Source: Hormiphora californensis
Lineage: Eukaryota; Animalia; Ctenophora
Direction: 5' to 3'
NCBI GenBank assembly: GCA_020137815.1
Contig: CM035352.1
Coordinates: 6,820,001 to 6,884,000, forward strand
DNA length: 64,000 nucleotides
Positions 1 through 64,000 of the stretch are shown here, one piece after another (within the stretch, counting starts at the first letter, position 1; each line of letters begins with the position of its first letter). Below the pieces are notes generated by a model. The model had not been told where the DNA came from. It saw only the letters and a program-made list of their open reading frames with translations, and ran no database searches. The translations under genes and the position numbers were made by a program.

Positions 1-120
1 CGCCATGGCGGATGTGGCCCGAGGCCCTGTTCCGACTTCCGGGATCCCTCGGGCCTCTTGGCTCTGAGCCCTGCAGGGCAAGGACATTGACAGGGCGCAG
101 TGGCTCGTAGCGGTCATTGA
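1..120 (-). CDS. Possible first coding exon of an unidentified divergent gene, running off the window edge
   Basis: GC-rich open stretch preceded on the - strand by an AT-rich acceptor (attaaaattacag), with ATG 3 nt downstream; no recognisable homology. Confidence 0.3.
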
Positions 121-282
121 CTGTAATTTTAATGTATTTTAATTTGATAAATGTGGGGATGTTACACTAAATCACACCAGACCGGACTTTGAAACACCTG
201 TTCCAAACAGGCTGTTCGTACAATCAATCAACTAGTCTGTCAAATAGACTCTATTGAATACTCAGATTTTTATTATTAAGCC

Positions 283-2594
283 ATGGAATCCCTGCGTTCT
301 GCGTTTAACAGTGGTCCTGAAGATGAAGGTCTCCTCGGTGCGGTGAGTATGATGTATTACATTTACAGCTTATTGTTGCAGCTTGTTTTATCTCTCTCGC
401 CCTGTTTTACTGTTTTTCTGTGTGCTATTATAATACCTATGACACACAATATTTTACTTACTATGGGTACTACATCCCCTCTTCTTTCTCTTCTCTTGCC
501 CACGTACACTAAACAATATCTGGCACTTAAAGCATAGGATGGAGTCAATAAGATCAGCATTTAGATCTGGAAATGGTGGTGACGATGACGAATCCCTGAT
601 CGGGGTAATAACAGACTCACACATTGCTAGCTGCTGACATTAGTGCTGCATGATTAGATGTGATATTACACAACAGACACTTCTTACAAGATTATATCAT
701 GCTATACCATCCACCTATAATACAGTTACACATAGTGTGTTACAGGTGTGTAACACACAGTTACACAGTTACACAGTTAACCCTTATTATTTCAGATGGA
801 TAATCACTGTAACATGAGTTGGGAGAATCGACTGTACGCTTTTGGAGCCTGTTTCGTAATTGGCTGCTTCCTATCCGTCTTTGTAAGTGAGATCTAATCG
901 AAACGAGATGTTTTGTTCACTTAAGTTAGATCTATCGATCTGGGAAGTTTCACACATACACTCACAGTTTGGGTACAATGTGTCCCCCTTTTCTCTCCCC
1001 CCCCCCTGTACTGACTACTGTACTGTCTCGCGCGACGTATTTCCCGGTGCACCGTTCTCAAACACACAGTATAGTAATACCTGGAACGAAAACACGGAAG
1101 TACCATACTACTGGAGTGTAAATGCTGCTGTAGTCCTATTGACTATACTAGTGTAATTCATGTACCACAGTGTGTATCACCAACGCCACGCCTTCACAAT
1201 ACTCAGAGACTAGATGTGTTCCAAATTAACGACTCTTACCTATGTTCACAACCATTTCCCCACTACTTTTCTAGAAAGTTCCATTATTCACTTAGATCAC
1301 TTCCCCTCTAATTCCCACTAATCCCAATGTAATCACAGGGAACGATAGAGATATGGTTGGGCAAGTACTCCTCCTTCGCTGTACTCTACACCCTTGGAAC
1401 ACTCGTAGCTTTAGCAGGGTAATACACAATTCAATACACATACTTGTTTACATTAGGATTGTGATTCCTAGTTCCAATAGATTTAAAAATTAGTTTTCTT
1501 GGAAATTTCTTCTGTAATTCCTCGAAATGCTTCTCTGGGTCCGGGCAAGTCTTGAACTAAATCTAACCGTATAATCCTCCAGGACCTGTTTTCTGCGAGG
1601 ACCAATGAGCCAAATCAAGAAGATGTTCGACAAAGATCGGCTAATTGCTTCAATTGTCCTAATTGCCTCCATCATCCTGACCATCATTTGTGGAGCTGTG
1701 GTGAGAGATATTTGTCTGTTTGTTTGTCTGTTTGTCTCAATTCTATATCTCGATCCAATTCTATCTCTATATCTCGTCCTATCTTTCATTCTCTTTGATG
1801 TTTCCCTGCCCCACACACACACACACGTGCACACTTATTCTTTGATCTTTAAAGTACCTTCCAAAACATCAAACATGAAGGTATAATGATACCGCTAACC
1901 GTGTGTAGCATAGTGACAACATGTAACCCCCCGGCCCCCGTATTTTTATCTCGCTGATTATATGTAAAGGTCGCCCCAAGTAAACTAATCTTCCTGATTT
2001 CAGTTGAAGATAGCGGTCCTGGCTCTGGTTTGCTGTGTTGTTCAGTTCTGTGCCTTCACGTGGTGAGTAATGAGAATTTAGAAAGAGAGAGAAAATAGAG
2101 AGGGAGAAAGAGATAGAGATAGGGGTCAATTTCTCGAAAAGTGATACATAAGAGAAGCTAGAGAAGAGTGAGGTAGAGCGATGATAAAGTGAGGGGTTGC
2201 GTGTGAGAAAGGCAATTAATCTTTTTTGTGTGTGTAGTAGGGGACCAGGGTGGTGAGATTAACTTCTTCTTTTGTTATGAATCACTTCACTATGATACTA
2301 CCTGTGTCGCGTGACCTACAACTCTGACTCATGCAACTCTGGCTCATATAGATTTTATTTGCTGATATAGCGAAACATAAGAGGCGATGGCATCACCAAA
2401 GATTCTATGAGCCAGAGTTGCATGAGCCAGAGTTGTAGGTAATCGGTACATGTATACTGTCCTTTACTACCCACCCATAACTTCCCCCTGACCCTCTCTC
2501 TCTGTTCAGGTACACACTGTCCTATATCCCCTACGCAAGAAACGCAGTAAAGAGTTGCTTTTCTGGAGTAACAGGAATGACCTGTCCCTGCTGA
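283..2594 (+). CDS. SFT2D1: Vesicle transport protein SFT2 (Got1/Sft2 family). Exons: 283-342 (or alternative 539-604), 796-882, 1339-1418, 1583-1700, 2004-2062, 2510-2594
   Basis: GT-AG joins keep the frame and give [86 protein letters not shown], which carries the SFT2D1/2 signature motifs. Confidence 0.92.
539..604 (+). CDS. Duplicated alternative first coding exon of SFT2 (MESIRSAFRSGNGGDDDESLIG)
   Basis: Paralogous to exon 283-342 ([20 protein letters not shown]); ends in a phase-0 GT donor; AG 1 nt before the ATG. Confidence 0.75.
2314..2440. mobile_element. Small MITE-like inverted-repeat element in the last SFT2 intron
   Basis: acctacaactctgactcatgcaactctggctcata ... tatgagccagagttgcatgagccagagttgtaggt, about 35-bp inverted termini. 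Confidence 0.6.
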
Positions 2595-2651
2595 GGTGAT
2601 GATCTAACCAGAGGAGAGAGACATTGTATCTCGCTGTGCGAGGCTGAATGG

Positions 2652-2727
<76 letters not shown>
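2652..2727. repeat. (AG)n microsatellite; many similar CT/AG tracts at about 5560, 9570, 15420-15750, 16990-17160, 18730-19210 and 19705
   Basis: Direct dinucleotide repeats. Confidence 0.95.
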
Positions 2728-2731
<4 letters not shown>

Positions 2732-3181
2732 ACAGTGAATATTGTTAAGCAGTTGATGTTTGTGTTTGAGTGAAGAACTCTGTTGTGTAAACAGGATTTT
2801 GTTGTGAATTTGATTCCTGTGAATGTATAACATGACTATCTATTTCTCACCGAATACGAAACTTTTCTTTTTTTTATCGGGATACTGTCAAACAGATCAA
2901 AGAGATCAAAGTCCTTTTGAAAATGTGTGTATTTTTCCACCTGGCCCACTCATGTCACACTCTGGAGAGTGCAAAGACGTGGCGCGCGGAGCAACCGAAG
3001 TTGTGTTGCTCGCGCACTCTGGGAAATTAGGATGTCTGACCCAGCTGCCAGACACATCACCCTCCCACTCGCATTGAGAGTCTCTCAACCTTTGCCTCAC
3101 CTTTCGATCCCTCTTTCAACATTTCAATCTAGGTAATTGTACTTGTTATCTTCCTCACATACTACCTCACTATTCTATATA

Positions 3182-5038
3182 CTAGCGCACCCATTGGGTG
3201 CGCCTCAAGTAAGGGCTTTCTAATAACCCACCCGGCTTCGCCGGTTGGTTTTTTTCGCCCCTTTCAACGTCAATAACACGGTTGCCATGGCAACTGAATT
3301 GGTAACTATGGGGACTGGCATGTAAAAAGTCATTCAAAAAAATTAACAAACTTCCACTGGAAGTTCCAAAAGTGTGAATGACAGCTTTACAGCTTTGGTC
3401 ACATAAAATATTTTATGAAGGAGCACTGTCGCGTAGAAACGCACTGAACGAACGGCCATCACGACGTTCATCTCCAAATTATAATAGAGACTAGCGCACC
3501 CATTGGGTGCGCCTCAAGTAAGGGCCTTTTGATAACCCACCCGGCTTCGCCGTGTGGCTCATTTCGCCACTTTCAACGTCAATAACACGGTTGCCATGGC
3601 AACTGAATTGGTAAACATGGTGACTGGCATGTTAAAAGTCATTCGAAAATATAAATTAACTTCCACTGGAAGTTCCAAAAGTGTGAATGACAGCTTGGTC
3701 ACATAAAGTATTTTATGAAGGAGCAGTCTGTCGCGTAGATACCGCCTAACGAACGACTTCGACTTCGACGTTCATCTCCAAATTATAATAGAGACTAGCG
3801 CGCCCATTGGGTGCGCCTCAAGTAAGGGCTTTTTGATTACCCACCCGGCTTCGCCGGGTGGTTCTTTTCGTCACTTTCAACGTGAAAAAACGGTTGCCAT
3901 GGCAACTGAATTGGTAACTATGGGGACTGGCATCTTAAAAGTCATTCGAAAATATCAACAAACTTCCACTGGAAGTTCCAAAAGTGTGAGCAACAGCTTT
4001 ACAGCTTTGGGCACATTGCAAGTTTTTATGAAGGAGCACTGTCGCGTAGAAACGCACTGAACGAACGGCTTCGACGACGTTCATCTCCAAATTATAATAG
4101 AGATAGCGCACCCATTGGTGCGCCTCAAGTAAGGGTTTTTTGATAACCCACCCGGCTTCGCCGGGTGGTTCTTTTCGCCAGTTTTAACGTCAATAACACG
4201 GTTGCCATGGCAACTGAATTGGTAACTATGGGGACTGGCATGTTAAAATTTATTCGAAAATATTAAAAAACTTCCACTGGAAGTTCCAAAGTGATACAAC
4301 AGCTTTACAGCTTTGGGCACTTAAAGTGTTTTATGAAGGAGCAGCCTGTCGCTTAGATACCGCCTAACGAACGGCCATCACGACGTTCATCTCCAAATTA
4401 TAATATAGACTAGCGCACCCATTGGGTGCGCCTCAAGTAAGGGCTTTTAGATAACCCACCCGGCTTCGCCGGGTGGTTCTTTTCGCCCCTTTCCACGTCA
4501 ATAACACGGTTGCCATGGCAACTGAATCGGTAACTATGGGAACTGCCATGTTAGAAGTCATTCGAAAATATTAACAAACCTCCACTGGAAGTTCAAAAAG
4601 TGTGAATAACAGCTTTACAGCTTTCGTCATATAAAGTGTTTTATGAAGGAGCAGTCTGTCGCTTAGATACCGCCTAACGAACGGCCATCACTTCGACGTC
4701 GTTCATCTCCAAATTATAATAGAGACTAGCGCACCCATTGGGTGCGCCTCAAGTAAGGGCTTTTTGATAACCCACCCGGCTTCGCCGGGTTGTTCTTTTC
4801 GCCCCTTTCCACGTCAATAACACGGTTGCCATGGCAACTGAATCGGTAACTATGGGAACTGCCATGTTAGAAGTCATTCGAAAATATTAACAAACTTCCA
4901 TTGGAAGTTCCAAAAGTTTGAGCAACAGGTTTACAGCTTTGAGCACATAAAGTGTTTTATGAAGGAGCAGTCTGTCGCTTAGATACCGCTGAACGAACGG
5001 CCACCACTTCGACGTTCATCTCCAAATTATAATAGAGA
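3182..5038 (-). mobile_element. Tandem array of six ~305-bp non-autonomous Helitron units
   Basis: On the - strand each unit starts TC(TCTATTATAAT) and ends CTAG after GC-rich hairpins (cccggcgaagccggg; gcgcacccaatgggtgcgc); outer flanks are A|T with no TSD; internal junctions read CTAG|TC. Confidence 0.82.
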
Positions 5039-5046
5039 TTGTATTA

Positions 5047-5233
5047 CAGTCGGACCCCGATTTAGTGACACTCCGATTTAGTGGCACCCCGATTTAGTGG
5101 CACACCGATTTAGTGGCAGGATTTTTTCCCCCGACATAGGAAATTAACATTATTTAAATCCGATTTAGTGGCACCCCGATTTAGTGGCAGGATTTTTTTC
5201 CCCCGAGGATGCCACTAAATCGGGGTCAGACTG
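5047..5233. mobile_element. Tc1/mariner/pogo-type MITE
   Basis: TA flanks on both sides; TIR cagtcggaccccgatttagtg / cactaaatcggggtcagactg; internal ccgatttagtggca repeats. Confidence 0.8.
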
Positions 5234-5557
5234 TATAAGGAAAACTGCTAGGATTTGATCAAATTCAACGGCAAAATGAAATAAACACACAAAAATAATT
5301 CTCTGCAGTCGCGGGGGATTTTAGCATCTGTGAGTTCACGACTCACGTCATTTTCAACTTTTTAGTCGGAATTGTTCAAATTTTGCCCGATGTTTAGACG
5401 AAGTTCTCACACGAAATCCCCCATTATAATTTTTTCCCCATTCCTACTCAACAAAATCCTCGCTCTCAAAGTCTTTTTCACTTTTCTTTTCAGCTCTAAC
5501 CTCTATACAGATATAATTCCGGGTCCCTCAATTTTGTTTTTACTTTAATGATCTGAA

Positions 5558-5666
<109 letters not shown>

Positions 5667-5704
5667 TTTTCCCTCTCTTTCTATCTATCTCTCTATATCC
5701 ATCT

Positions 5705-8700
5705 TTATACAGTCAGTCTGCTCGGTAGATAACTCGACTTTGCCCCCAGAATGTTCGCTGTGGTGTCAGGGAAATGTCCTCCCACTGTGTTCGGTTTGAT
5801 TTCACCGTCCTTTTTCACTCGGATGGGGTAGAGAAGAAGGTGTCCGGCAGATTCATCGATCCTAAAAAGTAAAGGAAGAGTAAAGGAAGAGCACAGGGGT
5901 TAGTCATCATACACAACTAAATACACAAAGTTGTGTTCTACATACAAATCTACAGTACTACTACTACTACTACCTTAACCCCTGCTGCCCATGGTCATAT
6001 TTAGCCACCCCTCCCCTAATAAAACAAAAACCTTACTTACTCCTTCTTGACATAAGAATCCCAGTTCTGTTTAGCGATATCTCGAACCCTATGTACACAC
6101 TCAAGTGACTCTGGTGTGTCGAATATCTCCTCATACCGTCCTATGTGCTCCGTCCATAGGCTCTAAGGGAGGGTGGTGTTATTGGGTAACGTACAGGGTG
6201 TTAATTTTGGATCTTTACATGCGTTGGGTATTATGCTTGACCAATGACCACCCTGTAGATTTGATACTAAAACTGATGAATCCCTGTATGGCGGCGCCAT
6301 ACCCCATTTGACAGTGCGCCCCATTTGACAGTGTGCTCAGATGGGTTGCGGCGCCAGACAGATGAATCCCATCCATTGAATGATCATCTATCCATATGAA
6401 AATACAAACGCTATCTCACCTTGCGAAGACCCTGGACATGTCCGTTCGTCACTAAATCTGTCTCCGATTCGCCCGTTTCGAAGCACCCAACTGCTATCTC
6501 AGTATCTCGCCGACCATCCATACTTCTCTGGTTGATATTTGCACTACCAACAACCGCATAGATATCATCAACCATCATTGCCTAATGTGGGGATAGGATG
6601 GAATTGTGTGGTTGTCATTTGTCAATGGAAACTTTTCATGGTTACCCTGGTTACTATAGTCGTTAGAAACTGGAAGTTGCACATACCTTACTGTGAACGT
6701 ATATCATAGCACGCCCATTTTTAGCCATCCTAGTTGTTGGAGTGTCATCAGTAAGCTGATTTACACTCGCTGGCGGGGTCTCCCTTTTACCTGTAGAGAG
6801 AGTCTGGGTTACCATGGTTACCTTCGTTACCACCCTTGGAGAGATAAAGTTCGGGTTACCACCCCTTGGCCTTGTTGCAACACTGCAACAGGCTCAACGC
6901 TGTCCCTCACACAACTTACCGAGGCAGAAGAAATTCAGATAATCTGTTGGTTCAGCCGCGACACCAGCCTTATCGATCGCTTTTGCTATTTTCTTGTACA
7001 TCATCGACATTGTCTTTGCTTGCCAGTACAGGATCTCTTGGATGTGGGCCGCGTGCGGATTACCTGTAAATTAGAATTGTGGTTACTATGGTTACTGGAG
7101 CAGAATTATGGTTACCATGTTATTGGTCGCCCAGTTCTCACCTGCACCCTGACAGCTGATTCAACATGCCGTCAGACAGGACACTGTGTGCCCTAAATCG
7201 AAGGTTCGGATACCTACCTTCGGGAAAGAGGGGTATGAGGATGTAGGCTGCAAAACGTCGTCCCTTTTCGATCATCTCGCACACCTGTTCTGCTATCTCG
7301 ACAGGGATCAAATGGTTACACCGGGGTCCTGAAGAGAGAGGGAATGTGGTTACCATGGTTACCATGTGGGGGCAGGGGTATTCTTAGCAGTGTGTACTGT
7401 GTGTGTTACTAGCAGTGTGTGTGTTACTAGCACTAGCAGATGCAAAATCATCATTTTTTGATAGCATTTGGCCGGTCGCTATAGGTAATCAGAATTTCAG
7501 ATCAGGAGATATTAGCAAGATTTGATATTAGCAAGATTTTATTGGTGCTACTAATAATTGGTGCTTTAGATATAATCACTCAGTAAGTAGCACGGCATGC
7601 AGGGCATGTGCAAATGATCAGGAAGCATGCGTATATATCAATTTTATTAGCAGATCTTCTCTTACTCTTGTTTAGACTAAAGGGTCGCATTAGTTTAGAG
7701 TCGTGGAAATATGATTGAACCAAATCCAATCTCTGTCCTGATATATGATATAAAATAACTTTCCTATCTATTTGTTATGAAGAATAGATCTCCTATTCTC
7801 CTGAGCAAAATCTGTCTGGCGGCGCCAATCTGAGAATCAAGACGAGGTCCAAGGCGCTGCCAGACAGATTATAACGAACCTCTCCCTCCCTATATCTGTC
7901 TAACCATGGTTACCATGGTTACCATGTCCCTCTAATCCCTACGTACCCACGTCAATGTCCCTGTCCAGCCATGAGTGAGCGGAGCCTAGGAAATACTGAT
8001 TTTCCACATACAGGAACTTGTCTGAATTCCGGACTCCTGTTACATACGCTCTGTGTATACTCGCCTCGTAACATCGTCCGTGCTGGGAGGGAAGTCATGT
8101 TGAATGTTGAGTAAATGAGGGAGTTGTTGAGTAAAGTGGTACGTGGGGGAACAACAGCAGATCAGGGATATATGTGTATTTGAAGTTGTACGGTACGTTG
8201 CCGTTGGAGATCTCGGAATCCTACCTTGTAGCTTGGTTACGCGCTGGCAAGGGAGGGGGGTTACTTCGTTACCAACCTTGGAGCTGAGTGTGTGTTTCTT
8301 AGTTCCATCGAACTTTGCAGCATCAATGGGTATTGATCTGAATATCTGAACCCTCCATTTCCCTTTCTCCTTCGTCTCCTCTGGCTCCTCCACCAAATAA
8401 CTAGCCTGAGTAGGGAGGATAGTGTCAGTGAGGGTAGGGTGTTTCTACCCTGAGGGCCCCTCAGTGAGGGGGAGGGGTTTTGTTTACGATAACTGGAAAC
8501 ACGGTGGGAGGTGATTTTCTTTTAGATTGAAGTGTCATAATGAACCAAACCGCCAACTTTATTTTTGGGTTTTTTTCCCTAGTTACCCATGGTTATCCCT
8601 ATCAATGTTACCTCCTTGGGTGCCTCAACCTTCCACCTATCGCTAAAGTTTGCCAAAACATCAAGGGCTGCTTCTCCCGTTACTCGAGCATGAACATCAT

Positions 8701-9568
8701 GCCACGGCTGTCGGGGTCCATCTGCTGCCTTTAGAATACCAGGGAACGTCTGCAGGTAGATGGAGACAATTGTGAATTGTGTTAAAATAGTTGGGCGAGA
8801 TTCGAGTAAGTATATCAAGAATCCTTTTTTTTTTCGTAATTTCGTGTTACCTGGTAGAAATCGTCTGAGTGTGTGTCCTTAGTTGACTCGAAGAGGGAGT
8901 GGTTCTGGTCGTCATAGCGACCAATGGTTAAATCAAGGCCACCAAGGTACGCTACTGCTCCACAAGATGCCGTGCTATCATCACAAATAACTGATAGTAG
9001 TGTCATATTTAATTAATTAAGTTTCATATCAAGACACAGTTGTAATATTTGAGGAGCGTTTAGTTGCTCTCCCTTTAAAACCTATCGAAGCGGGGGGGGG
9101 GGGGGGGGCTCAACACCTAACTGTATGACACTCATGACTCTAACTGTATAAAATTCCCAAATTTCTCTAGGTACCACCCTTGTCTGATTCAATTAACACT
9201 TAGGCGTTACATCTAACTGTTAAGATGCTGTAGGTACCCCAAATTCAATCAAATTTTGATCCAAATTCCAAATGTTAGTGTGTAAATACAATATTGTGTA
9301 CAGTATTTTAGGTCACGTGAACAATATGTTGACCATATATGGTCATAGAATGGGTCACATGATCATCACGTGATTGCAGTGAACACTGAACAACCAATCA
9401 GAGTTATCCCGTGCCTGCATTCTGCAATCAGAAGCCGATCAGAGGCCAGAACGGGTGCCTCACTTGGTCCAGAACCAATAACGGCGGAACAAACGTATCA
9501 TGTGAACCACATATTAACCATATAGCAAAACCGTACCCGCCCTACGGACGGGATAGAAACACAGCGCA

Positions 9569-9638
<70 letters not shown>

Positions 9639-12600
9639 GTATATAGTAAGATTGAGGTTCGATATATTGAGGTTGATCAACTACCTGTTTTCTGGTGGTG
9701 CGAGTAGGACGTGTTACTGACGAGGGTTTCCACCATTCCTCTCTTACTCTTCTGTCGACTGGCAAGAACACATTTTACCTGGGGGGAGGAATTGACGCTA
9801 GGTTTAGAATCAGGCATCATACTGACTTAGACTACTGCAGCAGCTTCCTTGAGAAACTTGGCCGCAATTGCATCGCCCTGATAGATCACATCCCAGCATT
9901 CGCAATTCAGCAAACATAAAGATAGGGATGTGATATATTATTATCATTAATTATACCTGAGTTTTAGAGAAGAATACTCGTGTAATTTCATCATTAGTTC
10001 CAACTACTCCACTCATCATCTCATTCTCACTGTTGAACGGTTCATCCCAAAGTAGAATTAGCACCTTGTGTGTTAGAATTAGCATTTTGTGACTGTGAGA
10101 TATGGGACATCCCATTGGACCTCTTTGGTTCATTGTATACAATGACCCAAAGAGGTCCAATGGGATGTACAGGGTCTACTATCTATGTATTATGTCTTCT
10201 TTCTATATCTACTTACCTTGACTCCCTCCTTCGCCTTTGCTTTCAGGAGATCCCCCAGAGTTGGTCTATCGCTCTGATCACGTTGTAATCTTATCGTGTG
10301 GGTCATCGACCAACCTGCCATGGCGAATGGATAATGAACCATTGGACCAACCCAGTGGCAAATAAATAATGAACCTTCAACTAGCAGTTGGTCAAATGCT
10401 GTCAGAGCATTGGTAGCTGACCCTTCACCTTATTCTCATTTCATTCAAAACAATGATCTGCACGCGAGAACCGCAGTCAGACTCTGACTGAGTCAGAGCA
10501 CATTGGCCCTACAGATAATGAACCATTGCGGGTATTAACAGGACATTCCTCTCTCAGCTCATATATAGTGACTAGGATATTATGCTAGGATATTCAACTG
10601 TCGCGTCTAAACTCTAAGTGTTTGAGTGTGTGTAGCATATATTATGTTCACATTGTCTCCTACAACGCTAATGATTGAGACAAAGCACGAGGAGGGAGTT
10701 TCTAAGGGAGGGAATGAGAGATGTTTTGAGTGGGGGGGGGGGGGTTTCTGGGGGGTTTCTAAGGGAGAGATTTTGTGAGTGGGGGGGGGGGGTTGGAAAG
10801 GAGGGAATGAGAGATTTTGTGAGTGGGGGTTTCAACTGTGTATTATAATGAGCCGGGATAAAGTTCAATATATGGGTGAAGAATGAAAGCCTGGATACTG
10901 GATAGAGTTCAATATGGGATGAATGCTAAATTCCTGGGCCAGAGTATGGACATGAGACGTCCTGACTACTAACCTGTTATGTAGATGAATCTCTGTGCTC
11001 GTTCAATACTCTCCGCAATATCGCACCATGCTGTGGTTGGTTGGTAAGGGCTGCCGTGTACTGATATCATGTCATGTCCAGGGAGGGCGTGACAGTGGGC
11101 ATCCTGGTAGAGCCTCACATCTCCTGTCTGTTAGGAGTAGTAGGTGTTAGTATGAGAAATGAATAAATAGGTGTTAGAATGAGCACTGTCTATTAGGAAT
11201 AAATAGGTGTTGATTTGACTCGTCAGAAGCTCCCAGTCTCTGCTGACATAAGCTCATATTATGATCATTGATGATGATCAAACATCATATTTTGTCTCAT
11301 CTAATTAAATAGAAACCTCGCCATTAGTAAGTAACAGCATGTCGAAGTTACATGGTTTGCGGTAATTGTTAGGGCGTTCCGGAACTCCTGTTCTAGCAGC
11401 TGTACCAAAACGCCCTAAAATTATACCACATCTTGAATTGAAGTTGCAGATGGCGTGAAACACTCACATGACGAAGTGGAAAGTAGCATCGTGTAACCTC
11501 AAACTCCCCAACTACATCTGTAACAGGCTCAAACACAACCTCGATATCGAGGGTCGGTCGGGCATTCTTAAACGGGGTCATGAGAACCAACTTTTCTTTT
11601 AAAATCTGAAAGGAGACAGAATGTATTCTTGAAACTGCTCGGATTAGGGTTCTAACTTTTCAGGCCAATGCTCTGGCCTCTGACCACAGTTCTCGCACTA
11701 AGAAATTAGAACAGCCAATATATACTCTGACAGGTTCTAACAAGCCGAGCTTCAAGTGCAGGGAGTTTAAATTCCAGTGTCTTGTTGGACAAGAGCTTGC
11801 AGCTATGTATTATAACAACCAAGATTATTATACCTTTTTCTCTACTATTTTCCTGATGGGTATGTGAGCGTGTCCGAGTTTCTCTTTTCCGACCATATCA
11901 TCGTCCCACACCCAGAAATATAACCGCTCTCCTTCATGGGATACCTGTCAGGATTTGTTGTGTAAGGGGTGAGCCGGGGTCAGGGGAGAGAGGGGATATT
12001 TGGGGCACTTGTTTAGGGAAATATAGAAGTTGGGGTCTTTGGCGTATGGTTTTAGAAACTGACCATACGCCCCAATGTCCCATTACATGCGGAACGCCCT
12101 CGGGTACTGCGCCTTGGAATTGGTGCTAAATTCATAATATGGAAACGAGTCGTCTACATCAGTTGGTATCTAAAAAGGGAAATATTGGTCTGTTCTAAGA
12201 CCAGCTCTTACTTCCGTTTCGAAGGTTTCATTCCATACAGGGTTCAGATCATCCTTTATAACTTTAGTTTGTAGAATTTTGTGCCTATCAATGGAAATAC
12301 TAACATAAGGATCTGATAAATCCTTCTTTTTCTCCTGATTGGAACAGCGGGTTTGTTAATTTGGAGAGATCGTTACATTAACTAGGAGAGATCGTTACAT
12401 TAACTAGGAGAGATCGTTACATTAACTAGGAGAGATCGTTACATTAACTAGGAGAGATCGTTACACTAACTAGGAGAGATTGATACTTTAACTAGGAGAG
12501 AAAGATAGATCAGGGTTTTGCACGTGAATCTAAGTTACCTTGTTTGAGAAAAGACTGTCAAATTTGAGTTTCAAGTTTCGGCCATCAGCGTTGGGTAGAT

Positions 12601-12671
12601 TTGAGGCACCCTTTATGGTTACTGTTCAGATCCCCTCGGAAATATATTGTTTCGCTGTTCGAGGTGCTCAT
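5705..12671 (-). CDS. PLD: C2-domain (plant alpha/beta/delta-type) phospholipase D, about 18 exons
   Basis: C2 exons (SDPYVSI..DLNPVWNETF; VWDDDMVG); FIYITGWS..LGDLLKAKAKEGVKVLILLWDE; HKD1 SHHQKT|VICD; GGLDLTIGRYD; GPRQPWHDVH; HKD2 IYVHSK|AMMVDD..GSANINQRSMDGRRDTEIA; PLD_C tail GHLLLYPI..FPDTTANILGAKS..LTV*. One apparent 1-nt indel in exon 1. Confidence 0.9.
10107..10168. repeat. 62-bp near-perfect palindrome in a PLD intron
   Basis: acatcccattggacctctttggttcattgta / tacaatgacccaaagaggtccaatgggatgt. Confidence 0.8.
12363..12500. repeat. 22-bp minisatellite, about 6 copies, in PLD intron 1
   Basis: ggagagatcgttacattaacta repeated. Confidence 0.9.
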
Positions 12672-14314
12672 ATCCTGCAGGGAAGGAAAGGGGGTGTTAG
12701 AGGGTGTCATGAGGTGTCAGGTGTGGGGCTAGAGTTTGGGGAAGTAGGGGGAGTCAGGTATGGAAGTAGTATGGGGTACCCTCGATCAGGGGTGTAAAAT
12801 AGGACCCGGTTGGGTTAGAATTGTGGGATTAGGCGCAGACAGATTAGGGAAATGTAGTAGAGATCTATGGGAAGTATAAAATTAAGAAACAGTCATTAAT
12901 TATGATCTGGATCATCCTCTAAAAGTAATTCATCGATAATTTCAGTGGAAAACAGCAGGAAAATTATAGTTACAATCGTCAGGTAAATTGCCAGGTTAAT
13001 TTACGAAATATAAAGCGGTAAATTTAGTCTTGATCTGGTGAAGCCCAACCCTAATATGGTTCACCTAACATTGATTATCGAACCCAAACCCCTGACGGCC
13101 TAACAGTGTTAGTAGTAACACTTCTAAATATGCTACATCATGCATAAACGAAATAAACTGTTTACGAAGTATACTGTTCACAGTGTTAACATAAAGGAAG
13201 CATTTACTGCTCTATCCAATTAGACCTGTCAGGTTAATTAGACCTGTGGCCACTGTGTATTACAATCAAATTAATTAGCTGTAGGTACCTCGCAAAATAA
13301 GGCCAAATGTGTTGTCTTGTTCCGTGTAAAACGTTCACAAATCAATATCAGCTAGTCACTAGTGAGACACACTATATGAGACACCCACAGTGTGGGTCCC
13401 ACAGATACACGACGAACAGATCTGAATAGAAACGATCTGTTTTGAGGTATTTCATATTGAGAGAGACACGTACAATAACCAACCCAAACCAGAGTTCTGC
13501 ACTACCACCCTATTTCATATTATAGAGAGCCAATAAACGTATACACTGTTACCGTACCCTATTTTAAGATTTTATGGACCCTTGTTCTTATACATGCCAT
13601 TACGTGCACATGTTGTATCCCACTCTAATACTACTAGGACCATGTGTAACTGAGACAAATAAAAGATAGGGTGTAATGTACACAAAAAGACTGATAGGAA
13701 CATTTGACACCCTACACCAACATAAAACCTATTTTACACAGCGAGGGCTTGTAGGCTAGGGGGGCAGTGGTCCGCTCACTTTCAAAACATTGAGTTGAGT
13801 CATATATGCTAGCTTTACAAAGATCCTATTTCTACAAATCTAATATCATTTTATCAAAGCGCTGGCAAGCACAGCAGAATTGGGCACGTTGCCAGCCCCT
13901 CTCTAGAGTGTCAATTACACAAACAACAGAAACTAAAATGACGTAAAATGACCAAAGCGAGTGTAATTCGAGTACCAAATATGTATAGCAGTGCAGTGTA
14001 TTGGGTTATACTGATAGGGGCCATGGTGTGCAAGACTATCATGTGAACATGATGGTAGATTAGAGATTCAACTGTCAGACCAATGCTCTGACATAGATTC
14101 AATCTGTTCTTTCAGTTCTATACGGTCATATACAAGCATTTTGAATTTGATGATAAGGTATATAAATTGGAAATTTGTTAAATATCAATGCGCAATCTGC
14201 ACGTTGTATACAGATTCAGATTGCGCATTATCAGCTGTAGACATAGTGACGAAATATCGTCCACACTTCGTGACAAGAAGTGCAGGTATGACATTTCTTT
14301 TTCAGTGTAATGGT

Positions 14315-14351
<37 letters not shown>

Positions 14352-14621
14352 AACATGAATAGCAATGAAGCTCCAGGCTGTCTAAACTGTTGAATTTATG
14401 CAACATATCTTCTCAATTCTTATGATGAGGTAATGCGTTCTAAAACAGCTGATTTATGGGAAAATTAAAACGAAACCCAAAACTGAACAGGGAACGGGGA
14501 CAGGCTGGGGCCTAAAAACCAAAAATTTGCTAGAAAACGGACTAAGAACTGGGCTGTCTGGCGCCACAGACCCCATCTGAGCGCACTGTTCAGAATCAAA
14601 TTGGGGTCTGGCGCCACCAGA

Positions 14622-15185
14622 CAAGAACCGGGGGATATGGGGTGGGGCCTAAAAACCCGAAACTTGATAGAAAATGAACTAAGAACCGGAGGATAATGAT
14701 ATGGGGTGGGACCAAAAAACCCCAAACTTAATAGAAAATGAACTAAGAACCGGAGGATAATGATATGGGGTGGGGCCTAAAAACCCGAAACTTACTAGAA
14801 AATGAACTAAGAACCGGAGGATAATGATATGGGGTGGGGCCTAAAATCCCGAAACTTAATAGAAAATGAACTAAGAACCGGAGGATAATGATATGGGGTT
14901 GGGCCTAAAAACCCGAAACTTAATAGAAAATGAACTAAGAACCGGAGGATAATGATATGGGGTGGGGCCTAAAAACCCGAAACTTAATAGAAAATGAACT
15001 AAGAACCGGAGGATAATGATATAATGGGGTGGGGCCTAAAATCCCGAAACTTAATAGAAAATGAACTAAGAACCGGAGGATAATGATATGGGGTGGGGCC
15101 TAAAAACCCGAAACTTAATAGAAAATGAACTAAGAACCGGAGGATAATGATATGGGGTGGGGCCTAAAAACCCGAAACTTACTAG
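14622..15185. repeat. ~64-bp tandem repeat, about 9 copies
   Basis: aagaaccggaggataatgatatggggtggggcctaaaaacccgaaacttaatagaaaatgaact repeated. Confidence 0.93.
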
Positions 15186-15613
15186 GAAACTTTCGGGAAT
15201 GACGTTATCCATGACGGTGGTGAATTCAGTCTCCATAGCTACGGTGGTGAATTCAGTTTCCATGGTGATGTGTGTTAATCACAATTCGAGTTATATCCAC
15301 ACAATTGAAACAGCCCAGATAGAAACTTTACAAGATACATGAACAAAGAAATGAAATGAAACCCCACTCTCGTGCGTCTAGCAATTATTTTCCCTCATCA
15401 TTCACATTTCTGTTCTGTTCTCTTTCTATCTCTCTATCTCTCTATCTCTCTATCTCTCTATCTCTATATCTCTCTATCTCTATGTCTATCTCTCTATCTC
15501 TCTATCTCTCTCTCTCTCTCTCTCTATATTCCTCTCTATCTCTCTCTCTATCTCTCTCTCTCTATCTCTCTTCTCTCTCTCTCTCTCTCTCCCTCTCTCT
15601 ATCTCTCCCTCTC

Positions 15614-15747
<134 letters not shown>

Positions 15748-16463
15748 TCTCTCGTCTTCCTATTAAGCAGTGGTATAATTGCATGATGATGGGTGAGTCA
15801 AATAATTTATTTGAATCATCACATACATGATTACACTTAGAGCAGCTAAGAGACAAAGAGACAGACAGACAGACATACAGAAAGAAAGACAAACTGATTA
15901 TTTGTTCACTGATCATCATATTAAATGTTCGGTGACATTGACACCTCGTGTGAGCGAGATTGAGCTCGCACTGAGAGTTAGCAATGGTACCAAGACAAAT
16001 GCATGCAGTGGCGACATGCGACAGCCGATAACAGTACCTTAGTGACATTTACAATGGCAAGTGGCAACCTAGTAACATTAATAGCTAACAATGAGAACAA
16101 CAACTTTGAAATACCATACTCAACAAGAAATACCGGGAAGATCACGTTTGGAACCAGGGTAAATGTCACGTGTATTGCACGTGTATTGCACGTTTGAGTA
16201 CCTCATGGGGTGTGTTTGTGTACCGGGATCATGTACTGTACTACAATAAGTGCATGTGGTCGAGGAAGGCACGAGCGAAAAATAGTTGGTGAGGTCACAA
16301 ACTCTCTTTATCTCTCTATCTTTCTCTATCCCTCTATCTCTATCTCTCTATCTCTATCCCTCTATCTCTGGGAGGGAAAAGATAGTCTCTTTTCTCATGA
16401 CCCCCTGGCCTTTTGTTAGCTAATACTGATGAGCGACTGGGAACAACAACTGCATCTCCCATC

Positions 16464-16503
<40 letters not shown>

Positions 16504-17019
16504 AAAGACAAAGAAAACAGATTGAGGGGGTTTAAAATGAAAGTACAAAGCACACACATGTTTATAAGGGAACTTGGCCGACAAAGATAAATTCTAAATT
16601 TGGGAAAAGAAGCTCATTGTATAATGTATCAGTTAGGGCGCTGGCAACTAAAGGGAACCATTGAGGGAGAACGTCTATATGGGATCCAGTATATGGGGGA
16701 GAGGGGTGATTGAGAGAGAGGGCGAGCTGTGACCAAATAATACGCAATTTCATCTTACCCTAGATTGTCTCCACAATCCCTTGAAGAGCGGCATCATCCC
16801 TCCCACTGTCTAGATATTGATTTTCGAGGGAGTCACAGTAGGTCAAGAAAGAATTCTCCAATCATAGTGGCCCCCAAAACAAGTAACACACAGGAGAGAA
16901 AGAAACTGCAATCATCATCTTGAACGTCGGATATTATAGTCATATTGTTCTATCGTTCTTTATCTCTCTCTACTTCTCTCTACTTCCCTCTCCCTCTCTC
17001 ACTCCTTCTCTCTCTCTCT

Positions 17020-17118
<99 letters not shown>

Positions 17119-18348
17119 CCTCTCCCCTCTCTCTCCCATTCTCTCTCTCTCTCTCTATCTCTCTTTATTCCACCACTGTTCACTGCCGGTGAGATTAGAT
17201 TGGCTTCAGGTTTTACAAAGTTTTAATACCAGATTGGAGATCTATATATACCACTATACTGCAACACTATTCCGATTAATATAAACACAAAAACACGTTT
17301 CCGAGTAATGGGGTGGATGCAACAAGCGGTCTCTGATCATGACTTTTCTAGGACATTTCTGGTAAGAAAAACAGCATGGCATGACGACCCATCATATCCA
17401 GATCTCCCTAACATTATAATCACCTCCCGCCCCTAATAATCGCCCTCCTTCCATTTCCAGTACACCCATATATCCACTCACTCCCTAATCCCGTTTACCG
17501 CACATTTTTTATTAAATCATGTCAAACTCAATCAAGAGAACACATTAACTTAAATCCAAACTGATGATTCATGTCAAACTTAATCAAGTTAAATCCAAAC
17601 TGATAGTACCTTGAAATGATGGAAGTGGTCCCAGAGAGATTGAAAGTGGCGCTCATTCTCTTCATCACTCTCCCCATCTTGGTTCTGACATTGTTCCTCA
17701 GCAGCGGCCACCAAACCCATTGCCACGGACTTACTCCGACCAAAAGGGTACAAGAACTTCCTCTTCCGCTTCCCGCTCTGGTGAAAACTACAGCTTGCTT
17801 TTCGGCCCTTCATTGCTATGGTAACGACCTTCGCGCGCTGGCAAGGGAGGGGTTATACTTCGTTAGTAACGAATCGTTATCAATTATTGCTGTGGCAATA
17901 CAAGAATAATGAATCAGAACAACAGTTTATATATAGGTAGGTATAAGGTAGGCCAGGTAGGATAAGTAGGTAGTGACATATGAAAAGTGAACAAGAAATT
18001 TAGTGCCCAGGTAGCAATATAATCTGGATAATAAACCTGGATGAAGCCATACAAATGTGGCAAGTTTATGTCGCGGGAGAGATGAAGTTAAAAGAATTGT
18101 ATAATCGAGTCAAACTGTGTCATACGCTTGGCACGTTTCAGTACTACAGTATACCTTCTCTATCTATCCCTAGATCTCTCACCCAGCCATTCCCTCTGTC
18201 AGAGTATTGGCCCGACAGATTCCTGCTTTCACTCTCTAGCATTCAGGTAAAACAATTATCCACTCTAATTATAGCTCATATCTAATAGGTCGTTACATGA
18301 TAACATACATCATTATCGTCCTTTCTAGTACTGAATCAAACAGGAACT

Positions 18349-18545
18349 AACCTCCAAATTGGGCACCTCTCTTGCGCTCACTTTCAAAATCTTCCTCGTT
18401 TTTGCCATATATGCTACGCAGTCTGTTGTTCGAGCGATGAGCCTTCGGCCCAGCCGGTGTGAAAACCGACAGACTGGTACATGTCAATGGATTTTGATAG
18501 TGAGCCCAAGAGGGGTGCGGCGGGGGCGTGCCTAATTTGGAGGTG
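18349..18545. mobile_element. Small MITE-like element with nested inverted repeats
   Basis: acctccaaattgggcac ... gtgcctaatttggaggt termini; inner cttgcgctcact / agtgagcccaag. Confidence 0.45.
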
Positions 18546-18785
18546 AGTAGATATCAACCTCAAAATATACACCTCTCTCATAACATCTACCTCTCACTCA
18601 CTGCAGCATGTAATTACACGCAGATAATATCAAAAACGGGAATCATGGATCCTACGTGCTCAGAATTTAATGGTGGTCTACCCCAACTGTAACTTCTCCA
18701 AAACATTTACTGTAGACAGTGAAGTACAGTGAGAGAGAAAAAGAGAGAGGGAGAGAGAGAGGAGAGAGAGAGAGAGAGAAGAGAG

Positions 18786-18841
<56 letters not shown>

Positions 18842-19180
18842 AGAGAAGAAGGGAGGAGAGGAGAGAGATGAGAGAGAGAGAGAGCGAGAGAGAGAGGAGA
18901 TGAGAGAGATGTAGAGATGAGAGAGAGAGAGAGATAGAGAGATGAGAGAGAGAGGGAGAGGAGGATGAGAGAGAGAGTAGAGAGAGAAAGAGCGAGAGAG
19001 AGAAAGGGCGAGAGAGAAAGAAAGATAGAGAGAGACAATTAACTAGGGTAGGTTAATCAATAGCCTTTCTATTCCGTACAAACTGGATGTGGACAGAGCT
19101 CCCAGACAAGCAATGACAGGAGAAGGATTAACGAGAGTGAGAGAGAGAGATGACGAGAGAGAGAGAGAGAGAAGAGAGAG

Positions 19181-19215
<35 letters not shown>

Positions 19216-19698
19216 TGTGCTAAGCCATCGATATGTCTTACATAAATGATAAAATATTTTCCAGAGTAGATTATTCGGGAGGTGTATTTTGCCATTAGAT
19301 CACTTCTCACACTTGGCTTGACTCTACAGACCTAATACGAACTGCCGCCATAAGTTGGTAACGAAGTTACCCCTCCCTTGCCAGCGAAGTTACCCCTCCC
19401 TTGCCAGCGCGCGAAGGTTATTTTGTAACCAATGGTTGGTTCAAACACAGACTCGAGGGCGAATATGAACTTGAGAGGGGCGAACAAAATATACTATAAT
19501 CTAAATTTAAATTCAACTGCAAAAAACCCTCGAAACTTTGGCAAATGACAGAATGCACCTCTATACGAAGGAGCTGTCAAACCGTGTAAAGTTACAGTAA
19601 AGTTACAGTGTAAACTGCATATATCCAGTGAATGTTGACAGGCTAGGAAGAAGCTGCATGCACTTTAATCGATCTAGATGGAGATAGAGAGAGTGGGG

Positions 19699-19744
<46 letters not shown>

Positions 19745-21743
19745 GGGGAGGTTCAACATAGAAAGTAAACAAAGAATGAGTTACTCAATGCAACTGAGAG
19801 AAGGGATGTAACAAGAGGGAGAAGAGGTTTATATATATATAATGTCTTAATGGGAGACTAAAACAAGGATAGAAACCTCCCACACACACACAGATGCAGA
19901 GGGTAGTATACTAGTAGGAGACAATATATGTGGACTACCTAAATGATCCTTTAGTAATAGTATGAGTTCCCCACATAATCATTACATAGAACCTCTATGT
20001 GTGTCTTTCTAGTAGAAGGACACGCATAACACTATCCCCCCTCACCCATAACATTACGCGTACGCGGCGCCAGACAGATGCACTGCAACTGCAATTCAGA
20101 AAAGCTCTGTGTACCAAGTTGACCTTATACATGGTAAACCCCTAAGGTGCAGGGGTCAATGTTCACAAACCCTCACGGTACCTTTGGGAGGAAAGAAGTG
20201 CGGTCCTCCTTCTTCAGCAAAGCAGGCTCATCATCCCCCTGAAATGATGTTGGTAGTTATAGACAGGACTCAGGAGTTGTTGAGTAACACTGGCAGTTGT
20301 CTCACAAAAGACTGCCTTCTTCGAACAGGGGCAAAAATACCCGTTGAGGAGAGTTACACAGCGTGTGATGTTACAGTCGTCAGTCATTTGGTTACGCGAA
20401 ATCACCCTAATTTCGTTACCAAGTCAGTCAAATATTATATGACAAACTAGACTGACACGTTATATCATAACACTGACCATGTTAGTAGTGACAAACTGAC
20501 AGTATAATATTATTATAATATTATATATTATTAACTGTATTATAATACTACTCACCATGCTGCTCCACCCGGGGAGGATGAATGCAGGACATATTGGGCA
20601 GTATGAGAGGATCCTGGACCACGTTGGGAAACAGGGCATACTGAGTGAGAGAGAGTATCAATCAGGCGACCATGTGGCCTTACTAAAAGTAGGGGCGAAT
20701 TGAATATATTGACTCACTAAAATGGAATGTTTATCATGTTTATGTTTAGAGAAAGTCTGGAATTTAAAGGAAATCTATAATTTGAGTAGCGGCTGATGAG
20801 AACATGATAGTAATATACCACACGGCTAGATCTACTAATAGGAATAATCATGAACCAGTAGCCGGCAGGACTTGGCTAATTAGAGGTATAATTATATCGA
20901 TTACTAATGCCAAGTTCATATTATAATTATGCAGCTCATTAGAGGCGGCTGTAATTCGTACAAAGAGCAATAATCCACGATAAACCACACACTCAGAGTT
21001 GTGTCAAATCTAATCAAACTCAAATACAATCGTAATGCAGCTGCGGGGTCTCCTAGAAGGCTGGTTATGAAGTGCTATTGTTTACAGTGTCAAATCCACA
21101 TTCCACAACCATGGCGCCATGGAAACTATATCGCCTTGACAACGCCTTGACAACCATGGTATGATGCTATTATTGGTGTGGCAGCTAGAATCGCATCTAA
21201 AACAGCTAGTTGATAATGAGGGATTGCTAAGTACAACGTTAATCCCTCCACATTTTTTTAAAAGAGCACTTTATGTCATTTCTACAGCTCTATGATAGTT
21301 GAGATATATATTACATGTGGTTGAATTAGTAAACAACGCGTGTGTTGTAATCACTCTCTTGTAGTCTGCCGCGTTTTTTATAGTCATTATATCCATACAA
21401 TGTATTAGACATATAAAACAAGACCATAATATATTATATTCAATGTGTTGATGTCCGGCAGCAGCTGCTGCAATGTTCTCTGACACAGAACACACACACA
21501 TGCTGCACTAATCACATAATCATGTCATAACGGCCTTGTGTGGATCATGGGTTCGAAAGTAGCGGGGGAGATCCGACTCCGAGATAATATGTGAAACTAC
21601 ACTTTTGTATCTCAATAAAAGACCTAAAATTTCAAACAAAGGACGTGTGCCCTATTATAGTCATAAGACAAATGGAGAACAACTCTTAGCTTGTGTTTAG
21701 AATTTTTTGTGGCACGTGCGTACTAAAGTAGAGATACTCTCAT

Positions 21744-21895
21744 AGGCAAAATGTTACCTACCCGACCAAGACCCTCTCAAAGGCAAAACGTTACCTTTTT
21801 CAAGAACAAGACCCTCTCAAAGGCAAAATGTTACCTACCCGACCAAGACCCTCTCAAAGGCAAAACGTTACCTAACGGACCAAGATCCTCTCAAA
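21744..21895. repeat. ~38-bp tandem repeat, 4 copies
   Basis: ggcaaaatgttacctacccgaccaagaccctctcaaa repeated. Confidence 0.85.
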
Positions 21896-23582
21896 TGTTC
21901 CAGAAATTTAAACCATGAGTCTCTTTCTCTCCCAGGGGAGAGAAAGGGACTCAGCGCCATAGTTGCCACATACCCGGGTTGGTATGGAGGTTTGCTGAGC
22001 GTATCCCATGGTTTAGTGACAAACAAAACAAAACAAACTCTCATAGTTAAAGTAACAATCTCTCCTGTGCAAGCTCTCCTAGTTAAAGTAACAATCTCTC
22101 CTCTGCAAGCTCTCCTATCTTAGCTGGTCTCTTAGCTGAGAGACCAACTAAGATAGGAGTCTCTGAGCTCAGAGGTCATCTTATGACGCTGCTATAATAA
22201 ATAAACAGAGCTGCAAGATAAACTCGAAAGTGGAAGCAGGATATGAAAGAGCTGCAGCGCTTTATTAGATACTACTGTTGTAGAGACAGTGTAGAGACTA
22301 TAAGAGATGGTACTTTAGTGTTAGATCAGACACGTACCCACTACAAACGCTGTGGGATATCATAGCCCAGGCTCTTATACTGCTCTCAGCTCTCTCTTCC
22401 CTTTAGCAGGATGATCCCTGCACTGCTCTCCCCCTCTCCCCTTTTGTTATGTTCTAACCCTCCTTTGCCCGCGAAACACAGTCTAGCTAGGCAACTCCAC
22501 TTATGAGCTCATTAGGTTATGTGGAGACAGCACAATGGAAATGAGAAATACAGGGTGGCCCATAAATTATGAGGGCGGGTTGAGCTGTCGTAGTTTAGAC
22601 CCAGCTCTCTGACCCCTTTCCTACGAACCAACTTACAAAAAAGAGAGTTTTAGAAATTGCACATACCTACAGAATTACAATGCGGAAAAATTTCTTACCA
22701 AGCAAAGATTGGTTCCAGCGACATAATTCTATGTGGCAAAGATATCTGATAATTCCAGGATATGTAGCTACCTATCCGTCGCCAACATGGATATGATATT
22801 AGCTCTAATTGTCCCGTACCTGTAGCAGGAGGATCGTATGTAACAGATCTTATGTAACATATTTTTTATTGGGAATGGGGGTGAGACAGATATTTTCGTT
22901 TTCGCAAGGAACATTGCACACATTTGTTGAGTTACTCAACAAGCACACATCAGCTATGACATGTTACAGTGGCCGCTGACAATGCAACCTGCCAAACCTC
23001 AGCAGTGGGAAGGTGTGACTCATCTGACACGTCCTGGTTCTTAATGGAGACACCAAGAGACCCTGGAAATTCAGGTCCCGCTCTGTTCCTTGCCGGCGCG
23101 CGGAACCATGAGTTTGACAAGCTTCCATGCGCGCGCGTCTTCTCATTAAAAGAATGACATTCGGCAATCGCGTCAGCCGTCAGCTGTCATACAATTTGTG
23201 ACCACAATTTGCCATTTCTTACACTCGTTAGTTGACATGTTCCTCGCCGAAGGCCCGCTGTGAGCTTACGCGAGCCCGAAGTGAAGGTGCCGAACAGACA
23301 GACTGCGTAGCATGGCAACTCATTAGTAGTTGTTCGTACTTTTTTGAATTGTAGTTGAGTCGCCTGACTCAACTAATTCCACATGTTCAGAAAACATCAG
23401 GAATCTATCTGAGGAGAAAATGGCTAATACAGTTGAAACTAAACATTTTGACTTCCACCTCTAGGTGAAACTACTCAGTCTAGCGGCACCAGACCATGTT
23501 TTTCCCAATGGTGAAATGGAAGATGAACGTAGTTAGCTAAATAAATAAAATTTTGACCAAAAACAGAGATATTTGACAGTTA

Positions 23583-23996
<414 letters not shown>

Positions 23997-24349
23997 TCAG
24001 TAGAAGATACAGAGAGTGTAAACTGTTCGGTGTTGAAAATGAGTTGGTTCGGTTGTCCTAGAGGCCACCGGTATATATACTTGTCCTGAGCTGGTGTACT
24101 GCTTCTCTATTGGCTACCGCTAATTGCATGCCTAGAGCCAATAAGGATGCTCCAATTAGGACACGTGGCTAATTAGAGTGGAACATTTCATAAGCTTCAA
24201 TATTACTGGCCAGCTTTCAAAGGGCGCCTTCTCATTGGTTCACTAGTTTCAACGTATCCAACCCTGTATAAATACCGCAAGATTCGAGGTCTGGGCTCAA
24301 TTCGATATCTCAACTCAACTTTCAAGTTCAGCAAGTTCCATCTACAGAC

Positions 24350-24830
24350 ATGTCTGCCGCAACCAAGAAGGCCGCTCCCAAGAAGCCCGCTGAGCATCCT
24401 CAGTACAAGGAGATGATTGCCGCTGCCATCTCTTCTCTTGCCAACCGCTCCGGAAGTTCTAAGGTCGCCATCTCCAAGTACATCTCCGCCAACTACAAGG
24501 TTGGAGACAGGCACGAGTCCCAGCTCAAGTTGGCCCTTCTCCGTGGTCTAAAGTCTGGAGCTCTCGTTAAGAAGACTGGATTGGGATGTGCCGGATCTTT
24601 CAAGTTGGCTGCCGTGGAAAAGAAGCCTGCTGCCAAGAAACCTGCTGCCAAGAAAGCCGCTGCCAAGAAACCTGCTGCCAAGAAGGCCGGTACCCCCAAG
24701 AGAAAGTGCTGGCCAAGTCTCCCCAAGAAGAAGACTGTGTGCCAAGAAAACTACCCCTAAGAAGAAACCTACTGCCGCCAAGAAGAAGCCTACTGCCAAG
24801 AAGGCCACACCCAAGAAGGCAAAGAAATAG
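24350..24830 (+). CDS. H1: Linker histone H1 (indels in the tail region)
   Basis: AEHPQYKEMIAAAI..GSSKVAISKYI..GSFKL globular domain, K/A/P-rich tail, stem-loop at about 24873. Confidence 0.9.
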
Positions 24831-25644
24831 ATCAACATTGATCTCCTTCTGAAGGCATTCCTTCAGAAACAACGGCTTTTTTCAAAGCCAACCAAATTAA
24901 ATAAAGAAATTCTCCAGTCCAGCATACTTGTTGTTTTGTACGCGCGAATAACAGTCTAACTTTTCAACATACTTGAATACATCAACTTTCACCGGGCTTT
25001 CAATATCAGCAAACCTCCATACCAACCCGGGTATGTGGTAAATTTGGCGGTCAACACTAGTCACTTTTCTTAGGGCACAAGGTTTGTGTTTCCACAAGCT
25101 TGGACTCCAACGAGAAATGGGAACAAAGAAAATTAGGGTTATGGTGGACCAGGCAGTCGACAGATGATAGCATCGGGGGGGGGGGGGGTAATATTGGCGG
25201 GAAATCCCGTAATCTTGCAGAACTAAGCACTACAAGAGCGATAGTGCTGGTGCGTGGTTGGGAAATTCAGGGTATTGAGACAGTGACGTACGAACCAACT
25301 CGATCACAACATGATAATCGTGTACGACGTCGTTTCGTCAGCGACCTAATCAGGGACTAATCTCGAATTGCAATGAGTTGATACGAGATACGTGACACGA
25401 CCTAATCTGGGAAACCTAAATCTCGGTTTGAATTAAATGAGCTTTAAATACACTTAAATGACCTGCCCTAAATGTTGAAGTTCTACAAACAATTTTCTAG
25501 GAGCAAACTGCTACTTTTGTCTTGCTTGACCAGATATTGAATGAGATGGAACGATTATATCGCACACGTTTCTTTTGGTTTTTGGGTGGCTTTGAAAAAA
25601 GCCTTTTTGCCGTGTTTCAAAAACACGACGGGAATATCTCCAGT

Positions 25645-26020
<376 letters not shown>

Positions 26021-26321
26021 CTTCAAGTTGATTTGAGTACAGCTGCAGTTATTGTGACCCCCGAATTTCTTGCGGTATTTATACAAGGTCGGATTCTTTG
26101 AAGCTAGTGAACCAATGAGAAGGCCCCCTTTGAAAGCTGGCCAGTAATAGTGAGGCTTATGAAACACTACACTCTCATTGGAGATCCTGTTGTCACGTGT
26201 TCGAATTGGAGCATCCTTATTGGCTCCAGTTATGCAATTAGCGGTAGCCAATGGAGAAGCAGGGTTTTGATATTTAGCCCTCTATTCTATCCGAGTAAGA
26301 GTATATAAACCGGGGCTTCAG

Positions 26322-27879
26322 CCCTCTCTCAGGAGATACATTCCAGATCACAAGGTCCAAAAAATGAGAAAATGAAACAAGGAAATAGGGATTGGGGTGT
26401 GTTCTGTTGGTTAGACAATTGTTAAGGGGGTCCGATCCAGGTATTTTGGGTGTTTCAGGGGTTGGTTGCTTGGGTGAAGTCGGCAATATGGAGGTTCAAT
26501 ATTTTTTGCAAAGACCAAAATTTTCCAAACACCCTTTTCACCTTTAATTCAGCAACCCTGCTCTTTGATCAAAGCCAATACCGTTTTAGAATCGATTAAA
26601 CTTGTCCCTGAGCCCAAAAAATCACCCCCAGAAGCTACCAGAAAAATTTATTTGTGGTAAATTTTGTGTGGTTCCGACATACTGAAAAGTGGAAAAAGTT
26701 ACCATTTGACCAAGTTCCCAACCTTCTGTCCGTACCATTTTTTGTAAAGCTCTGAATTATTGCTTAAGATGGCCCATGCAACCAAAAGTTTTCCCCCAGC
26801 TGTTATAACTTTTGCACAGCAAGCCCCGGTTTTGTGGTTCCGACCAAAACTGTGGTTCCGACCAAACATGTCACACATGAAAACCCCCTGAAAAAGGCTG
26901 TTTACTTTGTGTAAAACCTTATGTAGCCAAATTAACTTATTTAAAACGATTTTTCTTTTTTTCGGGACATTTTGGCCTTTTTTTCGACAAAATCCTCATT
27001 TTTTAGCCAGAGTTATGATTTTAGGCTGCATTCTCTCCTGTTGATTTCCATTGCTATAATTTGATATACGACCACATTAATCCATAAATCACAGCTTCTG
27101 AAGGATTTGATCATTCAAATGGCGATAAAAAGCAGGAAATTCAGTCTTTTTCACTCAAAAAACTATTTCGACCATATAAAATTGGTTGAAATCAAAAGGG
27201 GACCCTCTGAATGGCTTCGCCAAGTATTCAAATACTTACAACAGCTTTTTCAGTCCTTTACAAGCCCTGTAAATGGCGTTGTATACTGAATTTAATACTG
27301 GTCCAAAAAGGGTAGTTGGAAAAAATAAAAAATCTAAATTTTGCCTATTTTCAAACAAAGGTTGCATTTAGATACTCTTTACTTGCTTAATACAGCTATA
27401 CAAAAATAAAGTTCAAAAAAGCAAGAAAAATGCCCGAAAACTGAATTCTGCTGTTTCTCCGACATGTTTCTCCAACATGTTTCTCCGACCAGAGCCTTTG
27501 CGCAAATTGGAGTGCCGCTCACACACAAACCAGATGGTTTTTTCCAGATTCAAACACATTAGGATAATATTTGGACAATTATCTATCGAGTGGTTGTAAA
27601 ATTATTTGCTGTATTGATTGTATTTTCACAGGAATCGGTTGTTTTAAAATATTTGGGGAAATCAGCATGTTCAAAAATGTGGTTCGACCAGCTCTTCAGA
27701 GCCTATATCTCGGTCATTTTTCATCCAAATGTGGCAAATCACATATGGAAAGATGGAGATCATTTTGTACTAGCCTGTAGAAGCTTTAAAATGGCTGAAA
27801 GGCTTTTTGTTTAAAAACTGTAGCGATTCCACGCACAAAATGTGGTTCCGACTTATGCGCGGAATGTATCCTGAGCGGG
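26322..27879. mobile_element. ~1.55-kb non-autonomous DNA transposon inserted into the H2A core promoter
   Basis: Interrupts tatataaaccggggct^..cttacagaactc, which is contiguous in the other H2A copies; imperfect TIRs ccc..ctcagga(ga)tacattcc; internal tgtggttccgac repeats. Confidence 0.7.
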
Positions 27880-27939
27880 GCTTACAGAACTCAATTCCAA
27901 TCTTGAACTCAACAACTCAGTTTTCAACAACTCATCTGA

Positions 27940-28326
<387 letters not shown>

Positions 28327-28917
28327 ATCGTTTCCGACGGTTTACCGCTCGTTTCTCTCAGGGGAAACCGGCAAAACGGTGCTTTTCAGCGCCACCCAAA
28401 TCCAAAAAAGAAACTCTAGCATTGTTACCTACAATCTGTAGAAAAACCGAGTAATCCAATTAGCATCATAGCATGATAATCAATACATAGGCAAGTGGTT
28501 CTTCCATCAAGTTCACACAATGCTTCACTGTAAAATCACACTCGCTGTCTGATTAACTATCTCCTATCACCCCTCCCAGTTTACACTATCCTCCGTACTT
28601 TGTTACGATAATGACGTGTCAGTAGGCAGGCACACGAATTATATGACTGAGAGAATTGAAGTGAGTTTTCCACGTGTATGATTTAAGCGATATATTTGCG
28701 AATTATTGACCGATGGTCTCTGTCAGCCAATGTTCCTATCAAGTAGGCAAACATATGCAAAGGAATCTAAAAAGTCGTTGGATGCAGGCTCTTTTGCGTA
28801 TGTGCAGCCGACTGTATAGATTTGAGGCACAAAGCAAGATAAGTCGCATTATTAAAGGCAGTTGGTTAGGGCTAGTGAGATGAAGAGATGAAGAGAAACC
28901 GTCCCAGTCACCAGATC

Positions 28918-29068
28918 AAATCACATCACCCCACTCATGATCACATCACCCCACTCATGATCACATCACCCCACTCATGATCACATCACCCCACTCATAA
29001 TCAAATCCCTCCACCAAGGATCAAATCACCCCACCAAGGATCAGATAACCCCACCAAGGATCAGATCA
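28918..29068. repeat. ~20-bp minisatellite
   Basis: gatcacatcaccccactcat / gatca..accccaccaag repeated. Confidence 0.8.
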
Positions 29069-29325
29069 CACATAGCACCCAGCAGTTCACTGTGTGTGAT
29101 GTGATCCCCCATACAATAGAGAATGAGCGGGAGTTATAAAGAGAGAAATATGTAACGACAGAGAGAAGTTGAAATAGACATGAAGAGAAAGAAATAGGGA
29201 TAAAGGGAGAGGGTTGCAATGAATTGTCGATTAGTTAATCGGGATTTCTTTGTTTGAGTTGGGTGGCGCTGAAAAGCACCGTTGTCGTTGTTACCGAATG
29301 GCAACAACTTGAGAACACCTAAGAA

Positions 29326-29796
<471 letters not shown>

Positions 29797-30070
29797 TCAG
29801 AACACAGGACCCCGAGAATTAGAATAAGGACAAACAGAACGCTATCAGGCTATGACAAATAGAGAGCTCGAAGCTAATTGGTCACCGGGGAAGAGACTTC
29901 GGATAGTTTGAGACAGTTATGGGATAGAGAGCACAGTATTGGGCCGCATTGTACAAAGTTATCAACGTGCCTGCAGAAATTCTTTTATGACCAGCGAATT
30001 ATTTTCACAAACCAACTCAACATTTTCAACACCGAACAGTTTACACTCTCTGTACATCTTCTACTGAACA

Positions 30071-30379
30071 ATGTCTGGCCGTGGTAAAGGAGGAAAGGGA
30101 CTTGGAAAGGGAGGAGCCAAGCGTCATCGAAAGATTTTGCGAGATAACATCCAGGGAATCACCAAGCCTGCCATCCGACGTCTCGCCAGGAGGGGAGGTG
30201 TCAAGCGAATCAGCGGTCTGATCTACGAGGAGACTCGAGGTGTCCTGAAGGTTTTCCTGGAGAACGTCATTAGGGATGCTGGAACTACTGCGAGCATGCC
30301 AGAGGAAGACTGTCACCGTATGGATGTCGTCTATGCCCTGAAGCGACAAGGACGAACCCTCTACGGATTCGGAGGTTAA
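30071..30379 (+). CDS. H4: Histone H4 (internal indels)
   Basis: H4 N- and C-termini in frame with a locally shifted segment; stem-loop at about 30424. Confidence 0.88.
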
Positions 30380-31267
30380 ATTCTCTGCAATCTCAGGTAC
30401 TGGTATTTCCCAGAACCGCAAACGGCTTTTTTCAAAGCCACCCAAATATAAAAAGAAACCATGATTATTACTTTTCTGTATTTCTCATTCCTATCGGGAT
30501 TAGTTCTACACTTACACAGCGCATTAAATTCATCCATTCAATAGCTGTTCTCACTCGCCCGTGTTTCAGAAACACCACGCTAGTACCTATCTCAAGATCA
30601 TTATACTGTGCTTGTAGTGCCATAACGATAATGAAAAACCGTTTTGGTTTTTCAGTACAGTAGGAGGACGCGCAAGCGTAACCAATCAATACACTATGAC
30701 GTGCTGACAAATGCACTTTTAATAGCTTTTTGAGAAAAGGCACTCGCTCGTTACACAATTTCCGCGCTAATACGGTATCCGCCATTACCGTAATGGCACT
30801 ACAAGCAGCACTGTTAGATTTTTATTTAAAATATTGAATTAAATATGGAAACAATATCATGTAGCCAAAAGACTGAGACATGTCGCTTACTTAGCAGATT
30901 ATTAGTAGAAGCGCTTAGATCATGGACGTACAAAACTCGATCACCACCCGAAGTTTAGGTTACTAAATAAAAACACTCCTTTTAACTACTACACACTAAC
31001 TCCTCTCCCATTATGATACACTGCTTTAACTCAGCGACGTGCCCCTTTCTCACACCTCTCCCTTTAATTGTCCTTCCCTGTGACGTCTTCCAGTATATAT
31101 TTTCTGTTTCCTCTAGGCTCTCTGTAATCTGTTGATATCTTGAATAACATACCGACCACTTTCACGCCACTGTGTGAGTTCCTGTGCTCCTCTATCACTA
31201 GAGAGTGTGTACAAAGATCCCTTGTGCAATTCAGTACCTCGGAAAATCAGTCAAAACAACCCCGAAT

Positions 31268-31648
31268 TTTTTGGAGGTTGAGGAGGTGTATTTGCCAAAA
31301 GCTTTGGTTCCTTCAGACACGGCGTGCTTGGCCAGCTCACCGGGCAAAAGCAGCCTCACGGCAGTCTGGACCTCTCTGGAGGAGATGGTCTTTCGCTTGT
31401 TGTAGTGTCCAAGTCGAGAGGCCTCTCCGGCGATCCTCTCAAAGATGTCGTTCACGAAGGAGTTTATGATAGACATGGCCTTGGAGCTGATTCCAGTTTC
31501 GGGGTGGACCTGCTTGAGAACCTTGTAGATGTAGATGGACTATGGAGTAGGACTCCTTCCTCTTCTTCTTTCGCTTCTTGTCTCCTCCGACGCGGCCGGC
31601 TTTCTTGCCTGCCTTCTTTTCGGCTTTCTTTCCAGAAACAGGGGGCAT
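31268..31648 (-). pseudogene. H2B: Orphan histone H2B pseudogene
   Basis: Frameshift, lost stop codon, no downstream stem-loop, truncated promoter and no divergent partner. Confidence 0.7.
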
Positions 31649-32070
31649 CTTTAAGTTGAGTTGGGTACAGCTGTAGTAGTGAATTATTGAGGGATGATCT
31701 AGAGATGATCTCAAGTGGTATTTATACAAGGTTGGATACGTTGAAACTAGTGAACCAATGAGAGAGCGACCTTTGAAAGCTAACCAGTAAAAGAGAAGCT
31801 TGTAGGCTAGCTTGTGAAACGCTCCGCTCAGCTCTGTGAGCTCTAAAATGTGTATTGAAGTCAGAACATGAATCATTTTAACAGTAGTTACACCAGTACG
31901 AGTGGCACAGCAAAATAAAGCTTGAACTATCCAAGTGACCAAGATGCAGAGGAAAGCTACAATTTTAGTAAACAATGCTAGAGTTTCTTTTTTAGAATTG
32001 GGTGGCGCTGAAAAGCACCGTTTTGCCAGTTTCTCCAAAGAGAAACGAGCGGTAAATCACTAGAAACGAT

Positions 32071-32445
<375 letters not shown>

Positions 32446-32789
32446 GTTGATTCAGAGGGTTGGTGTTGAAAACTGAGTTGCTGAGTTAAGATTGGAATTG
32501 AGTTCTGAAAGCGAGCCCCGGTTTATATACTCTTACTCGGATAGAATAGAGAGCTAAATATCAAAACCCTGCTTCTCCATTGGTCACCTCTAATTGCATA
32601 ACTAGAGCCAATAAGGATGCTCCAATTCGAACACGTGACAACAGGATATCCAATAACATTGTAGTGTTTCATAAGCCGCACTATTACTGGCCAGCCTTCA
32701 AAGGGCGCCTTCTCATTGGTTTACTAGCTTCAAAGAATCCGACCTTGTATAAATACCGCAAGATTCGGCGTCACTCAACAACTCACTAA

Positions 32790-33185
<396 letters not shown>

Positions 33186-33955
33186 ACTGGAGATATTACC
33201 GTCGTGTTTTTGAAACACGGCAAAAAGGCTTTTTTCAAAGCCACCCAAAAACCAAAAGAAACGTGTGCGATATAATCGTTCCATCTCATTTAGCATAACA
33301 ATAGTTAAGTTTACTTTGTCCAGCAAGGTTTGCAATTCCGACGAAATGGGTTATAAAATCTTGTCAAGCATGATACCTATGATACCTAAGTATTACGTCA
33401 CGTTGCACTCCCATGTTTGCGCTCCCCTTACACTACACGGTCACATCTCAATAGCACAATAGTCAGGACCATTACAATGTCCCCACCATGCCCAACCTTA
33501 AAATTCCCTGTCTTTTCTGCAAGATTGGGTTTCCCCTCTGTTGGCCAACCGCTTCATATATATCTGCCTGGTCTACCATTACACTAACTTCTCTGGTGCC
33601 CCTTTTGCAAAAAATTCCTAATCTATGGTTTTAAATATTAAATTGCCTTGCAAAGGCATAACGTTAAATTCGGGTAGCAGGGAGCGGATTACGGTAGAGA
33701 GTTGATCGTGCTAGTAGGTTGGAAAGGTAAAAAAGAAGGCTGTACTTTCTTTTGAACGGAACGCGCAATCACCATTTTAATGCATTCTGCATATCAAACA
33801 TTTCCACATTTCCCTGTAAGACATGGATAGTCTAAGTGAATGATGATGTGTTGTATGATGGTGTTGGACTGGAGAATTTCTTTATTTAATTTGGTTGGCT
33901 TTGAAAAAAGCCGTTGTTTCTGAAGGAATGCCTTCAGAAGGAGATCAAGTTTGAT

Positions 33956-34449
33956 CTATTTCTTCGCCTTCTTGGGAGTGGCCTTTTTGGCAGTAGGCTT
34001 CTTCTTGGCGGCAGTAGGGTTCTTTAGGGTAGTCTTCTTGGAGCCGCAGTCTTCTTCTTGGGAGACTTGGCAGCAACTTTCTTCTTGGGGGTACCGGCCT
34101 TCTTGGCAGCAGGTTTCTTGGCAGCGGCTTTCTTGGCAGCAGGTTTCTTTGCAGCGACTTTCTTGGCAGCAGGCTTCTTTTCCACGGCAGCTAGCTTGAA
34201 AGATCCGGCACATCCCAATCCAGTCTTCTTAACGAGAGCTCCAGACTTTAGACCACGGAGAAGGGCCAACTTGAGCTGGGACTCGTGCCTGTCTCCAACC
34301 TTGTAGTTGGCGGAGATGTACTTGGAGATGGCGACCTTAGAACTTCCGGAGCGGTTGGCAAGAGAAGAGATCGCAGCGGCAATCATCTCCTTGTACTGAG
34401 GATGCTCAGCGGGCTTCTTGGGAGCGGCCTTCTTTGTTGCAGTAGACAT
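33956..34449 (-). CDS. H1: Linker histone H1 (indel in the tail)
   Basis: Near-identical to 24350-24830; stem-loop downstream. Confidence 0.9.
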
Positions 34450-34801
34450 GTCTGTAGATGAAACTTGCTGAACTTGAATGTTGAGTTGAGATTTCGAATT
34501 GAGCCCAGACCTCGAATCTTGCGGTATTTATACAGTGTTGGATACGTTGAAGCTAGTGAACCAATGAGAAACCGCCCTTTAAAGCTAGCCAATGAGAGAC
34601 CAGCTTATGAAACATTTTGCGTCACGTGTCAAAATCGGGGCATCCTTATTGGCTCTAGTTATGCAATTAGCGTTGGCCAATGGAGAAGCAGTAGACAAGC
34701 TCAGTAGGAGCATATATACCGGTGCCGGGCAGTTGCATTTTTAAAGCAACTCAATATTTTCATCACAGTAAAGTCTACTCTATCCGTACATCTTCTACTG
34801 A

Positions 34802-35116
<315 letters not shown>

Positions 35117-35160
35117 TTTCTCTGTAATCTCAGGTACTGGGATTTCTCAGTACCACAAAA

Positions 35161-35176
35161 GGCTTTTTTCAAAGCC
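35161..35176 (+). terminator. Histone 3' stem-loop, type A (GGCTTT-TTTC-AAAGCC), used by H4, H2B and H1
   Basis: 6-bp stem and 4-nt loop followed by ACCC and a purine-rich AAAGAAA element. Confidence 0.9.
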
Positions 35177-36019
35177 ACCCTAATCTGAAAAGAAACTGTT
35201 ACGTTGAACACCCAAATCACGAAATTATTAAATGACTAATCGATGCTAGTAGTATTGTGCGATGCAAGTTTGTAAGGCTCGACCCTAAAAAAATGGTAGT
35301 CGTTACGTAGCCATGTTCAGCCATGTTAAGAATGCACCTTAAAAAATCAGACTAGAATTCTTCATCGGGAAATGTGTGACCGGTGGGGAGTCTCATATCG
35401 TCGATTATCACTCCGACCTCAATATACTAATAATAGATCACGATACGTGATTCTCTATAGCCTACTGCGTTACCCGATCAATCGGACAGGTATGTGACCT
35501 TTGTGACTTCCTACCGCTCTACCCAATTACTCGATGTATCGATATTGTGGTCTGGTATGATATGTGATTCTTCAATCCTCACCTCTATTCCCCCAATTAG
35601 TCGTTACTATTACGTATTCCTTCACTATTCAATGGATATCACATGTAATGTGGCTAAATCTAATCTCTGAAAATTTCAGAGAAAATAGGCCAACGGAGAA
35701 AGTTTATCCCGGTAGCTGTGTTCCGGCATATCGGGAGCCGTAAAATTGGAGTCCGACTATACATGATAAGACTCCCTGTCGCCAAATTAGATATACCTAG
35801 GGGCACAAACTCAGTAGTCAGGGTATAGACACCTTGTCTCGGAAATACCTACTACTACTTAGTCAGCCGTGCAGTATGGTTTTGTTCAAACGCAAGAAAT
35901 GAGATATATACATTTTCAGAACCGTTTCTAAAAATCATGGTTTCTTTTTATATTTGGGTGGCTTTGAAAAAAGCCTTTTGTGGTACTGGGAAATCCCAGT
36001 ACCTAAGATTACAGAGAAA

Positions 36020-36324
36020 TTAACCTCCGAATCCGGAGGGTTGTCCTGTCGCTTCAGGGCATAGACCACATCCATAGCGGTGACAGTCTTCCTCTTGGCA
36101 TGCTCGCAGTAGGTCACAGCATCCCTAATAACGTTCTCCAGGAAAACCTTCAGGACACTCGGGTTCTCCTCGTAGATCCACCGCTGATTCGCTTGACACC
36201 TCCCCTCCTGGCGAGAAGTCGGATGGCAGGCTTGGTGATTCCCTGGATGTATCTCGCAAATCTTTCGATGACGCTTGGCTCCTCCCTTTCCAAGTCCCTT
36301 TCCTCCTTTACCACGGCCAGACAT
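36020..36324 (-). CDS. H4: Histone H4 (indels)
   Basis: H4 sequence with 1-nt deletions; stem-loop present. Confidence 0.85.
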
Positions 36325-36676
36325 TGTTCAGTAGAAGATACAGAGAGTGTAGACTTTACGGTGATGAAAATATTGAGTTGGTTTGTGAAAATAATTCGCT
36401 GACCATATAACAATTTCTGCAAGCACGTTGATAACTTTGTATGGTCTTGCGGCCTAATACTGTGCTCTCTATCCCATAACTGTCTCAAACTATCCGGAGA
36501 CTCTTCCCCGGTGACCAATCAGCTTCGAGCTCTCTAATTGTACAGCCAATGAGGTTCGTTCACGTGTCATGCTTTCATTGGTTCTAAGCCATTGGGCGGG
36601 AAACTTGAGAAGAATTAATATCGTGAAAGTTTTTCTTCAAACCAACTTCAAATTCTTCATATTACATCAACTCGAA

Positions 36677-37076
36677 ATGGCCCGAACAAAGCAGACCGCC
36701 CGTAAATCTACCGGAGGAAAGGCTCCCCGAAAGCAGCTCGCCACCAAGGCCGCCGAAAGAGTGCTCCCGCCACTGGAGGAGTGAAGAAGCCCCACAGGTA
36801 CAGGCCGGTACCGTTGCCCTTCGAGAGATCAGGCGATATTAAAAGTCTACTGAACTGCTCTGAGGAAGCTGCCCTTCCAGCGTCTTGTTCGTGGATTGCC
36901 AGGACTTCAAGACCGACTTCGATTCAGAGCACTTCTGTGATGGCTCTGCAGGAGGCTAGTGAGGCATACCTTGTCGGACTCTTCGAGGACACCCACCTGT
37001 GTGCCACCATGCCAAGAGGGTCACAATCATGCCCAAGGACATCAGTGGCCCGACGAATCGAGGAGAGCGGGCCTAA
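36677..37076 (+). CDS. H3: Histone H3 (indels)
   Basis: [26 protein letters not shown].. with multiple 1-nt deletions; stem-loop at about 37122. Confidence 0.85.
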
Positions 37077-37307
37077 TTATTTAGGTTCTCTCCTGTTGTT
37101 ACGTCTTAGTAACAACAAAACGGTGCTTTTCAGCGCCACCCAAATTATCTAAAGAAATCCCGATTAACAAATTTGCAATACTTGCTCACCATCTTTTTTC
37201 TCATTCTCTCCCTCTCCAAAAAGTTTCACAACACCTGATCTAAAGATCGGGGCGATGCACGGTAGCAGATGCAGTAAAAGAACGCCAAGACTTCCTAGTT
37301 CATGGTC

Positions 37308-37970
37308 TTATATACCCTGCTAACTTAAATAACCCGCCAGCGGCGAGAAGTCCCACTGGCGCGCTCTCAATAACAGCCAGTCCAGTGGCAGATTATTTCC
37401 CCAGGCTGGCTGTTTATTATAACTCTATGTTACATTCAAAGTGTGTGTAAAAGATCAGTTCTTACTGAAATAAAGAGGGAACACTGTTTGCAAGAGTTAC
37501 ACAATGCATTGGAGAGAAAGAAACAACACATTCCGTCAATTTCTCTCTCTTTATCTCCCCTTTTGTTTCACTATCTCAATTCCTCTGTGTGTCTTGGCAT
37601 GCCCCATATCTTGTTATTTCTTTCTCCTCTCCTTAGTAACTGTTACCAAACAATATACACTCAATTGGAGATGTTTTTGACTGTTTCTCAGTTCTCTTTG
37701 TGTGTTTTGATTAGTGTTCTCTCTCTTGTTAGTGTGTAATAATTAGAAACAAACAACTAAAGCAGGGTATATAACCTAAAACTCTGACAATGGCACGTTA
37801 TTGTTTAAACCCCTCCGCCTCTCCCTCGGCTACGCCTCAGGATCGTCGTCGTGATTTAAACCAGTTTATCCGCCACTGGCGGATAAACTACAGCTACCTT
37901 CTCCCAGCGGCGCGCTGGGAGAAAGGTATCTGAAATAACGTGCCAGTGGCCAGAGTTTATGCCTCATATA
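37308..37970. mobile_element. Palindrome-rich non-autonomous element(s)
   Basis: Inverted pair ttatataccctgct / agcagggtatataa; hairpins cagtttatccgccactggcggataaact and ctcccagcggcgcgctgggag; actctg..tggcacgttat / ataacgtgcca..cagagt. Confidence 0.45.
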
Positions 37971-38674
37971 CATTTATGTCATGAATGACTCATTCATATA
38001 GGGAACTCCCAGGTTTAACTTGGTTACTGGTTAGGTGGGGAGTGTTTGAAGCGTTATGCTTAGAATAGTCGAATCGCAGTAACAATTGCCGATTGCCGTA
38101 TTAAAAGTCGTTTGAAGATTTTACGTGCATACGTTAACTGCGAGCTGGGTGATTACAGATCCTGTTCGCGATTTAACTGACCTGGGACTCTTGTAAAATG
38201 TGACAGATGTTTTACCATCCGAATAATAAACGGAACACCGGAATGTGGGACAAATGCCTGTGATGACACACTTGCTATAATCTGTGCAAAAAGTGTGCTG
38301 CGCGTGCAGTGTGCACAGAGTATCAAGAAAATGATGAAACAAAGTGCTTTCTTTTAGAACGTGCGTAAATGGCGCCCGCTCAACTTGATACAGTGACAAG
38401 ATGTGTCAGAGAGATCGGAAAAGTGGGAAAGTAAGTGAGAGAGTGTAGTGTATGTAAGGTCTTGCAGTCCAGTAATAACGATCTGAATATTAATAGTAGT
38501 AGTATAGTGAAAGTTTGGGGGGGGGGGGGCCACTGAAACAAGGTCACAATGATGTGATCTTTGCTTTGTTTTGTTCATCAATGATAGTTTCTTTCTTAGA
38601 TTTGGGTGGCGCTGAAAAGCACCGTTTTGCCAGTTTCTCCGAAGAGAAACGAGCGGTAAATAGTCAGAAACGAT

Positions 38675-39052
<378 letters not shown>

Positions 39053-39423
39053 GTTGATTCAGATGGGTTGTTGAAAACTGAGTTGCTGAGTTCAAGATTG
39101 GAATTGAGTTCTGTAAGCCGAGCCCCGGTTTATATACTCTTACTCGGATAGAATAGAGAGCTAAATATCAAAACCCTGCTTCTCCATTGGTCACCTCTAA
39201 TTGCATAACTGGAGCCAATAAGGATGCTCCAATTTGAACACGTGACAACAGGATATCCAATGAGAGTGTGGCGTTTCATAAGCCTCACTATTACTGGCCA
39301 GCTTTCAAAGGGGGCCTTCTCATTGGTTCACTAGCTTCAAAGAATCCGACCCTATATAAATACCGCAAGATTCGGGGGTCACAATAATTTACTAACTGCA
39401 GCTGTACCCGAATCAACATGAAG

Positions 39424-39798
39424 ATGCCCCCTGTTTCTGGAAAGAAAGCCGAGAAGAAGGCAGGCAAGAAGGCCGGCCGAGTTGGAGGAGACAAGAAGCG
39501 AAAGAAGAAGAGGAAGGAGTCATACTCCATCTACATCTACAAGGTCCTCAAGCAGGTCCACCCCGACACTGGAATCAGCTCTAAGGCCATGTCCATCATG
39601 AACTCCTTCGTGAACGATATCTTTGAGAGGATCGCCGGAGAGGCCTCTCGACTGGGACACTACAACAAGCGAAAGACCATCTCCTCCAGAGAGGTCCAGA
39701 CTGCCGTGAGGCTGCTTTTGCCCGGTGAGCTGGCCAAGCACGCCGTGTCTGAAGGAACCAAGGCTGTTACCAAGTACACCTCCTCAGTCTCCAAGTAA
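39424..39798 (+). CDS. H2B: Histone H2B (intact; an in-frame upstream ATG at 39418 occurs only in this copy)
   Basis: Complete ORF plus stem-loop. Confidence 0.97.
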
Positions 39799-40725
39799 AC
39801 TGGAGATATTCCCGTCGTGTTTTAGAAACACGGCAAAAAGGCTTTTTTCAAAGCCACCCAAAAACCAAAAGAAACGTGTGCGATCCAACCGTCAATTTAT
39901 TTATTACGTCACTGATACCACTGGTATTACCAGCTGGAAAATGACAGATCTGATTATTTTCTGAGCGTAGTTAAACTACTAATTGCTCTAAGCAAAATCT
40001 TTGCCCGGTGATATTTTAAGCCACTTAAGGATACAAATTGACTGTCAAGGGGTATGAATAATCGAATAATCCCGGATGACCTAAGACAACGACTGCTAAA
40101 CAATATCAATTTTACAGTCGTTGCCTTCCTGTCACTAGATCCCTTTAGATGATGTGCGAACCAAGTGTACCCTAGCTAATGATGCTCCTCATGTGATGCC
40201 CCCCGTACAGCATTTGGCGGTGCAGTGCTCCGATATAGCTGCTCAGGTGCAACAAAAATTAAATCGTTAAGTGCTGTTTAGCTAAGTGCTGTTTAGCTAC
40301 GTGCTGTTTAGCTACGTGCATTACTCTTGGTTGTGTCCCAGGTGCGTGTAAGGGGACCAAGAAACTTTGTGCGGGAAACGGAGGTGTGTTACGTGCCCAA
40401 GTATAACAGCATCGTCCACGACACAGTCCGCGAATGTTAGCGGACTGTTGTAGACCGTGACCAAGTAAAAGTGCGGACCACCACGGTAAACTATTCTATG
40501 TGGAGTTTGGTCAATGGCGACACACAATGTGTCATTTTTAGATCCGACAATTCTCTCCCCACTGACCTTTTGCGTGATGTTACAGTCGGCACGCCTGACA
40601 AAGTATTGAAAGATCGAAGGATTGAAATGGTTTCTAAATATCATGGTTTCTTTTTATATTTGGGTGGCTTTGAAAAAAGCCGTTTGTGGTACTGGGAAAT
40701 CCCAGTACCTGAGATTGCAGAGAAA

Positions 40726-41033
<308 letters not shown>

Positions 41034-41360
41034 TGTTCAGTAGAAGATACGGAGAGTGTAAACTGTGTTGAAAATGTTGAGTTGGTTTGTGAAGATAATT
41101 TTCGCTCGTTATATAAGAATTTTAACAAGCACGTTGATAACTTTGTACGGTCTTGCGGCCCAATACTGTGCTCTCTATCCCATAACTGTCTCAAACTATC
41201 CGGAGACTCTTCCCCGGTGACCAATCAGCTTCGAGCTCTCTAATTGTACAGCCAATGAGGTTCGTTTACGTGTCATGTTTTCACTGGCTGTAAGCCGTTG
41301 GGCGGGAAAGTTGGGTAGAATTAATACCGTGAACAAATTGTTTCATCAATTCAACTTTGA

Positions 41361-41794
<434 letters not shown>

Positions 41795-42642
41795 TTCTAA
41801 GGCCATTCCAGTTGTTGCCATTTGGTAACAACGACAACGGTGCTTTTCAGCGCCACCCAAATCAAATAAAGAAATTGTAATAGATGCTTTATGATCGTGT
41901 TCATTATGCGTCATTTGTTTTACTGGAACGGCTTCAATGATTGACACCTCCTATTGTGATAAGGGGCGATGACGTAATTCGTAGGTATCAGATAGCATAT
42001 TGCACCAGTGAAAAAGAGGCAAATCCCTTGATTTTCGATCGCCCCAGTTCTACTAGTTAAATTAAATACACCCTACATGTTTCCACGGCTTGTACATTTG
42101 TTTCAAATATTAAAATCACACTGTTAAGCTGCAGCATGAGTAATTTAGGATAACGATTACAGGGAACCAAGGAGTGTGTAACTAGACTGGCTTGGATTAT
42201 GAGAAGTTGAGCTTTTCAGCTGGATCAAATGCATGTTTTGGAGATCACACCAGCAGAAGTGGGTGGGTGTGCTTTCAACACACATGCTAAAGTTTGGGTA
42301 TTGTTCATTTATCATCTGTTGGGGGCAAAAAGGTGTATATAGGAGTTGTGTTACAAATTCTTTGTGCAGTGTGTGTTCGACAAAACATTATAGTGGATCA
42401 GTCTTTTTGTTTGTAACCTACGTGCTCGAATGATGTTCAGCTGCTGAAGGCAAAAGATTTTCCTTAGACCAACTACAGTAGTTTAACTACTCGCTCAGAA
42501 AACAAATACCATCAGGACTTTTCGAGCTGGTATCAGCGACTAAAATTGACGGTTGGATCGCACACGTTTCTTTTGGTTTTTGGGTGGCTTTGAAAAAAGC
42601 CTTTTTGCCGTATTTCAAAAACACGGCGGGAGTTTCTCCAGT

Positions 42643-43017
42643 TTACTTGGAGGTTGAGGAGGTGTACTTGGTAACAGCCTTGGTTCCCTCTGATACAGCG
42701 TGCTTGGCCAGCTCACCGGGCAAAAGCAGCCTCACAGCAGTCTGGACCTCTCTGGAGGAGATGGTCTTTCGCTTGTTGTAATGTCCCAGTCGAGAGGCCT
42801 CTCCGGCGATCCTCTCAAAGATGTCGTTCACAAAGGAGTTCATGATGGACATGGCCTTGGAGCTGACTCCAGTGTCGGGGTGGACCTGCTTGAGGACCTT
42901 GTAGATGTAGATGGAGTAGGATTCCTTCCTCTTCTTCTTTCGCTTCTTGTCTCCTCCGACACGGCCGGCCTTCTTGCCTGCCTTCTTCTCGGCTTTCTTT
43001 CCAGAAACAGGGGGCAT
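42643..43017 (-). CDS. H2B: Histone H2B (intact)
   Basis: Complete ORF plus stem-loop. Confidence 0.97.
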
Positions 43018-43079
43018 CTTCAACAGTTCAAGTTGATTTGGGTACAGCTGCAGTTAGTGAGTTGTTGAGTGACGCCGAA

Positions 43080-43330
43080 TTTCTTGCGGTATTTAAACAA
43101 GGTCGGATTCTTTGAAGCTAGTGAACCAATGAGAAGGCGCCCTTTGAAGGCTGGCCAGTAATAGTGCGGCTTATGAAACGCTACACTCTCATTGGATATC
43201 CTGTTGTCACGTGTTCAAATTGGAGCATCCTTATTGGCTCTCGTTATGCAATTAGAGGTGGCCAATGGAGAAGCAGGGTTTTGATATTTAGCTCTCTATT
43301 CTATCCGATTAAGAGTATATAAACCGGGGC
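43080..43330. promoter_or_regulatory. Bidirectional H2B/H2A promoter (representative copy)
   Basis: TATA-like boxes facing both genes, several CCAAT boxes, a CACGTG E-box and an ATGCAATT octamer-like motif; conserved in all H2A/H2B pairs. Confidence 0.75.
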
Positions 43331-43392
43331 TCGCTTTCAGAATTCAATTCCAATCTTGAACTCAGCAACTCAGTTTTCAACAACCCATCTGA

Positions 43393-43779
<387 letters not shown>

Positions 43780-43830
43780 ATCGTTTCTGGCGATTTACCG
43801 CTCGTTTCTTTTCGTGGAAACCGGCAAAAC

Positions 43831-43846
43831 GGTGCTTTTCAGCGCC
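43831..43846 (+). terminator. Histone 3' stem-loop, type B (GGTGCT-TTTC-AGCGCC), used by H2A and H3
   Basis: Stem-loop followed by ACCCAAA and a downstream AAAGAAA element. Confidence 0.9.
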
Positions 43847-44243
43847 ACCCAAATTCAAAAAAGAAACTCTAGCATTTTTGTACAAATGAAAATTGGCACG
43901 ATTTGCGTGGCGTGGTGGCGAAAACGCACATTTTGCGCGATGACGCTGCGCATTTTGCGCCGTTTTTTAATTTATTGGGCTCATTTGAAAGAGCTCAATG
44001 TCCTCTTTTTATTTTCAACGAGCCCGAAATTTTGCAAATTGGTCAAGAAATGGCTGAGTTATGGACAAAAACGTGGTTTTGCACGTACGTATTCTCTCAG
44101 ATCTGGTTAACATTTACCGCCTAGCTTAAAATATAGGGCACTTCGCGCTATCCCCTGTATGTAGCGCGTGACGCTGCCAAATTAAAATACTTAGCTCAAT
44201 AGTATTGAGTCAATACTCCTCTACATCTAAAATGGAGGATTAA

Positions 44244-44372
44244 AGTGTAAGCGAAACAACAACGAACTGGCTGCGCGTCCCGCAACGTTGCGCATGTGAA
44301 TCTCTCCGGTGAGATCGTTATGCGCAACGAATGCGCGACGCGCAGCCAGTTCGTTGTTGTTTCGCTTTCACT
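44244..44372. mobile_element. Kolobok-like MITE
   Basis: TTAA on both flanks, AG...CT termini, about 55-bp TIRs (agtg.aagcgaaacaacaacgaactggctgcgcgtc). Confidence 0.7.
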
Positions 44373-45418
44373 TTAATGTAATATATCCACTTTCTCTGTC
44401 TCCCTCTCTCTCTCTTGGTCACCACACAATACTTGTAAACTTGTAAACTTGTAAACTAGACTACTGCCCCTAACTAATTCACTTTACCTCTGGATTCGTA
44501 GAAAATCGCTAGTCGCTGATTAACAGTTATAGCCATCCGCAATGCTTTGACAACATCTCTTGAGAATGAGAATAGGGAATCTTGACAGCGTATGCGCCCA
44601 GACCAATTTGAACGTCCTCAGTGGGGTCGCGGCGCAGAAACTACCCTGTAAGGCTTAATCGCAGTCTCGAGTCGTAGCTAATAATCTATCACACATGTTC
44701 GCCACAGACTAGGATTACTCCTGCACACGATCGCGGAGGGCCGGATTGCAAACAATTTCGGAAGCCGCATTTAAGTTTGCTCGTGCAATTTTGACCCACT
44801 TCCTTTTTGAAGACAAACTTCTCGGGTATTTTCAAGATATTAGGATCATTTGTAGTCTTTTGCGACAAACCGGATGCAAATCGGTCCAGTGGATCGCGTG
44901 CAACATCCCTTGAAAGATTGAAAGAAACGACCCTTTTTGAGGCGGAGCAGACACCTGTGTGTGAGCTCAATCTTGGTCACGCACGGTGTCTATGTGATAG
45001 AGTTCGTAGAAGGAGTGGATAACAGCAACTTGATTGTAATCAATTATCACAGCTTATCTCAGGTTATTGAAGTTTCACATAACCTGTGGCTTGTTTAAAA
45101 GTTGCAAAGGAGCGCAAAAATCGGCTAGTCAGACATGCATTAGACAGTTATAGCCATCGCAAATGCTCTGACAACAGTTCTCTTGAAGAAATGAGAATAG
45201 GGTGAATGCTCTGACAGCTGTCTGGCGGCGCCAGACCCCAATTTGACAGTACACTCAGATGGGGTCGGCGGCGCTAGACAGACTACACTGTAAGTTGCTT
45301 AATTCGCAAGATCTCGAGTCGTCTATGCCTAATAAAACTCTGAACTACACATGTTCGCCACAGGACTAGGGATTACTCCCTGCACACGGATCGCGGAGGG
45401 GAACCGGGATTGGCATAT

Positions 45419-45694
45419 AGTCGAATTTTTTAATCAAGGGACAGGGGCCGCGCATTTACAAAAGTCTTTTTGCGCGTGCTAAACGTTTTCGCTCATATCT
45501 CCTCACTCCTGTTCCTGATAAGATAAAGACTTGGTATTGGTTGCGTTTAAAAGGTCTTAAAATTATCTTTCCAACGCTTCCGGGTTCAAGTCTTAAGATT
45601 GCCAGGAACTTGATCTCGGTTATCACGCGCAAATACAAAGCCGTGCGACCCCTCTGAATGCGCGGCCCCTGTCCCTTGATTAAAAAATTCGACT
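45419..45694. mobile_element. MITE, TIR family agtcgaattttttaatcaagggacagggg
   Basis: About 38-bp terminal inverted repeats; related copy at 46238-46618. Confidence 0.75.
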
Positions 45695-45720
45695 TTACGT
45701 TGCAGGCCCCTTATAAAATT

Positions 45721-46096
45721 TAGGTAGGCGGTAAATGTTAACCAGATTTGTGAGAATTTCGCACGTTTTTGCCCATAACTCAGCCATTTCTTGACCAATT
45801 TGCAAAATCCTTGGCTCATTGGAAAGAGGACATTGAGATCTTTCAAATGAGCTCAAGAAAATGAAAATTGGCGCAAATTGCGCGGCGTGGTGGCGAAAAC
45901 GCGCATTTTGCGCCATGACGCCGCGCATTTTCCGCCGATTTTAGTTTTATTGGGCTCATTTGAAAGATCTCAATGTCCTCTTTCCAACGCACCCAAGATC
46001 TTGCAAATTGGTCAAGAAATGGCTGAGTTATGGGCAAAAACGTAGTTTTGCACGTACGTTTTCTCTCAGATCTGGTTAACATTTACCGCCTACCTA
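45721..46096. mobile_element. Foldback-type MITE with long TIRs
   Basis: taggtaggcggtaaatgttaaccagat ... atctggttaacatttaccgcctaccta; partial copy at about 43885-44128. Confidence 0.75.
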
Positions 46097-46237
46097 AAAT
46101 TTAATATAATATAAGGGGGTGCGCGCATGAGGGGGCTGCAGCGCATTCCAAGAACCGGGAAACGCGAGTCGGAAAATAAAATGTTTGGAAAATGGACAAT
46201 TCACACAAACCACATTTTATACATTTTAGTCGACTTT

Positions 46238-46618
46238 AGTCAAATTTTTAATCAAGGGACAGGGGGGTCTTTTTGACGTTATTTCAAACGCGCATATCTC
46301 CGGTTCCTGATAAGATAAAGACTTGAAATTTGGAGGTTATGAAGAACTTGGCATGATCTTCCCAATCTCCGAATTTCAAGTATCTATCTTATCAGGAACC
46401 GGAGATAAAGTCCATTTTTATTCAACTGTTCACCCCTCAACTCGTGCGCGTGCGATATTTTAATTCACGCTGCGCGCGCTACACGTTAACATGTGATAAA
46501 CGCGCAAAACAATTCCGCGCACGACTTTGGGGGGTGAACAGTTGAAAAAAAATGGAGTATATGCGCGTTTGAAATAAGGTCAAAAAGACCCCCTGTCCCT
46601 TGATTAAAAAATCCGACT
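46238..46618. mobile_element. MITE, same TIR family as 45419-45694
   Basis: Long inverted termini including aatcaagggacagggg..tctttttgac..atttcaaacgcgcatat. Confidence 0.75.
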
Positions 46619-47559
46619 TTATTGGCACGCGCGCGGAGAATTTAAGATTCTGAGCGCGTTATGGATTTGCGCGCAACATTTTTTTTGCAAAATCGAGTTT
46701 GTATTTTTTAATTGATTTTAATTGATTCACCAATCAGTGATTTAATCACCACTCACCGATAAGCGAGAAAAGAAAAACGTGTCCGTTCTTCTCATGATAT
46801 CACAATCAGTTCTTTCTGCTTACAGATTTCAGACCCCTTCCATACCGAACCACCTTCTTGTTCTGGACTGTGAGTCACAGTGCGACAGGCTAGGCACTGA
46901 TCCTTTCTCAATCTTCCCAGTTCCCGTGACACCGACTCAGAGTGAGGAGCGGCCACTTCAACTTTTCAGCCACTCAGACATCACACTGACAGATCAAGGA
47001 ACTCTGCTTTCCAGTTTCCGATTTGTAAAATAGAAACTCATTGACTAATGGTTTGGAAGTTAAAACATGCTAATGTGTTGTCAACTAAATTCGTTCACTA
47101 TCAAATACCAAATACAAATTTTGTTATTAGAAGCATTATTTAAAATCACAACCCTGTATGCACTACAATCAGTTGCTCCAGTTCATTTCAAAAAGAGAAT
47201 ATTCAATTCAAGTACATGATCTGATTGTCCTCTCACATATGGTCCGCAAAACCTGCCCAACATAACCAATCAAAGGCTTCTTTTAGCTCTTCTGTTCTGC
47301 TGCAGAATATCATAACAGTCGTCTCACATGTTCAACCAGAAACTTGAATCATGATCTGTCCATTCCTTGTGTCCCTCTTGGGTCGGGTCGAAGGTCGTTT
47401 GAGTCTCCGCCAGGTGAATCTAACAGTGATCACAGTTCCGAAAGTGAAAAGGCCTTCCGTTGTTCACGCTGTGGGGTTTTATTCGAGAGGATCCGAACCG
47501 GGAAGAAGGGACCATGTCAAGTGGCACACTACTTATCGTAGGTGAACAAGAGAGAGGGG

Positions 47560-47835
47560 GGGGTAGGTGGGCAAACGAGAGAGGAGGGAGGGCAAAGTGG
47601 GAGGTAGGAAGTGGGCAAACAGAGAAGGGTGGGGGTAGGTGGGCAAACAGAGAATGGAGGGGGTAGGTGGGCAAACAGAGAGAGGAGAGGGTAGGTGGGC
47701 AAACAGAGAGAGGAGAGGGTAGGTGGGCAAACAGAGGGGAGGGGTAGGTGGGCAAACAGAGTGGAGAGGGGGTAGGTGGGCAAACAGAGTGGAGAGGGGG
47801 TAGGTGGGCAAACAGAGTGGAGAGGGGGTAGGTGG
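47560..47835. repeat. G-rich ~27-bp minisatellite inside an intron of the distal ZnF unit
   Basis: ggggtaggtgggcaaacagag.. repeated about 10 times. Confidence 0.9.
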
Positions 47836-47883
47836 GAGAGCCTCTCTCTCGAGGGGCGGGGTGTGTGATAAGAAGGTGGTTAC

Positions 47884-48218
47884 CTGTCGAACATGTCTGT
47901 TTCTGTCACACTTCTTGGTGAATGTCTTCATACACAGCCTACACACCCTCCCATCATCCTCCTCCGTTGATGTTGCTGCAGTGCTGGTGGTGGTTGTAGT
48001 ACCTGGGGGAAGAGGAAGTGTTCAGTAATCGGTATAGGTATCGTGTACGGGAGAGAGAAACATAAGATAAATAGAGATGGGGAGTCAATTATCAACCTAA
48101 TAAATAACAATCAAGACACCAACTACTAAACCTTTTCTGGATGGTGCCGTCTTGCTGGTAGTGGTGTTAAGAAGAGAGTACGCCAGAGAGTTATAGAATT
48201 CATCATCCGGCTGGCCTG
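47884..48218 (-). CDS. Distal multi-exon ZnF unit (exons 48218-48132 and 48002-47884; finger probably completed by VH at about 47547)
   Basis: tactaac branch point plus tttag phase-1 acceptor; phase-1 to phase-1 join; CRLCMKTFTKKCDRNRHVRQ|gtaacc. Confidence 0.55.
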
Positions 48219-48367
48219 CTAAAATGGGTTAGTACACACGTTCTTCACCACACACACACACACAAGAAGAGACAAACATCTTTTGATTCTCAAAATAATA
48301 TAGTAATACTCAGTGAAAAGTGCTTTATATATTAACTAGTTCAGAAGGTTCTCTAGCTATAGCGTTC

Positions 48368-49063
48368 TCAAAACAGCTTCAGCAAGCCATTCAAGTCAGT
48401 AATTACCCCATCTCTAATCCCTTCCTGTTTCCCAGTTCTATCTAACAACACGGGTGTAACACCCTGTAATACACGTGCCCCCTGGTAATCCCTTCTCTCA
48501 CTGTCCCCAACATGCATCTCAATACCATACCGATCCTGGACAAGTGCCAACAATTCTGGTTTAGTAACCCCCTCCAGGTAACTAACCACAACCCCTTCAA
48601 CAGGCAATTCTAACTCTTTCACCAAACTAATTAGTCCCTCGTCGAAATCACTCGTTACCACGACTCCCACGCCACGACGTCTCAGTTCCCGGAGAACAGG
48701 GCCACTTTCTGGGTATGCCTCCCAACAGGAAGCGGTCCGGAACTGCCGGAATAGGTCCTCGTAGATAAACCCAAACTGGTAATCTCGCATGTCAAGGTTG
48801 GCCGATAGAAAACATTCTCTGACTACCCCTCTCCACCAGTCGTGTGTGCCAATAGTGCCATACCCAAAGTTGGGATTAGCTCGTTCTGCATCTTTATAGT
48901 GGAGCCCGAACACCTTGTCTATGTCCTTTGCTATTTCATTACAGTCTGAGGATGTACAGTGCTCCAGGAAAGTAGTTAGAGAGTAACTCGAGCGTAGTGG
49001 TATCCGACGGTCTGGGATACTCTTCCTAGGGTCCCAGTGAAAGTCCAGAGATATGAGCCGCAT
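48368..49063 (-). CDS. HDHD3: HAD-superfamily hydrolase, HDHD3-like, intronless
   Basis: PNFG..DWWRGVV, WEAYP..LRELRRRG..VTSDFD, GVTKP, MHVGDSERRDYQGAR; motif I (DFTGTL..TVGYHYA) is recovered in an adjacent frame, consistent with indel errors. Confidence 0.82.
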   Translation of the reverse strand: MRLISLDFHWDPRKSIPDRRIPLRSSYSLTTFLEHCTSSDCNEIAKDIDKVFGLHYKDAERANPNFGYGTIGTHDWWRGVVRECFLSANLDMRDYQFGFIYEDLFRQFRTASCWEAYPESGPVLRELRRRGVGVVVTSDFDEGLISLVKELELPVEGVVVSYLEGVTKPELLALVQDRYGIEMHVGDSERRDYQGARVLQGVTPVLLDRTGKQEGIRDGVITDLNGLLKLF

Positions 49064-49178
49064 CTTACATTGTACTAAATCAGGGGCTAAACGATACAGT
49101 GGGATAAAGCAAGATATACTGGCAAGTGGCAGATGGAGAATGGAAGAAGACCGATTCTGTTAGCACCGATAAATCCTA

Positions 49179-49621
49179 CTAGCAATATCGATTTCTACCG
49201 ATTGCTTTACCGTCCGCTGCTATCTGCTTCAATTTCTTTAAGTTTTCCTTTGAATTAAAGTACTCCATCGCCTTTTTAGCAATTTCTACCCTTGTACAGG
49301 AATCTTTAAGTGTCGCATACACTTCCGGGTCGACCAGGAATAATTCTATGGCGGCCTTTCTTTGGTAGAACCCGGCAGGTTTAATGTTTCTCCGTGCTAA
49401 GACCGTTATAAGAGTGTTTCCTGTTGATCGCATCTCGCTGAGTACTTCAAAGTATTCCGCCTTCATTTGTTCATCACCGAGGCGCCTTCTTTTGGGTACG
49501 GTGAAGAATTGGGAAATGGCAGCGGAAGGCCATTGCGATGAACCCGTCACCATCCCTGAAGCGTGCAGTCCTTGATGAGGCTGTTGAGGAATCTGCCAAG
49601 AGAAATCAGTCGACCGGCTAC
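49179..49621 (-). CDS. Cassette exon with a CCDC106-like helical domain
   Basis: Strong phase-1 acceptor ccttttatactcttccag|GT in frame; EYFEVLSEMRSTGNTLITVLARRNIKPAGFYQRKAAIELFLVDPE resembles the 59191 cassette and, by recall, the CCDC106 core. Confidence 0.6.
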
Positions 49622-50158
49622 CTGGAAGAGTATAAAAGGTACCGCCTGGAGTGTGACAGCAGTGACGAGTCTCTCTAAGAAGGAACGGCCTCCTGCTAGG
49701 TGTATGGACTGTTTGTTTTACGAACCTTACGTTTTGATTAATTTGAGTTTGCTGTGGCATGATACGCCAATATAATGAGACCTTGTGGTGGTTTGGAGCA
49801 GGCGAAATTAGACCACGGCCGTGCACGGTAAAGCAGCTAATAGAATCTACTGGTGCTAACAGATTCAGTTTTCTTCCATTTTAAGATAATACGGAGGTGC
49901 AATGTGTAAATCAGGAGGGGTAAGACTTTGATAGACATTCAGCGAGAGAAGATAGCATTACCAAGGAGCATTGAAGTCTGACAGCTCTAGAAACGACTGC
50001 ACTTCATTATATAATTGGTTCGAATAAAATACATAGCAAGGCAAGCAGAGTAAAATACATTATGTGTTTCTGATATTATACTGATGGAGAAGAATAAGGC
50101 ATGGCAGAAGAGCTAAAAAGTCTATTTGCAGAGGAGTCAGTTCATCTCTTTCAAAAGT

Positions 50159-50361
50159 TCATTTCTTGTGTGGTTCCATCCTTCCACAGCGGCTAGCATG
50201 ACCCTCAACGTGGGCCTTCTGTTTGAAGGTCCTCCCACACAAGTCACATTTGAACGGCCGCAGTTCGTAGTGGACGTTCAACACATGCCGCTTCAAGTTC
50301 GCCTTAGCACTGAAACCCTTGAAGCGTTTTCCACAGTATACGCAGTCAAAGAACCTTATGC
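50159..50361 (-). CDS. Two-ZnF cassette (CVYC..H..H / CDLC..H..C)
   Basis: cctgtag|GC phase-1 acceptor, own stop. Confidence 0.85.
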
Positions 50362-50661
50362 CTACAGGACGGGTGTCAGAGGCCAATAGAGGTTGGTGTG
50401 TGTATTTGTGGTGGTATATCTTACAAAATTATTGCTAAAGCTGTAGTTTCCCAAAATTAGGTCTTTGATTTCGACGAAGGTTTCTGGCAAGTGACAAAAC
50501 ACGGTTTTTAGTAACTTAAAAATAGTGATACAAGAGATAACAGGGTTGTACTGTCCATGCATTCAAGATATATATATCAAGTCTGAGGCGAAAGAGCACA
50601 CATGCTTTGAACACACACGCACACATACACTTGATCATTGTCTCAGTTTCCCAAAGGATGA

Positions 50662-50876
50662 TTAGTTAGGTAGGGGGTTCCCAGACCTCAGCTTCAGACA
50701 CTTATGATACTTATTGGCGTGTTGTTTGAGATTTCCCTTCTGTGAGAACGTCTTCCCACAGTCCTCACATTTGAAAGGCCGTATGTTCAGGTGTAGAACA
50801 CGATAGTGTCGGTTCACCTGGGACGTACAGCTCCTCCCGATGAAAACCCTCTGACACACCGGACACACTGCACTCT
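50662..50876 (-). CDS. Two-ZnF cassette (CPVC / CEDC)
   Basis: atcccccag|AG phase 1, own stop. Confidence 0.82.
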
Positions 50877-51123
50877 CTGGGGGATATGGGTCGTCCAGTG
50901 CTGGGTGGTGGTGGTTCACATGATGCTAGCCCAGCGGAGCTAGCTTGGTCATAGAACAACCTGTGCATCTTCTTAACATGGACTTTAAGGTGGGCTTTCT
51001 GTGCATATCTCTGCTCGCAAAGCGGGCAACGGAACTTCTTTAGTTTTAGGTGAACGGACTCGAAATGGCGATCTCTGTTGCGTTTTGATTGGAACTGCTT
51101 GTTGCAGAGGGGGCACGTGACGC
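50765..51123 (-). CDS. Two-ZnF cassette (CPLCNKQF / CPLCEQRY); its tail overlaps the next cassette out of frame
   Basis: ccttctag|GC phase 1. Confidence 0.82.
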
Positions 51124-51362
51124 CTAGAAGGAGGGGGAGACGTGTAAAACAGAGAGGAAGAAGAGAGATTGAGATGAGGAAGGATTGAGATGAGAAAGGA
51201 TAGAGATGAGGAAGGATAGAGAGGAAGCTTCCTCTCTCTATCCGGAGAAAATTATTGTCTAGGTAAAAATAATGTCAGATTCTGCAATATAATACGTTTT
51301 GAAACGAAATGTGCTTCACACAATAAATGTTTACACACAAACAATGCTTTTCAATCAACTAA

Positions 51363-51562
51363 CTAAATTTCTAGGAATTCGTTTTGAATTTTGGGACCGT
51401 GTACAGTTTTCATATGTCTCTCAAGGTTCCCCTTCCGATTGAAGGACTTCCCGCACTCACAGCAGGACTGTGTGGTCTCCTGGAAGTGGATGGTCCGGAT
51501 GTGCCGTGTGAGATTTGTTTTCCGAAAGGACCCGTGAAATTCTCGTCCACAAAACTTGCAAA
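51363..51562 (-). CDS. Two-ZnF cassette (CKFC / CCEC)
   Basis: ttattag|TT phase 1, own stop. Confidence 0.8.
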
Positions 51563-51646
51563 CTAATAACACTTTTCGTTATTTTAGGTAAATATTAAAA
51601 TAATAAATGTATAATATAATTATACCGTTATAGATTACCACACATA

Positions 51647-51841
51647 CTAGTCTAGTGAAGCGTGTATCATTTTTAAGTGTCTTTTCAAATTGGACTTCTG
51701 ATTAAAACATTTCCCACAGATCCTACACGTGTACCTATTGTCTCCCATATGAATGGACTTTATGTGTCGGCGGAGGTTGTTTCGCCGTGTAGCGGGGTTG
51801 ACGCCCACGAACACTCTCCCGCAAACGACACACTGAAACAG
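51647..51841 (-). CDS. Two-ZnF cassette (CVVC / CRIC); acceptor phase ambiguous
   Basis: The strong cag acceptors are phase 0 as assembled; a weaker aag upstream is phase 1. Confidence 0.75.
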   Translation of the reverse strand: MFQCVVCGRVFVGVNPATRRNNLRRHIKSIHMGDNRYTCRICGKCFNQKSNLKRHLKMIHASLD

Positions 51842-51922
51842 CTGCAATAAGGGATGGACATGAAACACTTGTACACAAAGGACTTCAAACTCTTTTACCA
51901 AACACACGAAACAACTGGACAG

Positions 51923-52086
51923 TTATTTGGGATGAAGTCTACGCTGGTGGTCAATCAAGGTGACCTTTTGGCCAAAGCGTTTACCACATATTTTACACTC
52001 AAATTGTCGATATCCTAGATGAACGGTCTTTACATGTCGCTCTACATTTCTTATGCACTGAAATTTCCTACCACATAGAGGACAGC
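51923..52086 (-). CDS. Two-ZnF cassette (CPLCGRKF / CKIC)
   Basis: ctcttttcag|GC phase 1, own stop. Confidence 0.87.
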
Positions 52087-52226
52087 CTGAAAAGAGGGGG
52101 AAACAAAGTATGAGGTCAAATGCCTGGCAAACATACACACACATATACACACCACTTAGTGTAAACAATTTATATTTTCGTTTTAGGAGTAAGAATTTTG
52201 AGATGTTTAAATATTTAACTGCCTAG

Positions 52227-52363
52227 TTATTTAATAATCCCTTTCTCCCCGAACCGCATACCACATATTTTACACTCAAATTGTCGATATCCTAGATGAA
52301 CGGTCTTTACATGTCGCTCTACATTTCTTATGCACTGAAATTTCCTACCACACAGAGGACAGC
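52227..52363 (-). pseudogene. Chimeric, truncated ZnF cassette (second finger lacks the His pair)
   Basis: 5' part matches 52086; 3' part (GMRFGEKG and downstream spacer) matches 53982. Confidence 0.75.
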
Positions 52364-52446
52364 CTGAAAAGAGGGGGAAACAAAGTGACGTCAAATGCCT
52401 GGCAAACATACACACACATACACACCACTTAGTGTAAACAATTTAT

Positions 52447-53728
52447 CAGGAAACGACCGAACCGGGTTTTTTCCACCGAACCGAACCGAACCGAATTTGA
52501 AAAACTTTTTTACCGAACCGAACCGAACCGAACCGAATTTCGGTAACCGAACCGAACCGAACCATACAAAACTTTTTCCGTATAAATGTTTCTCTAAAAA
52601 GTCATGGAGAGCACCGATTAAGGTATTGAGAATCATTCTTTGAAATTTTGTTAAAAAATGTTTGAAAAAATTTCAAAGTCAATTTTATCGTAAATTTTCT
52701 ATATATATAATATGTCAATTTTTGCGTACGAATCGTGTTTCGAATCGGCAATGCTATACGGGAATGGTATTGCTAATTAGCAGGATCTAAATTTCCTAAT
52801 TAGATTTGATGGGGGATCACGTATCAGCACAATCCATCTCGAACCCGCTAATTACCAACAGCACTCCCGTTTAGCATTGTCGATTAGAAACACGATTCGT
52901 ATACCATAATTTACTTAAAATATTTTTCACAAAAAAAATTTCACAAAATTTCAGGTAATGATTCTCAATACCTTGATCGATGCTCTCCATGAATTTTTAG
53001 AGAAACATTTAATTTTGTGAAAAAAACTTTGTAAAATATGTATTTCAAAGTCAATTTCGGGAAAAAAATTCTATGTCAATTTTGCCGTACGAATCGTGTT
53101 GCGAATCGGTGATGCTATGCGGCAGTGCTCTCGCTAATTAGCAGGATTTATTGAAACATGAATCGTTTCCCCTAAACTTCCTAATTAGATTTGATGGGGG
53201 ATCACGTATCAGCATAATCCATCTCGGACCCACTAATTAGCAACATCACTCCCGCTTAGCAATACCGATTCGAAACACGATTCGTACGCAAAAATTGACA
53301 TAGAAAATTTTCCATAAAATTGACTTTGAAATATTTTCCAAACTTTTTTACAAAATTTCAGAGAATGATTCTTAACACCTTGATCGGTGCTCTCCATGAA
53401 TTTTTTGAAAAAAAAAGTTTCTGAATTTGTTGACCCTCTCATGAGGACACGATTCGACGGGAAGTCAGGTATCAAATCAATCCATATCGAACCCGCTAAC
53501 TAGCGAAATCATTTCCACATAGCACCACCGATTCGAAATAGGGTTAATACGGCGAAATTGACATTGAAATCCATACAATTTTGCATGAAAAAGCCCGATT
53601 TCTGGGCATTTTTGACCAAAAAATTCGGTGGTTCGGCCAAAATTTCCTACCGAACCGAACCGAACCGCCCAAAAAACACCGAATTTCCGAACCGAACCGA
53701 ACCGAACCGAATATTCGGTCGCTTCCTG
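52447..53728. mobile_element. Non-autonomous hAT element, about 1.28 kb
   Basis: TIR caggaa.cgaccgaa / ttcggtcgcttcctg; 8-bp TSD CAATTTAT on both sides; subterminal (CCGAA)n; empty site visible in the duplicated spacer at about 52166. Confidence 0.9.
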
Positions 53729-53785
53729 CAATTTATATTTTCGTTTTAGGAGTAAGAATTTTGAGATGTTTAAATATTTAACTGC

Positions 53786-53982
53786 CTAGTTATTTACTAA
53801 GGGCACATTATCCATAGTCAAATTGTGTTTTCGGCGCTTATGAATCTTCAAAGTCCCTTTCTCCCCGAACCGCATACCACACACATCACACTCAAATTCC
53901 TTCAACCCAAGATGAACTGTAGTGACGTGTCTTTTAACCTTGCTGGGACATGTGAATTGCTTGTGACAAACGGGACAGCGGT
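53786..53982 (-). CDS. Two-ZnF cassette (CPVCHKQF / CDVC); not in the ORF track
   Basis: cttcttttcag|AC phase 1; DRCPVC..RHVTTVHLGLKEFECDVCGMRFGEKGTLKIHKRRKH..*. Confidence 0.87.
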
Positions 53983-54053
53983 CTGAAAAGAAGCATTCAA
54001 ATACATTAGTTTAAAAAAAGCAAAAAGTTTTTTAGTAGGCTAATTAAGCTGAT

Positions 54054-54229
54054 TTATAAGCCCCAGGTCATGGCATGAATCCGTTTCTTGTGATTTTTTA
54101 AAGTCCTTTTCTCCCCAAATCTCATCCCACAGACATTACACTCATGCTCCTTTAATCCTAGGTGTACAGTCTTCACATGTCTCTCAACGTTACCCACTGA
54201 CTGAAATTGTCTTTGACACAACGGGCAAG
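54054..54229 (-). CDS. Two-ZnF cassette (CPLCQRQF / CNVC)
   Basis: atttttcag|CT phase 1, own stop. Confidence 0.87.
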
Positions 54230-54352
54230 CTGAAAAATATAATATAAACACATGTACACAAACAGCGTGATTTAGAATTGCTTGGTTTCCAAAATATATT
54301 CAAACTAATCCTTAGCATTTGATACTTTTTTAAAGCGTTTCAGATAACTCAG

Positions 54353-54580
54353 CTACTCCTTAACATCATAGACATCCTCAAGAATCGAATTAACCATGCT
54401 CGGAATGTCAGGTAGAGTATTGGGATGTTTTCGGGACATGTGGCCCTTCAGGGACGGACCCTTGACCGAAACGAGCCCCACAAACATCACAAACATATCT
54501 CTTTGATCTTAGGTGGACAGTAAGGAAGTGTCTCTTGACATTTTTGAAGCCGTGATACGATCTATCACAGATGGGACACT
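54353..54580 (-). CDS. Two-ZnF cassette (CPIC / CDVC), one indel
   Basis: tttttttcag|AG phase 1; GHMSRKH is recovered in an adjacent frame. Confidence 0.8.
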
Positions 54581-54691
54581 CTGAAAAAAAAAGAGGAAAT
54601 TTAAACTTGCTGCACATTACACACACACACACATACACTCGGAACATCAGCGAAAGTAAAAGCTCAAAAATTTCAAGATTTATAATATTAT

Positions 54692-54920
54692 CTAATTTCC
54701 ACCACACGTGGTCTTGTGTTGTTTCAAATTGTTTGATTGCTGGTATGCCTTTCCCACACAAGTTGCAAATGTGAGGTCGAATATTGCAGTGTACACCCTT
54801 GTAAGTGTCTATTCACCAAATGATTTCTGTTTTTCCCAAAAAACACTTTTCCGCAGACTTTGCAAGAGACGCCCGGTGGCCGAGAAGAAGTTTCGCCGTG
54901 TATAACAACAGCATGAGACA
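54692..54920 (-). CDS. Two-ZnF cassette (CKVC / CNLC..H..C), two indels
   Basis: tcctcacag|TG phase 1. Confidence 0.75.
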
Positions 54921-54960
54921 CTGTGAGGATATAAAAAGATGTGAAATGAGGGGCGGAGTT

Positions 54961-55169
54961 CTAAGAATTGACATTATTGTATTTCAACCGACATTTGATT
55001 TCATGCTTGTTTTTACTGCTAGTGCGTGTAAATTGTCGTTTGCAGAAAGAGCATGAAGCCTCGTAATAGCCCGGAGAATGAGAGGAACGAATGTGCCTCA
55101 TGAGCGTGTACTTGCGACTTTGACCAGTAAAAAACTTGCCACACCATTCACACTGGGTATCGGACTGAT
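54961..55169 (-). CDS. Two-ZnF cassette (CEWC / CSFC..HEIKC); not in the ORF track
   Basis: tattctctcag|AT phase 1, own stop. Confidence 0.85.
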
Positions 55170-55253
55170 CTGAGAGAATATAAAAAGTAGAGAAAGGAGC
55201 AGTTTAGAGAAAGAGAGGTCAGGGAGTTTTTATAAAATGCTATGAGTTTTTAT

Positions 55254-55447
55254 CTATTTTCGCATGCTACATGTGCGCTCATGTCTTCGCTTTGAGTTCA
55301 TGCGGGTAAATTGTCGTTGGCAAAATGAGCACACTCCCTCAATGTAACCACAGTGGACAGTTTTGATGTGCCGTGCGAGGGTTGAAGCACGGCTTGGTCC
55401 ATAATAGGTCTTCCCACATGAACCACATGACATTCCACCACCATCCC
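55254..55447 (-). CDS. Two-ZnF cassette (CGSC / CSFC..HERTC)
   Basis: ccaccccag|GG phase 1. Confidence 0.85.
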
Positions 55448-55752
55448 CTGGGGTGGAGGGGAATTGTTTTCCACTTAGGTCAGACAAAAAAAATGGAGAT
55501 TTATTAACGGTGGTATAAAGATAAGTTGGATAAACATTGCAAACACGTTTTACAGCACTCTGTAGAACTCATAATTTTACTTTGTCTGGGAACAGTTTTT
55601 TAACGACCTCTCACATTGACAGATAGATATATAATAAAGTGTCTGATATCAAACCCGCAGCAATATAACAACATGAACTACCATGCTTCTTTTGACCCTC
55701 ATACATACACTGATACACACATCTTTACTTGTTTCTCAACAGACTATTTGGG

Positions 55753-55937
55753 TTAGGACTTGCATGTCTTCTCATGTTTTAGTCTTGAACTATTACGTGA
55801 GAAGCCTCGATCACAGTAGGAACAAAATCCCTCTCTGACACCAAGGTGAGCACATTTTATGTGTCGAGTAAGGGATGTTGTGCAGTTGGGACCGTTATAA
55901 GCCCTGCCACAATGAGGACAAAATATACGTGCCGACC
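55753..55937 (-). CDS. Two-ZnF cassette (CPHC / CSYC..HEKTC)
   Basis: ttctccacag|GG phase 1. Confidence 0.86.
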
Positions 55938-56075
55938 CTGTGGAGAACACAAAATACTGCAGTGGGGGTTGCCATGGTTACTACACTAAAATACTGCAGT
56001 AGGGGGAGGGGGTGACCTCCCACAATACCAGTGGTGGTTGCCATGGCAACCCACATTATACCAGTGTTACTAAAT

Positions 56076-56268
56076 TCAGTTTGTATGTTTGCAATGATTT
56101 TAAGTGTCGTTTAAGGGAGTCATGACGAGTGAATCGCTTGTAGCACCAGGGGCAGGGGTACGCCTCCTTTAAGTGGAAGGATTTGTAATGTCCGGTGAAG
56201 GTTAGCCAAACTTCCTAGGCCTGTGTAGACTTTACCACACGCCTCACACACGGCTTGATGGAGCGCCT
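56076..56268 (-). CDS. Two-ZnF cassette (CEAC / CPWC), indels
   Basis: catgtag|AG phase 1; second finger lies in an adjacent frame. Confidence 0.72.
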
Positions 56269-56354
56269 CTACATGTAGGGAAATAACTGCTAGAATTTTA
56301 GGGAAAAAAAAGAGGTCCAAATCCGTTCATGCAGACAGCGATATTTTATTGTCC

Positions 56355-56545
56355 CTAAAAAGGTAGCACGCATTTGGAAAGGTGTATTTTCATAGAGTCT
56401 TGTCGCGTGAACTCCTTGCCACACTGGGGACACCGGTAAAAGTGATTTAGATGCGCTGAACGGTAATGTCGACGTAGGTTCTTAGATCCAAACATTCCCG
56501 TGTAAGTGTTACCACACACATCACAGTGCACTGGCTCGAAGTTGT
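56355..56545 (-). CDS. Two-ZnF cassette (CDVC / CPQC..HLSKC)
   Basis: ttctcctag|AC phase 1. Confidence 0.86.
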
Positions 56546-56640
56546 CTAGGAGAATTAGAAAGTAAAGACAAGCCGCACACACAAACGACAATCGTACAAA
56601 GTACACACACAGACAAACTGATGGAGAAATATATATCTGT

Positions 56641-56849
56641 TTATCTATTAGTGGGACACACTCTAGAGTGTCGTTTCAGCGAGTCGATCCTGGAGAATAG
56701 TTTTCTACACTCATTGCACTCATACTCGCGAAGCTTCAGATGCACTGTTCGGTGGTGAATTTTGTAGTGGTTACGGCGTTGGTTGCCATAGAACTTGCGG
56801 AAGCAGAGCAGACACTCAACAAAACCTTCCCCTTCATACGACAACACAT
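56641..56849 (-). CDS. Two-ZnF cassette (CLLC / CNEC..HSRVC)
   Basis: ttgttccacag|AT phase 1. Confidence 0.86.
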
Positions 56850-57072
56850 CTGTGGAACAAATAGAGAGGGAGATATACAACAGAGGGAGATATAACGAGA
56901 TGAGAGAGATCTGTCTGGCGGCACCGACCCGATCTGAGCGTACTGTGGCACAATCAAAACGGGATCTGGCGATGCCAGACAGTGAGAGATGAAAGTAGTG
57001 CTTTTAAATAGTGCTAAATAATAAACTACACTACGTGCTAAATATATCTTGGTAATTATGTAGTACCTCGAG

Positions 57073-57281
57073 TTACTGTGGGGCGCTAAAATTGTTTACG
57101 TTTGCTTTGCATCTCTGGTAGTGTCTAAGGCACACATTTCGGCGGGCAAACCACTTAAGGCACGCGATACACTGATGCTTTTTAATTTTCAAGTGAACTT
57201 CCATGTAATGAATTCGGAAATGTTTCTTCGCTTGTGCCCCCAGGAATTCCTTTACACACACCGGACAAACCACTGGCTCTT
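57073..57281 (-). CDS. Two-ZnF cassette (CPVC / CIAC..HYQRC)
   Basis: acatttcag|AA phase 1. Confidence 0.86.
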
Positions 57282-57604
57282 CTGAAATGTATGGGAAACA
57301 TGGAGAAACACAAGTTGGAAGAGGATTCTTTAGAATGGCGGGGAGAGAAAGGTGTTTGGAATACACAGGAATTTGAGGGAGGGATTTGTGTTGGATAGTT
57401 CTGTAGTTTTGCACAAAGTAAAAATAGTAAGTTTTCAGCAGTAAAAGTATGAGGAAAATATAACACACCAGTACATTAAATTTACGGTGATAGTAACACT
57501 GAAATCTAGAGACTACAGCTACACATTTGTCCATGAGATAATAAAGACTACCCATTTTTCCATGATCGAGAGAGAGACTACAGACAACACATTTGTCAAG
57601 TCCA

Positions 57605-57816
57605 TTATGGGTCAATTTGAATGGTACGATTGGTTGGGTTTCCATGGATTTTTTTCACATGTTTCCGGAAATTTGAGGAGTCACTATAACGTTTGCCACA
57701 ATGCTCACAGAGAAAGGGCCGCTCTCCGGTGTGGGTCCGGAAGTGGTTTTCAAGGTGTCGCTTACGGGAAAATATCTTGGCACACACGGGGCAGGGAAAT
57801 TTCCGACGGCCAATGT
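57605..57816 (-). CDS. Two-ZnF cassette with a canonical TGERPF linker
   Basis: ttcttccag|AC phase 1; [35 protein letters not shown]. Confidence 0.88.
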
Positions 57817-58034
57817 CTGGAAGAATTGTCAGTCAGGGACGTGTTCGGGGATTTCGAACAGGGCTATAATTATATTCTAAACTTTGCATCTATCTTTATA
57901 GTTTTAAACCGATAACAGCTACAATGACAAAGAAATATTAATTTACCCTCGAATAAAAAGAATCACTTGGGAGATAAAATTAAAATTTCGCACACACATA
58001 GACAGCACACAGGTACGCACAAAGAAGATAAAGT

Positions 58035-58258
58035 TCAAATTTTGAAATTTGGAGAGCACGCCAGAGTGTGACGCTTTTGGTTGTCAATCCGTGCAAACAT
58101 TTTCCTGCACTTTGGACAAGAGTACTTTTTGATTTTCAGGTGAACCGTTCGAATGTGGAGTCGACGATGGGATATTCGGTGCGGTCCAAAAAACTGCCGA
58201 CCACAGTACTCGCAATAGACAAACAGTTCCCCGTCTCCACTCTGTAATTGTTCTGGTT
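58035..58258 (-). CDS. Two-ZnF cassette (CEYC / CPKC..HTLAC)
   Basis: tagtttcag|AA phase 1. Confidence 0.82.
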
Positions 58259-58269
58259 CTGAAACTAGA

Positions 58270-58457
58270 TCACTTTCGTTTAGAGCACGATTTTGACTGA
58301 TGTCTGTTCTTAGTGCCAGGTTGCGTAAAAGCTTTCCCACAGTACTCGCAATGGAAAGATTTGATTTTTAAATGTACAGTTTTGATGTGCATTTTAAGAT
58401 GAGAATTCCTGCTCACGCCGACGAATCTCTTTTTGCAGTACATACACTGAGCATCAT
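58270..58457 (-). CDS. Two-ZnF cassette (CMYC / CEYC..HQSKSC)
   Basis: atttctttcag|AT phase 1. Confidence 0.87.
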
Positions 58458-58694
58458 CTGAAAGAAATATAGAACTACTCAGCAATCAAATTCAGAGGGA
58501 CAAAGACATGCATTTGTTGGAGTATTCCCCACTTATTGGGTATTTAGTCCCTTTAACAATAATGATCTAGCTACAATCCTATATTTCTGAGCATGCCGGG
58601 TGATTGTTTCTTTTTAAAAGTTCTAAACAAGTTTTCCGGTGAAAATTCAACCCCGTTATATCGTGGTATAACGGTTGTGCAGGTGAAAATGAGT

Positions 58695-58918
58695 TCAAGG
58701 AAGGATAAAATCCACATTGCATATTTTGAGGTGCCTAGTCTTGCTGCTTAGATGACTGAACTTTCGGCCACATTTCTCGCAAATGAAAGGCTGTAGTCTC
58801 AGGTGAACCGCCTGGTAGTGTCTCCGATAATCGGAGGCGCTGAGAAACTGCCGCGAACAAATGGAACAACAAGTCCGGCCGGTTGCTCTGCCGGTTCCAC
58901 GTTTACCACCACCTCCTC
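58695..58918 (-). CDS. Two-ZnF cassette (CSIC / CEKC..HLKIC)
   Basis: ccctctcccag|GA phase 1. Confidence 0.85.
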
Positions 58919-59190
58919 CTGGGAGAGGGCGGGGATTTTTTAAACACACGTGACACGGGGGACAAAGGAGAAAATAACGGTTTAAAAGTAGGAAATATCA
59001 AATGACTAATACATTTAGATGATTATAGATCTGCGGAAATTTCCGTCGAAAAAAAGGTTCTACCCTGGTCCCCCTTTATTAAATTCGGTAAAGATTATAC
59101 AGTGTTTCAGCAACGATTATGCAGTGGATCAAAAGTGATTCTGCGGGGACTATAAAGTGTATTGGTAAGATAATAACGCAATTGCTGAGT

Positions 59191-59567
59191 TTACATGAGC
59201 TCCCCGTTGGTCCGCGCCACTCTGACTCTCTGGGCTGTAGCTGGGGTGGCCAGAATCCTCTCAGCCTCCTTCTTCACCTTCTGAACAGTCCACCCGGTAC
59301 GGCTGCAGAGTAGTTGATGAAGGGTTGTAGGGTCCGCCAGGGCTAGCTCCGCAATGGACTTCCCGTCGTAGAAGGTTCTAACTGGAATGCCTGTAGCAGT
59401 AAGGGCGTCCGCAATACAACCGCCCGTCTGCTGCCTGTAAGCCATCACTTTGTTGTAACGCACCAGAGCTCTCCCCGGGATGGTATTTCTTCCAAAACTG
59501 GGTGTAGTAGCACGAGTCATATCTACATCTGGACAGAATACTCCATTTACAGCTCCCATCTGCCGGC
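59191..59567 (-). CDS. Cassette exon with a CCDC106-like helical domain
   Basis: cttctctcaaatcag|GC phase 1 in frame; LVRYNKVM..CIADAL..GIPVRTF..SIAELALADP resembles, by recall, CCDC106 (LFRYKKIL..SMSRAF..RNT..PIAELLIVAP). Confidence 0.65.
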
Positions 59568-59922
59568 CTGATTTGAGAGAAGACCAAATTGCAACGTTAT
59601 CATAGTCTCCCTGCCTAATTCGCTACTCTGGACTGGAATGGGGTTCTAATCATTTTTCGTAGAATCCGTTGCATGATCCTTGGCAAAACACTGTATAATG
59701 CCTTTCGAATTTTGAAATTGAGGACCCGGCTAGTACCAAAAACACCGTCAGAATAAGTAATAGAAAACATATTTTACTGGCAATAGTGTCCGTACATAAC
59801 AAGTGTAGAAGAGAAAAACTGCACACTCTTCTTCTCAAAGATTCTCAAAAAACAGACACCTTATGTGATATAAAATATCCATCCACTCAGACTCAGACCC
59901 CTAGTGAGCAGTAATGCGATAT

Positions 59923-60110
59923 TCAAGCTAATCTGCAGCGAGCCTGGTGCATTTTGCGGTTGCTATCCTGTGCAAATAACTTCCCACAGACACGGCATTG
60001 GAATTCCTTAATTTTAAGATGCACTCCCTTGTAGTGTCGGCGGTAATGGTACAGACCCTGTGTCCCATTAAAGACTCGATCGCAAATTTTACACTTTAGC
60101 ACCGTAGGCC
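59923..60110 (-). CDS. Two-ZnF cassette (CKIC / CRVC..HQARC); not in the ORF track
   Basis: caacctctag|GG phase 1, own stop. Confidence 0.86.
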
Positions 60111-60177
60111 CTAGAGGTTGGGGACAACATAATGCACTTTAGATTGGGAAGGAAATAATTTGGAGCTGCTATCTATT

Positions 60178-60389
60178 CTATTGGTCCAGGGCGATAAAAC
60201 CCCTCGCTTTACAAGAATTTTGCTCGTGACGTTGACGATGGGTGGAGGTACCGAAGCCCTTTAAGCAGTATCTACAGAGGTTTTGCCTACGTCGTTGGTG
60301 GACTGTCTGTATGTGCCGTTTAACACTGGACACAGCGGTAAAGAATTTCCCACAAAACTCACAGGACAAGTTCGTTGGAGTTAGTGCGC
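60178..60389 (-). CDS. Two-ZnF cassette (CEFC / CRYC..HEQNSC)
   Basis: atttttccag|GC phase 1. Confidence 0.87.
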
Positions 60390-60413
60390 CTGGAAAAATG
60401 AATTTACATAACT

Positions 60414-60583
60414 CTAACGTCGGCATGAAAACGCATGCTTTTTTAGATCCGACTTTTGATAAAACCTACGACCACAAATCGGACAAGGGAAGTTTTTGAT
60501 TCCGAGGTGCACGACTTTGTAATGCCTTTTCACTTGATACGATCCTTGGTAAACTTTCTGGCACTCAGGGCAAGAATAGCTGC
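60414..60583 (-). CDS. Two-ZnF cassette (CPEC / CPIC..HAFSC)
   Basis: gtttttcag|GC phase 1. Confidence 0.87.
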
Positions 60584-60618
60584 CTGAAAAACACACAGGA
60601 GGGATCGGGGAGGGAGAT

Positions 60619-60842
60619 TTAGGAGGGAGGTGGTAGACGGGGTTGCAACAAGAGATCCTTAGATTTAGCAGATTTAGCAATCAGACAGTTCTTGGACTCG
60701 TGTCTTGATAGACTCGGCATGGTGCCAAAAGTTTTGCTGCAGTATTTGCATGCGTAGGGTCGCATTTGAAGATGGACGGCTATAACGTGCTGTCTAAGGT
60801 ATCTCACTTGGGTGAATTCCTTGCCACAGAACGCACACTCTT
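60619..60842 (-). CDS. Two-ZnF cassette (CAFC / CKYC..HESKNC)
   Basis: gtactttcag|AA phase 1. Confidence 0.87.
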
Positions 60843-60894
60843 CTGAAAGTACACACACGTCACACACACGTAAAACACAATAATATAACATATG

Positions 60895-61073
60895 TTAGGA
60901 AGGGGGATGTCGAGATGATATGTGTTCTTTTAGATGCGCCTTCCGCTTAAACGAAAAACCACATTCGATACACTTGAATTTTCGAATCTGGAGGTGCACA
61001 TTTTGCTCATGTCGCCGTCGGTTGGACGTACTTGAGAGGCCCAAAAATTCCATGCCACAAAAACTACACTTGC
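60895..61073 (-). CDS. Two-ZnF cassette (CSFC / CIEC)
   Basis: ctctttttag|GC phase 1. Confidence 0.87.
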
Positions 61074-61118
61074 CTAAAAAGAGAGAAGAAAAAGTCAACC
61101 CGATGGTGGTATTTAGAT

Positions 61119-61312
61119 TTATTTGTGAAGGGCAATCATGTGCCTTCGAAGGTTGAAAGATCGAGTAAAGGGCCTACTGCAGATAGGGCAATAAATAACT
61201 TTCTCTCGTGGTCTTGGACACACAGCCGCACTGTGAATATACAAGTTGTGCCGCTTTGCTGCTTGGGCGGTTGAAAATTCCCTCTCACATATATCACACC
61301 ACCTGTCACCGT
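61119..61312 (-). CDS. Two-ZnF cassette (CDIC / CPIC)
   Basis: cccacttag|AC phase 1 (alternative phase-1 acceptor at 61333). Confidence 0.83.
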
Positions 61313-61379
61313 CTAAGTGGGAGTGGTGGTGTTCTAGTTTACAGATCATTCATTATACAATCAACACAAATCAGGGGAC

Positions 61380-61621
61380 TTAATCAAGAGGAGGAGGGGG
61401 AGGAGGCAAGTCACTGGTATTAGTATTTCGCGTGGTTCGCATGGTGCCAATATTGTGTTGTGTAACTAAGTGTTCCTTGAGGTGATAATTTCTCTTAAAC
61501 GCTGAACCACACACTTCACACTTAAAATTTCTAATCTGTAAGTGGACGTTGTGTTCGTGACGGCGTCTCGATTGGATTCCGCCCCGGCCCAGAAACTCAC
61601 GGCCACAATATCGACAACACC
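61380..61621 (-). CDS. Two-ZnF cassette (CRYC / CEVC)
   Basis: ctttctatctag|GG phase 1. Confidence 0.87.
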
Positions 61622-61770
61622 CTAGATAGAAAGAAGAGAGATTCACTATCTGCTGAACTTAGAAAACAGAGGGGTGTATCTTCGTCCTAACCCTATAAAC
61701 ACACACACACACACACACAAACGATAATATAAACACTCACAAGATAGATTAATGTTGGTGATGTTTTTGA

Positions 61771-61961
61771 CTAATTGTCTAAAAGTACGTTATGCTGAGA
61801 TTGTAAGTGTCTTCGAAGGCTACATCGCCTTGAAAAGCTTTTCCCGGTTTTGCAAATTGGACAGAATATTTGGCGGACTGGAGCGTGAACTGATCCCATG
61901 TGAAGTCTTGCCGCTCCAACCGTGCTAAATACTTTTCCACAAACCGTACACGACTTGCTAC
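61771..61961 (-). CDS. Two-ZnF cassette (CTVC / CPIC)
   Basis: tgtgtgcag|GT phase 1. Confidence 0.86.
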
Positions 61962-62036
61962 CTGCACACATACAACACTCGTGTCACAACAATAAAGCTA
62001 ACTCGGGATTCTGTCCAAAATTCTCAAATCTCAGCC

Positions 62037-62233
62037 TCAAGACCGGGAAGTCTCAAGACCATGAAGATTTCTAACGTGAACTCGGAAATTATCCAGCCTG
62101 TTCAGAATTTTTCCGCAAAGAGGACACTCGTATCGTTTTGGGGTCTGGTGGATGTTGGTGAGATGACGTTTCGCGGCTCCCGGGCAGCTGAACCGCTTGC
62201 TGCAGATTTGGCACATCACTTTTTCTATGTAAC
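62037..62233 (-). CDS. Two-ZnF cassette (CQIC / CPLC)
   Basis: cttttactag|GT phase 1. Confidence 0.86.
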
Positions 62234-62348
62234 CTAGTAAAAGATGTGTGCAAAAAATAAATAAAAACTAAATTAAGATGGGAATGTACACTCACTTTCT
62301 AGCGAACAAATTAAATTGTTTATATTTTTTCAAGGAAAACTTTTTTCG

Positions 62349-62537
62349 CTAAAGATCATAGTTTCTATGGTGGGCACGTCTGTAATGGTCTCTCAGAGTT
62401 TCTTTACGAATGAATGTTTTCCGACAAATGGAACAGACAAAGTTTCTCTCTCTCAAATGAACCTCCTTGATATGTCGATTGATTTTCCATTTGCTGGCAT
62501 TTTGGTAATCGCAGGAGGGGCATCCCTTCAACCGGAC
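62349..62537 (-). CDS. Two-ZnF cassette (CPSC / CSIC); phase 1 requires removing one base (possible GGG homopolymer error)
   Basis: Fingers are clear; the acceptor frame is ambiguous as assembled. Confidence 0.75.
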   Translation of the reverse strand, partial: VRLKGCPSCDYQNASKWKINRHIKEVHLRERNFVCSICRKTFIRKETLRDHYRRAHHRNYDL

Positions 62538-62585
62538 CTGGCACTGTGATCACCACCCAACACTGCACACACAAACATACGGGTG

Positions 62586-62827
62586 TTAGTCAACCATAAG
62601 AACACCGGGAGGCAGTGGTTTGGCTGAACCGTTATGTACACTTCGCACGTGTCTCGCTAGGTTCTCATTTCTACTAAAAGTTTTCTCGCATATGTTACAC
62701 TTGAATTGGCGTAGTTTTAGGTGGACTTCAGAGAGATGGCGACGAAGGGCTGCTTTGGGGACGGAAGAGCCCCCGGCTCCCCGGAACAGTGCCGTGCAAC
62801 CCGGGTAGGGGCACCGCTGTACTGATT
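62586..62827 (-). CDS. Two-ZnF cassette (CPYPGC / CNIC); not in the ORF track
   Basis: ttttcttccag|AA phase 1, own stop. Confidence 0.86.
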
Positions 62828-62998
62828 CTGGAAGAAAAATTAAAAACGATAAATGTATTGTGGGACGAATTTAAGAAGTGTATAGAATTACATTATAGAC
62901 TAGTTACACACGTACAGACACTGTGCTATTCACTCTCTCTCTCTCGCTCATTAATTATATCTCGCAAGATTACATATGTCACCATTTAATTAAATTAA

Positions 62999-63207
62999 TC
63001 ACGGGAGGGGTGCTAGGCTGTGTGCAATAAATTGATGTCGTGTAAGAGTCTCTTTTCGTTTGAAAGAACAATGACAAAGATCACACGTAAAACGGCGCTG
63101 TTCAGTGTGCACTTCACGGATGTGTCTCTTCAAAATCCACCTTCGCCGGCTCACATTTCCCTTGGTATTCGCAAGGAAGGGGCAGTAGGGACATGGAATA
63201 CTATCAG
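62999..63207 (-). CDS. Two-ZnF cassette (CPYC / CDLC)
   Basis: catatttcag|CT phase 1. Confidence 0.86.
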
Positions 63208-63281
63208 CTGAAATATGGGACCAAGATATATATAACACTTTGTATGTGGACGCTCTAAATATTTAATATGTCACACTAAAT

Positions 63282-63448
63282 TTATTCGCTGTGGATATTT
63301 TGCATGTGTCTCTTTAGCACGTCTTTCCTAGCAAAAGCCTTTTGACAAAGTCTACAAATGTTCGATCGTTGATTAAGATGGCGGACCCGGATGTGACGGC
63401 GGAGGCCCGCTGAAGTACTGTAAACATTGTTACATATCTCACACACTA
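63282..63448 (-). CDS. Two-ZnF cassette (CEIC / CRLC); not in the ORF track
   Basis: acatttcag|TA phase 1; the stop lies within AATAAA. Confidence 0.86.
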
Positions 63449-63462
63449 CTGAAATGTTTATA

Positions 63463-63641
63463 TCATGAGGGGGTAGGAGGAGGGTGCTTCACACGCACGT
63501 GCCTATTCCGAACATCACTACGAGAAAATGATTTAGGACAATGCGGGCAGCAGTGGGACCGGACTTCGCTGTGTACAGTTTTTATATGCCGTCTCAGATC
63601 GCCAATTCGCTTCAGCACCTTGTTACACAGGGGGCACGGCC
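63463..63641 (-). CDS. Two-ZnF cassette (CPLC / CPHC)
   Basis: ttattctcgcag|GG phase 1. Confidence 0.87.
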
Positions 63642-63728
63642 CTGCGAGAATAATACGGGGGATCACTGAGTCTATGAGTTTTAGAAGTTGAGAGATCAGT
63701 TTAGAGGTGAAGTTGAGATCTACCCAGA

Positions 63729-63907
63729 TTAGAGTTGGACCTTGTGGACCACTTTAGCGTGTCTCGTTACACTGGATTTTCGTGTAAATTCCTTCTCGCA
63801 AATATGACATATAAATATATTCGATCGCTCGTGAACATCTTTTATGTGGTAGCTTAATCGGTGCTGGGACGGATATCGCTTGTGGCAGTGCGGGCATTCA
63901 AAGTCGC
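63729..63907 (-). CDS. Two-ZnF cassette (CPHC / CHIC); not in the ORF track
   Basis: ctcctttttcag|GC phase 1, own stop. Confidence 0.87.
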
Positions 63908-64000
63908 CTGAAAAAGGAGGAGGGGGAGAAATTTACCAAAAGTGTGCGGGGGACAATCTATGTTTGACAGGAGAAGTTGTGTGTGTTCCTACCTCCTGCG

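Follow-up and report, generated by a model that had tools for sequence, protein, structure and literature searches.

The array of zinc-finger units found in the 64,000-nucleotide stretch of Hormiphora californensis DNA analyzed here (hereafter, the window) very probably belongs to one gene, in which a shared N-terminal part is combined with a single terminal exon out of a large set of alternatives. There seem to be about 45 of these last exons, most of them coding for a different two-finger, presumably DNA-binding, tip. The gene would be a single protein-coding unit of about 23 kb on the minus strand, from 70887 to about 47500 in coordinates extended beyond the window. Its mRNA receives the spliced leader of the species at an acceptor that precedes the ATG by about 19 nt, and continues with four constant exons (E1-E4), which encode a conserved N-terminal helical domain of about 50 residues and then a long low-complexity region. 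From E4, which ends in phase 2, transcripts may proceed either to one of three CCDC106-like terminal exons or to a 59-nt adapter exon that resets the frame to phase 1. The single adapter donor would then pair with one acceptor out of about 40 located downstream, each opening a terminal exon with its own stop; these exons encode about 33 intact C2H2/C2HC finger pairs, whose recognition helices diverge, as well as two helical modules of the CCDC106-like type. The product would be a protein family with a common N-terminal half and a differing C-terminal, presumably DNA-binding, module. The four constant exons and the adapter lie 2.7-6.9 kb beyond the window (extended coordinates):

70887-70712, minus: constant exon E1
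70617-70489, minus: constant exon E2
70310-69931, minus: constant exon E3
69647-69373, minus: constant exon E4, donor phase 2
acceptors 68942, 68383 and 67871, minus: three CCDC106-like terminal exons between E4 and the adapter, 1 lead nt each
66774-66716, minus: 59-nt adapter exon, phase 2 to phase 1

A six-frame scan of the window for the pattern C-x2-4-C-x10-14-H-x3-5-H/C revealed about 60 minus-strand fingers, all between 50186 and 63896, and none on that strand in the rest of the window. The plus strand gave a few stray matches. A preliminary description of this DNA had claimed about 37 co-oriented two-finger units on the minus strand; we found 36 such C2H2 units in the window, together with an end unit of one finger and two units of the CCDC106-like kind. 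The array had also been described as reaching the window edge. It does continue past it, with two more zinc-finger units (acceptors 64185 and 64506) in 40 kb of added sequence, but it stops about 500 nt beyond. Our catalogue of zinc-finger units runs from 64506 to 50159 and holds 38 entries, 36 of them wholly inside the window, with lengths of 107-359 nt (median 197 nt). The units are as follows (window coordinates; the phase is that of the acceptor):

63989-64000, minus: two-finger cassette, 3' end only in window; acceptor 64185 beyond the edge, phase 1; stop 63989
63729-63907, minus: two-finger terminal cassette, phase 1; pyrimidine fraction 1.0, CAG acceptor, own stop
63463-63641, minus: two-finger cassette, phase 1; orthologue of lobate cassette in P0010 (53% identity, 72.8 bits vs 50.1 for the next best)
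63282-63448, minus: two-finger cassette, phase 1
62999-63207, minus: two-finger cassette, phase 1; orthologue of Bolinopsis isoform X17 (59% identity, 80 bits vs 44)
62586-62827, minus: two-finger cassette, phase 1
62349-62537, minus: two-finger unit, off-phase; all usable acceptors phase 0, open in phase 0 only
62037-62233, minus: two-finger cassette, phase 1
61771-61961, minus: two-finger cassette, phase 1
61380-61621, minus: two-finger cassette, phase 1
61119-61312, minus: two-finger cassette, phase 1
60895-61073, minus: two-finger cassette, phase 1
60619-60842, minus: two-finger cassette, phase 1
60414-60583, minus: two-finger cassette, phase 1
60178-60389, minus: two-finger cassette, phase 1; orthologue of Bolinopsis isoform X13 (51% identity, 63.9 bits vs 49.7)
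59923-60110, minus: two-finger cassette, phase 1
59191-59567, minus: CCDC106-like helical non-finger terminal cassette, phase 1; acceptor 59567, 2 lead nt; PF15794 E 0.002-0.003, below cut-off
58695-58918, minus: two-finger cassette, phase 1
58270-58457, minus: two-finger cassette, phase 1
58035-58252, minus: two-finger cassette, phase 1
57605-57816, minus: two-finger cassette with classical TGERPF linker, phase 1
57073-57281, minus: two-finger cassette, phase 1
56641-56849, minus: two-finger cassette, phase 1
56355-56617, minus: two-finger cassette, phase 1
55753-55937, minus: two-finger cassette, phase 1
55254-55447, minus: two-finger cassette, phase 1
54961-55169, minus: two-finger cassette, phase 1
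54724-54920, minus: cassette with finger 1 intact and finger 2 degenerate, phase 1
54408-54580, minus: cassette with finger 2 broken by a frame change, phase 1; finger remainder in other frame, 54353-54496
54054-54229, minus: two-finger cassette, phase 1
53786-53982, minus: two-finger cassette, phase 1
52227-52363, minus: truncated recent duplicate of the 51923-52086 cassette, phase 1; matches the RNA-contig 30-mer with 1 mismatch
51923-52086, minus: two-finger cassette with direct RNA support (contig X3 record 9), phase 1
51647-51841, minus: two-finger unit, off-phase; open in phase 0 only
51363-51562, minus: two-finger cassette, phase 1; weak acceptor, pyrimidine fraction 0.35
50765-51123, minus: two-finger cassette with long tail, phase 1; orthologue of Bolinopsis isoform X16 (66% identity over 64 aa, 102 bits vs 63.5)
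50662-50876, minus: two-finger cassette, phase 1
50159-50361, minus: two-finger cassette, phase 1
49179-49621, minus: CCDC106-like terminal cassette, phase 1; best acceptor 49621
47885-48002, minus: last unit, single finger resembling finger 1 of Bolinopsis isoform X6; phase-1 acceptor; then CAG|GTAAC and a tandem repeat

Every unit ends in a private stop codon, as had been claimed. A methionine precedes the first finger in only 2 of 36 units, in agreement with the reported lack of a conserved ATG, and the units are therefore not translatable alone. The framework Phe does not vary between units, nor do the zinc ligands, and the helix positions show 1.8-3.2 bits of entropy, which bears out the earlier reading that recognition helices differ from unit to unit. 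The idea that each unit is a two-finger module holds for most of them, but about five are degenerate or truncated, including 54920, 54580, 52363 and the end unit 48002 (no second finger was found downstream of the latter), and two CCDC106-like units lie inside the array. The CCDC106-like unit 59191-59567 was aligned with the four other CCDC106-like modules of the locus. AATAAA/ATTAAA hexamers are not enriched on the coding strand of the array (14, compared with 16.4 in shuffles).

The choice of acceptors relied solely on YAG and polypyrimidine content and was blind to phase. The best acceptor was in phase 1, with 2 nt before the finger frame, in 35 of the 38 units (binomial chance of at least 35/38 at one third = 5.2e-14), a recount that upholds the near-uniform phase initially given as about 35 of 37. 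The pooled acceptor profile is canonical, with C30/T8 at -3, an invariant AG and a pyrimidine tract. The two exceptions already singled out, 62537 and 51841, were recovered. These intact-looking units are both in phase 0, incompatible with the donor of the adapter (phase 1) and with that of E4 (phase 2).

Transcript evidence came from marine metatranscriptome contigs (runs X1-X4, three studies), 95-99% like the reference and not from the sequenced animal. They contain the minus-strand GT..AG joints 70712/70617, 70489/70310, 69931/69647 and 69373/66774, each in two to three runs; the last one, joining E4 to the adapter, is present in contigs of two studies. Contig X3 record 9 passes from the end of E4 through the complete adapter into another 74 nt, and the 30 nt beside the joint are exactly those of window positions 52056-52085, starting at the predicted acceptor. 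Running from E4 through the adapter to the 52086 cassette, this contig skips 14.6 kb. The phase-1 donor predicted past 64000 was located on the adapter and not, as proposed, on the main constant exon. A common donor serving many acceptors had been expected, and the RNA joint from the adapter to 52086 is of this kind, but only this cassette, or its near-identical duplicate 52363, has a direct RNA joint in Hormiphora. RNA depth was zero in runs X1-X4 for the three CCDC106-like exons between E4 and the adapter. The loose 5' end of contig X1 is identical to the published H. californensis spliced leader.

A BTB or other domain had been suggested for the constant region, and no BTB was found there. 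Instead, the constant part contains the helical domain of about 50 residues, found in ctenophore proteins only, through which the products may oligomerize. There are about eight paralogous loci, at least two of them with phase-1 cassette arrays.

A search with E3 gave full-length proteins from other ctenophores. Bolinopsis microptera LOC134813369 (RefSeq models XP_063677140-XP_063677176) has at least 34 isoforms, up to X34, with a common constant part and adapter followed by one differing finger pair or non-finger tail; the adapter peptide matches that of Hormiphora at 12 of 19 residues. Each isoform carries exactly one cassette, as predicted for the mRNAs. The same layout is present in the independent transcript-derived proteins P0002, P0013 and P0045, and Mnemiopsis leidyi KAL5264987.1 has a CCDC106-like module at its end, after the adapter. 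Both the Bolinopsis and Mnemiopsis orthologues resemble the Hormiphora gene in their N-terminal domain, IKEE, LMSS and NPLSML motifs and adapter peptide, and in having one alternative finger pair or CCDC106-like tail each. They have automatic annotation only, being named 'uncharacterized', 'sal-like', 'myoneurin-like' or 'ZNF236-like', and our literature search found no paper on them or on the Hormiphora locus. The expectation that gene predictors would miss such an array is borne out by the Mnemiopsis GenBank model, which is one protein, but not by the RNA-supported NCBI annotation of Bolinopsis. Four cassettes of the window have unambiguous 1:1 orthologues.

It is unlikely that only a minority of cassettes is used, the others being decaying duplicates kept open by chance or recent duplication. 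Units 54920, 54580, 52363 and 48002 are visibly damaged, 62537 and 51841 are off-phase, and RNA supports one Hormiphora unit only. Nevertheless, 36 of the 38 units have a reading frame that stays open for 44-118 codons after the phase-1 acceptor, while a neutral stretch of 60 codons would have about a 6% chance of lacking a stop, and 32 second fingers retain intact zinc ligands. Moreover, the four units with orthologues have kept 51-66% identity with single Bolinopsis isoforms in spite of a deep split within the ctenophores, and the Bolinopsis gene has its many annotated isoforms. We infer that the remaining cassettes are used in Hormiphora as well, and their C-terminal modules probably bind DNA.

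Less probable still is that the cassettes are transcribed separately and trans-spliced to a transcript of the constant part and adapter, as happens in Drosophila for mod(mdg4) and, in part, for lola. The contigs fit cis and trans joining alike, most mRNAs of this organism undergo spliced-leader trans-splicing, with the leader at the gene's own 5' end, and there is precedent in mod(mdg4), a passage of PMC13490949 describing its isoforms as made exclusively by trans-splicing. However, all Hormiphora cassettes are co-linear on one strand downstream of the donor, so that cis joining is enough and trans-splicing is not needed. In mod(mdg4), unlike here, some cassettes are on the opposite strand. 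Besides, the stop of one unit and the acceptor of the following one are a median of 87 nt apart, which leaves no space for private promoters, and no repeated intron motif was found upstream of the cassettes, beyond the acceptor itself. Cis joining on one pre-mRNA is therefore what we favor.

That the units are independent small genes, leader-capped at their acceptors and translated singly, is highly improbable. Leader trans-splicing is common in this genome and a good acceptor stands at the start of every unit, but leader acceptors would have no use for a uniform phase, nearly all units lack a methionine before the first finger, and in the RNA contig and all orthologous proteins the cassette is attached to the constant part, which contradicts this reading for the 52086 cassette. 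Tandem same-strand finger units are superficially like KRAB/poly-ZNF genes, but successive internal exons of one long poly-zinc-finger protein are contradicted by the in-frame stop of every unit, by the RNA contig, which skips about 30 units, and by the orthologous proteins of 437-487 aa with a single cassette each.

Drosophila lola is similar to the Hormiphora locus in joining a constant N-terminal part to one alternative last exon, mostly finger pairs, with a mix of C2H2 and C2HC fingers and one cassette per mRNA. It has 20 last exons, 17 with fingers (PMC10551640), compared with about twice the cassettes in roughly one fourth of the space in Hormiphora, where they are packed too tightly to allow the private, non-overlapping 3' UTRs that lola is described as having (PMC10551640). 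The Hormiphora locus, from Ctenophora rather than Arthropoda, further differs in its constant part without BTB, its phase-setting adapter exon, its second, CCDC106-like, cassette class and its leader-trans-spliced 5' end. The TTK-group BTB-ZF genes fruitless, broad and tramtrack also combine a common N-terminus with alternative finger pairs at the C-terminus, but with 2-5 alternatives against about 45. In mod(mdg4), BTB is combined with FLYWCH modules. A passage of PMC13490949 gives it more than 30 isoforms, with common exons and one alternative 3' exon carrying a differing C-terminal zinc-binding module, an arrangement like that of Hormiphora. The TTK-type BTB domain is described, in a part of PMC11426971, as arthropod-specific. 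Given the ctenophore host and the constant region without BTB, the natural reading is that this lola-like device of a fixed front half and alternative finger ends arose separately from arthropod lola and mod(mdg4). The clustered protocadherins and UGT1A likewise have large tandem series of alternative exons, one of which is joined to constant exons in each mRNA, although there the variable exons are the 5' ones and have individual promoters, whereas those of Hormiphora are 3' terminal.

The locus was examined over the window and 40 kb past its end, and genome-wide counts refer to the 110.7-Mb assembly of 45 contigs. Coordinates past 64000 continue the window numbering (a position in the adjoining stretch, L002, is the coordinate minus 64000), and each cassette, that is, an alternative terminal exon with its own acceptor and stop, is named by the coordinate of its acceptor. 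In a six-frame pattern scan, all minus-strand C2H2 fingers of the window fell within 50186-63896. The array had been described as running to the window edge; it crosses that edge with two more finger units and ends just after them. We catalogued 38 finger units on the minus strand, from 64506 to 50159, and in addition five units with acceptor and stop that belong to a second, non-finger helical class, here called CCDC106-like modules. All cassettes are co-linear.

Finger units remain open for 44-118 codons up to their own stop, with a median unit length of 197 nt. Three cassettes compared with Pfam scored 37.8-44.8 bits for PF00096, against a cut-off of 25.2, and qualify as C2H2 fingers, for which we required the pattern C-x2-C-x12-H-x3-5-H/C, a conserved aromatic residue and a Pfam score above the cut-off. 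No variation is seen in the framework Phe or in the zinc ligands (32 second fingers compared), while the helix positions vary by 1.8-3.2 bits. Damaged or truncated units are 54920, 54580, 52363 and the last one, 48002.

The acceptor of each unit was chosen by pyrimidine content and YAG alone, without regard to phase, and the pooled acceptor profile of the cassettes is canonical. The best acceptor is in phase 1, with two nucleotides before the finger frame, in 35 of the 38 units (binomial p = 5e-14), which confirms the phase lock noted in the preliminary description. The same two exceptions were also recovered, 62537 and 51841: the units 62349-62537 and 51647-51841 (minus strand) encode two intact fingers each and are open in phase 0 only. 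A single poly-zinc-finger gene was rejected, given the stop present in each unit. Independent mini-genes were rejected as well, since a methionine precedes the first finger in only two units and the finger units are therefore not translatable alone.

Constant exons, designated E1 to E4 and predicted from the sequence, lie past the window edge, and a 59-nt exon, here called the adapter, stands between E4 and the cassettes. CCDC106-like modules are found both between E4 and the adapter and inside the array:

Predicted constant exons, adapter and CCDC106-like modules
Up to 70712, minus strand: E1, predicted, with the ATG at 70868; donor phase 1
70617-70489, minus strand: E2, predicted; donor phase 1
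70310-69931, minus strand: E3, predicted; donor phase 0
69647-69373, minus strand: E4, predicted; donor phase 2
Acceptors 68942, 68383 and 67871, minus strand: three CCDC106-like open frames between E4 and the adapter, one lead nucleotide each
66774-66716 (L002:2716-2774), minus strand: adapter, 59-nt exon, restoring phase 1 in the frame imposed by E4
59567-59191, minus strand: CCDC106-like unit inside the array, phase 1 like the finger cassettes
49621-49179, minus strand: CCDC106-like unit inside the array, phase 1 like the finger cassettes

The phase-2 donor of E4 does not match the phase-1 cassettes, and the single lead nucleotide at 68942, 68383 and 67871 is what direct joining from the E4 donor needs. 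The phase of units 62537 and 51841 is that of the E3 donor (69931), not that of the adapter or E4 donors; that they might take the phase-0 donor of E3 is pure speculation. In its unused frame, the adapter reads KPRRL...EFIELE, resembling the start of the CCDC106-like modules (KRRRL...EEY...); the remnant of one such cassette may have been recycled here.

Our RNA evidence for Hormiphora comes from marine metatranscriptomes only (four runs, X1-X4, from three studies), whose contigs are 95-99% alike to the reference and were aligned to L002:901-6900. The four predicted borders, E1|E2, E2|E3, E3|E4 and E4|adapter, all showed GT..AG joints on the minus strand, with two or three runs supporting each. 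A 181-nt contig, record 9 of run X3, consists of the end of E4, the whole adapter and 74 further nucleotides that match nothing in the aligned stretch. The 30 nt shown next to the joint are identical, with zero mismatches, to window positions 52056-52085, so that the transcript goes on at the predicted acceptor of cassette 52086, past 14.6 kb and about 30 cassettes. The duplicate cassette 52363 differs from this stretch by one base and is an alternative, less exact match. Of the junctions from one phase-1 donor to each acceptor that the preliminary description predicted, the one from the adapter to 52086 was seen, and the use of one cassette per mRNA off a common donor is thus documented in this species for a single cassette. 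No further adapter-to-cassette transcript was found in JGI metagenome contigs with an exact 24-mer of the adapter 3' end or with a wobble-degenerate adapter pattern; a search with E4 only gave a single match, a genomic-looking fragment of a 97%-identical relative. One contig of run X2, 186 nt long and 96% alike, maps on the minus strand to L002:1962-2147 (65962-66147), within the intron that separates the adapter from the first finger cassette. It may come from a retained intron, an exon not yet recognised, library DNA or a repeat located elsewhere.

A HMMER search with E3 against 1.84 billion representatives returned five proteins, one of them a transcript-derived protein of 472 aa composed of the N-terminal domain, a low-complexity region, the adapter peptide (12 of 19 residues in agreement with Hormiphora) and one finger pair. 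A search with this protein led to Mnemiopsis proteins and to isoforms of LOC134813369 of Bolinopsis microptera, whose numbers reach X34 in the cluster listing, indicating at least 34 orthologous isoforms. The LOC134813369 isoforms are identical as far as the adapter peptide and then carry one different tail each, and every orthologous protein examined has a single cassette after that peptide. We obtained 26 distinct tails, mostly finger pairs, with one CCDC106-like and one that is neither. Four of the tails have an unambiguous single orthologue in the window:

Orthologous tails and cassettes
Bolinopsis isoform X16 tail and cassette 51123: 66% identity
Bolinopsis isoform X17 tail and cassette 63207: 59% identity
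Database protein P0010 tail and cassette 63641: 53% identity
Bolinopsis isoform X13 tail and cassette 60389: 51% identity

These four pairs indicate that individual cassettes already existed when pleurobrachiid and lobate ctenophores separated, and that they have been retained. The predicted protein P0023 (474 aa, from an ENA contig) combines the N-terminal domain of the family with Pfam domains of the SIX and homeobox types; this may reflect a wrong merger in the gene model, or a member of the family whose tail is a homeodomain.

The simplest mechanism would be cis alternative splicing of one long pre-mRNA, in which about 40 acceptors would compete for one phase-1 donor and the chosen terminal exon would supply the stop codon. 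Upstream of the acceptors, 6-mer enrichment revealed only splice-site and pyrimidine words. Private 3' UTRs are described for lola (PMC10551640). A similar arrangement is unlikely here, because AATAAA/ATTAAA hexamers on the coding strand of the array are not above chance (14 vs 16.4 expected) and the distance from a stop to the next acceptor has a median of 87 nt. The 3' UTRs of the isoforms may instead run through downstream cassettes.

The 5' end of the transcript is joined to a spliced leader. In a contig of run X1, the junction falls at an acceptor about 19 nt upstream of the ATG (70887-70889), and the loose 26 nt at the 5' end of the contig lie within the published Hormiphora leader, which places the transcript in the leader-trans-spliced class. 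For this leader of H. californensis, 718 genomic copies were reported (PMC8527503); we counted 636 copies of the 26-mer in the Hormiphora genome and none in the 104 kb around the gene. Six genomic leader copies that we read end in GAG and run straight into unrelated sequence, with GT next in only one, and some copies sit as close head-to-head pairs.

The preliminary description had placed beyond 64000 constant exons with a phase-1 donor and a BTB or other domain; the exons and the phase-1 donor of the adapter were found there, and a BTB was not. The constant exons gave no BTB match in Pfam at E <= 1, nor did six full-length homologues at E <= 0.1, and BTB membership was rejected on these grounds. 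Nor was any other Pfam domain detected in the constant exons or in the constant part of the full-length homologues. An N-terminal block of about 50 residues is almost invariant in ten homologues, which also have the short motifs IKEE, LMSS and NPLSML in common. AlphaFold predicts the block as two helices, in a full-length model of database protein P0018 that is poor overall (pLDDT 48.5). A PDB sequence search gave no hits, and residues 1-70 gave no usable match in a protein-atlas feature search. In word-index searches, the N-terminal 70 residues retrieved 12 proteins, those with a named source from Bolinopsis or Mnemiopsis and the others unnamed environmental sequences, and a full-length homologue likewise retrieved named matches from Bolinopsis and Mnemiopsis only.

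Within the Hormiphora genome, the N-terminal domain occurs at nine places, corresponding to about eight paralogues. The paralogue at C10:5255900-5280060 (minus strand; L018-L020) is followed, downstream of 5.28 Mb, by an array with some 19 two-finger units, in which 17 of 21 best acceptors are in phase 1 (p = 1e-5); it adds a second lola-like locus to the genome. At C10:2216101-2246200 (L027-L029), the orthologue of Bolinopsis LOC134821797 carries three finger cassettes in phase 1; the Bolinopsis gene likewise has isoforms differing in their finger tails. A further paralogue, at C10:2128879-2158900 (L030-L032), has about 14 scattered fingers over 22 kb in mixed phases and may be an ordinary multi-exon finger gene.

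The swapping of a last, DNA-binding exon, by which one gene yields dozens of transcription factors, has been regarded as peculiar to arthropods and linked to BTB proteins of the TTK type. Like lola, mod(mdg4), fru and broad, the ctenophore locus offers a large choice of 3' terminal exons that differ in their DNA-binding module and bring their own stop, and it joins one of them per mature mRNA to a common donor; unlike those genes, its constant exons have no N-terminal BTB/POZ. Cassettes of lola are joined partly by trans-splicing. Those of mod(mdg4) are reported to be joined always in this way (PMC13490949). Homology of the constant region to arthropod proteins was not found with HMMER (E3 against the 1.84 billion representatives) or in the word-index searches with the homologue and its N-terminal 70 residues. 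In function, the locus is a system of the lola/mod(mdg4) type. It is not a member of that class: it has no BTB, it belongs to a ctenophore, and the searches turned up no relative among arthropod proteins.

With moderate confidence, we regard it as an independent ctenophore invention of the lola strategy on a lineage-specific scaffold. In such a system, a small N-terminal helical domain would take the place of the BTB, a phase-1 rule, served here by the 59-nt adapter, would admit any duplicated finger-pair exon, and several paralogous loci would coexist in one genome; no animal would be known to have a larger array of this kind than the present one, with some 45 alternative DNA-binding termini in 23 kb. 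Because its packing is too tight for private 3' UTRs and leaders are trans-spliced onto free acceptors in this organism, cassette choice may depend on a mode of selection or of 3'-end formation for which the fly genes give no precedent.

A full-text literature search, of gapped coverage, retrieved no paper tying ctenophores to such a locus or mentioning its RefSeq/GenBank identifiers. The phenomenon is already implicit in the NCBI annotation of Bolinopsis, which lists isoforms to X34, and for this reason the earlier expectation that gene predictors would miss the locus was only partly right. A larger system, on an unrelated scaffold and at several loci, shows the solution to be convergent and offers a second, independent case of how one donor picks among about 40 acceptors. 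It also means that counts of ctenophore transcription factors by gene number are underestimates, and that annotation, single-cell and gene-family work in ctenophores needs isoform-aware models at such loci. The roughly 40 natural two-finger modules on a common chassis are suited to the study of DNA specificity.

All five Hormiphora CCDC106-like modules can be aligned together with the Mnemiopsis tail. Three Hormiphora modules scored 16.3-18.4 bits for PF15794 (CCDC106) and the Mnemiopsis tail scored 26.4 bits (E 7e-6), in every case below the gathering cut-off of 30.2 bits. A confident AF2 model of the 68383 module has six helices (pLDDT 89). Foldseek against the PDB gave nothing significant with this model. 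In an exhaustive structural alignment, the top match was to the DNA-binding domain of LEAFY (101 of 103 residues at rmsd 3.2 A, Z 7.7); the helix-turn-helix domains of KorB, SopB, VirB and ParB came next (Z 3.4-4.5), all below the safe level for helical folds. The predicted structure is suggestive of a helical DNA-binding module.

Within the array, 51923-53785 includes a recent tandem duplication of cassettes, 52086 and 52363, whose acceptors and first finger are nearly identical. A repeated open frame (53785-53480 and 52222 onward) borders a 1.4-kb stretch without cassettes, which looks like a repeat or transposon insertion. Between the last cassettes, at 48368-49086 (minus strand), lies an open frame of 238 codons resembling HAD hydrolases (PF00702, 30.6 bits). 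Its acceptor at 49086 is compatible with phase 1 and stands 22 nt ahead of an ATG, and two readings fit the frame: a further alternative terminal exon, or a nested gene that receives the leader by trans-splicing. Behind the last, single-finger unit, where the second finger would be expected, 47423-47900 is taken up by a proline-rich tandem repeat that gives PTYPL...FAHLPP in each of the three frames.

The neighbouring genes are named here from their open frames only. Upstream (L002:7166-10654 and beyond), the locus is bounded by a listerin-like gene (RING E3), past which lie open frames that resemble a reverse transcriptase and a 7TM receptor, with a G-protein beta-like gene between them. Downstream of the array there is a histone H2B-like open frame (42646-43053, minus strand).
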